In this document: positions 1-64,000 of the stretch, one piece after another
How the letters are laid out: each line of letters begins with the position of its first letter
Numbering within the stretch: position 1 is the stretch's first letter
Source of the DNA: Tubulanus polymorphus
Lineage: Eukaryota > Animalia > Nemertea
Reading direction: 5' to 3'
Length of the DNA: 64,000 nucleotides
Assembly: GCF_964204645.1 (NCBI RefSeq)
Contig: NC_134025.1
Coordinates: 14,570,001-14,634,000, forward strand
The notes under the pieces: model-generated
Database searches by the model: none
Seen by the model: only the letters and a program-made list of their open reading frames with translations
Told to the model about the DNA's origin: nothing
Translations under genes and position numbers: made by a program

Positions 1-1787
1 CAAACGCAAATGCTTCTTTATCTTCTTCTGTCATTATAATTTCTATATTTGTATTCAATAATTTACTAAATCTTATTTCATATTCAATTAATAAGTCACA
101 AAAATGATTGATAACATTTTCATTTCTGTAATGATAATATTCACTTTCAATTAGTTCTGGATAATCAGATTTTAAATATAACCCGAAAGCTGCAGCCGAT
201 TGATGAATCTTTTTAATTGTATTTGTTTTTGGTGGTTCATCTGAAAAATCATTTTCTTTAGAATTTAATTTCTTTCTTTTATAATATATTTCTTTTCTAT
301 CTTGATCAGTTAGTTCTTTATTTAATGATTCAAAATCTCCATATATTACAAATGGTGCTTTATTTTTGTAATCATATTTTTTGAATTCTAATATTTTATC
401 TTTTTCATTTGGTAAAACTAATTTACAATAATCATGATTTTCACATAATTGTTTATGATTTAATAATGCACTTTCAGTTCTGAATTTATGTAAACATTTT
501 CTACATAGATATATTTTATTATCAAAATCATTTTCTGATTTAAAAAATAAATCAATTCTTTTAATCCACATATAATGATTCTCATAATATAATATATCTA
601 TAACACCATTTGAATCATAATCTTTTGATAGGTATAAAGGTTCTAATGTATAATGTTTTATATTGTTACCTTTTGTATTTGGTAATTTGATTAAATCAAA
701 TACATTTATCTTTATATTATTATCTCTTTCTATTTTTGGGATGTTTTTAATTCTAACAGGATACTTATCTATCTTATAATTATTTGCAAATGGTTAATAA
801 TGAGTTAATCTAAAACTATGTGTAATATCTTCTGTTGGGTGTAAACAACTTATAATTGTCCATAGAAAACATTTATCATCAAAATTTTGTACATTTATTA
901 CAGCATTAGTTTTAAATGGTAGTTTAATATAACTCGATGCTTCAATATCTGGTTCTTTATAATGATACATTATTTTCATCAATTGGTTTTGATTTAGTTA
1001 ACTTATTAAATTTTGTGTTATAAACATGTTAAGTCATAAATATTATTTCATCAAATATTAAACCAGATCCTTCTAAATATTTCTCTTCTATTTTAGTTTT
1101 TACTTCATTATAACATTTATCTAATTTATCATCTATATGTTGTTTTGATATAATATGTTGTGAATGAGAATTTAGATTATATATTGGTTTATCTTCAGAT
1201 TTTATGAATTTAACTTTAGAAGATATACTAATTTTAGGGTATTCAACATCAGTTATTATTTTTATTATTTCTTTCATATTTTCTAAATGTTTTTTATTTT
1301 CTTCTAATGTTTTTCCTTTATGAAATTTAAACTCGATAGCTGCTGGGCCAATATCACTTTTAAATGCTTCGGTTATCTCTATATCTTTTTTATTATCTAA
1401 TGAATTAATGTAATTTCTTACATCTTCCATGTATGGTCTTTTATTGTTTAATTTATTTTTTATGCTTTTAATTGTCTTCTGTTTCTTATCATTATCTTTA
1501 TCAAAATAATCTTCACCTAAAATATCATTATTCTTATTTCTAATATGACTTTTAGATTTTAAATTTTCTTTATAATATCTTTTATCACTGAATGATTGAT
1601 TACATGTATCACATTTATATTTTTCTTTTTCATTCTTTAATTCATCTAATTTAGTTTCTAATATATCATCTTTATATTCTAGTTTCAATTTATTCTCTAA
1701 ATGTGTTTTAATTTTATTGTGTCTTGCTTTTTGGGATTTATATAGATTGATATTACATGTTGGACAGTAGTACTTATTTGCTTCCAT
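1..1787 (-). pseudogene. Protein-primed DNA polymerase B (pPolB), N-terminal part, disrupted
   Basis: ORFs 1029-1787 and 794-982 show C2H2-like fingers (YCPTC..H, KCDTC..H), EGSG and VINVQNFDDKCFLW. Further 3' on the minus strand is exonuclease-I-like VIYGDFES. Split by stops/frameshifts. Confidence 0.9.
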
Positions 1788-1866
1788 TTTAATATCAAAT
1801 TTTTTATTAAAATTGATTTTAGAAGTTATTCATTTTTATTTTATTCATATATATGAATATTTTAAG

Positions 1867-2018
1867 AGTAATAGGGAATAAGTTGTTTCATATCAAAGGT
1901 TGAAGGGGCGAGTGAGTAAAAAATAAAAAATAAATTCGAGTTTGCGAGAATTTATTTTTTATTTTTTATGAGCTCGACCCTTCGACCTTTGGTATGAAAC
2001 AACTTATTCCCTATTACT
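1867..2018. repeat. 152-bp near-perfect palindrome (AGTAAT...ATTACT) at the end of Polinton copy 1
   Basis: agtaatagggaataagttgtttcata...aaataaattc / ~10-nt loop / gaatttattt...tatgaaacaacttattccctattact. Confidence 0.9.
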
Positions 2019-3904
2019 GATATAGCGCTCTATGGCCCACGCTCAATTCATAAACTGGTCCGCAAATAAAGTGTTTAGAAGTATAATTGACACGTTTGTA
2101 CGATTTTGCGCTGTAAATTTATCATTTTTCAGGACTCAAGGACCAGAAATTGGCAATATTTTTGATACAAACTGAGAAAGTATCAAAACATTTGGGAACG
2201 TGTTTTCCATGGTATAGTATATGGGAGGAAAAAACAGTAATTAGATTATTTACATAAAGGCTAATAAAAGCATTTAAATCTCAATAAACTGGACTCACTC
2301 CAGAGAGATTGCGACAGTCACCGCAGAGATTCAGAATTACGATTTAGACCGGACCTGGTACCAGTTTCTGACCACACACGATTTTGACCGGTCATAAATT
2401 TGGACCCGACTTGGTTCGCTCTTTTAGACCGTGCCAGGTACTTTTGCCCGTATGAACGCTTGGTCCGGTCTAAATTGGACCAGACCAAATTTAGACCGGC
2501 CTAAATTTCGACGTGTGAATGCGCCATATAACGCAAACTAAGCGAGTTATTTGGTTATGACGCGACAGGATAATCGGTTCACGTGCATCGCGAGACAAAT
2601 AATCCGCATGTATTAATCGACCATTTAATTCGCACGTAGGTTGATACGCCATTTTCATCGATTTTCGGATTCAACTTCAATATTTTACTGCTTGTCGCTA
2701 CGGATTTGAACTTTTCCAAGATGTTATTTCGTGACTGAACACATCGCGTTGTGTTTTTCGAATCTACTAATTTTCTACAGCGTTTAGCTCCGAGACAAGT
2801 AAATGACGCATTGGCAATTTTTGAACTGAATTATTCAATTCGACACGTTTTTAAAATTGGTTTCAGCAACCTTCAACACGGAATGACGGTCACCACATGA
2901 CAACGCAACCACCCAAATTTTCCAGTGATTAAGCCGACTTGGTCAAAAAGCTGAGGGCAGTTTTTTAGCCTAAAATACATGGTTATCATAAAGAAATTGA
3001 CAAATTGAGTGAATTAAAATCTCCTGATGAAGGGCCTCCCGCCTTTGTTTTTTTTTTAAATAAAAATCAAGACAAATATTGGCTATGATTTTTTTTCTAA
3101 ATATATAAATAAATACCGCCTTGGAAGACCCGCTACGAACCCTGTCTAGAATCACCAGCTCCAGTCGCGGTAGTCAATTTGATCAAATGCTGCCGTTTTC
3201 CCTTTTAAATGTGACGCAATACTTCTTCCGGAACATCCCCCACGAAGTCTCGAACTCTAACGTAATTTTTTGACGCCTTATAAAACGTTACTATTATGAA
3301 ACCTAAACAATGTTAACCATTCAGTGTCATTTTACAAACGACAACCGTAAATCGATGTGCAAAACGTCACAGGTCTATGCGTACACATACAAGCTATTTG
3401 GCAAAATATTACTGACTAAGATGTAGAATGGCTTCCTGTGATTATATAATGACCTCTATTTGAACGTCGTAATATTATATTGCATTGAGTATCATTAGAA
3501 TACGTATTGTTATAGTAAAGGATGTATGATTATATCAGGAGCGGCAGGCATATATAGAAATGATTAGTAAATCGGATTAATCGGTTAAATGGCGGATGTA
3601 TACACGATTTGGAAGTCTGATATAAAAGTCTGACCCTAACATGGGGATGCTGGTGGAATGACGAAGCTATCTACGATCTGTGTAGGGCCAGCGTGAATTT
3701 CATCGGCGGCTACAAGCGGTCTATATAAAAGTCAGATTCGGTTAAAAAGACACTTTCTAGAATCCACAGTCATATACGTGTTTATGAAAGGGGCGTCCTC
3801 CGGGGCGCAATCGGCGCCCTCTATTAAATAATATATGTAATGATGATGATATAGTTAATTATCTATCATCAAGATCATGTGAATGACGCTTTATTCCTAA
3901 GAGA

Positions 3905-4485
3905 GCTAATTCGGGGGTCTATGGGAAAGGTTAATTGGAATGACGAAACGGCTACTGAGAAAAGTTCTACATCGTAACAAACTCGATCGAGACGAACTTG
4001 CAACAATGGTGACCGAAATCGAAGCGGTGTTAAATGATAGGCCGTTGACGTACGTGTCCAGTGATATAGACGCCCAGATCCGATAACACCGTCCCAATTG
4101 TTCCAGGGACGTCGTATTCGTACCGTATTCCGTCGTAAACATCGATGATCTGTGCGATCCGAGTTTACAGAGACCGCTACTCAATACAGAGCTAAGCACC
4201 GAGCTCACCTGTTTCAGCATTTCGTGAAAAGATGGCAGCATGGGTATCTTACAGCTTTACGCGAGACTCAAGTTAATTTCGGAAGTCGGCGTTCAAACGT
4301 TCGCGTTGGAGACATCGTCCTAATTCATAATGATGGACTGCGAGTCGACTGGAGGCTTAGGAGAGTCACCGGTTTGAATTTTTGCCGGGACAACGTCGTG
4401 CGTTCAGCGTTACTTAAAACCGCAACAGGAACGACTAGTAGACCGTTAACAAAGCTCTATCCGCTAGAGGTAAATTGCGGTGGTG
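3905..4485 (+). pseudogene. Bel/Pao LTR retrotransposon integrase C-terminal fragment (DUF5641-like)
   Basis: Translates to GGLWERLIGMTKRLLRK..EIEAVLNDRPLTYVS, then after a frameshift FVKRWQHGYLTALRE..VGDIVLI..DNVVRSALLKT..RPLTKLYPLEV. Confidence 0.85.
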
Positions 4486-4640
4486 AATCAACAACAGTCG
4501 AACGTGGTCCAGTTTTCATCTTGTGTATATTTTTTCCTCTTTTCTAGGGCTGCTTTCTTGTATAAGCTAAATGTTGCTTCAAAGCAGTCCCTCATTCATT
4601 TAATATTACTTCATCTTTAATGTATTTCCTTACTCATTAA

Positions 4641-5093
4641 TTAGGGTTTTCTGTTACATCACAGAAAACCCTATTGAGATTCGCGTGTTTCTTATTATTA
4701 GGGTTTTCTGTTACATCACAGAAAACCCTATTGAGATTCGTGTGTTTCTTATTATTATTAGGGTTTTCTGTTACATCACAGAAAACCCTATTGAGATTCG
4801 CGTGTTTCTTATTAGGGTTTTCTGTTACATCACAGAAAACCCTATTGAGATTCGCGTGTTTCTTATTATTATTATTATTATTATAAGGGTTTTCTGTTAT
4901 TTCACAGAAAACCCTATTGATATCCGCGTGATTATTAGGGTTTTCTGTTACATCACAGAAAACCCTATTGAGATTCGCGTGTTTCTTATTATTATTTGGG
5001 TTTCTGCTGCCTTCGCAGAAACCCTATTGTATTCCTGCTGATTATTATTAGGGTTTCTGCTGCCTTCGCAGAAACCCTATTGTATTCCTGCTG

Positions 5094-5131
<38 letters not shown>

Positions 5132-5140
5132 CATTATTAT
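4641..5140 (+). repeat. Stack of eight Helentron/HINE-type 5' termini (hairpin plus (ATT)n tract)
   Basis: Units at ~4641, 4698, 4758, 4812 and 4935 (tagggttttctg-ttacatca-cagaaaacccta), 4886 (ttatttca loop variant), and 4997 and 5048 (gggtttctgc-tgccttc-gcagaaaccc). Each is followed by (att)n. Confidence 0.8.
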
Positions 5141-6559
5141 TATATTCTTTTTCACACTGGATCTTACTGAAAGGATATAAACAACTGCAACTTACTTTCA
5201 CTGTCGGTGAAACCATTCTGTATCACAAGTGCTACGCTGCATTGACAAATACTGTACGTGATATTAATCAGAATTGCACTGTTTACTCACTGTGAGCATC
5301 TAAACATCGAAATTTAAGCCCGATTCAAACAGTATCCATCTACGTATGTGTATTGCCTACGTGTCATTCCCACAGCGCGTCAGTGCGTCTGTTTGTGTCA
5401 GTGTCCCTATAAGTAGTGATAGAGCGTGTGTACTAGATCTGTAGTTTTTTAGTATCTTTATAAATATGTGGCGCACTGAATGGGGTCAGTCTCGAGTGAA
5501 CGCAACTGAGGAATTTGTGTGCCACATAGGCCTATACAAGCAATAGCATCCTTGCTGTAACTTCCCTGGATAGAGCTAATGAATGCAGCTACGGTATCTA
5601 TACGCGAGAGCCTGGATGGCTATATTCTGTTAGCATTACAATATTCCTCGACGGATTTACTTGAAACTTTCGTGAGATGTACGGATCACAGGTACCTTGA
5701 GGTAAGTCGAAGGGATCTTTGATTGGGGTCCCCGTTCACCCACCAGGGGCGTTTTACTTTTGAAAATTCTGACATCGAAAAGTTACTGTGTGAGAAAAAT
5801 TTTTGTCTTTGACTTTTCAGCTTCGGCCGGGCACGAAAGTTGTTCATAACAGCCTGGAGGCTAAAAAAGTCAGTGGCACGCCCTATCTGCGATTAACCGT
5901 TTGGGCTCTACGGGCTCGAAAATGGGCCACCAAATTTTTCAAAGAGATTTTTGCTCCTAGCTCCTTAACCGGTGGAGATAGAATTGTGGTTGCAACGAGT
6001 GACCAGTAGCCCTTGCGAAGACGCTTGTATTGATGTATGGTATAACTATGTAGCTCATATGGTTCGCCAGTAGCGCCACCTATAAGACGCTGGAATACGC
6101 ATTTTCATCTATATCGACTAAGGGTATCAATGGATTTCTATAAAAATTGATACACATGTACCTGGTTACTAAACGAAACGAACCCCTTATATGATTAGTT
6201 CCCATTTTAACCACTAGGGGGGCGTAAATTTTGAAAAATCGATTTCAGCATCCATTTTTCGCATTTAATGCGGTCTGTTCATTGTGAAAATCACAAAACT
6301 TGGTATAAGTACAAAGACATATGTGTAATATGCCATCCTACATAAATAGTTCATACAACTGCCACCAGGGGACTGTGAAAACAACGATTTTTGCTCCTAG
6401 GTCCTTAACCGTTGGCGATTTCCCCTAACCTTGGTACATTAGAACTTTTCGCGTAGTATCCCATGTGAATCAACATAGCCATGTTATCAGCTGACCCCTT
6501 GGTGGCGCTCCTCATCCAGCAAGGCAGAAACCCGTTATCGCTGCTTTGCAGCTATATTT
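5048..6559 (+). mobile_element. Non-autonomous Helentron-like element (HINE/DINE-1 type), family A, complete
   Basis: 5' subTIR hairpin gggtttctgc..gcagaaaccc, then (att)n; 3' subTIR gcagaaaccc followed by stem-loop gctgc-ttt-gcagc and tatattt. No coding capacity. Confidence 0.75.
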
Positions 6560-8065
<1,506 letters not shown>

Positions 8066-10723
8066 TTTTTACCAAAAGAACATAGGCTTTGTTACCTTAC
8101 CGCTGTTTCATATACAATCCATATAATATCGTTCAGCTCACTGAGATCTACAAATAGCCCGCGTGTTTTTTCACGAATCATCGTTACAAAAGCGCTGTCG
8201 GGCCGTAAACATCGAAAATTTAGCCCCATTCAATGGGGCGACATGTTTTTCGAGTCGTCATCCCGAAATCAACCCGCAGGCGGACTGTAACTTCGATTAT
8301 CAATTCAAGTATAAATGAACTAATTTATTGCCGCAGACTTCACATTCAGTCGCGGTCTTCAAACAGTGATTTTAACAATAGCCCATTTTCCTCATCAGAT
8401 CATATTACCGATACACTGGAAATTTACTACTTTAGATTTTAAAAGCACTGTCGAGCCGTTAACATCGACGGATCGACGTGTGTTACTACATCGTCGTTCC
8501 GGGGATCAGCTGCGAGTTTCTCCTCATCATGAGAATCAAATCGAGTACAAATTAATTTATTACTACCAGTGATTTGGCTGCGGGTTTCAAGGAGTTAGTT
8601 TAACAATACCTATTTTTCTTTACCGAATTAACCGTGTATTTACTAAGATAAATCTTTAGTGTACCGGGGAATCGTAGGCCTAAACTAAACACGCCGAAGA
8701 GATATAGCGGAGAAAAGCTGTTATGTCGACGAGGTATCAAAATAAAAGAATATATTACTTTATTCGGCCGCGGGCTTCAAACTCTATATCAATACCATCA
8801 ATACTCTATATTTCCTACAGTACATACCGATCATTGTCAAATGCACAAGGTATTTACTAAAAACAAGTATATAACACACTCCTTTCCGTATGCTGGACTA
8901 ACACTTGACATTCGGAGTAAGCGTTCGCTGTGGGAGAAAGGAGATCGTTCGCTGTGTCGCTTGAAGTGTTTATCGAGTTTTACGCGGCTTTAGGCCTACC
9001 GGTACTGAGCTTTACTAAACAAACACAGTATAATTGTTGCGTTTATTAACGGACTCATTGGATTGAACTTCAAAACAAAATTTACGATATTTAGGTGGGT
9101 TGTTATTCAATAGGCCTACGACCAATCTGTCCAGATTTTAGGCCTACGCATACACATAGGCCTACATAGGCTAGTAGCCTCTACTAGGTTAAAGCTAAGT
9201 TCACTGTAAAGGAGGAATCAAGATTTATTAAAATGCATGTTAATTAGTGATTAACTGGTTGTGACTTGCAACGATCAATCACAATTATCAATTTTATTGC
9301 CAAAAATGAAGATTTTTTTGAAAATTTCGTCTGAGCAGACAGCTTTATAAGCCAGACTTTTCATTAGAGTTTTTTCATCATAAATGAAACTGGTATTCCA
9401 TTAATTTCTTATGATTTAAGCAGGGCGTAGGTCGGCCTTGCGACGGCTTGTGATTCACTGCGACGCCTATCACTGCGACCGCCAGCGACGATTGTGTCGC
9501 AACGACTCATCGACCTACGCTCCCTTGCGACGGGTTGCGACTTTCAGCAACGCCAGTCACAAGGAGTCACACGTGTTCTACTTTCTGCGACGCGACACGA
9601 CTGTCACAACCAACCGACGCGCTCTTGCGACTGGCAGAAACTAGTCGCACACAGTCGCTGACAATCGTATCGCAACCGACTTGCACCGAAACTTGCGATG
9701 CAACGCGAGGATCGCATCGCGTCACAAGGCTGACCTACGTCCGGCTTTAAGTTACTGCGGAGCCACAGAAATTTCTTTTTTTTTCGTTCAAAAGACCTTC
9801 GCTTGAAAATTCTTTTGTCGGAACAAAATTTATTTCGTCCCAACCAATAATATTCTGTTCGATTGAACCAATTCGAAAAAAACGTTAGAACAAAGTTGAA
9901 CAAACTTTTTTTGTCCAAACGAAAGGTTTTTTGTTCGAACAATTGTTCGATTGAACAGAATCGTTTGAATTTTCTTTTCAGAACATTAATTTTTTTGTTC
10001 GAACAAGTATATTGTAAAAAGTTTTTTCTCCGAATTAAAAGTATTAAGTATTTCGTTCAACCGAACAGAATTGTTTTCATTCAAACATTCGTTCGAAAAA
10101 ATTGTTTTCGCTCAACCAAATTTTTTTGCCGGGACAAAAAGTTTTTCATTTCAACAATAACAAAGCTTTCAGAATGAAGAAAAGTTTTGGTTCAAACAAA
10201 AAGCGTACAAGATTTTCTTGTCGGATCATTAAGTTTTTTGGTCGATCAGCGTGTTAAGGTCGTTTTGGAAATTTACTCGGTCTGGTATATTTTGGATTAC
10301 TGTGTATGTCATTTGTCAGGACATTAAACAGAAGACGACTTAGGATACTACCTTGCGTGACTCGACTAGTTAGACCGACTTAATCCAAGATGAAGCGTTC
10401 CGTTGATTTCGGCTACAAGTTTTCGTTCAGAGATAATGCTGAGCCATTTCGGCAACCTATCATTGATACGTTTTCCTAATAGCCTTGTTTAGTAATGGCT
10501 GATGTTGTACCTTATTAAATGCTTTGTCGAAATCATAAAGAGTAATTATCGCCTAACAGTCGATTTTCCAGAGTCAAATAGGACATCTGGTTCAGTTGTC
10601 CATGGTTTCAAGAAGGTCTAATTGACTGTTTGTCGAGCTTCCTCTTATAAAACTGTATTAACCATTGAACAGGATTCAAAGACTGTGCAGAAAACACGTT
10701 ATCGCTGCTTTGCAGTTATATTT
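8066..10723 (+). mobile_element. HINE-like family C body with degenerate central repeats and 3' end
   Basis: 8066-8990 matches 10803-11268 and 19752-20665. The 3' end gtgcagaaaacacgttatcgctgctttgcagttatattt lies at 10685-10723. Confidence 0.75.
9419..9746. mobile_element. MITE, PIF/Harbinger-like
   Basis: ~27-bp TIRs (agcagggcgtaggtcggccttgcgacg / cgtcacaaggctgacctacgtccggct), TTA target duplication (9416-9418, 9747-9749), internal tgcgac/gtcgca repeats. Confidence 0.8.
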
Positions 10724-11576
10724 ATTAGGGTTTTCTGTTATTTCACAGAAAACCCTATTGATATCCGCGTGATTATTATTATTATTATTTTCTTCCACAC
10801 TATTTTTACCAAAAGAACATAGGCTTTGTTACCTTACCGCTGTTTCATATACAATCCATATAATATCGTTCAGCTCACTGAGATCTACAAATAGCCCGCG
10901 TGTTTTTTCACGAATCATCGTTACAAAAGCGCTGTCGGGCCGTAAACATCGAAAATTTAGCCCCATTCAATGGGGCGACATGTTTTTCGAGTCGTCATCC
11001 CGAAATCAACCCGCAGGCCGACTGTCACTTCGATTATCAATTCAAGTATAAATGAACTAATTTATTGCCGCAGACTTCACATTCAGTCGCGGTCTTCAAA
11101 CAGTGATTTTAACAATAGCCCATTTTCCTCATCAAATCATATTACCGATACACTGGAAATTTACTACTTTAGATTTTAAAAGCACTGTCGAGCCGTAAAC
11201 ATCGACGAATCGACGTGTGTTACTACATCGTCGTTCCGGGGATCAGCTGCGAGTTTCTCCTCATCATGAACCTACGTGAAGTGAGCCTGTTATTCCAGCC
11301 TCGTATTCAGATATAGTGTGTACACACTGTACAGCTGCCTGTAGATACTGGTTGACATGAAATGTATAACTTAGCATGACGGAGCGATGATAACTAACGT
11401 TAACGTTAGTATATAGCATCGGATACTGATACTCAAATTTCTCTGAAACAAAAACTCCAGGTTTCGTAAAAACTGAGTATATTACTGAGTAGGCTCGATT
11501 GTTCAAGTAGATATATAAAGTAAATGTCTGTGCATCGATTTGTTCAGGTATTATTTCAACTCACGATTGCATCATT

Positions 11577-14500
11577 CCGCGACAATTCATTATTTTGGTT
11601 TTATCGCCCGCGACAATTCATTATTTTGGCTTTGTCGCCCGAGACCATTCATTATTTTGGTTTTATCGCCCGCGTCAATTCATTATTTTGGTTTTGTCGC
11701 CCGCGACAATTCATTATTTTGATATTGTCGCCCGCGACGATTCAATATCTTGTTTTTGTCGCCCGAGACAATTCATTATTTTGGCTTTGTCGCCCGAGAC
11801 CATTCATTATTTTGGTTTTATCGCCCGCGTCAATTCATTAGTTTGGTTTTGTCGCCCGCGACAATTCATTATTTTGATATTGTCGCCCGCGACGATTCAA
11901 TATCTTGTTTTTGTCGCCCGCGACAATTCATTATTTTGGTTTTGTCGCCCGCGACAATTCAATATTTTCGTTTTGTCGCCCGCGAAAATTCAATATTTTG
12001 GTTTAATTGCTCACGACAATTCACTACTTTGTTTCATCACCAGCGACAATTCAATATTTTGGTTTTGTCGCCCGCGACAATTCATTATTTTGGTTTTGTC
12101 GCCCGAGACAATTCATCATTTTGATTTCGTCGCCGGCGACAATTCATTATTTTGGTTTTGTCGCCCGCGACAATTCGTTTTTTGGTTTTGTCGCCCGCGA
12201 CAATTCATTAGTTTGGTTTTGTCGCCCGCGACAATTCAATATTTTGGTTTTGTCGCCCACGAAAATTCAATATTTTGGTTTAATTGCTCGCGACAATTCA
12301 CTACTTTGGTTTCATCGCCAGCGACAATTCATTATTTTGGTTTTGTCGACCGCGACAATTCTTCTTTTTGGTTTTGTCGCCCGCGACAATTCAATATTTT
12401 GGTTTTGTCGCCCGCGAAAATTCAATATTTTGGTTTAATTGCTCACGACAATTCACTACTTTGGTTTCATCGCCAGCGACAATTCATTATTTTGGTTTTG
12501 TCGACCGCGACAATTCTTCTTTTTGGTTTTGTCGCCCGCGACAATTCATTATTTTGGTTTTATATTTTGTATTAGTCGCCCGCGACAATTTTTTTTTTTG
12601 GTTTTGTCGCTCGCGACAATTCAATATTTTGGTTTTGTCGCCCGCGACAATTCATTATTTTGGTTTTGTCGCCCGAGACAATTCATCATTTTGGTTTCAT
12701 CGCCGGTGACAATTCATTATTTTGGTTTTGTCGCCCGAGACAATTCATCATTTTGGTTTCATCGCCGGCGACAATTCATTATTTTGGTTTTGTCGCCCGC
12801 GACAATTCTTTTTTTGGTTTTGTCGCCCGCGACAATTCATTAGTTTGGTTTTGTCGCCCGCGACAATTCATTATTTTGGTTTTGTCGCCCGCGACAATTC
12901 AATATTTTGGTTTTGTCGCCCGCGAAAATTCAATATTTTGGTTTAATTGCTCACGACAATTCACTACTTTGGTTTCATCGCCAGCGACAATTCATTATTT
13001 TGGTTTTATATTTTGTATTAGTCGCCCGCGACAATTTTTTTTTTGGTTTTGTCGCCCGCGACAATTCAATATTTTGGTTTTGTCGCCCGCGACAATTCAT
13101 TATTTTGGTTTTGTCGCCCAAGACAATTCATCATTTTGGTTTCATCGCCGGCGACAATTCTTTTTTTGGTTTTGTCGCCCGCGACAATTCATTAGTTTGG
13201 TTTTGTCGCCCGCGACAATTCATTAGTTTGGTTTTGTCGCCCGCGACAATTCATTATTTTGGTTTTGTCGCCCGCGACAATTCAATATTTTGGTTTTGTC
13301 ACCCGCGAAAATTCAATATTTTGGTTTAATTGCTCACGACAATTCACTATTTTGGTTTCATCGCCAGCGACAATTCATTATTTTGGTTTTGTCGCCCGCG
13401 ACAATTCATTATTTTGGTTTTATATTTTGTATTAGTCGCCCGCGACAATTCAATATTTTGGTTTTGTCGCCCGCGACAATTCATTATTTTGGTTTTGTCG
13501 CCCGAGACAATTCATCATTTTGGTTTCATCGCCGGCGACAATTCTTTTTTTGGTTTTGTCGCCCGCGACAATTCATTAGTTTGGTTTTGTCGCCCGCGAC
13601 AATTCATTATTTTGGTTTTGTCGCCCGCGACAATTCAATATTTTGGTTTTGTCACCCGCGAAAATTCAATATTTTGGTTTAATTGCTCACGACAATTCAC
13701 TATTTTGGTTTCATCGCCAGCGACAATTCATTATTTTGGTTTTGTCGACCGCGACAATTCTTCTTTTTGGTTTTGTCGCCCGGGACAATTCATTAGTCTG
13801 GTTTTATTGCCTGCGACAATTCAATATTTTGGTTTTGTCGCCCGCGACAATTCAATATTTTGGTTTTGTCGCTTGCGACAATTCATTACTTTGGTTTTAT
13901 CTCCAGCGACAATTCATTATTTTGGTTTTATATTTTGTTTTAGTCGCCCGCGACAATTTTTTTCTGGTTTTGTCGCCCGCGACAATTCAATATTTTGGTA
14001 TTGTCTCCAGCGACAATTCATTATTTTGGTTTTGTCGGCCGCGAAAATTCTTCTTTTTGGTTTTGTCGCCCGCGACAATTCATTATTTTGGTTTTATATT
14101 TTGTTTTAGTCGCCCGCGACAATTTTTTTTTGGTTTTGTCGCCCGCGACAATTCAATATTTTGGTATTGTCGCCAGCGACAATTCATTATTTTGGTTTAA
14201 TCGCACGCGACAATTCAATATTTTGGTTTTATCGCCCGCGATAATTCATTATTTTGGTTTTATCGCCCGCGACAATTCATTATTTTGGTTTTGTCGCCCG
14301 AGACAATTCATTAGTTTGGTTTTGTCGCCCACGACAATTCAATATTTTGGTTTTATCGCCCACGACAATTCATTACTTTGGTTTTATCTCCAGCGACAAT
14401 TCATTATTTTGGTTTTGTCGCCCGCGACAATTCTTCTTTTGGTTTTGACGCCCGCGACAATTCATCATTTTGGTTTTATAATTTGTTTTTGTCGCCCGCG

Positions 14501-16760
14501 ACAATTTTTTTTTTTGGTTTTGTCGCCCGCGACAATTCATTAGTCTGGTTTTATCGCCTGCGACAATTCAATATTTTGGTTTTGTCGCCCGCGACAATTC
14601 AATATTTTGGTTTTGTCGCTTGCGACAAATCATTACTTTGGTTTTATCTCCAGCGACAATTCATTATTTTGGTTTTATATTTTGTTTTAGTCGCCCGCGA
14701 CAATTTTTTTCTGGTTTTGTCGCCCGCGACAATTCAATATTTTGGTATTGTCTCCAGCGACAATTCATTATTTTGGTTTTGTCGGCCGCGACAATTCTTC
14801 TTTTTGGTTTTGTCGCCCGCGACAATTCATTATTTTGGTTTTATATTTTGTTTTAGTCGCCCGCGACAATTTTTTTTTGGTTTTGTCGCCCGCGACAATT
14901 CAATATTTTGGTATTGTCGCCAGCGACAATTCATTATTTTGGTTTAATCGCCCGCGACAATTCAATATTTTGGTTTTATCGCCCGCGATAATTCATTATT
15001 TTGGTTTTATCGCCCGCGACAATTCAATATTTTGGTTTTGTCGCCCGCGAAAATTCAATATTTTGGTTTAATTGCTCACGACAATTCACTACTTTGGTTT
15101 CATCGCCAGCGACAATTCATTATTTTGGTTTTGTCGACCGCGACAATTCTTCTTTTTGGTTTTGTCGCCCGCGACAATTCATTATTTTGGTTTTATATTT
15201 TGTATTAGTCGCCCGCGACAATTTTTTTTTTTTGGTTTTGTCGCCCGCGACAATTCAATATTTTGGTTTTGTTGCCCGCGACAATTCATTATTTTGGTTT
15301 TGTCGCCCGAGACAATTCATCATTTTGGTTTCATCGCCGGCGACAATTCATTATTTTGGTTTTGTCGCTCGAGACAATTCATCATTTTGGTTTCATCGCC
15401 GGCGACAATTCATTATTTTGGTTTTGTCGCCCGCGACAATTCTTTTTTTGGTTTTGTCGCCCGCGACAATTCATTAGTTTGGTTTTGTCGCCCGCGACAA
15501 TTCATTATTTTGGTTTTGTCGCCCGCGACAATTCAATATTTTGGTTTTGTCGCCTGCGAAAATTCAATATTTTGGTTTAATTGCTCACGACAATTCACTA
15601 CTTTGGTTTCATCGCCAGCGACAATTCATTACTTTGGTTCTGTCGACCGCGACAATTCTTCTTTTTGGTTTTGTCGCCCGCGACAATTCATTATTTTGGT
15701 TTTATATTTTGTATTAGTCGCCCGCGACAATTCAATATTTTGGTTTTGTCGCCCGCGACAATTCAATATTTTGGTTTTGTCGCCCGAGACAATTCATCAT
15801 TTTGGTTTCATCGCCGGCGACAATTCTTTTTTTGGTTTTGTCGCCCGCGACAATTCATTAGTTTGGTTTTGTCGCCCGCGACAATTCATTATTTTGGTTT
15901 TGTCGCCCGCGACAATTCAATATTTTGGTTTTGTCACCCGCGAAAATTCAATATTTTGGTTTAATTGCTCACGACAATTCACTATTTTGGTTTCATCGCC
16001 AGCGACAATTCATTATTTTGGTTTTGTCGACCGCGACAATTCTTCTTTTTGGTTTTGTCGCCCGGGACAATTCATTAGTCTGGTTTTATTGCCTGCGACA
16101 ATTCAATATTTTGGTTTTGTCGCCCGCGACAATTCAATATTTTGGTTTTGTCGCTTGCGACAATTCATTACTTTGGTTTTATCTCCAGCGACAATTCATT
16201 ATTTTGGTTTTATATTTTGTTTTAGTCGCCCGCGACAATTTTTTTCTGGTTTTGTCGCCCGCGACAATTCAATATTTTGGTATTGTCGCCAGCGACAATT
16301 CATTATTTTGGTTTAATCGCACGCGACAATTCAATATTTTGGTTTTATCGCCCGCGATAATTCATTATTTTGGGTTTATCGCCCGCGACAATTCAATATT
16401 TTGGTTTTATCGCCCGCGATAATTCATTATTTTGGTTTTATTGCCCGTGACAATTCATTATTTTGGTTTTGTCGCCAGCGACAATTCATTATTTTGGTTT
16501 AATCGCACGCGACAATTCAATATTTTGGTTTTATCGCCCGCGATAATTCATTATTTTGGGTTTATCGCCCGCGACAATTCAATATTTTGGTTTTATCGCC
16601 CGCGATAATTCATTATTTTGGTTTTATTGCCCGTGACAATTCATTATTTTGGTTTTGTCGCACGAGACAATTCATTATTTTGGTTTTATCGCCCGCGATA
16701 ATTCATTATTTTGGTTTTATTGCCCGTGACAATTCATTATTTTGGTTTTGTCGCCCGAAG
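11577..16760 (+). repeat. 31-bp satellite array (consensus TTTTGGTTTTGTCGCCCGCGACAATTCATTA)
   Basis: Continuous tandem monomers with recurring blocks of variant monomers. Confidence 0.97.
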
Positions 16761-19040
16761 AAAATTTTGAAGACGCTTTGATCAATTACCTTGATCTTTC
16801 ATTTATATTTGAATCTACCAAAGGCCCATAAGCATAAGAAAATTGGGTCGATCTGACTCAAGATGGCCGTCCTATGACCATTTTAGTGCCCAAAAATGTC
16901 AATTTTGGCCAGAATTCTGGTCCTGTAGCTTCCTACTGGTTTGCCATTTCTCATTGCAATTGCTGATGGATATGCTTTAGAGAGGGATGTTTTATACCTG
17001 GGACAGGTATTTTTGATCAGCCAATTATGACGCAATTGGCGGCCATCTTGGTGTCATCAGTACTCATTCGTAGGTGGGAAAAAGTTTTTCCACAATTAAT
17101 TGATACCTAAGCATAATGTGTTACTATATTCAATTGGAAAGTTGTAGCCCATAACGTGTTCTATGATTTTGGTGAGTTTCAAGGTCATTGGTTTTTGTAT
17201 GTGGCCATCAGGGGGCGTTGAATAATACAATAACTTAGTATCGCTATATTATATTTGTACCAAGGCATATTTTGTTACCATGATCAATGGCAAAGTTGTA
17301 GTTCATGCAATCGTCTATGATTGTGGTGAGTTTTTAAGGACATTAGTTATTCCATATAGTCACCAGGGGGCGTTGAATAGTAGAAAAGCTTAGTTTTTCC
17401 TTATAAGATTGGTACCTAGGCATAGTTTGTTACCACGATCCATTGCAAAGTTGTAGTTCATGACATCGGCTATGATTGTGGTGAGTTTTTGAGGACATTA
17501 GTCATTCCATATAGTCACCAGGGGGCGCTGAATAGTAGAATGGCTTAGTATTTCCTTATTAGATTGGTACCTAGGCATATTTTGTTACTGTGATCAATTG
17601 CAAAGTTGTATTTCATGACATGTACTACGATTGTGGTGAGTTTTAAGGTCATTGGGTTTTGAATATGGTCACCAGGGGGCGTTGAATAGTAGAATAACTT
17701 AGTATTTCCATATTAAAGTTTTGAAGACGCTTCAAGGTAATGTCTCGATATTTGGTTTATACATGTATCTACCCTAGACACATCGTCAGCCCAAAAACTG
17801 GCCCTGTCAGATTCAAGATGACCGACTGGCAGCCATTGTTGTTTGCCAAAATCAGCACTTTTTAAACATTTTCGAAGTTTTCGTGGGAAATTTTGAAGAC
17901 GCTTTGATCAATTACCTTGATCTTTCGTTTATAATTGAATCTACCAAAGGCCCATCAGCATAAGAAAATTGGGTCGATCTGACTCAAGATGGCCGTCCTA
18001 TGTCCTTTTTAGTGCCGAAAAATGTCAATTTTGGCCAGAATTCTAGGTCCTGTAGCTTCCTACTGGTTTGCCATTTCTCATTGCAATTGCTGATGGATAT
18101 TCTTTAGAGAGGGATGTTTTATACCTGGGACAGGTATTTTTGATCAGCCAATTATGACGCAATTGGCAGCCATCTTGGTGTCATCAGTACTCATTCGTAG
18201 GTGGGAAAAAGTTTTTCCACAATTAATTGATACCTAAGCATATTGTGTTACTATATTCAATTGGAAAGTTGTAGCCCATAACGTGTTCTATGATTTTGGT
18301 GAGTTTCAAGGTCATTGGTTTTTGTATGTAGCCATCAGGGGGCGTTGAATAATACAATAACTTAGTATCGCTATATTATATTTGTACCAAGGCATATTTT
18401 GTTACCATGATCAATGGCAAAGTTGTAGTTCATGACATCGTCTATGGTTGTGGTGAGTTTTTAAGGACATTAGTTATTCCATATAGTCACCAGGGGGCGT
18501 TGAATAGTAGAAAAGCTTAGTATTTCCTTATTAGATTGGTACCTAGGCATAGTTTGTTACCACGATCCATTGCAAAGTTGTAGTTCATGACATCGTCTAT
18601 GATTGTGGTGAGTTTTTAAGGACATTAGTTATTCCATATAGTCACCAGGGGGCGCTGAATAGTAGAATGGCTTAGTATTTCCTTATTAGATTGGTACCTA
18701 GGCATATTTTGTTACTATGATCAATTGCAAAGTTGTATTTCATGACATGTACTACGATTGTGGTGAGTTTTAAGGTCATTGGGTTGGTGCATATGGTCAC
18801 CAGGGGTCGTTGAATAGTAGAATAACTTAGTATTTCCATATTAAATTGGTAACGAGGCATATTTTGTTATCACAATCGATTACAAAATCATAGCTGCTCA
18901 CATGTTCTATGATAGTGGTGGGTTTCAAGGTCATTGGTTTTTGTATATGGTCACTAGAGGGCGTTATGTATTGAAATTGTTAGATTGTTGAGCATTTGAA
19001 ACCACTGCCCAAGTGAGCATGGTGTCCCTGGACCCCTAGT
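16760..19040 (+). mobile_element. Nested Helitron/Helentron-like element (family D) with ~122-bp internal subrepeats, 5' truncated
   Basis: Subrepeats 'agtcaccagggggcgttgaatagtagaa..gtacctaggcat'; ~1.13-kb internal duplication (16762 vs 17889); 3' end caagtgagca..gtcc-ct-ggac..ctagt directly before satellite. Confidence 0.6.
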
Positions 19041-19345
19041 TTGGTTTTGTCGCCAGCGACAATTCATTATTTTGGTTTTGTCGCACGCAACAATTCAATA
19101 GTTTGTTTTTGTCGTCCGCGACACTTCATTATTTTGGTTTCATCGCGCGCAACAATTCAATATTTTGGTTTTAACGCCCGGGGAAATTCATTATTGTGGT
19201 TTTATCGCCCGCGACAATTCATTATTTTGGTTTTATCGCCCGCGACAATTCATTATTTTTGTTTTGTCGCCCGTGAAAATTCAATATTTTGGTTTATTCA
19301 CCCGCGACAATTCATAATTTTGGTTTTGTCGCCCGTGGTTTTGTC
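19041..19345 (+). repeat. 31-bp satellite, short diverged array
   Basis: About 10 monomers. Confidence 0.9.
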
Positions 19346-20764
19346 GGAACATTAAGTTTTTGGTCGAACAGTGTGTTAAGGTTGTTTTGGAAATTTACTC
19401 GGTCTGGTATATTTTGGATTACTGTGTATGTCATTTGTCAGGACATTAAACAGAAGACGACTTAGGAAACTACCTTGCGTGACTCCACTAGTTAGACCGT
19501 CTCATTCCAAGATGAGGCGTTCCGTTGATTTCGGTTACAAGTTTCCGTTCAGAGATAACTGCTGTGCCATTTGGGCGACCTATCATTGATACTGTTTCCT
19601 AATAGCCTGTTCAGTAAGGGCTGATGTTGAGCCTTATCAAATGCTTTGTTGAAATCCACCGTTGAACAGGATTCTAAGACTGTGCAGAAAACCCGTTATC
19701 GCTGCTTTGCAGCTATATTTATATTTATTATTTATTATTTTCTTCCACACTATTTTTACCAAAAGAACATAGGCTTTGATACCTTACCGCTGTTTCATAT
19801 ACAATCCATATAATATCGTTCAGCTCACTGAGATCTACAAATAGCCCGCGTGTTTTTTCACGAATCATCGTTACAAAAGCGCTGTCGGGCCGTAAACATC
19901 GAAAATTTAGCCCCATTCAATGAGGCGACATGTTTTTCGAGTCGTCATCCCGAAATCAACCCGCAGGCCGACTGTCACTTCGATTATCAATTCAAGTATA
20001 AATGAACTAATTTATTGCCGCAGACTTCAAATTCAGTCGCGGTCTTCAAACAGTGATTTTAACAATAGCCCATTTTCCTCATCAAATCATATTACCGATA
20101 CACTGGAAATTTACTACTTTAGATTTTAAAAGCACTGTCGAGCCGTAAACATCGACGAATCGACGTGTGTTACTACATCGTCGTTCCGGGGATCAGCTGC
20201 GAGTTTCTCCTCATCATGAGAATCAAATCGAGTACAAATTAATTTATTACTACCAGTGATTTGGCTGCGGGTTTCAAGGAGTTAGTATAACAATACCTAT
20301 TTTTCTTTACCGAATTAACCGTGTATTTACTAAGATAGATCTTTAGTGTACCGGGGAATCGTAGGCCTAAACTAAACACGCCGAAGAGATATAGCGGAGA
20401 AAAGCTGTTATGTCGACGAGGTATCAAAATAAAAGAATATATTACTTTATTCGGCCGCGGACCTCTATATCAATACCATCAATACTCTATATTTCCTACA
20501 GTACATACCGATCATTGTCAAATCCACAAGGTATTTACTAAATACAAGTATATAACACACTCCTATCCGTATGCTGGACTCACACTTGACATTCGGAGTA
20601 AGCGTTCGCTGTGGGGGAAAGGAGATCGTTCGCTGTGTCGCTTGAAGTGTTTATCGAGTTTTACGCGACCTTAAAGCTTTAGTATGGTGGCTGATAAGAT
20701 AAAAAAACACGAATATGCAAATGAGGGCGACATTACGACAAAACTAAAATAACGCAAGAAAACA

Positions 20765-23700
20765 ATGATTTTGATTTTGTCGCCCGCGACAATTCATTAT
20801 TTTGGTTTTATCGCCCACGACAATTCAATATTTTGGTTTTATCGCTTGCGATAATTCATTATTTTGGTTTGTCGCGTGAGAAAATTCATTATTTTGGTTT
20901 TATCGCCCGCGACAATTCATTATTACTGTTTTAGCGCCCGCGACAATTCATTATTTTGGTTTTGTCGCCCGCGACAATTCACCATTTTGGTTTTGTCGCC
21001 CGCGACAATTCATTATTTTGGTTTTGTCGCCCGCGACAATTCATTATTTTGGTTTTATCGCCCGCGACAATTCATTATTACTGTTTTATCGCCCGCGACA
21101 ATTCATTATTTTGGTTTTGTCGCCCGCGACAATTCACCATTTTGGTTTTGTCGCCCGCGACAATTCATTATTTTGGTTTTGTCGCCCGCGACAATTCATT
21201 ATTTTGGTTTTATCGCCCGCGACAATTCATTATTTGGGTTTTATCGCCTGCGACAATTCATTATTTTGGTTTTGTCGCCCGCGACAATTCTTGTTTTTGG
21301 TTTTGACGCCCGCGACAATTCATTATTTTGGTTTTATACTTTGTTTTTGTCGCCCGCGACAATTCAATATTTTGGTTTTGTTGCCCGCGGCAATTCATTA
21401 TTTTGGTTTTATCTCCCGCGACAATTCAATATTTTGGTTTTATCGCCCACGACAATTCAATATTTTGGTTTTATCGCCCGCGATAATTCATTATTTTGGT
21501 TTTGTCGCGTGAGAAAATTCATTATTTTGGTTTTATCGCGCGATAAAACATTATTTTGGTTTTGTCGCCCGCGACAATTCACCATTTTGGTTTTGTCGCC
21601 CGCGACAATTCATTATTTTGGTTTTGTCGGCCGCGACAATTCATTATTTTGGTTTTGTCGCCCGCGACAATTCATTATTTTGGTTTTATCGCCCGCGACA
21701 ATTCATTATTTTGGTTTTGTCGCCCCGACAATTCTTTTTTTGGTTTTGTCGCCCGCAACAATTCAATATTTTGGTTTTATCGCCCGCGACAATTCAATAT
21801 TTTGGTTTTATCGCCCACGACAATTCATTACTTTGGTTTTATCTCCAGCGACAATTCATTATTTTGGTTTTGTCGCCCGCGACAATTCTTGTTTTTGGTT
21901 TTGACGCCTGCGACAATTCATTACTTTCGTTTTATACTTTGTTTTTGTCGGCCGCGACAATTCATTATTTTGGTTTTGTCGGCCGCGACAATTCTTCTTT
22001 TTGGTTTTGTCGCCCGCGACAATTCATTATTTTGGTTTTATATTTTGTTTTAGTCGCCTGCGACAATTTTTTTTTGGTTTTGTCGCCCGCGACAATTCAA
22101 TATTTTGGTATTGTCGCCAGCGACAATTCATTATTTTGGTTTAATCGCCCGCGACAATTCAATATTTTGGTTTTATCGCCCGCGATAATTCATTATTTTG
22201 GTTTTATCGCCCGCGACAATTCAATATTTTGGTTTTGTCGCCCGCGAAAATTCAATATTTTGGTTTAATTGCTCACGACAATTCACTACTTTGGTTTCAT
22301 CGCCAGCGACAATTCATTATTTTGGTTTTGTCGACCGCGACAATTCTTCTTTTTGGTTTTGTCGCCCGCGACAATTCATTATTTTGGTTTTATATTTTGT
22401 ATTAGTCGCCCGCGACAATTTTTTTTTTTGGTTTTGTCGCCCGCGACAATTCAATATTTTGGTTTTGTTGCCCGCGACAATTCATTATTTTGGTTTTGTC
22501 GCCCGAGACAATTCATCATTTTGGTTTCATCGCCGGCGACAATTCATTATTTTGGTTTTGTCGCTCGAGACAATTCATCATTTTGGTTTCATCGCCGGCG
22601 ACAATTCATTATTTTGGTTTTGTCGCCCGCGACAATTCTTTTTTTGGTTTTGTCGCCCGCGACAATTCATTAGTTTGGTTTTGTCGCCCGCGACAATTCA
22701 TTATTTTGGTTTTGTCGCCCGCGACAATTCAATATTTTGGTTTTGTCGCCTGCGAAAATTCAATATTTTGGTTTAATTGCTCACGACAATTCACTACTTT
22801 GGTTTCATCGCCAGCGACAATTCATTACTTTGGTTCTGTCGACCGCGACAATTCTTCTTTTTGGTTTTGTCGCCCGCGACAATTCATTATTTTGGTTTTA
22901 TATTTTGTATTAGTCGCCCGCGACAATTTTTTTTTTGGTTTTGTCGCCCGCGACAATTCAATATTTTGGTTTTGTCGCCCGCGACAATTCATTATTTTGG
23001 TTTTGTCGCCCAAGACAATTCATCATTTTGGTTTCATCGCCGGCGACAATTCTTTTTTTGGTTTTGTCGCCCGCGACAATTCATTAGTTTGGTTTTGTCG
23101 CCCGCGACAATTCATTAGTTTGGTTTTGTCGCCCGCGACAATTCATTATTTTGGTTTTGTCGCCCGCGACAATTCAATATTTTGGTTTTGTCACCCGCGA
23201 AAATTCAATATTTTGGTTTAATTGCTCACGACAATTCACTATTTTGGTTTCATCGCCAGCGACAATTCATTATTTTGGTTTTGTCGCCCGCGACAATTCA
23301 TTATTTTGGTTTTATATTTTGTATTAGTCGCCCGCGACAATTCAATATTTTGGTTTTGTCGCCCGCGACAATTCATTATTTTGGTTTTGTCGCCCGAGAC
23401 AATTCATCATTTTGGTTTCATCGCCGGCGACAATTCTTTTTTTGGTTTTGTCGCCCGCGACAATTCATTAGTTTGGTTTTGTCGCCCGCGACAATTCATT
23501 ATTTTGGTTTTGTCACCCGCGAAAATTCAATATTTTGGTTTAATTGCTCACGACAATTCACTATTTTGGTTTCATCGCCAGCGACAATTCATTATTTTGG
23601 TTTTGTCGACCGCGACAATTCTTCTTTTTGGTTTTGTCGCCCGGGACAATTCATTAGTCTGGTTTTATTGCCTGCGACAATTCAATATTTTGGTTTTGTC

Positions 23701-26588
23701 GCCCGCGACAATTCAATATTTTGGTTTTGTCGCTTGCGACAATTCATTACTTTGGTTTTATCTCCAGCGACAATTCATTATTTTGGTTTTATATTTTGTT
23801 TTAGTCGCCCGCGACAATTTTTTTCTGGTTTTGTCGCCCGCGACAATTCAATATTTTGGTATTGTCTCCAGCGACAATTCATTATTTTGGTTTTGTCGGC
23901 CGCGAAAATTCTTCTTTTTGGTTTTGTCGCCCGCGACAATTCATTATTTTGGTTTTATATTTTGTTTTAGTCGCCCGCGACAATTTTTTTTTGGTTTTGT
24001 CGCCCGCGACAATTCAATATTTTGGTATTGTCGCCAGCGACAATTCATTATTTTGGTTTAATCGCACGCGACAATTCAATATTTTGGTTTTATCGCCCGC
24101 GATAATTCATTATTTTGGTTTTATCGCCCGCGACAATTCATTATTTTGGTTTTGTCGCCCGAGACAATTCATTAGTTTGGTTTTGTCGCCCACGACAATT
24201 CAATATTTTGGTTTTATCGCCCACGACAATTCATTACTTTGGTTTTATCTCCAGCGACAATTCATTATTTTGGTTTTGTCGCCCGCGACAATTCTTCTTT
24301 TGGTTTTGACGCCCGCGACAATTCATCATTTTGGTTTTATAATTTGTTTTTGTCGCCCGCGACAATTTTTTTTTTTGGTTTTGTCGCCCGCGACAATTCA
24401 TTAGTCTGGTTTTATCGCCTGCGACAATTCAATATTTTGGTTTTGTCGCTTGCGACAATTCATTACTTTGGTTTTATCTCCAGCGACAATTCATTATTTT
24501 GGTTTTATATTTTGTTTTAGTCGCCCGCGACAATTTTTTTCTGGTTTTGTCGCCCGCGACAATTCAATATTTTGGTATTGTCTCCAGCGACAATTCATTA
24601 TTTTGGTTTTGTCGGCCGCGACAATTCTTCTTTTTGGTTTTGTCGCCCGCGACAATTCATTATTTTGGTTTTATATTTTGTTTTAGTCGCCCGCGACAAT
24701 TTTTTTTTGGTTTTGTCGCCCGCGACAATTCAATATTTTGGTATTGTCGCCAGCGACAATTCATTATTTTGGTTTAATCGCCCGCGACAATTCAATATTT
24801 TGGTTTTATCGCCCGCGATAATTCATTATTTTGGTTTTATCGCCCGCGACAATTCAATATTTTGGTTTTGTCGCCCGCGAAAATTCAATATTTTGGTTTA
24901 ATTGCTCACGACAATTCACTACTTTGGTTTCATCGCCAGCGACAATTCATTATTTTGGTTTTGTCGACCGCGACAATTCTTCTTTTTGGTTTTGTCGCCC
25001 GCGACAATTCATTATTTTGGTTTTATATTTTGTATTAGTCGCCCGCGACAATTTTTTTTTTTGGTTTTGTCGCCCGCGACAATTCAATATTTTGGTTTTG
25101 TTGCCCGCGACAATTCATTATTTTGGTTTTGTCGCCCGAGACAATTCATCATTTTGGTTTCATCGCCGGCGACAATTCATTATTTTGGTTTTGTCGCTCG
25201 AGACAATTCATCATTTTGGTTTCATCGCCGGCGACAATTCATTATTTTGGTTTTGTCGCCCGCGACAATTCTTTTTTTGGTTTTGTCGCCCGCGACAATT
25301 CATTAGTTTGGTTTTGTCGCCCGCGACAATTCATTATTTTGGTTTTGTCGCCCGCGACAATTCAATATTTTGGTTTTGTCGCCTGCGAAAATTCAATATT
25401 TTGGTTTAATTGCTCACGACAATTCACTACTTTGGTTTCATCGCCAGCGACAATTCATTACTTTGGTTCTGTCGACCGCGACAATTCTTCTTTTTGGTTT
25501 TGTCGCCCGCGACAATTCATTATTTTGGTTTTATATTTTGTATTAGTCGCCCGCGACAATTCAATATTTTGGTTTTGTCGCCCGCGACAATTCAATATTT
25601 TGGTTTTGTCGCCCGAGACAATTCATCATTTTGGTTTCATCGCCGGCGACAATTCTTTTTTTGGTTTTGTCGCCCGCGACAATTCATTAGTTTGGTTTTG
25701 TCGCCCGCGACAATTCATTATTTTGGTTTTGTCGCCCGCGACAATTCAATATTTTGGTTTTGTCACCCGCGAAAATTCAATATTTTGGTTTAATTGCTCA
25801 CGACAATTCACTATTTTGGTTTCATCGCCAGCGACAATTCATTATTTTGGTTTTGTCGACCGCGACAATTCTTCTTTTTGGTTTTGTCGCCCGGGACAAT
25901 TCATTAGTCTGGTTTTATTGCCTGCGACAATTCAATATTTTGGTTTTGTCGCCCGCGACAATTCAATATTTTGGTTTTGTCGCTTGCGACAATTCATTAC
26001 TTTGGTTTTATCTCCAGCGACAATTCATTATTTTGGTTTTATATTTTGTTTTAGTCGCCCGCGACAATTTTTTTCTGGTTTTGTCGCCCGCGACAATTCA
26101 TTATTTTGGTATTGTCGCCAGCGACAATTCATTATTTTGGTTTAATCGCACGCGACAATTCAATATTTTGGTTTTATCGCCCGCGATAATTCATTATTTT
26201 GGGTTTATCGCCCGCGACAATTCAATATTTTGGTTTTATCGCCCGCGATAATTCATTATTTTGGTTTTATTGCCCGTGACAATTCATTATTTTGGTTTTG
26301 TCGCCAGCGACAATTCATTATTTTGGTTTAATCGCACGCGACAATTCAATATTTTGGTTTTATCGCCCGCGATAATTCATTATTTTGGGTTTATCGCCCG
26401 CGACAATTCAATATTTTGGTTTTATCGCCCGCGATAATTCATTATTTTGGTTTTATTGCCCGTGACAATTCATTATTTTGGTTTTGTCGCACGAGACAAT
26501 TCATTATTTTGGTTTTATCGCCCGCGATAATTCATTATTTTGGTTTTATTGCCCGTGACAATTCATTATTTTGGTTTTGTCGCCCGAA
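20765..26588 (+). repeat. 31-bp satellite array
   Basis: Tandem monomers. Confidence 0.97.
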
Positions 26589-28869
26589 GAAAATTTTGAA
26601 GACGCTTTGATCAATTACCTTGATCTTTCATTTATATTTGAATCTACCAAAGGCCCATAAGCATAAGAAAATTGGGTCGATCTGACTCAAGATGGCCGTC
26701 CTATGACCATTTTAGTGCCCAAAAATGTCAATTTTGGCCAGAATTCTGGTCCTGTAGCTTCCTACTGGTTTGCCATTTCTCATTGCAATTGCTGATGGAT
26801 ATGCTTTAGAGAGGGATGTTTTATACCTGGGACAGGTATTTTTGATCAGCCAATTATGACGCAATTGGCGGCCATCTTGGTGTCATCAGTACTCATTCGT
26901 AGGTGGGAAAAAGTTTTTCCACAATTAATTGATACCTAAGCATAATGTGTTACTATATTCAATTGGAAAGTTGTAGCCCATAACGTGTTCTATGATTTTG
27001 GTGAGTTTCAAGGTCATTGGTTTTTGTATGTGGCCATCAGGGGGCGTTGAATAATACAATAACTTAGTATCGCTATATTATATTTGTACCAAGGCATATT
27101 TTGTTACCATGATCAATGGCAAAGTTGTAGTTCATGCAATCGTCTATGATTGTGGTGAGTTTTTAAGGACATTAGTTATTCCATATAGTCACCAGGGGGC
27201 GTTGAATAGTAGAAAAGCTTAGTTTTTCCTTATAAGATTGGTACCTAGGCATAGTTTGTTACCACGATCCATTGCAAAGTTGTAGTTCATGACATCGGCT
27301 ATGATTGTGGTGAGTTTTTGAGGACATTAGTCATTCCATATAGTCACCAGGGGGCGCTGAATAGTAGAATGGCTTAGTATTTCCTTATTAGATTGGTACC
27401 TAGGCATATTTTGTTACTGTGATCAATTGCAAAGTTGTATTTCATGACATGTACTACGATTGTGGTGAGTTTTAAGGTCATTGGGTTTTGAATATGGTCA
27501 CCAGGGGGCGTTGAATAGTAGAATAACTTAGTATTTCCATATTAAAGTTTTGAAGACGCTTCAAGGTAATGTCTCGATATTTGGTTTATACATGTATCTA
27601 CCCTAGACACATCGTCAGCCCAAAAACTGGCCCTGTCAGATTCAAGATGACCGACTGGCAGCCATTGTTGTTTGCCAAAATCAGCACTTTTTAAACATTT
27701 TCGAAGTTTTCGTGGGAAATTTTGAAGACGCTTTGATCAATTACCTTGATCTTTCGTTTATAATTGAATCTACCAAAGGCCCATCAGCATAAGAAAATTG
27801 GGTCGATCTGACTCAAGATGGCCGTCCTATGTCCTTTTTAGTGCCGAAAAATGTCAATTTTGGCCAGAATTCTAGGTCCTGTAGCTTCCTACTGGTTTGC
27901 CATTTCTCATTGCAATTGCTGATGGATATTCTTTAGAGAGGGATGTTTTATACCTGGGACAGGTATTTTTGATCAGCCAATTATGACGCAATTGGCAGCC
28001 ATCTTGGTGTCATCAGTACTCATTCGTAGGTGGGAAAAAGTTTTTCCACAATTAATTGATACCTAAGCATATTGTGTTACTATATTCAATTGGAAAGTTG
28101 TAGCCCATAACGTGTTCTATGATTTTGGTGAGTTTCAAGGTCATTGGTTTTTGTATGTAGCCATCAGGGGGCGTTGAATAATACAATAACTTAGTATCGC
28201 TATATTATATTTGTACCAAGGCATATTTTGTTACCATGATCAATGGCAAAGTTGTAGTTCATGACATCGTCTATGGTTGTGGTGAGTTTTTAAGGACATT
28301 AGTTATTCCATATAGTCACCAGGGGGCGTTGAATAGTAGAAAAGCTTAGTATTTCCTTATTAGATTGGTACCTAGGCATAGTTTGTTACCACGATCCATT
28401 GCAAAGTTGTAGTTCATGACATCGTCTATGATTGTGGTGAGTTTTTAAGGACATTAGTTATTCCATATAGTCACCAGGGGGCGCTGAATAGTAGAATGGC
28501 TTAGTATTTCCTTATTAGATTGGTACCTAGGCATATTTTGTTACTATGATCAATTGCAAAGTTGTATTTCATGACATGTACTACGATTGTGGTGAGTTTT
28601 AAGGTCATTGGGTTGGTGCATATGGTCACCAGGGGTCGTTGAATAGTAGAATAACTTAGTATTTCCATATTAAATTGGTAACGAGGCATATTTTGTTATC
28701 ACAATCGATTACAAAATCATAGCTGCTCACATGTTCTATGATAGTGGTGGGTTTCAAGGTCATTGGTTTTTGTATATGGTCACTAGAGGGCGTTATGTAT
28801 TGAAATTGTTAGATTGTTGAGCATTTGAAACCACTGCCCAAGTGAGCATGGTGTCCCTGGACCCCTAGT
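26589..28869 (+). mobile_element. Family D element, duplicate of 16760-19040
   Basis: Essentially identical at +9829. Confidence 0.7.
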
Positions 28870-29174
28870 TTGGTTTTGTCGCCAGCGACAATTCATTATT
28901 TTGGTTTTGTCGCACGCAACAATTCAATAGTTTGTTTTTGTCGTCCGCGACACTTCATTATTTTGGTTTCATCGCGCGCAACAATTCAATATTTTGGTTT
29001 TAACGCCCGGGGAAATTCATTATTGTGGTTTTATCGCCCGCGACAATTCATTATTTTGGTTTTATCGCCCGCGACAATTCATTATTTTTGTTTTGTCGCC
29101 CGTGAAAATTCAATATTTTGGTTTATTCACCCGCGACAATTCATAATTTTGGTTTTGTCGCCCGTGGTTTTGTC
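28870..29174 (+). repeat. 31-bp satellite, short array
   Basis: Duplicate of 19041-19345. Confidence 0.9.
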
Positions 29175-30593
29175 GGAACATTAAGTTTTTGGTCGAACAG
29201 TGTGTTAAGGTTGTTTTGGAAATTTACTCGGTCTGGTATATTTTGGATTACTGTGTATGTCATTTGTCAGGACATTAAACAGAAGACGACTTAGGAAACT
29301 ACCTTGCGTGACTCCACTAGTTAGACCGTCTCATTCCAAGATGAGGCGTTCCGTTGATTTCGGTTACAAGTTTCCGTTCAGAGATAACTGCTGTGCCATT
29401 TGGGCGACCTATCATTGATACTGTTTCCTAATAGCCTGTTCAGTAAGGGCTGATGTTGAGCCTTATCAAATGCTTTGTTGAAATCCACCGTTGAACAGGA
29501 TTCTAAGACTGTGCAGAAAACCCGTTATCGCTGCTTTGCAGCTATATTTATATTTATTATTTATTATTTTCTTCCACACTATTTTTACCAAAAGAACATA
29601 GGCTTTGATACCTTACCGCTGTTTCATATACAATCCATATAATATCGTTCAGCTCACTGAGATCTACAAATAGCCCGCGTGTTTTTTCACGAATCATCGT
29701 TACAAAAGCGCTGTCGGGCCGTAAACATCGAAAATTTAGCCCCATTCAATGAGGCGACATGTTTTTCGAGTCGTCATCCCGAAATCAACCCGCAGGCCGA
29801 CTGTCACTTCGATTATCAATTCAAGTATAAATGAACTAATTTATTGCCGCAGACTTCAAATTCAGTCGCGGTCTTCAAACAGTGATTTTAACAATAGCCC
29901 ATTTTCCTCATCAAATCATATTACCGATACACTGGAAATTTACTACTTTAGATTTTAAAAGCACTGTCGAGCCGTAAACATCGACGAATCGACGTGTGTT
30001 ACTACATCGTCGTTCCGGGGATCAGCTGCGAGTTTCTCCTCATCATGAGAATCAAATCGAGTACAAATTAATTTATTACTACCAGTGATTTGGCTGCGGG
30101 TTTCAAGGAGTTAGTATAACAATACCTATTTTTCTTTACCGAATTAACCGTGTATTTACTAAGATAGATCTTTAGTGTACCGGGGAATCGTAGGCCTAAA
30201 CTAAACACGCCGAAGAGATATAGCGGAGAAAAGCTGTTATGTCGACGAGGTATCAAAATAAAAGAATATATTACTTTATTCGGCCGCGGACCTCTATATC
30301 AATACCATCAATACTCTATATTTCCTACAGTACATACCGATCATTGTCAAATCCACAAGGTATTTACTAAATACAAGTATATAACACACTCCTATCCGTA
30401 TGCTGGACTCACACTTGACATTCGGAGTAAGCGTTCGCTGTGGGGGAAAGGAGATCGTTCGCTGTGTCGCTTGAAGTGTTTATCGAGTTTTACGCGACCT
30501 TAAAGCTTTAGTATGGTGGCTGATAAGATAAAAAAACACGAATATGCAAATGAGGGCGACATTACGACAAAACTAAAATAACGCAAGAAAACA

Positions 30594-32273
30594 ATGATTT
30601 TGATTTTGTCGCCCGCGACAATTCATTATTTTGGTTTTATCGCCCACGACAATTCAATATTTTGGTTTTATCGCTTGCGATAATTCATTATTTTGGTTTG
30701 TCGCGTGAGAAAATTCATTATTTTGGTTTTATCGCCCGCGACAATTCATTATTACTGTTTTAGCGCCCGCGACAATTCATTATTTTGGTTTTGTCGCCCG
30801 CGACAATTCACCATTTTGGTTTTGTCGCCCGCGACAATTCATTATTTTGGTTTTGTCGCCCGCGACAATTCATTATTTTGGTTTTATCGCCCGCGACAAT
30901 TCATTATTACTGTTTTATCGCCCGCGACAATTCATTATTTTGGTTTTGTCGCCCGCGACAATTCACCATTTTGGTTTTGTCGCCCGCGACAATTCATTAT
31001 TTTGGTTTTGTCGCCCGCGACAATTCATTATTTTGGTTTTATCGCCCGCGACAATTCATTATTTGGGTTTTATCGCCTGCGACAATTCATTATTTTGGTT
31101 TTGTCGCCCGCGACAATTCTTGTTTTTGGTTTTGACGCCCGCGACAATTCATTATTTTGGTTTTATACTTTGTTTTTGTCGCCCGCGACAATTCAATATT
31201 TTGGTTTTGTTGCCCGCGGCAATTCATTATTTTGGTTTTATCTCCCGCGACAATTCAATATTTTGGTTTTATCGCCCACGACAATTCAATATTTTGGTTT
31301 TATCGCCCGCGATAATTCATTATTTTGGTTTTGTCGCGTGAGAAAATTCATTATTTTGGTTTTATCGCGCGATAAAACATTATTTTGGTTTTGTCGCCCG
31401 CGACAATTCACCATTTTGGTTTTGTCGCCCGCGACAATTCATTATTTTGGTTTTGTCGGCCGCGACAATTCATTATTTTGGTTTTGTCGCCCGCGACAAT
31501 TCATTATTTTGGTTTTATCGCCCGCGACAATTCATTATTTTGGTTTTGTCGCCCCGACAATTCTTTTTTTGGTTTTGTCGCCCGCGACAATTCAATATTT
31601 TGGTTTTATCGCCCGCGACAATTCAATATTTTGGTTTTATCGCCCACGACAATTCATTACTTTGGTTTTATCTCCAGCGACAATTCATTATTTTGGTTTT
31701 GTCGCCCGCGACAATTCTTGTTTTTGGTTTTGACGCCTGCGACAATTCATTACTTTCGTTTTATACTTTGTTTTTGTCGGCCGCGACAATTTTTTTTTGG
31801 TTTTGTCGCCCGCGACAATTCAATATTTTGGTTTTATCGCCCGCGATAATTTATCATTTTGGTTTTATCGCCCGCGACAATTCATTATTTTGGTTTTGTC
31901 GCCCCGACAATTCTTTTTTTGGTTTTGTCGCCCGTGACAATTCATTAGTTTGGTTTCGTCGCCCGCGACAATTCAATATTTTGGTTTTATCGCCCGTGAC
32001 AATTCATTACTTTGGTTTTATCTCCAGCGACAATTCATTTTTTTGGTTTTGTCGCCCGCGACAATTCTTGTTTTTGGTTTTGACGCCCGCGACAATTCAT
32101 TATTTTGGTTTTATACTTTGTTTTTGTCGCCCGCGACAATTCAATATTTTGGTTTTGTTGCCCGCGACAATTCATTATTTTGGTTTTATCGCCCGCGACA
32201 ATTCAATATTTTGGTTTTATCGCCCGCAATAATGCATTATTTTGGTTTTATCGCCTGCGACAATTCAATATTT
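30594..32273 (+). repeat. 31-bp satellite array, ends at the Polinton left terminus
   Basis: Tandem monomers until ...cgcctgcgacaattcaatattt|gcattc. Confidence 0.97.
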
Positions 32274-32288
32274 GCATTCAATTTGCAT

Positions 32289-32670
32289 TCAATTGGTCGC
32301 TCCACTTCGCTACCGCTCCGCTCCGCGACCAATTGATTTATTTACAATACACAAATTCATATAATCAAATATATTCAAATAATAATAATCATTCTATTAT
32401 TCAACTGAAATGCACACGGTTATGAAAATATATTATAGTTTTAAATTACTTTTAATGTTTGTTTTTAATGAACTCGACCATTCAACCTTTAACCTGAAAG
32501 CCCATTACCCCTATTACTCTTAAAATATTCATGTAAATGAATAACATTTAAATTGACAGATTATTCAATATAAAAGTATATATTTACAACATTATTTCAA
32601 TGTTCATATTTGTATGAGTTAGATGTTTAAACATTAAAAGTGTTAGTAAAGTGTGATTGAAATAATGCAT
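32289..32670 (+). repeat. Left TIR with terminal hairpin
   Basis: Reverse complement of 49796-50176. The outer end is a stem-loop: tcaattggtcgc (32289-32300) pairs with gcgaccaattga (32325-32336). Confidence 0.9.
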
Positions 32671-33389
32671 AGCTGTTTATACTAGAACATGATTCTATTT
32701 GAGCCTATATACATTTCATGTAATGAACTATTGAATAAATCTATCAATTCACAGCTGATACAGCTGTTACTATGACGCCGAGACATATGAGTCATGATAT
32801 TACAAACGTGTAGAACACTCTAGAACCGGAACCAGATGACGTGGCAAGAAATGAACAGGCGCTGTAACATTACGCTCAGGATATTCTATCTCTCGAAACG
32901 AAATTAGAAGTTTATAGTTTACAATTCTAAATCTAAATGTAAGTACTGTTTTTTGTAGTTATTAGGGCTATTAAATATGAAACCTTTAGATATATGTAAG
33001 TGTATTTAGTATATCTTTTAGATGGCTAGAGTTGCCGCTAATATCTTTTAGATTAATAAAACGCCATACGCATCAAGAAGTGATAGAGAAACTCAAGATA
33101 CTCTTTCTGACTGAGGAATCAACAGCAATGGGGATATCGAACCAATAGAAATTAGCACAAGAAACACAAGAATCGCCAAAAGATCGACGAAGAAACTATA
33201 TAAGAATTTCAAAAACATTAAGACTCCAATGATTAAGTTTAACATTTGTTGATGTAGTTAAATATTTACCAGCAATTGAAAAAATGTTTGTAATTATAAA
33301 TTATATTTATAGAAATCAAATGATGTATTGGAAGAAACGGCCGAACAACTTGTATAATGTATTGTGTAAATCTGATTGGCGAATTTTTA

Positions 33390-33610
33390 TGTTCGGTCGT
33401 TTCTATTCAGAATGAATATATAATTAGGATTAGCGCATGCGCATTGAGCAAAACCGCGCACGAATGCGCGGTTTTGCTCAGTGGTATGATTTAGATATTT
33501 CATGTCGGTTGTTTCTATTTACATAATGAATATATAATTATGATTAACGCATGCGCATTAAGCGAAAGCGCGCTGAATGCGCGCTTTTGCCCAATGGTAT
33601 TATTTAGATA
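33390..33610. promoter_or_regulatory. Two ~120-bp direct repeats, each with a GCGCATGCGC-type palindrome and a GC-rich hairpin
   Basis: tgagcaaaaccgcgca-cgaa-tgcgcggttttgctca (33445-33480) and aaagcgcgc-tgaat-gcgcgcttt (~33565-33587). Confidence 0.6.
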
Positions 33611-33728
33611 TCAAGGAATCGAAAAAATTTTTCAAAAGCAGCGAGGAATGATAAAGGATGACGTTGGTCGAAGAAATGGAAGAGGATTCTAAAATATTAA
33701 CCAATTTAGTAAAAAATACGTATAATAA

Positions 33729-34406
33729 ATGGAACCAGAACAACCACAAACTATCAATATTACAAATAACACTGGTGTTATAAATATATATTACAAGAAA
33801 TGTTCTAAATGTGAATTAGATAAATTAGCTTTAACAGAATTTAGTAAGCGTAAGATTAGCAAACATGGTTTTCAATATTGTTGTAAAACTTGTTTTAAAC
33901 TATATACCAAACAATATCGAGAAGATAATAGAGAAGCTTATAATGATTATATGACAGAATATATGAGAGAAAGATATCAAACAGATCTTAATTTTAGATT
34001 GAAACAATGCTTAAGATCTAGATTAACACAATTATTCAACAAAGAAACACATTCAGAAACACTATCTTATCTATTGGGTTGTTCAGATGAATTTCTCAAA
34101 TCATGGATTATATTTCAATCCGATGATAAAATGAATAAAGATAATTATGGGGATTATTACCATATTGATCACGTGTTACCAATATCTAAATTTAACATGA
34201 ATGATGAATACAATAAAAAACTTATTTGGGGTTGGAAAAATTTAAGGCCTTTAGAAAAGAAAGAAAATCAAATCAAATCTAATAAACTAGATTTACAGTT
34301 ATATTTAGAACAGTTAACAAAGGCAAAGAAATTTATTGATCAATGGAACAATGATCCACATAATGAACAATACGTTGAGGAATTTGATATCAAGGATCCG
34401 AAATGA
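33729..34406 (+). CDS. HNH-type endonuclease with N-terminal zinc ribbon
   Basis: CSKC..CKTC, YHIDHVLP, WKNLRPLEKKENQIKSN; intact 225-aa ORF starting at TAAATG. Confidence 0.75.
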   Translation: MEPEQPQTINITNNTGVINIYYKKCSKCELDKLALTEFSKRKISKHGFQYCCKTCFKLYTKQYREDNREAYNDYMTEYMRERYQTDLNFRLKQCLRSRLTQLFNKETHSETLSYLLGCSDEFLKSWIIFQSDDKMNKDNYGDYYHIDHVLPISKFNMNDEYNKKLIWGWKNLRPLEKKENQIKSNKLDLQLYLEQLTKAKKFIDQWNNDPHNEQYVEEFDIKDPK

Positions 34407-34707
34407 CTTATCTGGACAGTTATAATTACTGCTCCTAATAGATAGACAATAGTAGTGAGATATCAAATAGAATTTAAATAAAATATAATAAAAAAACAAT
34501 AACTTCAACTAGCTAGTGAATTCTATTATATTTTTAATATTTTCTTTTCAAAAAAGAATACTTTATATTTTGAATAGATTCAAATAGAAATTCTTTAAAT
34601 TCAAATAGCTAGTATCAGTAGTCAATACTAGAATTCTTTAGCTTTAACTAGCTAGTATCATTTGAAGAATACTTATAATATTTTTTTGCTTTTTTTCTCT
34701 AATATAA

Positions 34708-35317
34708 ATGTCAAAGAAATCTAATAAGAATAGTATTGATATTGAAAAAAACATTAGATGATTTGGGTATAAGTGATAATAAAGATACAGTTGTAACTAA
34801 TTGTGCTCAAGTTAATTGTAATATAGATTATGAATACTATTTATATTGTAAGCATCATCTAGAACTATTGATTGCCGGTGGAAAAACTAAAGAGTTTTTA
34901 AATAGAATTATTACTTTTCAAGAATTAGATGCTATGAAACCCGATAAAGTAATAAAATATTTTAAGATTTATGAAGAGGCAAGATTAGCTAGAATAAATG
35001 ATTCTATTTCAGATGGTATTGTCAAATGTTATTCTAAGTTATGTAACCAGTTAATACCAATTGATGATGAAAATAAATTATATAGTGATTTGAAAAATGA
35101 CTACTTAGTTATGACTGAATTACAAAAATGGGTTGGTTATGCTTCATTTCAATTAGGATCGGTTATGACATTAATTTCTACTGGCGTCATAACATTTTCG
35201 AACATCAAGCCTATGGAATATAAATCAGGTAAGAATGAAACAGATGACGCTGTACTACAACCAAACGGTGAAACAGAAAATGAATCAGAACAAAAATTAA
35301 CTAAAATAAATGAGTGA
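34708..35317 (+). pseudogene. Polinton hypothetical protein with C-terminal hydrophobic segment (5' frameshift)
   Basis: ATG at 34708 in TATAAATG context is out of frame with ORF 34736-35317; hydrophobic stretch LGSVMTLISTGVITF. Confidence 0.6.
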
Positions 35318-35679
35318 TGGAGTTAAGAAAAAGGCTAGATCCGAGAAACAAATTAAATGGGCAAGAGAATCAGGTAAAAGATCTTCAGAATTAAAAAAAG
35401 CTAAGAAAAAGAATTTAACTGATTATAAATGAATCACAGACTTCATCTGATATTGATTCAAATAATAATCCATCTAATTCTTCTAATGCTGGAAGTAATT
35501 ATAAATTATATATTACAATTGGATTAGTAACAGTTATTATATTATCTGGTGTAATATATAAATCAAAATTCAAATCTGATGATAAAGATGATTCCAATGA
35601 CAATAAACCTATTATACCAGAAAATAAATCAAATCATAAAACCATTGAAAATAAACCAAGATTATTATTAATGGATTAA
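35310..35679 (+). pseudogene. Small basic single-TM protein (frameshifted)
   Basis: TAAATG start, MSDGVKKKARSEKQIKWARESGK..., frameshift near 35425, then YKLYITIGLVTVIILSGVIYK...LLMD*. Confidence 0.55.
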
Positions 35680-35685
35680 AATAAG

Positions 35686-36771
35686 ATGAAAAAAGAACAA
35701 TATTTAAGAGATTTATATTATAACCCAGAAAGTGAAGTATCATATTCCAACGTTTCAGAATTATGGAATAAAATTAAATCTGATAATGGTGATATAAAAT
35801 ATAGTGAATTAAAATCATGGTTACAAAATCAACCAACATATCAAATCCACAAGAAAATGGATAAAACTTATTTAACAAGAAAAGTTATGGTTTCATATAT
35901 CGATCAACAATGGCAAGCAGATTTAATTGACATGAAGAACTTAGAGGAATACAACAAAGGATATTTCTGGATATTAAATGTTATAGATATATTCAGTCGA
36001 TACGCATGGTCAATTCCAATCAAAAATAAAACTGGAATAGAAGTGACAAATGCTTTTAAATCTATATTTAAAGAAGCTATTCCAGATAAGATACAATTTG
36101 ATGAAGGAAAGGAATTTTATAACAAACATTTTAAAAAACTATTATCTGATAACGATGTAGATTATTTTTCAAAACATTCAGATAAAAAAGCATCTATTAT
36201 AGAAAGATTTAATAAAACATTGAAAATTAGAATGTGGAAATATTTTACTGCTAATGAAACATATAAATATATCGATGTATTAGATGATTTAGTGAAAGGT
36301 TATAATAATTCTAAACATAGTTCTATAAATATGAAACCTATACAAGCTAGAAAAGAAGATAATTCGGAAATAGTTTGGAATAATTTATATGGAGCATTTG
36401 TTACACATGATTTCGGTGAACCTAGATTCAAAATTGGACAACACGTCAGAATATCTAAATATAGAAAAACATTTTATAAAGGTTATACCCCAAATTTTAC
36501 TGAAGAAATATTCAAGATTAAAAAGATAATATTAACTAAACCATGTGTTTATAAATTAGAAGATTTAAGAGACGAACAAATATTAGGTTATTTCTATGAA
36601 CAAGAATTATCACTTGTACCAAATCCAGATGAAATAGAATACAAAATAGAAAAAGTATTGAAAACAAAAACTCCCTAAGGAAAAAAGTATTCTTTGGTGA
36701 AATATAAAGGATATGATGATAAATTTAATGAATGGATTTTATCTAGTCAAATTAAAAGAATAAATGAATAA
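35686..36771 (+). pseudogene. Retroviral-like (rve) DDE integrase with C-terminal chromodomain; premature stop at 36676
   Basis: QWQADLIDM, VIDIFSR, QFDEGKEF, IERFNKTLK. Reading through the TAA gives YKIEKVLKTKTP*GKKYSLVKYKGYDDKFNEWI. Confidence 0.92.
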
Positions 36772-37375
36772 AGATTTATTTATATTTGAACCGCATAATA
36801 TGTTAGTTACTGGAGTAACCAATTGTGGTAAAACACATTTCATATTAGATTTGTTAGAAACTATTTATAAGAATCATTTTGATAACATAATATTATTTTG
36901 TCCTACTTATGAAATGAATAAAACATATAATAGAGATATAGTTAAGATAAAAAAGTTTATTATATTAAATCCTAAAACAGTAAAAGAAAATTTAGATAAT
37001 TGTATTAAAATAGCAATTGAAACTTATTAAGGATCAAATACATTATTCATTATAGATGATTGCGCAAATTTACATGATTCAAAAGTGAGAGAAAGTGAGT
37101 TATGTTATTTAGCTTTCTCTGGAAGACATTTTGGGATAACAACATGGGTTTTAAATCAAAAATATAATTCAATTGTTAAAGACTTTAGGGAGAATATAAG
37201 ATTTCTAGTTTTATTTTATAACAAAGATAAAAAATCTATGCAACAATCATTGGAAGAAAATCAAATTATACCTACTGAGTTACATGATGAATATATGAAT
37301 AAATTAAAGAATAATAAAGGTTCAAAATTATTACTGAGATTACAATTTCCCTATGAATATAAATTTATAAAATAA
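36764..37375 (+). pseudogene. A32/FtsK-like DNA packaging ATPase; in-frame stop at 37028
   Basis: Walker A GVTNCGKT, Walker B FIIDDC just after the stop, SGRH motif. Confidence 0.9.
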
Positions 37376-37773
37376 CTATTTGTGTACCTATGTATTAGAT
37401 GCCCTAATACCTGATACCCCATTAGATACCCTAATACCTGATACCCTATTAGATACCTTCAATACTTAAAACCACCTTTTTTAAGATAAATATTATCTAT
37501 ACAATTTTCAACCAATTTATTTTTATTTTTTCAACTAATATATGAATAAGTTTGAAAATAATAAAGGTTATTTATTATTACTGAGGTTTCAATTTCCATA
37601 TGAATATCAGTTTATAAAATAAGATATTTTATGTATTAGATTGTATTAGATTGTATTAGATATGTATTAGATACCTTAAATACCTTAAATACTTAAAACC
37701 CCCTTTTTTATTTACTATTATTTTATACAATTTTCAACCAATATTATTATTTGTGTTAAATATAATTAATATT

Positions 37774-38672
37774 TTAATCACTTTCACTATCAGACCCTAA
37801 CAATTTATTCAAATTCTCTACCGAATTTTCTTCTTCAAATTCTTTATTATTTTTATACTTTTTCATCCTTTTTACCGAATTATCAATAGTTGTTTCATTG
37901 TTATGCTTATTCATCCAATCAAATTTATCATTATTTTCTACTTTATGTTTCATAGAATCTTTAATATCAATATGCTTATCTGTAACTATATCTTCATTAT
38001 TATCTTTATTAGTGTTTGCTCCTAATATTTCATTTACAGTGTTTGGTTTTAATATTTCATTAGCATCGGTTAGATCTAATTCATCTTTATTAGGAGTTGC
38101 TAATAATAAATCTTTATATAATTCTTTACCATTTACTTTTTGATTTGAAACAAACTTTGTAACATATCTAAATGGGTGTTCTATAAATTCTTTTAAACCA
38201 ACATGTTCTATAACATTACTTATATGTACCCTTGTATTCATATGTTTATTCCAATTTGATGAGCGTTTGAAAATTCACTTTTACAATATCCACAATAATT
38301 TCTATTTTCACTAACATTTAATATTATTTCATTATTAGATGTAGAAGGTATTACATTATTAGATGTAGAAGGTATTACATTATTAGATGTAGAAGGTATT
38401 ACATTATTAGATGTAGTAGGTATTACATTATTAGAAGTAGAAGGTATTACATTATTAGATGTAGTAGGTATTACATTATTATCAATTACATTACTTAAAT
38501 TATCAACAACTTCACTTTTATTATTATCGATTTCTATTAGTTTAGTTTTATAAATTTTGAAAATAGGATCAAATATCAAAGCTATATTACAAGGTATTAC
38601 ATAATATAAACCATCATTATTTTCATGTGTATCGATGTATGGAATATGTTTATATACTTTACCTCCTTCCAT
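37774..38672 (-). pseudogene. Hypothetical protein with 8-aa repeats (NNVIPSTS) and a C2H2-type finger split by a frameshift
   Basis: Joining the two ORFs gives YCGYCKSEF/KRSSNWNKHMNTRVH; 24-bp tandem repeats at ~38325-38495. Confidence 0.6.
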
Positions 38673-38704
38673 TTATATAATAAATTTTTATTAAAGTTAA
38701 AATT

Positions 38705-40150
38705 TTAATACATAACACTATCTAATTGTGAATTTACAATATTTAATTGTGCGTCAGATATAATATAAATGTGCATTTTAAAATTTTTGATTCCTTTATT
38801 CTTTGTCATGAATAATTGTATTCCATCTTTAGTGTTCTGTAGTTTTTTTCCAAAACCATGTTATGAATTATCCTCTGTTGTTCTAAAATCTAACCATAAT
38901 GCATATTCATTACCGGTATAATAATCAATTTTATTAATGTTACAATTTTCAGATGATTTCACTTTTTCATTCATAAAATGTTTTCTAATTTCTGGCCATT
39001 GATCAATCATTCTCATTCCTTGACAAAATATTTTATTTGCTATTCCTTCGATAGTTATTTCTACTTTTGTTATTTCAGGATTATAATAATTATCAACATT
39101 TATTGCGCCATTAGTATATGTTGCAATTTTATTAATGTTACAATTTTCAGATGATTTCACTTTTTCATTCATAAAATGTTTTCTAATTTCTGGCCATTGA
39201 TCAATCATTCTCATTCCTTGACAAAATATTTTATTTGCTATTCCTTCGATAGTTATTTCTACTTTTGTTATTTCAGGATTATAATAATTATCAACATTTA
39301 TTGCGCCATTAGTATATGTTGCAATGGTAAAAAATATTAATATACCTTTAATAGATCTTCTTGGGAAGTTAATATTCTCATTAATAATTTCATCATTTGC
39401 ATTAATAGTTACAGTTTTAAATTTATCAATATAATCATATAATAATGAAAATCCTTGATTGTATTGAGTTTGAATTATACTTGCAATATTTTCATCAGTT
39501 ACTGTATCATATTCTAAACATATATTCGATAATTTATAACTCATATCTTTATTAACGCTAGATATTACAATTTCATTTACAGGAGCAAATGTTATTTTGA
39601 ATATAACGTCTTCTTGAATTGCGTATTTATATAAAGGTGCATTGTTATTTATCAATTCAAAGTCTAATGGAATTTTATATTTGATTCCATATATACTTTT
39701 TATCAATTTATCTACAGCATTAGTTAATATTGCGCTATTAGCTTCTGATCTTAATTTATTTTGGTTTTCTGATTGGATTCCTTGAAATACCATATTATTT
39801 CTATTTTCTTTAGTTAACCATAAATCCTTATAATGCATAAATAAATTATAATCATCTAATGAGAAAACTGTTTCTGGACCAATCTTTATAGTTAATTTTT
39901 TAATCAAATATCTTCCAACATTATCAACAACATAATTATTATTATTACCGATTACTTTTATATCGGCTGATGAATAAATACTATTTGGAACATAAAAAGT
40001 ATTTTGTGTTAATCTAGGAATTCTAACATATAAAGTTTCATCGGGATTAATATTAGAAGGGTTATGAGTAATTATATGATGTGATCTTTCTGCTTTAATA
40101 GCATTAGATATTCTATGATTCTTAGAAGGATTGATATAACTCCCACTCAT
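38705..40150 (-). pseudogene. Major capsid protein (double jelly-roll), with an in-frame stop at 38861 and a 198-bp internal duplication
   Basis: THNPSNINPDETLYVRIP, IPLDFE, LSNICLEYD, ALWLDFRT. Read-through gives DNS*HGFGKKLQNTKDGIQL..IISDAQLNI, typical of Polinton MCP C-termini. Confidence 0.8.
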
Positions 40151-40170
40151 TTATTTAACAAAAAAATTAA

Positions 40171-41760
40171 TTATTTATTTTTTATCATGTTTACTAGCCC
40201 AAAAATAATAGCACTTACAACTGTAATTAAAAATAAAATAATATGTTCAGCAGCAAAGTTAATAATATTCCCTGCAGATTTCAATATAAAACCAACAATT
40301 GATGCAATAACTCCTGGCAATGCTGCAGCAGATTTCTTTGATAGTTCCCATAAATATTTTGCTAATTTCTTTAAACCATCCTTAACTTTATCTTGTATAG
40401 AATTATTGTCATTCGGGGGTTTATCTGGTTTATTTGGAGTAGGAGTAGATTGCAGTGAATTTGATATAGCTAAACCTATTGTTGTAAATACCATAGTTAC
40501 AGCTGTTAGAATTGAAAGAATTGTTATTCCTTCTAACTTAAATAATAATTTTATTCTATCTTTCAATGATATTTTAGAATCTGGTTTTATCAACAAATCT
40601 TTAAAAATAACTTTTAATCTATTAATATTATAATCATATGATTTTAATAATGATTAATTTCTTCTTTTTGTAATTCTATGTTATATTCTAAATCATCTTT
40701 TTCTTTTTCTAAATACGCATTTCATTTTTTAAATTCGATTTCTTCAATAACTTTATTATCTCTATCTAATTTTAGTTGTTCTATTTCTTTAATTTTATCA
40801 GTTCTATCTTTTTCTAAAAATCTAATTTTAATATCTTTTACTTTTTTCATGCGCAATTTTATCAGCTGATTCTTGCATACCTTTAATTTCTCTACGCGCT
40901 TGTTCAGGAAATGCTTCTAATTCATCATCATTTAAATCAAATAATCCTTTTTCTAGTAAAGATTGTATTCGATTTATTCCAGTTTCAGCACCGGGTGTAT
41001 CTAAAGCACTATTCATCTCTTCTTCAAATGAATGAACTGTATCTAACATGTTATCAAAATGTTTTACTAATTGTAATTGACTTGAATCATTATCAATTTG
41101 TTGAATATCTCTTCTCGATGTTTCGGGTGTTGAAGATCTTAATTTATCTAATCGATCTCGATTCTCTTCCATTTCCGTTTTTGAATTTTTATCGATTATT
41201 TCAAATAAGTCATCAATTCTTTGACTAAATACTCTTATATTATCATCTCTTTCTTCTTGTGTAACATCAGTTATTTCATTACTATTACTTATTCTTTTAA
41301 TTTTATCTGGATCTAATTTTCTCAAAGTTGATTCCGCTAATATTTTATTTAGTCTTGTCTTTTGATTAGTGATATCAATATAATAATCACCATCCAAACG
41401 ATAATAATATTTACCTTTAAAAAGTTTTAATTTTTGTACTAAAAGTCTGGCGCCTCTATCATTTATATTATATCCAGATTCTTTAAATACACGTTGAAAA
41501 TCATACATAAATTAATAATTTTCAAAATTTTCTCTTTCTAAACCTTGATTTTCATTTTCAGGAGGTATTCTCGATCTAGTTCTTCTATCAAATTCATCTG
41601 TTGATGGGGCTTTAGAACCACTATCTGCTAAATTAGAATTATATGCTGATTCATTACCATCATCAATATTAGTTTCTGCATCATTATAATCATCATCAAT
41701 ATATCCTTCATTATTATTTCCCATGCCTTCCATTTCATAATCTTCTCCACCTTCTGCCAT
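40171..41760 (-). pseudogene. Large acidic/coiled-coil protein with C-terminal membrane segments (three fragments)
   Basis: ORFs 41512-41760, 40828-41508 and 40171-40596 are collinear with a single TAAATG start; C-terminal GITILSILTAVTMVFTTIGLAI and LPGVIASIVGFIL..IILFLITVVSAIIFGLV. Confidence 0.65.
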
Positions 41761-41775
41761 TTACATAATAAAAAA

Positions 41776-43054
41776 TTAAAATTTAAAATATAATATTCCT
41801 CCGATTACAATTCCTATACAAGTTAAAGCTAATTTAGTATTTTCATGGGATTTATTATCATCATTTAGTTTAATTATATCATGTTGAATATTATCAGTTT
41901 TTATATTTTCTGATGTATTGTAATCTTTTATTTTAGAATCATTATTTAATTTAATATTATTAGTTTTAGTTTCAGTTGATTGAATGTGTTTTTTATTTTT
42001 TTCACCTTTCATTAATTTTGGAGCAGTGATAATCTTTTTATTTATATCATTTAATCCAAATGAATTATTTATTGTTGCAGTTTTAATTAGATTATGATAA
42101 CCAATTATATTTCCCATCTTTAATACTAAATCATTAGAAATAATTAATAGATTAGGGCCTATACAATAATTTAATCTAATATGTGATTTATCTAAATAAT
42201 TTTGATATCTTACAATGTTTTCTGGAATCGATCTATTTTTATCATTGTGAATGGAATCTTCAAATAATACTTTAAACTGTTTCTGCGCATCGAATGAAGT
42301 GTTATCATTTCCAATTATTGGGGATCTTGTTTCAACTTGCGCACCTAAAATACATATCAAATAAGTTCTAATAGATTGATTTATTCTTTGTATTCCAGCT
42401 TTAGTAAAACCTTCACTATTTTTTAAAATGAAATTAACCCAACCCTTAGTGTTATCAATTTTATAATTATGATAAGCTGAAATTCTATGCATATAATCAA
42501 TTCTTTTTATTTCAAACTCTTCACCAACACCTGCAATTTACCATGCGCTCTAAAATCGGAATTAATATTTATATTAAATTCATTACATATTTTATAAAAC
42601 TTAGATTCTTTAAAATATTAGACCCGGGTAAAGGACATTCTAATTCATTTAATATTATTCTGATTTGAAAAGATGTGTGAAATCTATATATTGTGTGAAT
42701 AAATTTTAAATCAGAATACTTCAAATTTTTATCTAAGTTATTTAAATGATCATTCCAACTTATTCCACATCCTGTTGTTGCACAATAAACAACAAAATCT
42801 AATTGGTTCTGCCAATATTTCATATTAGATTTTACTTTATATATATGGTATTCATCTCGAGTAAAAGTAACTTCATATGTATTAAGTATATTTTCCATTT
42901 TAGAAATAAAAAACTGTGATTCAGTAACATAAATTTCTAAATTAGTTAATGAATTTAAAACTACATTTCTATATGTAATATTTTTCTTAAAATCTATTGA
43001 AGGAATATTATATTTAATTGATTTATTATATTGGAAAGCTTTTGGAAACCCCAT
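41776..43054 (-). pseudogene. Polinton hypothetical protein with C-terminal TM anchor (frameshifted)
   Basis: ORFs 42569-43054 (WQNQLDFVVYCATTGCGIS) and 41776-42492 (GFTKAGIQRINQSIRTY..LALTCIGIVIGGILYF). Confidence 0.65.
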
Positions 43055-43070
43055 TTATATAATTAAAAAA

Positions 43071-43505
43071 TTAATAATTAACTAATTCTTTTAATAATTT
43101 ATCTTGTTCTTCAACTGTTATATGGCCATTTAAACTTATTATATAATCTAGTGTATTCTTCAATTTATTAATTTCTTTTATATTAGTTTTAATTTTTTCT
43201 TTATTACTTTTTATATTTAATTTTGAACTTATACCAGTTAAAACACTTGAACTTAATCCTAATACGCCAATTGATATAGCTAAAGGTGTTAATGGACTGA
43301 ATATTGCTAGAAATGTTATTACAGAACTAATTGTAACCGAACCACTTATAATCAAATAATATATAATTTTAGATTTTAAATATTGTTTCTTTTTAACTTT
43401 TAAGTCACTTTCAAATTCTAATATTTGTTTTTCTAAATATGTTTTTAATTTAGTTTTATTTATATCATGAGGAATAATATCAATATTATCAACTTTATCT
43501 TCCAT
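43071..43505 (-). CDS. Small two-TM membrane protein
   Basis: IIYYLIISGSVTISSVITFLAIF and LAISIGVLGLSSSVLTGI; TAAATG start. Confidence 0.7.
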   Translation of the reverse strand: MEDKVDNIDIIPHDINKTKLKTYLEKQILEFESDLKVKKKQYLKSKIIYYLIISGSVTISSVITFLAIFSPLTPLAISIGVLGLSSSVLTGISSKLNIKSNKEKIKTNIKEINKLKNTLDYIISLNGHITVEEQDKLLKELVNY

Positions 43506-43525
43506 TTATTTAGCAAAAAAAATTA

Positions 43526-43948
43526 CTAATTAGTAAACTTATAAGCAACAAATATAACAATAACAGTTCCGCATAAAATCCAAATTATTTCATATTTCTT
43601 CTGTTCATTACTTGGGGTATAATAATCTGATATTGTAGGTTTATGTAGATGTAATTTTTCTTTATTGGTTACCGCGTTATATAAACTCATTGCATCATCA
43701 ACTGATTGAAAATCTCTATGTGAAATCTTCTGATCATATAATTCCTTGTTAATATAATCCATATAGTTTTGCCTCTTTTCTCTATATTCTTCCGCAGCTT
43801 TATTGTATTTCTCTAATGCTAAGTTATGTCTTTTTTGTTCTGTTAATGATCCATTTTTATCAATATGCTTAAATAAATAACCGCCACCAGTAAATGCTAA
43901 AGCGTTAACAATTGCCGATCCTATAATAGTTATAACTGCAGAAGCCAT
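43526..43948 (-). CDS. Small membrane protein (N- and C-terminal hydrophobic segments)
   Basis: AVITIIGSAIVNALAFTGGGYLF..EQKRHNLALEK..IIWILCGTVIVIFVAY; TAAATG start. Confidence 0.7.
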   Translation of the reverse strand: MASAVITIIGSAIVNALAFTGGGYLFKHIDKNGSLTEQKRHNLALEKYNKAAEEYREKRQNYMDYINKELYDQKISHRDFQSVDDAMSLYNAVTNKEKLHLHKPTISDYYTPSNEQKKYEIIWILCGTVIVIFVAYKFTN

Positions 43949-44190
43949 TTATTTAGTAAAATAATTATGTATATGGGAGGAATATATTTTTGTTTTTCTA
44001 AATAATCAATAGTTAAATTAGATAAAGTAACTGCTAATGTTAATTTTAAAATATCATTTATATCAAATCTATCAACATTAACACTTCCCATTTTGAATAC
44101 TTTTTTTAATACCATTGAATAACCAACAGTTCCAACTGATAGTAATGCTCCATTATATAATCCAGTTATTATCCACTTATTATCACTCAT
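43930..44190 (-). CDS. Small hydrophobic protein
   Basis: GLYNGALLSVGTVGYSMVL..YLEKQKYIPP; TAAATG start. Confidence 0.6.
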   Translation of the reverse strand: MSDNKWIITGLYNGALLSVGTVGYSMVLKKVFKMGSVNVDRFDINDILKLTLAVTLSNLTIDYLEKQKYIPPIYIIILLNKWLLQL

Positions 44191-44294
44191 TTATTTATCA
44201 AAAAAATTACTATCATCAAAATATTTAGTTAACTTATTTATGATTATTTCAACATTTATTTCATTACTAGTTTCATTTTTATATATTTCAATTA

Positions 44295-44546
44295 TTATTT
44301 TTTAATATCATCGATGATAAAATCTTCATCTAATTCATAAAATCTTAAAGATTCTCTAATTAAATTAGTAATCTTTTCTACATTAAATGTTTTTTTATCT
44401 ATTGTTTTTTCATACTCAAATGTTGTTTCATTAGAAAATGTAATATTTTTGATATGTGTAATTACATCAGTAATGTTAAACTTCATTTCTTTCTCATGTT
44501 TAAAATCAAACCCAAAACATATACTCGGCCCAACAGTTATATTCAT
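44295..44546 (-). CDS. Hypothetical 83-aa protein
   Basis: Packed between neighbours and preceded by the conserved TAATTTTTT..TATAAATG motif. Confidence 0.55.
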   Translation of the reverse strand: MNITVGPSICFGFDFKHEKEMKFNITDVITHIKNITFSNETTFEYEKTIDKKTFNVEKITNLIRESLRFYELDEDFIIDDIKK

Positions 44547-44562
44547 TTATATAGTGAAAAAA

Positions 44563-45309
44563 TTACTCTTTACATCTTATAACTAATTCATACATCACAG
44601 GAAAGTTATTCAAATCAATTAAATAACCATTATGATTTCTTATTTCTAATTTAAAATTATTAAATTTAGGAATGCAAGGTTTAAAATCACATTCTGTTAA
44701 ATTATAATTTATTTGAGTTCCAAATTGTTTTAGCGGTAAAATATTTAGTATACTAGAACTACAAATTGTTTCTTTAGTTGCTTCGAAAGTTTTTGTAGGC
44801 TCGATTAAATTGCAATAAATATAAAAGTGCGTAAAAGGTATTATATTTGAGCTGCCTTCTGCGTTTCCAGTAACTGTAAGAGGTTTAATTCCTAACATTT
44901 TAGCCAGTGGTTTGTTTACCATAAATTTATGTTGTTCATTAGATATCTTTATTCTTATTTTATTAGTACTATCAATTTTATTAAATTTAATTTCAAATAC
45001 AGAAGTGCCCCCGATTTTCAACCGAGCTCTTCTATTAATTTCCTGCGCTAATGATTCTAAATTATATAATCCTGGTTTTAAAAATATATGAAACCATTTA
45101 TCTTTATTTCCCATATAAATCATAAACCCTCTATGTTCAAAAGTTTTATCTGATATATTATAAAAAGAATTACATAAACTTATATTAACTAATTTCAAAT
45201 CTACACAATTCTTAAATTCTCTATCTAATTGAACTAGTAAATTATGAGATTTATAATTAGTAAGTTTTCTTGAATCAACAAATATTCTGTATTCTTTTAA
45301 TTCCACCAT
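44563..45309 (-). CDS. Minor capsid protein (penton, single jelly-roll)
   Basis: IFVDSR..NSFYNIS..KPGLYNLESL..YIYCNLI..SILNILP..LEIRNHNGYLIDLNNFPV pattern typical of Polinton mCP; 248 aa, intact. Confidence 0.75.
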   Translation of the reverse strand: MVELKEYRIFVDSRKLTNYKSHNLLVQLDREFKNCVDLKLVNISLCNSFYNISDKTFEHRGFMIYMGNKDKWFHIFLKPGLYNLESLAQEINRRARLKIGGTSVFEIKFNKIDSTNKIRIKISNEQHKFMVNKPLAKMLGIKPLTVTGNAEGSSNIIPFTHFYIYCNLIEPTKTFEATKETICSSSILNILPLKQFGTQINYNLTECDFKPCIPKFNNFKLEIRNHNGYLIDLNNFPVMYELVIRCKE

Positions 45310-45326
45310 TTATTTTACATATTTTC

Positions 45327-45680
45327 TTATTCGAAATCTATTTCATGGTGCCATTTTTCATTCTTACCTTTGTATACGAAATAGAAATCACCAGAACATA
45401 ATTCTTCTAAATCTTCACTTGATAATCTATGAAATCTATCTGGTAAAAATGTTCTGAATTTATGTGTATTTCCTTTTAATCCTTCATATTCTAAGTGTAT
45501 AACTAATTTATCTCCATAGTTATTAGTAACTGTATCAATATTTGTAATTAGATATTTCTTATGAATTGTTAATTCTGTTAACTTTTTGAATTTATAATCT
45601 ACAGATTTTACATTTGTGATATCTTTAATTCTATCTAGAAATAATTTGTTGTTCTCACTGTGCGCTTGTTTACTCTCCAT
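45327..45680 (-). CDS. Hypothetical 117-aa protein, possibly OB-fold nucleic-acid binding
   Basis: FKKLTEL..KYLI..TNNYGDKLVIHL..TFLPDRF beta-rich pattern; adjacent to pPolB and shares its upstream motif. Fold assignment is a guess. Confidence 0.5.
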   Translation of the reverse strand: MESKQAHSENNKLFLDRIKDITNVKSVDYKFKKLTELTIHKKYLITNIDTVTNNYGDKLVIHLEYEGLKGNTHKFRTFLPDRFHRLSSEDLEELCSGDFYFVYKGKNEKWHHEIDFE

Positions 45681-45775
45681 TTTAATAACATATTTTTATT
45701 AAAATTTGATTAACACGTTAGAATTCTTTTCATTATCTCGTTCTCTTTTGTTTCTTCTCTTTTAAATTTTAAGTA

Positions 45776-48700
45776 TTAATCTAAATTGCAACCATATGCA
45801 ACTGTATGAATTCCATCATCTAAAATATATCTTTTATCATCAAATGGGTTTAGACTTATCTTTTCAATTTCTTCAATAAACATTTCATGATCTTCAGATC
45901 TTAAACATCTCATCTTATGTTTTCTAACTTCTTCATTGAATATACAATTGATGTAATCTTTGAAATGAATATTCTTTTCTACTACACTTTTGGTTATTCC
46001 TTTTAACTTTTTAGCTTCATGTTCTTTTTTATATGAATACATTTTAGATCTAATACCTATGAACTCTATCATTTCTTCACCGCCTAATTCATCCTTAAAC
46101 TTCCCTGGAACTTTTTTATTATCATTGCTAAACAATTCATGATCTTTAGGATAATTACTAAAATCAAAATGATGTTTTAATGTTTTTAAATCATCAGTTA
46201 TGTTATCAGTTTTTATCTTTAATATGTAAGAATCTGTATCAAAATATAGTATTTCTATATGTTTTTCTCCAAAAAGTGGTTGTAATACATTATAATAGAA
46301 TTCATACATTAGTAATTTTGATAATTCTAAAACTGAAGCGCCAACATAGATTGGTTTATTAAATTTCATTGATGTTCTTCTCATCTTAACTGCGGCTAAA
46401 TTTTCATCAAATATTCTGTTACCAATGAACTTAGGATATGATTGTAAATGCCTTATCCTTTTGCCATTACTTACTAACTCAATATCATTTCTATTTCTAA
46501 TATTTTCACAAGTCTTACCATAGAATGCATTATTCATTAACTTGAAGAAATCTTTCTCGAAATCAGTTTTAGCTTCAGTTCTCTGTTTGGTGTTAAAATC
46601 TATATATTTTTCTAACCACTTAGATTGGCTGAATGAAATATATCTATGTACTTTTTTTATAATCATTCCTTGATTCAAATAAAACTTTAACATTCTATAA
46701 TGTACTACATAATTATATTTATCTTCTTGAGTTACCATTAACTTTTCTGTATGAATATGATTTTCGGGTTTAATTCTTTTTTGGTAATTTGATAATTCTT
46801 CATGTGTTACAGTTTTATGTTCGGGGCAGTATGCTAGATTTCTAGATTTAAATTTTTTATCTTCAGGATATTCTAAATCTACAACAAAGAAGTAACCAGT
46901 ATCTGAATCATCTGCAATATCTAGAATTCTTTTCTTCCAATCAAATTTATCATTATTTTCATTCTGTAAAACTTCAGTTAATTCAAAGACTCCATAAGGT
47001 TGTGGTTCCACCATTGCCCAACCATACAAATTATTTGCACCTATATATATAATAACTTATATCCAGGGTTATCATTTACATTGAAATATCTATCCCCTAA
47101 TCCACCTGAAACACCTCCTCTTATAGATTTTTCAAATAATAGTAATTGATCTATATTTGTTAACAAATCCATTTTTATATCTGTACATTTTAATCCACAA
47201 TCCCATGTTAATCCTGGTGATGAATAACAATGGCAAGGATCAATATTAAAATATTTTAGGTTTACATCTCTAAACCTTTCGAATATATCGGTTAATAATA
47301 ATACATCTGATTTTAGATATAAATCTACTAATTGCCCATGATTTTCTATTTTGAAATGATTCCAAATATTCAATGTTCTATTATATACTTCATCTTTAAC
47401 ATATTCATTTTTTAATTCATCATAGAATTGTTCTTTCAATAATTCAGTTATGTTAAAATCATTATGATTTTTATAAAATGAATATGAAATAGCGCCTTTA
47501 TATCTCATTAACTGAAAATCATCATTATTTGGGTAATATTCTTTTAACATCTTTAATTCATCATCAACTAATGATTTTGATAAGTTATCTAATGAACTAT
47601 TTAAAAATCTATATGAATCTATAAATCTTAAACACCCAAATTGGAATGATGTATAATTCTCAGATGTTTTAGCTAACATTCTAAATTTATAAGTTGGTAT
47701 TTTATCTTTTGATCTATTTGAATTTAATCTTTCTATTTCATTATTAATTTCTTCTATTTTATGACATAACTGTTTGATAAATAAATGTGCATCATATCCT
47801 GATAGATTATGAAATATAACTGGTACAAAGTTAATTTTCTTAGCTTGTAAGTTACAATTCTCATGTGCAGCGCCTCTAAACTTTCCATTCAAATGCTCAT
47901 GGTCTCTTACTTTTTTATCTTTATAATTAAATATCTTTTCACAATAATAACATTTACCTGAAAACACAAATCCTTCTTTATCTTCTTCTGTCATTATAAT
48001 TTCTATATTTGTATTCAATAATTTACTAAATCTTATTTCATATTCAATTAATAAGTCACAAAAATGATTGATAACATTTTCATTTCTGTAATGATAATAT
48101 TCACTTTCAATTAGTTCTGGATAATCAGATTTAATATATAACCCGAAAGCTGCAGCTGATTGATGAATCTTTTTAATAGTATTTGTTTTTGGTGGTTCAT
48201 CTGAAAAATCATTTTTATTAGAATTTAATTTCTTTCTTTTATAATATATTTCTTTTCTATCTTGATCAGTTCTTTATTTAATGATTCAAAATCTCCATAT
48301 ATAACAAATGGAACTTTATTTTTGTAATCATATTTTTTGAATTATAATATTTTATCTTTTTCATTTGGTAAAACTAATTTACAATAATCATGATTATCAC
48401 ATAATTGTTTATGATTTAATAATGTACTTTCATTACTGAATCTATGTAAACATTTTCTACAAAGATATATTTTATGGTGATCATTTTCTGATTTATAAAA
48501 AATATATCTATTTGTTTAATCCACATATAATGATTCTCATAATATAGTATATCTATAACATCGTTTGAATCGTAATCTTTTGATAGGTATAAAGGTTCTA
48601 ATGTATAATGTTTTATATTGTTACCTTTTGTATTTGGTAATTTGATTAAATCAAATACATTTATCTTTATATTATTATCTCTTTCTATTTTTGGGATGTT

Positions 48701-49741
48701 TTTAATTATAACAGGATACTTATCTATCTTATAATTATTTTCAAATTGTTTATAATGAGTTAATCTAAAACTATGTTGTTTATAATCTTCAACTGGGTGT
48801 AAACAACTTATTATAGCCCATAGAAAACATTTATCATCTTCATTTTGTACATTTATTACAGCATTAGTTTTAAATGGTAGTTTAATAAAACTCGATGCTT
48901 CAATATCTGGTTCTTTATAATATGATACATTATTTTCATCTATTGGTTTCGATTTAGTTAACTTATTATATTTTGTGTTATAAACATGTAAAGTCATAAA
49001 TATTATTTCATCAAATATTAAACCAGATCCATCAAAATATTTCTCTTCTATTTTAGTTTTTACTTCATTATAACATTTATCTAATTTATCATCTATATGT
49101 TGTTTAGATATAATATGTTGTGAATGAGAATTTATATTATATATTGGTTTATCTTCAGATTTTATAAACTTTACTTTAGAAGATATACTAATTTTAGGGT
49201 ATTCAACATCTGTAATTATTTTTATAATATTTTTCATATTTTCTAAATGTTTTTTTATTTTCTTCTAATGTTTTTCCTTTATGAAATTTAAACTCGATAG
49301 CTGCTGGGCCAATATCACTTTTAAATGCTTCGGTTATCTCTATATCTTTTTTATTATCCAATTGATTAATATATTTTCTTACATCTTCCATGTATGGTCT
49401 TTTATTGTTTAATTTATTTTTTATGCTTTTAATTGTCTTCTGTTTCTTATCATTATCTTTATCAAAATAATTTTCACCTAAAATAACATTATTCATATTA
49501 CTAATATGACTTTTAGATTTTAAATGTTCATTATAATATCTTTTATCACTGAATGATTGATTACATGTATCACATTTGTATGTTTCTTTTTCATTCTTTA
49601 ATTCATCTAATTTAGTTTCTAATCTTCATATTCTAATTTCAATTTATTCTCTAAATGTGTTTTAGTTTTATTGTGTCTTGCTTTTTGGGATTTATCTATA
49701 TTGATATTACATGTTGGACAGTAGTACTTATTTGCTTCCAT
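45776..49741 (-). pseudogene. Protein-primed family B DNA polymerase (pPolB), fragmented
   Basis: Exonuclease motifs IYGDFES and FHNLSGYDAH; endonuclease VII-like CYYC..RDHEHLNGKFRGAAHENCN; motif B KLMNNAFYGK; motif C YFDTDS. Motif A is broken by a 2-bp slip near 47041. Confidence 0.95.
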
Positions 49742-49795
49742 TTTAATACTAAATTTTTTATTAAAATTGATTTTAGAAGTTCAATGATTTATATC

Positions 49796-50176
49796 ATGTA
49801 TTATTTCAATCACACTTTACTAACACTTTTAATGTTTAAAAATCTAACTCATACAAATATAAATATTGAAATAATGTTGTAAATATATCTATATATCTAT
49901 TCTATAAGAGCTTACACTTTTATATTGAATAATCTGTCAATTTAAATGTTATTCGTGTATATGATTATTTTAAGAGTAATAGGGGTAATGGGCTTTCAGG
50001 TTAAAGGTTGAATGGTCGAGTTCATTAAAAACAAATATTAAAAGTAATTTAAAATATAATATATTTTCATAACCGTGTGCATTTCAGTTGAATAATAGAA
50101 TAATTATTATTATTTGAATATATTTGATTATATGAATTTGTGTATTGTAAATAAATCAATTGGTCGCGGAGCGACC
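49796..50176 (-). repeat. Right TIR ending in mini-hairpin ggtcgc-gga-gcgacc
   Basis: Reverse complement of 32295-32670 with scattered mismatches and a ~28-bp insertion near 49890. Confidence 0.9.
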
Positions 50177-50967
50177 GTAGAATGGCTTAGTATTTCCTTA
50201 TTAGATTGGTACCTAGGCATATTTTGTTACTATGATCAATTGCAAAGTTGTATTTCATGACAATTACTACAATTGTGGTGAGTTTTAAGGTCATTGGGTT
50301 TTGCATATGGTCACCAGGGGCGTTGAATAGTAGAATAACTTAGTATTTCCATATTAAATTGGTAACGAGGCATATTTTGTTATCACAATCAATTACAAAA
50401 TCATAGCTGCTCACATGTTCTATGATTGTGGTGGGTTTCAAAGTCATTGGTTTTTGTATATGGTCACTAGAGGGCGTTGTGTATTGAAATTGTTAGATTG
50501 TTGAGCATTTGAAACCACTTCCCAAGTGAGCATGGTGTCCCTGGACCCCTAGTTTGGTTTTTTCGCCCGCGACAATTCATTATTTTGGTTTTTTCGCACG
50601 AAACAATTCAATATTTTGTTTTTGTCGTCCGCGACAATACATTATTTTGGTTTTATCGCCCGCGACAATTCAATATTTTGGTTTTAACGCCCGCGACAAT
50701 TCATTATTGTGGTTTTATCGCCCCCGACAATTCATTATTTTGGTTTTATCGCCCGCGGCAATTCATTATTTTTGTTGAGCCATTATTGTTGAGCCATTGT
50801 TGTTCTGCTGAGCCATTTGAGCGACCTATCATTGATACTGTTTCCTAATAGCCTGTTTAGTAATGGCTGATGTTGAGCCTTATCAAATGCTTTGTTGAAA
50901 TCCACCGTTGAACGCGATTCTAAGACTGTGCAGAAAAACCCGTTATCGCTGCTTTGCAGCTATATTT
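50177..50967 (+). mobile_element. 3' remnants of family D, short satellite and family C 3' end
   Basis: 50177-50553 matches 18662-19040; satellite at 50554-50775; 3' motif cagaaaaacccgttatcgctgctttgcagctatattt. Confidence 0.75.
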
Positions 50968-52249
50968 ATTATTATTATTATTTTTTTTCCACACTTTTGT
51001 CGTCAAAAGTACATAGGCTTTTTTACATTACCGCTGTTGCCGATACAATCCGTCTGATATCATTCAGCTCACTTCAATCTACAAATACTCCGTGCGAATT
51101 TTGAAGAATCAACGTTACAAAAGCACTGTCGGGTCGTAAACATCGAAAATTGAGCCCCATTCAAAGAGCCGACATGTTTTTCTAAGTCGTCTTTCCGAAA
51201 TCTACCGCACGTTTCTTGTCACGTCGATTATCAATTCAAGCATAAATTAACAAATTTATTACCCAAAGATTGCACATTCTGTCGCGGTTTTTAAAAACTA
51301 ATTTTAACAATAGCCCAATTTCCTCATCAAATCATATTACCGATAAACTGGAAATTTACTACTTTAGATTTTAAAAGCACTGTCGAGCCGTAAACATCGA
51401 CAAATCGACGTGTGTCACTACATCGTCGTTCCGGGGATCAGCTGCGGGTTTCTCCTCATCATGAGAATCAAATCGAGTGCAAATTAATTTATAACTACCA
51501 GTGATTTGGCTGCGGGCGTCAAGCAGTTAGTTTAGCAATACGTATTTTTCTTTACCAAATTAACCGTGTATTTACTAAGATAAATCATAAGTGTACCGGG
51601 GAGTCGTAGGCCTAAACTAAACACGCCGAAGAGATATAGCGGAGAAAAGCTGTTATGTCGACGAGGTATCAAAATAAAACTTTATTCGGCCGCGGGCCAT
51701 TATGAGTTTTCCGGTTTGCTCGGCTACCCGTACTGGCGGGGTAGTCTAGATAGGCAAATGAAAGCTCCGGTTTGCTGAACTACCCCTCTTTGCGGGGATG
51801 CGGTATGATGTTTGATCTGACAGTTTCAAGTGGTTAATGGGTGTTTCAAGTGCTTACAACGATGCTTATTACTTAATGTGGTACATGGTGGTTTAAAAAA
51901 AGATTTCATAATAATACGCTCAAAGTATAGGCCTACCGCGTGGGCTTCGTAGAAAGACCACTGCCTGTGGCCTTCCCAAATTTTAATTGTTCTGTCCGAT
52001 TTGGTTTCGTCCAATCGAAAGACTGCCTTAGGTTAGGGCATTTTGGATCACATCACTCAGGAAATGACTTACGCTTTTGGGCCCTTTCGTCGGTCCCACG
52101 TGTTTCATTTGAGCTATAGACCACAATGGTGACACCATGATGGTCAGAAACTGACCAATTGAGATATTCCCGAGTCTGAACACCTGACTGCGAATTGCTG
52201 AAATTTATCAATTCATGTTTGTTTTCAAACTACCGAGGTATCATCATTG

Positions 52250-52645
52250 CAAATTCATAAATTGACCATCACTGACCACCACTGACCAATTCAAACTTCT
52301 CGAATATGAGTTCGATATACCGCGTTATAGTATCAAACTAGAAAGGATTCGCCATAAATATTGAGAATTCATAAATTGACCATCACTGACCACCACTGAC
52401 CAATTCAAACTTCTCGAATATGAGAACGATATACCGCGTTATGGTTGTCAAACTAGAAACGATTCGCCATTGAAAATTCATGAATTGACCATCACTGACC
52501 ACCAATGACCAATTGAAACTTCTCGAATGTAAGAAAGATATACCGGTACCGCATTTGGTGTGAAACTAGAAAGCATTCCCCATTCGAATTCATAAATTGA
52601 CCATCACTGACCACCACTGCCCAAGTGAAACTTCTCGAATATCGT
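52250..52645. repeat. ~110-bp tandem repeat, 4 copies
   Basis: aattcataaattgaccatcactgaccaccactgaccaattcaaacttctcgaata at ~52252, 52366, 52475 and 52587. Confidence 0.85.
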
Positions 52646-54008
52646 CGAATTCGAAAGTGGTTGTCGTCGTATTGTTATTTCTAGAGACCAGCAGTATGTT
52701 TTGCTACTGTTTCTGAATGGCGTTGACATGATGGAAATATATTACTCCTAAATAGGTTACACATCTGGATCACAGCACCTCACTTGCCGCAGTGCGTTAT
52801 TTTGACTGCATAGTAATGCTAATACATAACCTTTTTTACTACTTGACTCAAAGCTTGACGCGAATCATCTGAACAGTACTGCGTTTGAAAACGAATAGAA
52901 AATGTTTGCGAGAAGCACCTGCAAATAAGTTATGATAAGATGAAATCTATGGTTAATCGATGCTTAAAAAAACAATTAAATCACAGGCAAGATGACTAAC
53001 TAACGCGATGCCAATTAATTAAATCATTAAACGCATTAGGCTCCTAATATTTGTAATCATTTGTCGTTCTTTAAACTTGGCCACTTTTGTTTCAGAAAAC
53101 TGCGTACTAGACCAGTGGTCACCAAGGCATTAAAAAAGTTTTGAAAATTCGATGGTAACGATTTGTCCGTCAAAAAACTGTTTCGTTAATATTTCGAGTT
53201 TTTTTTAACTCTTGTACAGAATTCACTATATGAAAAGTATTCATAGGAATTGAAATTCGGTGTGATATCAGTCACCTGTTACCCCTTTTTCATTGTCAGT
53301 TCTTTATTGCACTATCATGCGCTCTTCTAAAATAGAAAAGAACATGTGTGTTTCGTTATAAACAAGGTTAAATTCCAAACGCACATGAAATATCACACAA
53401 TATACACATCTAGCATTTTCTCTAACTAGGCCCTTTCCAAATGGCAATTGTTTAGTTTTTTAACGGCCGACATTCAGAAGCACCTAAAAACCAGTGGTAG
53501 CGCTTGAGATTTTCAGTGTAGGCCACATCTCACATCGACTCGGCTCGCAGTCGGTTCGTTTAATGGGAACACATCTGGTTGACACTAGTTTCACAGTTGA
53601 CGAAATCAGAAAACTTTTTTCAAATGCCTTTGATAACATCTTAAACATAGTATTCTTCTTAATTACATTTCGTTGATTCCATAGATATGTTTTTATGAAA
53701 ATTGCTCCAGTTATAACGGATTCAAACATACATGTGAAATCATTATTTTCAAAATATTCAATTTTCTCCGCTTTTGAAGAAATTCTGACACAACATCATC
53801 TCCACTCGACACCTGATTTTACTTTGGCGCCTTTAAGGGAGTGTCCCATAAAGTTGAGTTCTTACTTAGTCAAACAAGGAGATATGCCTGATTCCTTTTT
53901 AAAATTTAGATTTCGACAGATATCATCAAATTACTAGAAAGGGACAGCAGCGTTCGGTCATCCACGAAAAATACCTAAAATGCAGGCCTAGGGTTATGGA
54001 AAAACAGG

Positions 54009-55052
54009 GATTCAAGTCCAGTATAGCGTGGAATAGTTCCCCGCTCAAATATACATTTTTAGAAAAGGAGTAATTCGGCTACGTACTTTTCAAGACAAAC
54101 CGACATACCGACAAACCGACAAACCGACAAACCGACGAACCGACGAACCGACAAACCGACATACTCGTATTCCCTCGATCCAGCCACGGGTAATCCACGG
54201 AAAAACCCTGTCCCTCGATCCTAGCCACATTATATAAGGGTAATCCACAGAACCACGCAGCCCCTCGATCGCCACATTATATAAGGGTAATCCACGCAAC
54301 CACGCAGCCTCTCGATCCCAGCCACTTTATATAAGGGTAATCCACGCAACCACGCAGCCCCTCGATCCTAGCCACTTTATATGAGGGAAATCGGCGGGTA
54401 ATCCACGCATATACCCAGCCCCTCGATCCTAGCCACTTTATATGAGGGTAATCGGCGGGTAATCCACGCATGTACCCAGCCCCTCGATCCCAGCCACTTT
54501 ATATAAGGGTAATTCATGCACCACACAGCCCCTCGATCCCAGCCAATTTATACAAGGGTAATCCAGGTACATACCCAGCCCCTCGATCCCAGCCACTTAA
54601 CATAAGGGTAATCCACGCATACACGCAGTCCCTCGATCCCAGCCACTTTATATAAGGGTAATCCACGCAAGGATTTGTCGGTTTGCCGGTATGTCGGTTC
54701 GTCGGTATGTCGGTTTGTCGGTATGTCGGTTTGTCGGTATGTCGGTTTGTCGGTATGTCGGTTTGTCGGTTCGTCGGTTTGTCGGTTTGTCGGTATGTCG
54801 GTTTGTCGGTATGTCGGTTTGTCGGTTCGTCGGTTTGTCGGTTCGTCGGTTTGTCGGTTCGTCGGTTCGTCGGTTTGTCGGTTTGTCGGTATGTCGGTTC
54901 GTCGGTTTGTCTGTATGTCGGTATGTTCGCACGTCCCTATGGCGTAATGTCGTAAGATTCAATCAGTCCAATATTGGCGGATTAATTCCAAATACCAGTC
55001 CAATGTGATAAGTCCCTGCTGGAACTATTTAATGCTATAATGGACTTGAGCC
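54009..55052. mobile_element. Non-autonomous foldback-like DNA transposon with 8-bp TSD
   Basis: Imperfect ~32-bp TIRs (gattcaagtccagtatagcgtggaatagttcc / ggaactatttaatgctataatggacttgagcc); TSD aaaacagg at 54001-54008 and 55053-55060. Confidence 0.75.
54092..54925. repeat. Inverted 8-bp minisatellites flanking a ~60-bp tandem array
   Basis: (accgacaa)n at 54092-54163; ccctcgatcccagccactttatataagggtaatccacg units at 54170-54670; (tgtcggtt)n at 54674-54925. Confidence 0.9.
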
Positions 55053-55299
55053 AAAACAGGACACGAAACATACATAAAAATCCTTTGTTTGGTTGACTGA
55101 AATTATTATTGAACTCTTAAATAGCGACATTCAGAGAAACAAAAACATAAGAATATAATCTCGCCCACCCGTTAAAAAACATAACGTAATGATATGAGGC
55201 CATGTGTCATCTTTAATTGAAATCACATTATATTCATTCTCATGCGAGGATGGGTCTCCAAATTCATAGGATAAGGAGAATAATGGGTTTGAATGATGA

Positions 55300-55540
55300 A
55301 TACAACTGATAAAGCGCCAATTTCACTGATTCTTGCATATAAATGCTCAAAGGCGCTTTACAGTAATCGAGTAAACTGGTGCGTTTTTAGGAGTCTTTTG
55401 AATTTGAATTCAAATCGGGTGTTCATGACGACTATAATTGAGCATTCTAGGGCTGGAGCAAGAAACGTGTGGGATCGTCCGCCAAGGTATCGCTAAGGAG
55501 TCAGTCCGTGGTGGCTTTTGAAAGCGACGACCGCATATGA
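55300..55540 (-). mobile_element. Degenerate 3' end of an L2/CR1-clade LINE
   Basis: Minus strand reads LGGRSHTFLAPAL..FKRLLKTHQF followed by tgtaaagcgcctttgagca..ggcgcttta, resembling L2 RT C-termini and 3' stem-loops. Confidence 0.5.
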
Positions 55541-57337
55541 ATGCATTGATTGAATGACATCTCAAAAGTCAGATTATATAAAATTAAACATGATATACGG
55601 ATAGCTTCTTCCAATTAGGCCTATACTGGTAAAAATGAAATGACCAAATATGTGATATAGTTCAATCAAAAAGTAGAAAGTGAATCCGTAATTCAGTATG
55701 GTAGGCCTATTGTTACAACATCAAACACTCAAATTCAATCCTTTGTTAAATTAGTAGCCAGTGTAGATGAGCAAGTATCGCGGTCCCTGATTTTAGTTAT
55801 CGTAATAATTCAAGCCACGCGATGTTGAACTGTTCAACAAGTTGGAGTTTGTGTAAAGATGAATGAGTTTGAAATGGAGTGGACTTCAGATATTACTGTT
55901 TGCATGCCTATGTCTATTACTTAATCTTTTTACTAATCATAGAAAATTTTGGTAAAATATTTGCCTCGACGGTTGGTTTTAGATTGTATCTCTCCAAGCC
56001 AGAGGTAATCACGGATATCGGACTACAAAAAAATTCCTTGTGTAAAGCTCAACTTCGTAAATTCCTGGAAAAGCTCGCCTCGGATATTTCAATAATGATT
56101 AAACATTAATTTTCCCAACGAAAAACCTAAACAACCAATGTACGCTTGCTTTAAGTTTACCAATGCACTATCGTTGCTTTTTCTAGCTATTTGTACTGTT
56201 TGCCGCAAAAAGATTGCATCCTCTATTACAGGATTTAAGGATACAACTCTAAAACCATTTAGTTTAAATTAACCATTATACAATATGATAGGCTACATGA
56301 CCAAATACACTGTTAATATGAAAAAGATCAACTATGTACACATTTCAAATCTCAAACCAAGTTTTATCATTAGAAAATTACGACACAACGTTCGATCGTT
56401 CACTAGAGACCATCTTTTTGAATTTGTACACAGTGAATTTTCGTATCGTATTATGGTATTATCAATTCTCCGCATTTGAGTGTGACTATTCTACAAATAC
56501 AAAGTTATTTTTAGCAATGAAGTTTTAATTGTCATTTTAAATGTTAACTATCCACTGGTATGTAAACTTACTAACTTTTGGCAACTGACCTCAAATCGTG
56601 GAATGGGCTCAGGTAGCCTGCTGATCCACTCTTTATTAATACTACTAAAGAAATATTCAGTATAAGAAGTAAAAAGTATATTAAAGTACTATTTATCTTT
56701 ATATCGCAATAATTTGTGTACGTATCATTGAAAAACGATATTCTATGGAGTCTCATGTTACGTGCTTATGATTATTGTGTATAAGATCAATAATTAGCAA
56801 CCTTCCACGGATACGAAGCGGCCTATGTTTACATCCTACCATAATTTTCTCTAAACTCTCAGCATTATATCAAGATCGGTCTTAGAAAATATATGAAGGA
56901 CGTGTTCACAGGTTAACGAGGCCAAAAATCTTCCTCAAAATTTCAAATTTTTACGAGCAAAGATGATATACTTCATGCTTTTGGTGCAGAAATAATGGAT
57001 GTCCACAAATTGCAAATTGTGTTTTCAAAGTAAACGATCCGAGTGTGGAATTGTTTCGAATTCAGGGTTCTCCCATTTACTCTCCGGTATTTTACAATGT
57101 TTCAATAAGATACGTAAGTCGCACTTTTGTTGTGATACAGCTTTCTCTATTGGTCAGCGTTGTGATCACTTAAAATTACCCATAAGTTTGAATTCTCACT
57201 GAACTACTACATCCCTTATAACGAATATATATATTTCATATGAGGCGATTAACTTTGATGATCTGTGGTCAGTGGTCAGCAGTTACGAAACATTCAAAAC
57301 TACTACATTATCTTCCATCTATTCATTATTCATATAT

Positions 57338-57405
57338 ATGATATGATATGATATATGATATGATATGATATGATATGATATGATATGATATGATATGATA
57401 TGATA
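57338..57405. repeat. (ATATG)n microsatellite
   Basis: About 13 pentamer units. Confidence 0.95.
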
Positions 57406-57779
57406 TAATATCTCCTTTAGTGTTCAGTTAAAACGTCTTGAACGCAAAAGTTTGACAAGTTTCGCATACTGGTACCGATACGCACGTTCACACTAGTGAA
57501 ATGTGCACGTTACAGGCTCAAATGCGCACGTTACAATTACAAATCGAAACGTTGTTCGTTCAAAACCCGATGTGAAAATCATTTGCATTTAGTGGAATTT
57601 CAGAGTTAGCTCGCTTCCTACAATAAAAAATGGACAAGACTTTTAAAACGACACATTTAATAAGAGTAGTACTGACGAAGGATTCAGGCAATACCCCGTG
57701 TTATTTCTAAAAACATTTAACCGGTAATTAGACAGTACTGGTGTAGCTTGTACAGGTAAAAGAGTTGTTATATTTACGT

Positions 57780-58350
57780 TCAGACCGAATGAAATTATTT
57801 GATACGAGACACGACTAAGTTGTGTCCGAAACAGATAAATATAGCTATGTGGTCAGTATTGGTCAAGATTTGGTCACTTGAATAGTTGTTAGATGAAAGC
57901 CCACACCATTTCTAATTATTTGACACCAAACACGACTGAGTTGCTTCTAGAATAAACAAATTACTTTAAGGTCAGTATTGGTAAAATATTGGTCAGTTAA
58001 ATAGTTGTTAGATCATAGCCCGCACCGTATCTAGTAGCTCGACGCCCAAACACGATTTTATTGCTTTACTAAACATATAAATTACTTATGGTGGGTTCTA
58101 GTTAGTGGTAACTGGTCAGTAATGGTCAAGCATTGGTCAGTTAAACAATTTTTAGTTTAATGTCCAAATTATATCTAGTTATTTGACACCAAACAACTTA
58201 ATTGTTTGCAAAACAGATGATTTACTATATAGCCAGGACTGGTCATGCATTGGTCAGTTGATAGACCAAGGTCCACGCCACGAGTTATTTGATACTAAAC
58301 ATGATTGTGTCGTTTCCGAAAATTTATCTGTTGGGCAATTTGTGGTCAGC
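57780..58350. repeat. Degenerate ~120-bp tandem repeats (tggtcagtattggtca / ttatttgacaccaaaca)
   Basis: Recurring motifs at ~57800, 57918, 58040, 58180 and 58285. Confidence 0.6.
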
Positions 58351-59029
58351 CCTGGTTCGTTGGTTCTTATTTTGCGGGCATTTTATCTCGAACCACCGAA
58401 AGACTGAATTACTAATTAATTCAACAGATCATTAATTAATGGAAATGAAGATCAGTGTTAACTAAGTCCTTAGTCTGAATAATATGTATGTGGTATTATA
58501 TGGGTGCTATGGTGCTGTACACCGAACTGTAACTTTTTATTTTCACTACTACCGTAATTGACTATGATGTTTTCAAGTGGTCTTAAGTACCGCTAATAGC
58601 CGAAAGTCGTTGATTTATGTGAAATTTACATACAGCGCCACCCGTTGATAGTAAAACTAACCCGAGCAATACGGGTGTTAAATAGATACGCTAGCAAACC
58701 GGCATTCTCATAATGATCAACCTCTATATCAAAACCATCAATACTCTATATTTCCTACAGTACATACCGATCATTGTCAAATCCACAAGGTATTTACTAA
58801 ATACAAGTATATAACACACTCCTATCCGTATGCTGGACTAACACTTGACATTCGGAGTAAGCGTTCGCTGTGGGGGAAAGGAGATCGTTCGCTGTGTCGC
58901 TTGAAGTGTTTATCGAATTTTACGCGACCTTAAGGCTTTAGTATGGTGGCTGATAAGATAAAAAAACACGAATATGCAAATGAGGGCGACATTATGACAA
59001 AACGACAAAACAAATAACGCGAGAAAACA

Positions 59030-61580
59030 ATTCACCATTTTGGTTTTGTCGCCCGCGACAATTCACCATTTTGGTTTTGTCGCCTGGATAATTCACCATT
59101 TTGGTTTTGTCACCCGCGACAATTCATTATTTTGGTTTTGTCGCCCAAACAATTCTTTTTTTGGTTTTGTCGCCCAAACAATTCTTTTTTTGGTTTTGTC
59201 GCCCGCGACAATTCAATATTTTGGTTTTATCGCCCACGACAATTCATTACTTTGGTTTTATCTCCAGCGACAATTTATTATTTTGGTTTTGTCGCCCCGA
59301 CAATTCTCTTTTTGGTTTTGTCGTCCGCGACGATTCATTAGTTTGGTTTTGTCGCCCGCGACAATTCAATATTTTGGTTTTATCGCCCACGACAATTCAT
59401 TACTTTGGTTTTATCTCCAGCGACAATTTATTATTTTGGTTTTGTCGCCCGCCACAATTCTTCTTTTTGGTTTTGACGCATGCGACAATTCAATATTTTG
59501 GTTTTATCACCCGCGACAATTCATTATTTTGGTTTTATCGCTTGCGACAATTCATTAGTTTTGTTTTGTCGCCCGCGACAATTCAATATTTTGGTTTTGT
59601 CGCCCGCGAAAATTCAATATTTTGGTTTTATCGCCCACAACAATTCATTACTTTGGTTTTATCGCCAGCGACGATTCATTATTTATTTTTTGGTTTTGTC
59701 GCCTGCGACAATTCTTCTTTTTGGTTTTGTCGCCCGCGACAATTCATTATTTTGGATTTATATTTTGTTTTTGTTGCCCGCGACAATTTTCTTTTTTGGT
59801 TTTGTCGCCCGCGACAATTCACCATTTTGGTTTTGTCGCCTGGATAATTCACCATTTTGGTTTTGTCACCCGCGACAATTCATTATTTTGGTTTTGTCGC
59901 CCCGACAATTCTTTTTTTGGTTTTGTCGCCCGCGACGATTCATTAGTTTGGTTTTGTCGCCCGCGACAATTCAATATTTTGGTTTTATCGCCCACGACAA
60001 TTCATTACTTTGGTTTTATCTCCAGCGACTATTTATCATTTTGGTTATGTCGCCTGCCACAATTCTTCTTTTTGGTTTTGTCGCCCGCCACAATTCTTCT
60101 TTTTGGTTTTGTCGCCCGCGAAAATTCAATATTTTGGTTTTATCGCCCACGACAATTCATTACTTTGGTTTTATCGCCAGCGACAATTCATTATTTTGGT
60201 TTTTTGCCCGCAACAATTCTTCTTTTTGGTTTTGTCGCCCGCGACAATACATTATTTTCGTTTTATATATTGTTTTTGTCGCCCGCGACAATTTTCTTTT
60301 TTGGTTTTGTCGCCCGCGACAATTCAATATTTTGGTTTTATCGCCCGCGACAATTCAATATTTTGGTTTTATCGCCCGCGATAATTCATTATTTTGGTTT
60401 TGTCGCCTGAGACGATTCATTATTTTGGTTTTATCGCCCGCGACAATTCATTATTACGGTTTTATCGCCCGCGACAATTCATTATTTTGGTTTTGTCACC
60501 CGCGAAAATTCACCATTTCGGTTTTGTCGCCAGCGACAATTCATTATTTTGGTTCTGTCGCCCCGAGAATCCTTTTTTTGGTTTTGTTGACCGCGACAAT
60601 TCATTAGTTTGGTTTTATCGCCCGTGACAATTCAATATTTGGTTTTGTCGCCCGAGACAATTCACCATTTTGGTTTTGTCGCCCGCGACAATTCATTATT
60701 TTGGTTTTATCGCCCGCGACAATTCATTATTTTGGTTTTATGGCCCGCGACAATTCAATATTTTGGTTTCGTCGCCCGCGACAATTCATTAGTTTGGTTT
60801 TGTCGCCCGCGACAATTCAATATTTTGGTTTTGTCGCCCGCGACAATTCATTATTTTGGTTTTTGTCGCCCGCGACAATTCAATATTTTGGTTTTATCGC
60901 CCGCGATAATTCATCATTTTGGTTTTGTCGCCTGGACAATTCACCATTTTGGTTTTGTCGCCCGCGACAATTCATTATTTTGGTTTTGTCGCCCCGACAA
61001 TTCTTTTTTTGGTTTTGTCGCCCCGACAATTCTTTTTTTGGTTTTGTCGCCCGCGACAATTCAATATTTTGGTTTTATCGCCCACGACAATTCATTACTT
61101 TGGTATTATCTCCAGCGACAATTCATCATTTTGGTTTTGTCGCCCGTGACAATTCTTCTTTTTGGTTTTGACGCCCGCAACAATTCATTATTTTGGTTTT
61201 ATATTTTGTTTTTGTCGCCCGCGACAATTTTTTTTTGGTTTTATCGCCCGCGACAATTCAATATCTTGGTTTTGTCGCCCGCGATAATTCATTATTTTGG
61301 TTTTGTCGCCCGCGACAATTCACCATTTTGGTTTTGTCGCCCGCGACAATTCATTATTCTGGTTTTATCGCCCGAGACAATTCATTATTTTGGTTTTATC
61401 GCCCGCGACAATTCATTATTTTGGTTTTATCACCCGCGACAATTCAGTATTTTGGTTTTGTCGCCCGCGACAATTCACCATATTGGTTTTGTCGCCTGGA
61501 CATATCGCCATTTTGGTTTTGTCGCCCGCGACAATTCATTAGTTTGGTTTTGACGCCTGCGACAATTCAATATTTTGGTT
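59030..61580 (+). repeat. 31-bp satellite array, ends at Polinton copy 3
   Basis: Tandem monomers with array-specific variants (cctggata, cccaaaca). Confidence 0.97.
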
Positions 61581-64000
61581 AGTAATTGGAAAACTGGGCT
61601 TTCAGATCAGAGTACGAGAGTACGAGACACCACTCATCACCACAAGTAATTTTTTTTCCTTATAAATGGGAGAGAGTGAGTACCAGACAGAAAACAATAA
61701 TGTTAATAAAAATCAATATTATTGCCCATATTGTAAAAAATACATCGATAAATCTAATAAATCTAAACATGAAAAATCTTCAAATCATATAAAAAATGTT
61801 ATAGATTTTGAAACTACAGAAAATTCCAATGAAAGAAAAGAACGATTAGAAAATATGAATGTGGATGAAATAAAATGTGAAGTTTGTAATGAATTTATAG
61901 TAAAAAGGAATTATAATAGACATCTCGAATCACAAAAACACCATCAAAATTTGAGTAATAATGTTTTAGGAAAAGATTATTTTGATGATAAACCTCAAAA
62001 AGTAAAAAAACCAACTTCAAAAACTAAATCCATTTCAAATAAACCTTACATGGAAAATGTTAGAAATTATATTGATTCACTAGAAATAAAAGATACAATT
62101 GAAATTTTAGAAACATTACATAGTAAAATTGGTCCTGCAGCTATTATATTTAGATTTTTTAAAGGAACAACAATAGAAGATTATAGTAAATTTAATGAAA
62201 TAATAGAAAAAATACTAGATTTGATAACAGATGTTGAATATCCAAAAATTAGTATCTCTGGGAAAGTAAGTTTTATGAAGTCAGAAGAAAAAATTAATTA
62301 TAATATTCAAACACTCTCTGAAGAAATAATTTCAAAAACACAAATAAAAGAGAAGTTAGAAAAAATATTAAATGAATTTAAACGTCATATTGAAGAAAGA
62401 TATTTTGAGGGTTCTGGCTTAACATTGAATGAAATTATATATTTAGATTTAAATGTTTATAATACAAAAAGAAACAAAACATCAAAAAGTAATAAAATGT
62501 TTAAAAATGATTCAAACTTTACAACAGAAAAGGATATTAAAGCATCATCTTATATTAAATTACCATTTTCAACAAAAGCAGTAATAAATATTCAAAATGA
62601 AGATAATGAATGTTTTCTATGGTCAATTATTAGTTGCTTACATCCAACACAAGAAAATGTTTGTAGAATAACAGATTATCGGAAATATCAAACATTATAT
62701 AAAATTGATCAATATCCAGTAACTATAAAAATGATTCCTAAAATAGAAAAAGTTAATCATTTAAAAATAAAAGTATTCGAATTAATGCAATTACCAAAGA
62801 CAAAAGGTGAAAATATTAAAGATTATACATTGGAAGCTTTATATTTAACAGAATATTATGATGATGAAAATGCTATAGATTTGTTATATTACAAAAAAGA
62901 TGAAAATGAACATTTTATGTGGTTAAAACAAATAGATTTATTCTTTAGAACAGAAAGTGATCATCATCATAAAATTTATCTATGTAGAAAATGTTTATCT
63001 AAATTTATGACTGAGAATACATTATTAAAACATAAAGAATTATGTGATAATAAAGATTTTTGTAAATTAATAATGCCAACAGAAAAAGATTGTAAGTTGA
63101 AATTTACTAATCATAAATTTAAGAATATTGTTCCATTTGTAATTTATGGGGATTTTGAATCGTTGAATAAAGAATTAACTGATCAAGATAGAAAAGAAAT
63201 ATATAACAAAAAGCAATTATTAAAATCAATGGATAAAGGAAATGAATTAAATGAAGATATAATTCAAGACCCACCAATTATAAATACAATTAAAAAAGTT
63301 CACCAAAGAGCTGCTGCTTATGGAATTTACATAAAATCAAATTATCCTGAATTATATGAAAGTCAATATATTTCTTTTAGAGGTGAAAATGTAGTTAATG
63401 ATTTTTGCGACAAAATGATTGAATTAGAAAGTGATTTTGCAAAATTATTAAACAAAAATAAAAGAATAGTTATGACAAAAGAAGATGAAATTGATTTTAA
63501 TTATGCAACTCATTGTTGTTATTGTGAAAAACGTTTTTATTCATTTGATAAAAAAGTTAGAGATCATGATCATTTAAATTCAAAATATCGTGGAACTGCT
63601 CATGAAGATTGCAATTTACAAGCTAAGAAAGTTAATTTCGTACCAATATTATTTCATAATTTATCAGGCTATGATACCCATCTATTTATAAAACAATTAT
63701 CAAAGAAATTGGGTACAATTAATCAAGAAATAGAAGAATATAATGCTATGAATGGTGTAAATGTAAGAAAATATGATTTTAAACTATTAGCTAAAACATC
63801 TGAAAATTATATTTCATTTCAATTTGGTTGCATTAGATTTTTAGATTCTTATAGATTTCTAGCAAGTTCATTAGATAATTTATCAAAAAGTTTAGTTGAT
63901 AATGATTTTATAATAACTCGATACTATTATCCAAATGACCAAGATTTTAAATTATTGAGATATAAAGGTGCAATTCCTTATTCATTTTATAAAACACACA
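61581..64000 (+). mobile_element. Polinton/Maverick copy 3 (divergent family), left end, continues beyond window
   Basis: Abrupt start agtaattggaaaactgggctttcag directly after satellite, resembling the TIR motif agtaataggggtaatgggctttcag; followed by pPolB. Confidence 0.85.
61666..64000 (+). CDS. pPolB, uninterrupted partial ORF (778 codons in window, no stop)
   Basis: Manual translation: MGESEYQTE..YCPYCK..KCEVC..FEGSG..INIQNEDNECFLWSII..HFMWLK..VIYGDFES..VRDHDHLNSKYRGTAHEDCN..FHNLSGYDTH..FLDSYRFL. Absent from the ORF track, presumably because it has no stop in the window. Confidence 0.93.
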   Translation, partial: MGESEYQTENNNVNKNQYYCPYCKKYIDKSNKSKHEKSSNHIKNVIDFETTENSNERKERLENMNVDEIKCEVCNEFIVKRNYNRHLESQKHHQNLSNNVLGKDYFDDKPQKVKKPTSKTKSISNKPYMENVRNYIDSLEIKDTIEILETLHSKIGPAAIIFRFFKGTTIEDYSKFNEIIEKILDLITDVEYPKISISGKVSFMKSEEKINYNIQTLSEEIISKTQIKEKLEKILNEFKRHIEERYFEGSGLTLNEIIYLDLNVYNTKRNKTSKSNKMFKNDSNFTTEKDIKASSYIKLPFSTKAVINIQNEDNECFLWSIISCLHPTQENVCRITDYRKYQTLYKIDQYPVTIKMIPKIEKVNHLKIKVFELMQLPKTKGENIKDYTLEALYLTEYYDDENAIDLLYYKKDENEHFMWLKQIDLFFRTESDHHHKIYLCRKCLSKFMTENTLLKHKELCDNKDFCKLIMPTEKDCKLKFTNHKFKNIVPFVIYGDFESLNKELTDQDRKEIYNKKQLLKSMDKGNELNEDIIQDPPIINTIKKVHQRAAAYGIYIKSNYPELYESQYISFRGENVVNDFCDKMIELESDFAKLLNKNKRIVMTKEDEIDFNYATHCCYCEKRFYSFDKKVRDHDHLNSKYRGTAHEDCNLQAKKVNFVPILFHNLSGYDTHLFIKQLSKKLGTINQEIEEYNAMNGVNVRKYDFKLLAKTSENYISFQFGCIRFLDSYRFLASSLDNLSKSLVDNDFIITRYYYPNDQDFKLLRYKGAIPYSFYKTH

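What the first reader, a model, noticed from the sequence alone, without database searches (positions are those of the whole stretch)
32289..50176. Both ends of the full Polinton stop at the tip of a hairpin
Seen: the left end is tcaattggtcgc-[tccacttcgctaccgctccgctcc]-gcgaccaattga (12-bp stem). The right end read inward is ggtcgc-tcc-gcgacc, the same hairpin with the loop collapsed between gctcc direct repeats. The AGTAAT motif lies ~200 bp inside each TIR pointing outward, whereas copy 1 has a full palindrome and copy 3 begins with AGTAAT pointing inward. Inference: each terminus is a long palindrome and copy 2 lost the outer arms at the hairpin tips. This is expected if the free genome has fold-back or covalently closed ends (parvovirus/poxvirus-like) or if terminal cruciforms are resolved, perhaps by the endonuclease VII-like domain of pPolB or the HNH protein. 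It departs from the standard protein-primed, simple-TIR Polinton model.
Basis: partly seen in the sequence, partly recalled or inferred. Interest (0 to 1): 0.85.

Follow-up and report, generated by a model that had tools for sequence, protein, structure and literature searches.

The report
Polinton cut at both hairpin tips
This virus-like jumping gene belongs to a family whose ends carry long mirror-image DNA, and this one decayed copy stops at both hairpin tips, most likely because folded ends were cut open and patched by host DNA repair rather than because the virus normally has sealed ends.

Summary
Observation confirmed. Both ends of the 17.9-kb Polinton stop at the same GC-rich hairpin, with no target-site duplication, repair-type junctions and at least 1.9 kb of host repeat missing. 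They weaken the second: 862 reads leave the palindrome at the ordinary AGTAAT terminus into unrelated flanks, and depth falls only 10% across the loop, so tip-ended copies are a minority. The polymerase keeps its terminal-protein serine and vOTU Cys/His (invariant in 75 of 75; folds predicted). The endonuclease-VII-like insert is in 120 of 120 homologues and in non-palindromic elements. Three of three inner arms share one polarity, so no flip/flop was seen (weak test). Best reading: hairpin-capped ends opened at the tip and end-joined, likely on the chromosome (0.5); capture of a doubly capped free intermediate (0.25); natively sealed parvo/pox-like ends (0.07). Terminal palindromes are already reported for Halocafeteria virophages/PLVs, and this scan noted them at Polinton ends in other genomes.

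The parts
32289..50176 (.). Polinton copy 2: decayed element without TSD, both ends at the hairpin core
32289..32336 (+). Left hairpin core: 12-bp stem, 24-nt loop; centre of the family's terminal palindrome
   Evidence: covered at depth 1250-1390 in reads, so it is family sequence
50162..50176 (-). Right hairpin core: 6-bp stem, 3-nt loop; only 3 nt lie beyond the TIR match
32319..32670 (+). Left TIR (what remains)
49796..50173 (-). Right TIR (what remains)
32408..32518 (+). Inner arm of the terminal palindrome; in other copies it is mirrored by an outer arm that is absent here
   Evidence: joint 32289/32408 on opposite strands in 316 reads; depth about doubles over this stretch
32337..32407 (+). 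Non-mirrored part of the palindrome (asymmetric bubble, inferred)
   Evidence: loose ends before 32289 (588 reads) and before 32408 (619 reads), each with one dominant continuation
32513..32518 (-). Inner copy of the terminal AGTAAT motif, left
   Evidence: 862 reads leave here into unrelated sequence
49975..49980 (+). Inner copy of the terminal AGTAAT motif, right
32274..32288 (+). 15-nt junction filler, part of an 11-bp tandem duplication (32270-32294); alt-EJ-type scar (inferred)
30597..32273 (+). Left host flank: 31-bp satellite
50177..50776 (+). Right host flank: begins inside a 155-bp repeat; 95.7% identical to 18662-19263
33729..34406 (+). Stand-alone HNH / endonuclease-VII-like ORF
   Evidence: PHROG 1035, E 1.8e-15; no Pfam hit, no PDB sequence hit
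35680..36678 (+). Retroviral-like integrase
   Evidence: Pfam rve E 1.8e-9
36680..37375 (+). A32-like packaging ATPase, broken
   Evidence: Pfam Pox_A32 E 1.2e-4, below the curated cut-off
38861..40150 (-). Putative major capsid protein (name recalled, not confirmed by a library), with a 198-bp internal duplication
   Evidence: homologues in 6 of 104 related loci; duplication
45713..49741 (-). Protein-primed PolB in five frame segments; TP and vOTU motifs and EndoVII-like insert present
1867..2018 (+). Copy 1 terminus: complete 152-bp imperfect palindrome ending in ATTACT
61581..61665 (+). Copy 3 terminus: AGTAAT start, no palindrome, pPolB ORF begins 85 bp in

Best explanation
The ends of this Polinton family are long imperfect palindromes bounded by an ordinary AGTAAT terminus, and copy 2 has lost both outer arms, most likely because each end became a hairpin-capped break on the chromosome that was opened near its tip and joined to host DNA by error-prone end joining. 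Shown: the palindromic family ends, the conventional outer terminus in most copies, the tip-ended state, missing TSD, filler and non-contiguous flanks of copy 2. Inferred: (1) copy 2 was first inserted by its integrase with full ends; (2) a break in the satellite-rich flank, or cruciform cleavage, exposed single-stranded DNA in which outer and inner arm paired; (3) the cap was opened off-centre, leaving 12 bp (left) or 3-6 bp (right) of palindromic overhang; (4) alt-EJ joined it to resected host DNA. The family would still start replication by protein priming at AGTAAT; the fold-back of the displaced strand's 3' end may help protect it or prime the second strand, which is untested.
For: Family palindrome and normal outer end: (316 opposite-strand reads from 94 starts; 862 reads leaving at 32518 with agreement 0.34; depth about 1390 at the core, 3010 at the end of the arm, 620 in the inner TIR). 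Rarity of tip ends: depth falls 10% across the loop and is about 9 over the private junction, 0.7% of the core. Repair scars: 11-bp tandem duplication and filler on the left, blunt right junction, no TSD; at least 1.9 kb (16757-18662 equivalent) of the host unit is absent between the flanks. Age: 10 mismatches and 2 gaps between TIRs, pPolB in five frame segments. Tip position is non-random: 0.7-1.2% for two uniform breaks in a 48-nt core of 580 or 430 nt. Mechanism precedent: fold-back near a break gives hairpin-capped ends opened by Artemis or MRX-Sae2 (PMC7999016, passages); SD-MMEJ at loops and hairpins (PMC5728401, abstract). Protein priming parts kept.
Against: It needs two separate events at one element, while tip-ended termini are at most about a tenth of all; one capture event would be more economical. 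No single-sided tip-ended copy was seen (151 loose-end rows were not shown). No empty site or earlier full-length allele of this locus was available. The host deletion is inferred from paralogous units that are about 4% diverged. The uniform-break probability ignores that the scan selects odd cases.
Confidence: 0.5

Rival explanations
1. One-step capture: a free replication or excision intermediate with both ends folded and sealed (3' fold-back priming of the displaced strand plus ligation, or cruciform resolution at both ends) was opened at the tips and patched into a resected chromosome break without the integrase.
For: A single event explains both tip ends, the lost outer arms, no TSD and the host gap. 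Copy 1's 3'-ended strand folds to -63.0 kcal/mol against -55.5 for the other strand; 4 of its 7 arm mismatches are G.T and none A.C on that strand (p 0.06 for 4 of 4). The element has two EndoVII/HNH-like domains.
Against: No free DNA was examined. A 5' terminal protein would block ligation of the second end (established knowledge of protein priming). The EndoVII-like insert is in 120 of 120 homologues and in elements without palindromes. The copy is old enough for secondary damage.
Confidence: 0.25
2. Plain deletions: microhomology-driven deletions or recombination with the neighbouring satellite removed the outer arms, and the breakpoints fell at the core because it is the only GC-rich, repeat-rich and satellite-like spot in the end.
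For: Core is 58% GC against 20-24% around it; three CGCTCC repeats. The 31-bp satellite resembles the core (23 of 5000 shuffled hairpins score as high).
Against: Neither junction lies inside the satellite-like match; the right flank is not satellite; the right junction shows no microhomology to the host homologue.
Confidence: 0.13
3. One reading: the native free genome has covalently closed or fold-back ends as in poxviruses or parvoviruses, replicates by hairpin priming and is resolved by the EndoVII/HNH proteins, replacing protein priming.
For: Family-wide palindromes with an asymmetric centre; the same idea is proposed for Halocafeteria virophages and PLV subtype 4 (bioRxiv 10.64898/2026.07.28.741278, section 7).
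Against: Integrated ends are fully extended and AGT-terminated. TP Ser and vOTU Cys/His are invariant in 75 of 75 aligned proteins and present in both palindromic copies. Three of three inner arms have the same state at three diagnostic sites, where flip/flop would mix them (p 0.125-0.25, weak). No HUH/Rep or telomere-resolvase hit among 21 ORFs scanned against Pfam. In Halocafeteria the palindromes go mainly with non-pPolB elements.
Confidence: 0.07
4. Assembly artefact: the assembler broke or collapsed the palindromes.
For: The window holds a 9829-bp unit repeated at about 100% identity, so the assembly may be imperfect here; the right junction was not checked with reads.
Confidence: 0.05

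Closest known systems
Polinton/Maverick elements of animals (PMC8097293, passages; bioRxiv 10.1101/2024.03.18.585575, passages and sections 6 and 8)
   Same: pPolB with TP and vOTU domains, rve integrase, A32-like ATPase, TIRs, size 17.9 kb (reported mean 16.9 kb), AGT-type end motif; most copies in vertebrate genomes are decayed.
   Different: Ends are 150-400-bp imperfect palindromes; motif is AGTAAT rather than (AGT)2; copy 2 has no TSD and ends at the hairpin core.
Terminal palindromes of endogenous virophages and PLV subtype 4 of Halocafeteria seosinensis (bioRxiv 10.64898/2026.07.28.741278, passages and section 7)
   Same: Palindrome at the TIR extremity next to the host junction; hairpin priming proposed, untested.
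   Different: There 52 nt in the figured subtype and mainly in non-pPolB elements; here longer, with an asymmetric centre, in a pPolB/TP Polinton, plus a copy ending at both tips.
AAV/parvovirus ITRs and rolling-hairpin replication (PMC11575299, passages)
   Same: Imperfect terminal palindrome whose 3' end could self-prime.
   Different: No Rep/HUH nickase found; protein-priming domain kept; no flip/flop seen in three arms.
Palindrome-induced hairpin-capped breaks and alt-EJ scars (PMC7999016, passages; PMC5728401, abstract)
   Same: Break at the palindrome centre, short palindromic overhangs, templated filler, flanking deletion.
   Different: Here the palindrome is the end of a mobile element and both ends show the scar.

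Membership tests
Polinton/Maverick | Protein-primed PolB | tested here: met
   Pfam DNA_pol_B_2 E 3.6e-6, above cut-off; 6107 homologues at E<=1e-40 among 7992 scored; broken in copy 2
Polinton/Maverick | N-terminal TP domain with linking Ser/Tyr and active vOTU | tested here: met
   Ser, Cys, His invariant in 75 of 75; model of copy 3 residues 161-460, pLDDT 85.5, Ser in the loop between helix 2 and strand 4; LF/PAD Z 8.2-8.3 (rmsd 2.6-2.7, 89-96 aligned) and viral OTU Z 7.9 (rmsd 3.1, 97 aligned), middling scores; same motifs in copies 1 and 2. Activity not tested.
Polinton/Maverick | Retroviral-like integrase | tested here: met
   Pfam rve E 1.8e-9
Polinton/Maverick | TIRs | tested here: met
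Polinton/Maverick | AG..CT type end motif | tested here: met
   Met for the family (copy 1, copy 3, 862 junction reads); copy 2 itself lacks the outer motif
Polinton/Maverick | 6-bp TSD | tested here: inconclusive
   Absent at copy 2, whose ends are secondary; copies 1 and 3 have one end each in the window; short reads do not pair ends
Polinton/Maverick | Capsid and packaging module | tested here: inconclusive
   A32-like ATPase below cut-off; putative MCP shared with 6 of 104 related loci but not named by Pfam or PHROGs; no maturation protease recognised
Parvovirus-like rolling-hairpin replicon | Terminal palindrome able to fold at the 3' end | tested here: met
Parvovirus-like rolling-hairpin replicon | Flip/flop isomers | tested here: inconclusive
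   3 of 3 inner arms share one polarity; read tables do not link arm type to inner or outer position
Parvovirus-like rolling-hairpin replicon | HUH/Rep nickase | tested here: inconclusive
   No such Pfam hit in 21 ORFs; several ORFs are unnamed
Poxvirus-like or telomere-resolvase replicon | Covalently closed ends of free DNA | not testable with these tools
   Only integrated copies and total-DNA short reads were available
Poxvirus-like or telomere-resolvase replicon | Dedicated resolvase linked to hairpin ends | tested here: inconclusive
   pPolB insert does not track palindromes (120 of 120 proteins; 3 of 4 AGT-start loci without fold-back; copy 3). The stand-alone EndoVII-like ORF has a homologue in 1 of 104 loci (L004), whose ends are not in the contig

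The most novel reading that the evidence does not exclude
An animal Polinton lineage replicates by a hybrid route: protein priming at AGTAAT for the first strand, then self-priming of the displaced strand from a conserved 400-bp asymmetric hairpin, with doubly hairpin-capped intermediates; copy 2 is such an intermediate fossilised in the chromosome, the first physical trace of a closed-end form in Polintons.
Probability: 0.2. Interest if true: 0.8.

Novelty: new variant of a known kind. Interest (0 to 1): 0.48.

Why it matters
How Polintons copy their ends has never been observed directly (established knowledge; the models read here are inferences from sequence). This genome holds many copies with long, asymmetric terminal palindromes, so one long-read analysis of arm polarity can decide between protein priming alone and a rolling-hairpin step. 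If copy 2 is a host scar, it shows that palindromic element ends are fragile sites that strip the integrase-recognised terminus and delete host DNA. If it is a captured capped intermediate, it links Polintons to parvovirus- and poxvirus-type end chemistry.

Tried and rejected
Whole-genome survey of termini: no genome is held. EndoVII insert as hairpin marker: a first regex suggested that non-palindromic relatives lack it; a profile search overturned that (74 of 104 loci, including L019, L040, L100; none in L057), and copy 3 has it. Search for the same end structure in relatives: 0 of 104 loci hold an AGT-bounded inward palindrome; only 4 begin at an AGT terminus, and none of these folds back; short-read contigs break at palindromes, so absence says little. 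A motif scan of viral contigs gave 3 matches, none related. Rfam: no hit at 32200-33750. PDB sequence search for the stand-alone nuclease: nothing; the ESM Atlas gave no result. Foldseek gave no match at E<=0.001 (best 0.019, Y-family polymerases). The first read-laying was swamped by satellite reads. Fold-back library chimeras as source of the 316 joints were rejected because the joint is asymmetric (32289 with 32408, not with the mirror position 32336). Kapitonov and Jurka 2006 is not held and is cited only through other papers. bioRxiv 10.1101/2022.05.25.493380 concerns protein beta-hairpins; PMC11296320 and 10.64898/2026.10.13.758929 describe no such ends in the passages seen. Nine paper searches showed no report of Polinton copies ending at both hairpin tips; subscription journals, Repbase and supplements were not covered.
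Full report
Observation. The element at 32289-50176 is an AT-rich (21-31% GC per kb against about 39% around it) Polinton with integrase, A32-like ATPase and pPolB. Its TIRs match from 32319 to 32670 and from 49796 to 50173 (341 matches, 10 mismatches, 2 gaps). The left end is a 12-bp stem with a 24-nt loop, the right end a 6-bp stem with a 3-nt loop at the matching place. An outward-pointing AGTAAT lies about 200 bp inside each end. Copy 1 ends in a complete 152-bp palindrome, and copy 3 starts with AGTAAT and has no fold-back.

Junctions of copy 2. No TSD of 5-8 bp was found for any boundary in 32270-32295 and 50170-50181. The left flank is 31-bp satellite up to 32273, then 15 nt of filler within an 11-bp tandem duplication. 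The right flank begins inside a 155-bp repeat and matches 18662-19263 at 95.7%. In the intact host units of the window these two flanks are separated by at least 1.9 kb, so host DNA is probably missing (inferred from paralogues). Only 3 nt of the right end lie beyond the TIR match. These are not integrase junctions.

What other copies look like. No genome is held, so I used reads. Four runs of one study hold 33-53% of the sampled words, and a raw Illumina run of another study carries the same species label. The first laying was dominated by satellite. The second (32258-32640; about 12% of run X6 read, 6316 reads laid) shows: a joint between 32289 and 32408 on opposite strands in 316 reads from 94 starts; one dominant continuation beyond 32289 (588 reads, agreement 0.87) and beyond 32408 (619 reads, 0.95); and 862 reads that leave at 32518, the ATTACT, with agreement 0.34. 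Depth is about 1390 at the core, 2100-3000 over the arm and about 620 in the inner TIR. I read this as a family terminus of about 400 bp: outer arm (mirror of 32408-32518), a non-mirrored stretch of about 60 nt (estimated from read length), the hairpin core, a 71-nt non-mirrored stretch and the inner arm; the outer arm ends at AGTAAT in many different host sites. Part of the 862 reads could be inner arms of other subfamilies, and 151 loose-end rows and 14 joints were not shown. Depth falls 10% across the loop, which bounds tip-ended termini at roughly a tenth; depth over copy 2's own left junction is 8-9, which suggests that junction exists in a second sample. The right junction was not checked with reads.

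Protein priming is retained. In 75 aligned pPolBs (copy 3 fragment plus 74 of the 120 listed homologues) the GSG serine and the vOTU Cys and His are invariant. The model (pLDDT 85.5) puts the serine between helix 2 and strand 4 of a four-stranded domain, as described for the linking residue (bioRxiv 10.1101/2024.03.18.585575, section 6), and matches Y-family little-finger domains (Z 8.2-8.3) and viral OTU proteases (Z 7.9) (middling scores, no Foldseek hit at E<=0.001). The modelled copy is the non-palindromic one, but the same three motifs are present in copies 1 and 2.

The nuclease argument. The EndoVII-like insert is in 120 of 120 homologous proteins and 74 of 104 related loci, including 3 of the 4 loci that start at a plain AGT terminus without fold-back, and copy 3. 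It cannot explain why these ends are palindromic; the paper above regards such inserts as homing-endonuclease invasions. The stand-alone ORF at 33729 does match PHROG 1035, annotated endonuclease VII (E 1.8e-15), and has a homologue in 1 of 104 loci, whose ends are missing. Its role is open.

Flip/flop. Rolling-hairpin replication gives two end orientations (PMC11575299, passages). At three sites that distinguish copy 1's arms, all three inner arms of the window agree and differ from the one outer arm; 35-50% of reads carry the outer state. This fits fixed polarity but is weak (p 0.125-0.25). On copy 1's 3'-ended strand 4 of 7 arm mismatches are G.T and none A.C, and it folds 7.5 kcal/mol better than its complement, a hint that the fold of that strand matters.

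Mechanism. Two breakpoints in a 48-nt core are unlikely by uniform chance (0.7-1.2%, before selection by the scan). The simplest chemistry for an intact inner arm, a few palindromic bases, a lost outer arm and a templated filler is a hairpin-capped end opened off-centre and joined by alt-EJ (PMC7999016, passages; PMC5728401, abstract). Where the cap arose is not settled. I favour the chromosome (0.5), because normal integrants have full ends, the copy is old and broken (pPolB in five frame segments) and it lies in satellite. A single capture of a doubly capped free molecule (0.25) is more economical but needs an unobserved intermediate and removal of the 5' protein. Plain deletion (0.13), natively closed ends (0.07) and misassembly (0.05) follow.

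Comparison and novelty. The element is a Polinton by pPolB, integrase, TIRs and end motif (PMC8097293, passages); the TSD could not be tested on intact copies. Terminal palindromes next to TSDs, with a hairpin-priming model, are already reported for Halocafeteria virophages and one PLV subtype, mainly without pPolB (bioRxiv 10.64898/2026.07.28.741278, section 7). Unchecked notes of this scan record hairpins at Polinton ends in other genomes; none was found for this DNA. What is new here is the length and asymmetry of the palindrome in a pPolB/TP lineage, read-level evidence that it is family-wide, and a copy ending at both tips, which nine paper searches did not show in print (listed under Tried and rejected; supplements and Kapitonov and Jurka 2006 were not seen and may bear on this). 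That the host is an animal is inferred from the homologues and the repeat landscape, not shown.

Verdict. Interest 0.48, rising to 0.8 if a capped intermediate is shown (probability 0.2).

Noticed in passing
window 32160-32221 against 50150-50176: The 31-bp host satellite unit is itself a small hairpin resembling the Polinton hairpin core (23 of 5000 shuffled hairpins score as high); copies 2 and 3 both abut this satellite. Common origin, targeting or chance is open.
   Followed up: partly
window 1867-2018; 32472, 32484, 32492: Arm asymmetry looks inherited: at three sites all three inner arms share one base and copy 1's outer arm another, which 35-50% of reads carry, although the two end types are only 77% identical. 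On the 3'-ended strand these are G.T wobbles.
   Followed up: partly
window 26000-31750: A 9829-bp host unit (31-bp and 155-bp repeats) is about 100% identical to the unit before it: very recent duplication or assembly duplication.
   Followed up: partly
window 33385-33611: 114-bp tandem duplication holding a GC-rich perfect hairpin (33445-33480) just upstream of the EndoVII-like ORF.
   Followed up: no
L004 112-7154: Closest relative (84% in pPolB) has pPolB, the EndoVII-like ORF, the next ORF and integrase in one row on one strand; in copy 2 that block lies at the opposite end.
   Followed up: no
L003 4661-4836: 176-bp palindrome between integrase and pPolB with AGTAGT motifs pointing outward, the reverse of the arrangement here.
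   Followed up: no
L019 250-415: A complete Polinton with plain AGTAGT ends, TTAGGG-like repeats in the TIR and a subterminal inverted duplication.
   Followed up: no
window 61581-63999: Copy 3 is a diverged Polinton (72% nucleotide identity over pPolB) with an open 778-aa reading frame starting only 85 bp from its terminus.
   Followed up: partly

Follow-up and report, generated by a model that had tools for sequence, protein, structure and literature searches.

Virophages (mavirus/EMALE04 with CroV; Sputnik and Guarani with mimivirus) are, in the available parts of the reports on them, small viruses with double-jelly-roll (DJR) capsids that lack an RNA polymerase and carry late promoters of the helper type, and the element described here resembles them in these respects. 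Mavirus-like elements integrate by means of an rve integrase and carry a DNA polymerase B of the protein-primed kind (pPolB), according to the accessible sections of PMC10945749 and PMC6510173. In contrast to virophages, whose hosts are protists, whose helpers belong to Imitervirales and whose motifs are different, the element has a pox-type motif and likely an animal host. Polinton-like viruses (PLVs) are also present in entomopoxvirus occlusion bodies, and these animal PLVs (AHEV_PLV1/2, CBEV_PLV1 and Ca_PLV1) have been proposed as poxvirus parasites (PMC11296320). Unlike the element, they encode an adenovirus-type protease, an L2-mu-like protein and either a tyrosine recombinase or no known integrase, and their major capsid proteins (MCPs) bear no likeness to that of the element in a comparison made by eye; the words promoter, motif, transcription and TAAAT do not occur in the text of PMC11296320. 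With Maverick/Polinton elements and adintoviruses (PMC8502044, bioRxiv 2026.06.19.733378; promoters are mentioned in neither) the element shares pPolB, rve integrase, A32 ATPase, DJR MCP, terminal inverted repeats and a length of ~17.8 kb, but it differs from Mavericks/Polintons in that no adenain-like protease was detected and its MCP has no Pfam DJR_capsid match, either in the sequence analyzed or in its close relative L001. The yeast elements pGKL1/2 are likewise protein-primed linear DNA with a TAAAN initiator and a poly(A) leader, but have no capsid, do not integrate and use an ATNTGA upstream box (PMC6211774); their polymerase is encoded by the partner plasmid. Both the sharing of promoters by virophages and the association of PLVs with entomopoxviruses are already known; our literature search turned up no paper that describes pox promoters in Polintons.

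The element lies in a 64-kb stretch of DNA (the window) and is an integrated, decayed Polinton-like virus in an animal-like genome (Table 1). Copy 2 is complete (~17.8 kb) and has the pPolB, rve integrase, A32 packaging ATPase, DJR MCP and terminal inverted repeats characteristic of Polintoviricetes. Neither AG...CT nor a 6-bp target-site duplication was clear at the outer ends of its repeats; AGTAAT was found at the candidate end of copies 1 and 3. Copy 3 is more distant, its pPolB being 65% identical over 177 aa. The DUF5641 fragment on the host side, of the mostly animal BEL/Pao type, is the single clue to an animal host. Relatives of the element come from metagenome contigs, one such locus being L001; MCP relatives were absent from the viral contigs, genome contigs and phage records searched.

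Table 1. Features identified in the window, with supporting matches and start signals.
Feature	Position	Strand	Match or start signal
Copy 1: pPolB, 5' portion (start at 1787)	1..1811	-	class-2 box + TAAAATG
DUF5641 retrotransposon fragment, host side	4149..4544	+	E 1.1e-16
Left terminal inverted repeat, copy 2	32319..32670	+	~350 bp; 91-96% complementary to 49796-50173
Zinc-finger + HNH/EndoVII-like nuclease, 225 aa	33729..34406	+	phrog_1035, E 1.8e-15; TAAATG, A-run at -18..-13
Conserved gene, frameshifted (~206 aa in L001)	34708..35317	+	TAAATG start with T-tract
Conserved gene, frameshifted (~130 aa in relatives)	35310..35680	+	TAAATG start
rve integrase, premature stop	35686..36678	+	PF00665, E 1.8e-9; TAAGATG start
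A32-type packaging ATPase, two pieces	36764..37372	+	PF04665 on both pieces; TAAATG start
Variable gene, two pieces	37774..38672	-	class-2 box 23 nt upstream + TAAATG
Double-jelly-roll major capsid protein	38861..40150	-	T-tract + TAAATG promoter at 40148-40166
Conserved gene, C-terminal hydrophobic helices, three pieces	40171..41760	-	485 aa in L001; TAAATG + T-tract
Conserved gene, two pieces	41776..43054	-	442 aa in L001; T-tract + TAAATG
144-aa protein, hydrophobic stretches	43071..43505	-	T-tract + TAAATG
140-aa protein, hydrophobic termini	43526..43948	-	TAAATG, T at -12
Small hydrophobic protein (75 aa in L001)	43930..44190	-	T-tract + TAAATG
Small conserved gene	44295..44546	-	T-tract + TAAATG
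248-aa beta-rich protein, candidate minor capsid protein	44563..45309	-	weak DUF5901 match; TAAATG, T at -12
117-aa protein	45327..45680	-	class-2 box 23 nt upstream + TAAAATG
Protein-primed DNA polymerase B, several pieces	45776..49741	-	PF03175 E 1.7e-6 (one piece); class-2 box 24 nt upstream + TAAAATG
Right terminal inverted repeat, copy 2	49796..50173	-	91-96% complementary to left repeat
Copy 3: pPolB open to window end	61650..64000	+	T-tract + TAAATG promoter = class 1

Among the frameshifted genes, the start at 35310 is backed by blast; for that at 34708, support comes from where it lies with respect to intact homologues and from an N-terminus that looks similar by eye. The A32 ATPase has a homologue in L001 (E 4.6e-11). 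The MCP of copy 2 contains an internal duplication and is without a normal C-terminus; its model (pLDDT 67) matches the PBCV-1 MCP (E 1.7e-7) and vaccinia D13 (E 7.1e-7), the Foldseek matches listed comprised PBCV-1, D13 and EhV-201 with mavirus and Sputnik MCPs not among them, and the protein falls in a large family without a name (2,560 representatives). For the 442-aa protein a confident model (pLDDT 83) was obtained, to which neither BFVD nor PDB yielded a match (best Z 4.8). The 248-aa protein is a candidate minor capsid protein by motif likeness, and the 117-aa protein may be a single-strand DNA binder; searches with the latter returned neither homologues nor a structure match. No Pfam protease match was obtained among 24 window ORFs and 11 L001 ORFs in the search for an adenain-like maturation protease, of which a remote homologue is possible.

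TAAATG was present at 13 of the 16 gene starts in copy 2 compared to 38 of 656 other ATGs of the element (Fisher p=2.8e-13), in-frame internal Met codons having been discarded as controls because a TAA before them would be a stop. AAAATG was found at 37 of these 656 ATGs, and shuffling the last 20 nt in 100,000 rounds yielded a mean of 1.5 and a maximum of 8 TAAATG starts against the 13 observed, so the enrichment is far above that of an AT-rich, AAAATG-type context. All 14 ATGs for which the earlier note had reported a preceding TAA do carry it, including 61666, which belongs to copy 3 and lies outside the range given there (33720..49775). The deviating starts that it had described were equally confirmed, with TAAGATG at the integrase and TAAAATG at pPolB (49741 and 1787) and the 117-aa gene (45680). 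The pattern TTTTT-N6-WATAAATG occurred seven times in 64 kb (0.16 expected), each time at a gene start, and gene starts accounted for 12 of 13 matches to T-N6-WATAAATGR in the window as well as 14 of 15 in L001. A run of at least five T precedes 7 of the 13 TAAATG starts and also the pPolB of copy 3, but it is not shared by all structural genes as had been proposed.

In the metagenome relatives TAAATG was observed at 54 of 62 starts, compared with 79 of the 2048 ATGs elsewhere, and three relative loci of 36-44% GC retained it at 9 of 11 starts. Sister loci, with an upstream AT content of 0.79-0.87, had it at none of the starts in a small control of nine, which were first-ATG guesses. The sister locus L014 falls outside the 55-row MCP clade on a long branch of a quick tree (support 94, unstarred). 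The motif is specific to one capsid lineage and absent from its AT-rich sister group. After de-duplication, T at -12 was present at 54 of 59 starts compared to 37 of 115 non-start TAAATG sites (p=8e-15), and T at -13 at 44 of 59; the overall profile consists of an A-rich stretch at -18..-16, a T-tract peaking at -12 and W-A-TAAATG. This T at -12 is a stronger feature, which the earlier note had missed. Back-to-back TAAATG gene pairs 19-28 nt apart were found in five relatives.

Vaccinia late and intermediate promoters similarly have TAAAT(G/A) over the start codon, back-to-back pairs, a T-rich patch ~10 nt and an A/T-rich patch 15-19 nt upstream (PMC11980589, PMC5294985, PMC12917281), and a vaccinia review, in the part available, describes the late promoter as TAAAT-G preceded by a conserved T that lies ten bases upstream. 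We compared the element with 148 de-duplicated chordopoxvirus TAAATG starts from 37 loci, a set to which each locus contributes the same 8-14 orthologues, its starts therefore not being independent, and which is without entomopoxvirus DNA. The upstream profiles were correlated at r=0.47, highest at shift 0 (permutation p=1e-4; control sites -0.02), and match within one base. The poxvirus starts peak in T at -13 (101/148) and -12 (86/148), and back-to-back TAAATG pairs with the same separation of 19-28 nt were present in 40 of 45 poxvirus loci. The element thus shows the poxvirus late traits of a TAAAT(G/A) overlapping the start codon and an upstream T in a T-rich patch with a one-base offset. 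Unlike in vaccinia, its T peak is at -12 instead of -13, one base closer, and a strong W-A precedes TAAATG (A at -4 in 85% vs 39% in the poxvirus set); moreover, the signal serves nearly all element genes including those for replication, and no early-type class was seen. The pox early terminator TTTTTNT was uninformative in L001 (152 vs 147 expected).

No match to RNA polymerase, TBP or TFIIB was detected in the window or relative proteins scanned, in agreement with the earlier suggestion that the element does not encode its own polymerase. The helper virus implied by that suggestion was not found by promoter-motif, RNA polymerase or dNK searches. The promoter-motif scan of viral contigs returned 14 contigs, none of which was related or enriched at gene starts; one phage-like contig (L036) had seven extended-motif matches, not at ORF starts. 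The RNA polymerase scan, which requires exact 8-residue words, recovered 37 loci, all close to the poxvirus query (77-100% identity); neither an entomopoxvirus-like nor a distant lineage was among them. As a candidate helper, the giant-virus-like contig of the L001 dNK relative was rejected, since its 3 TAAATG against 5.3 expected represent no enrichment.

A pox-late signal with an upstream T in the element and its relatives but not in the sister group indicates that the element likely borrows the RNA polymerase of a helper. Transcription in trans by a poxvirus or other pox-like polymerase is therefore probable, and we assign a probability of roughly 0.55 to the narrower reading of a Polinton-like virus transcribed in trans by the pox-type cytoplasmic polymerase of a co-infecting poxvirus or close relative. 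The pox/NCLDV-like polymerase proposed earlier is thus favored by a lineage-specific motif of poxvirus-late architecture, but the corresponding helper was not encountered. Poxvirus RNA polymerase with its late factors would read the signal, making the element a virophage-like parasite. By analogy with vaccinia, transcription would initiate within TAAAT, and slippage on the TTT of the template would produce a 5' poly(A) leader (PMC11980589, PMC6211774). Such initiation would explain genes that have no room for a 5' UTR and carry T at -3. T is a poor host Kozak base at this position. The integrated copy would presumably be silent until a helper infects the cell, upon which its own pPolB would replicate the element and packaging would occur in the cytoplasmic factory of the helper, for which EMALE04/mavirus with CroV is the model (PMC10945749, in the part available). 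More tentatively, the capsid clade (at least 55 sampled MCPs, to ~47% identity) may represent endogenous virophages of an undescribed poxvirus-type lineage of invertebrates, the clade having switched from host-type to pox-type promoters after the sister split.

Yeast linear elements also use TAAAN and poly(A) leaders, so the motif by itself does not name a poxvirus. Nuclear transcription by host RNA polymerase II, guided by a host or element factor recognizing the T-tract/WATAAAT box, appears unlikely: WATAAA does resemble TATA and AATAAA, several small conserved element proteins are candidate factors (those of 117 aa, ~126 aa and ~206 aa could act at promoters), and polintoviruses of corals do transcribe their genes, the accessible part of the source mentioning no helper, but the scanned proteins contained no TBP/TFIIB match, the box abuts the ATG while a TATA box is separated from the start site by 25-30 nt, 5' UTRs would not fit between back-to-back genes with a spacing of 19-28 nt, and the spacing fits poxvirus promoters. 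We regard as rather unlikely that the pox-like polymerase comes from a non-poxvirus source, be it a virus resembling asfarviruses or egoviruses or a linear element that bears an RNA polymerase, in the way that one pGKL element depends on its partner's polymerase (pGKL1 on pGKL2). Yeast VLEs combine the TAAAN initiator with slippage, the late promoters of ASFV share a bipartite structure with poxvirus ones, and basal egovirus-like genes are known from marine sediments while the element relatives come from metagenome contigs. However, the yeast ATNTGA box was not seen by eye in upstream sequences of the window and relatives, ASFV uses TATA-type motifs, and G/A after TAAAT, overlap with ATG and T at -12/-13 are specifically pox-late.

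An explanation of the motif as a signal for translation or compaction (by stop-start coupling, an AT-rich Kozak context or an upstream poly(A) signal) is very improbable and largely refuted. Genes are indeed tightly packed, with six intergenic gaps of 15-20 nt in copy 2 as read by hand from coordinates, AATAAA occurs in about half of the starts, and L001 shows one true stop-start overlap. The earlier note had upstream stop codons often supplying the TAA; this holds for the TAATTTTT box, whose TAA is the stop in three of six structural cases, but for TAAATG itself at none of the 13 window starts and in 1 of 12 adjacent L001 pairs, and in two L001 pairs the stop is followed by a second TAA. Furthermore, the motif is found at first genes and divergent pairs without an upstream gene, is kept at 36-44% GC and missing in AT-rich sister loci, and reaches only 2-3 of 7-11 ORFs in AT-rich giant-virus-like contigs that had been chosen for one site. 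A fixed T at -12 is not known to play a part in Kozak context.

How Polintons without an RNA polymerase are expressed in animals, and whether any depends on a helper, is an open question in the field, and what is known of hyperparasites of poxviruses is limited to their co-occurrence in the occlusion bodies of insects, without a mechanism (PMC11296320). A lineage-specific pox-late promoter would supply that mechanism and leads one to expect a so far unseen pox-type virus among these hosts; if the poxvirus reading is true, T at -12 with W-A-TAAATG would be the fingerprint of this unfound helper. TAAATG plus T at -12 would also offer a cheap screen sorting helper-dependent from autonomous Polintons, and the possibility of an inducible virophage-type defence in animals is raised.

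The second (class-2) promoter box is real and fixed in position, lying 23-24 nt upstream (distances read by hand from coordinates) in nine starts, which have an A-run at -18..-13 and keep the T at -12. Poxvirus intermediate promoters combine a TAAA initiator with an AT-rich core 15-19 nt upstream and lack an upstream T. In copies 1 and 2 the class-2 box precedes the 117-aa gene and pPolB as described before, but it is also found before 38672. Since the box is not tied to replication genes, the temporally staged program deduced from it is unproven; speculatively, the A-rich box might mark a subset of stronger or earlier (intermediate-like) genes. The pPolB of copy 3 and the 117-aa homologue of L001 carry the T-tract class instead, and further carriers of the box are the 38672 family and the minor-capsid-like gene of L001. 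In relatives it was combined with TAAATG (four loci with start) and not with TAAAATG (no element loci), the latter combination being confined to window copies 1 and 2.

The 14 window ATGs that the earlier note had listed as lying in TAAATG all do so, and this observation was confirmed and extended here. Among the 16 gene starts of copy 2, the complete but decayed Polinton-like element of the window, which were set by homology with intact relatives, 13 carry TAAATG, two TAAAATG and one TAAGATG. Compared with the other ATGs of the element, which are preceded by TAA in 38 of 656 cases and by AAA in 37 of 656, the starts are strongly enriched for TAAATG (Fisher p=2.8e-13), and shuffling the last 20 bases before the starts yielded at most eight TAAATG in 100,000 rounds. 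The extended pattern T-N6-WATAAATGR has 13 matches in the window, 12 of which are gene starts, while all seven matches of TTTTT-N6-WATAAATG are located at starts (0.16 expected).

The same signal was observed in metagenome loci fetched with the capsid alignment (n=23), of which 14 were scored as close relatives and three as a sister group, leaving out L013 (near copy of L012), L017 (broken near copy of L014) and the weak matches L020-L023. Starts in relatives were hand-picked as the first ATG of ORFs away from contig edges, excluding internal fragments of broken genes as well as short ORFs in antisense. TAAATG was present at 54 of 62 starts in close relatives, nine of these 62 having an absent or weak blast match to a window protein, versus 79 of 2048 other ATGs. 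Base composition does not explain the motif, because it is kept at 9 of 11 starts in three relative loci of 36-44% GC, is absent from all nine starts of the sister loci L014, L018 and L019 despite homologous genes, a GC of about 0.30 and an upstream AT of 0.79-0.87, and is scarce in AT-rich giant-virus-like contigs, where only 2-3 of 7-11 ORFs carry it even though each contig was chosen for one such site. In a quick tree built without L015, L016, L018 and L019, L001-L013 and the window formed one clade (55 of 84 rows, support 94, unstarred), and L014 fell outside it on a long branch.

The 67 TAAATG starts show an excess of A at -18 to -16 and of T at -15 to -10, peaking at -12 (61/67), and 58 of them have A at -4. 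After de-duplication, 54 of 59 starts had T at -12, compared with 37 of 115 TAAATG sites other than starts (p=8e-15), and it was present at 8 of 9 starts in GC-rich relative loci. Vaccinia late promoters consist of a TAAAT that with a following G overlaps the start codon and a conserved T ten bases upstream, while in intermediate promoters TAAA is preceded, at a distance of 15-19 bases, by an AT-rich patch (PMC11980589). For comparison, 37 poxvirus loci surrounding the gene for the large RNA polymerase subunit supplied 388 TAAATG starts. These were reduced to 148, a set that re-samples few orthologous genes, all close to the chordopoxvirus query; 101 of the 148 have T at -13, and 86 have it at -12. 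Element and poxvirus starts had centred profiles whose correlation was strongest at a shift of 0 (0.47, permutation p=1e-4; control sites -0.02), the comparison covering chordopoxvirus-type DNA, while entomopoxviruses also use TAAATG (PMC3061580). In contrast to the poxviruses, the T peak of the element lies one base nearer to the ATG, and A at -4 reaches 85% versus 39% in those sampled.

Sharing of helper promoters is established for protist virophages (PMC10945749, PMC6510173), and Polinton-like viruses occur in entomopoxvirus occlusion bodies (PMC11296320). A word search found no mention of promoters in the searchable text of PMC11296320, PMC8502044 and PMC11131425 or in the main text of bioRxiv 2026.06.19.733378, 2026.10.13.758929 and 2024.03.23.586382, whose supplements could bear on the point. 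No publication on pox promoters in Polintons was found in the literature searched, which covered few subscription journals.

How the signal might be read is constrained by the gene layout. Six co-oriented gene pairs of copy 2 are 15-20 nt apart, which equals the length of the motif, and five relatives contain divergent genes with ATGs 19-28 nt apart and TAAATG on each, including L010 and L011, in which the leftward gene runs beyond the contig end (by eye, that of L010 starts like the 45309 family of candidate minor capsid genes). Similar back-to-back TAAATG pairs were present in 40 of 45 poxvirus loci. These distances agree with initiation at the start codon and are difficult to reconcile with TATA-driven Pol II promoters followed by 5' UTRs. 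That host Pol II, aided by a special factor, transcribes the genes seems unlikely. A role of the motif in translation or compaction is very improbable, since its TAA is the upstream stop codon in none of 13 window starts and in only one of 12 adjacent gene pairs of the relative L001; two L001 pairs have a stop codon followed by a second TAA.

The best supported reading is that a co-infecting poxvirus-type helper supplies transcription, to which we assign a probability of roughly 0.55 on the basis of motif, spacing, conservation, lineage specificity, likeness to poxvirus promoters and the lack of a detected polymerase, all features of sequence. As the earlier note had claimed, no RNA polymerase was detected among the scanned proteins of the window and its relatives, nor were a protease, TBP or TFIIB. 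The viral polymerase would read TAAA directly (PMC12917281), transcripts would start inside TAAAT and gain a poly(A) leader by slippage, in the manner of vaccinia and the linear elements of yeast (PMC6211774), and helper infection would switch on integrated copies as for the mavirus-type virophage element EMALE04 (PMC10945749). Scans for a helper virus by motif, RNA polymerase and other means, limited to close matches, found none; that a different donor of a pox-like polymerase reads the promoters is doubtful, slightly more so than the Pol II alternative. The viral motif scan also returned L036, a phage-like contig in which T-N6-WATAAATGR occurs seven times, against 0.66 expected. These matches do not sit at start codons, several fall within or close to gaps between genes, and they possibly represent a late promoter of that phage itself.

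The proposed division into two promoter classes held in part. The class-2 box TTTAATAAAA is real and fixed in position, beginning 23-24 nt before the ATG at four window starts (seven window matches in all) and also occurring at five starts in L001, L002, L012 and L013, with one more match in L003 away from scored starts, but the classes do not sort by gene function. The box marks the protein-primed DNA polymerase (pPolB) and 117-aa genes of copies 1 and 2, the variable 38672 family and the L001 candidate minor capsid gene, while copy 3 pPolB and the L001 117-aa homologue have the T-tract class instead. The case for a temporally staged program is weak; class 2 may be an intermediate-like subset. 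Among the element loci that were fetched, none combines TAAAATG with the class-2 box.

Copy 2 is an AT-rich island (GC 0.21-0.31 versus about 0.39 in the flanks) between inverted repeats of about 350 bp. It codes for pPolB, an rve integrase, an A32 ATPase, the double-jelly-roll capsid protein (MCP), an HNH-type nuclease and about ten genes without assignment, several with hydrophobic helices; the majority of its genes are broken. The family to which the MCP belongs counts 2,560 representatives. A DUF5641 retrotransposon fragment in the window points to an animal host, this domain being tied to BEL/Pao elements of animals. Since three related elements sit within 64 kb, a cluster or preferred insertion site is suggested.

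Coordinates of the element copies and associated features
Feature	Window	L001
Copy 1, end	1-2018	
Hairpin at copy 1 end	1862-2018	
31-bp satellite and duplication of about 9.8 kb	11400-32300, 59000-61580	
Copy 2, 17.8-kb island	32319-50173	
Two tandem GC-rich palindromic hairpins	33430-33600	
Gene with 24-nt tandem repeat	38238-38672	
Conserved 442-aa protein	41776-43054	2996-4324
Copy 3, end	61581-64000	
Deoxynucleoside kinase		10340-10981

Several further features were observed. The satellite and duplication directly adjoin copies 2 and 3. The near-perfect copy 1 hairpin (about 150 nt, -55.7 kcal/mol, z -17) starts with AGTAAT, has one arm partly like the inner part of the copy 2 terminal repeat (by eye) and may be a fold-back terminus or MITE. 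The tandem hairpins, in the non-coding left arm 5' of the first gene, are a possible origin or structured element. The 24-nt repeat encodes NNVIP(T/S)TS units, and the 442-aa protein has 1,321 homologues and a confident predicted model without a structural match in PDB and BFVD. MCP relatives on short contigs of several Bartonella-labelled assemblies (P0042 cluster) are likely carried-over eukaryote or virus DNA and hint at a host range wider than the metagenome loci. The L001 deoxynucleoside kinase (PF01712, E 1.7e-31) lies behind a complete T-tract/TAAATG promoter and would be a cargo gene fitted to the element's own start signal.
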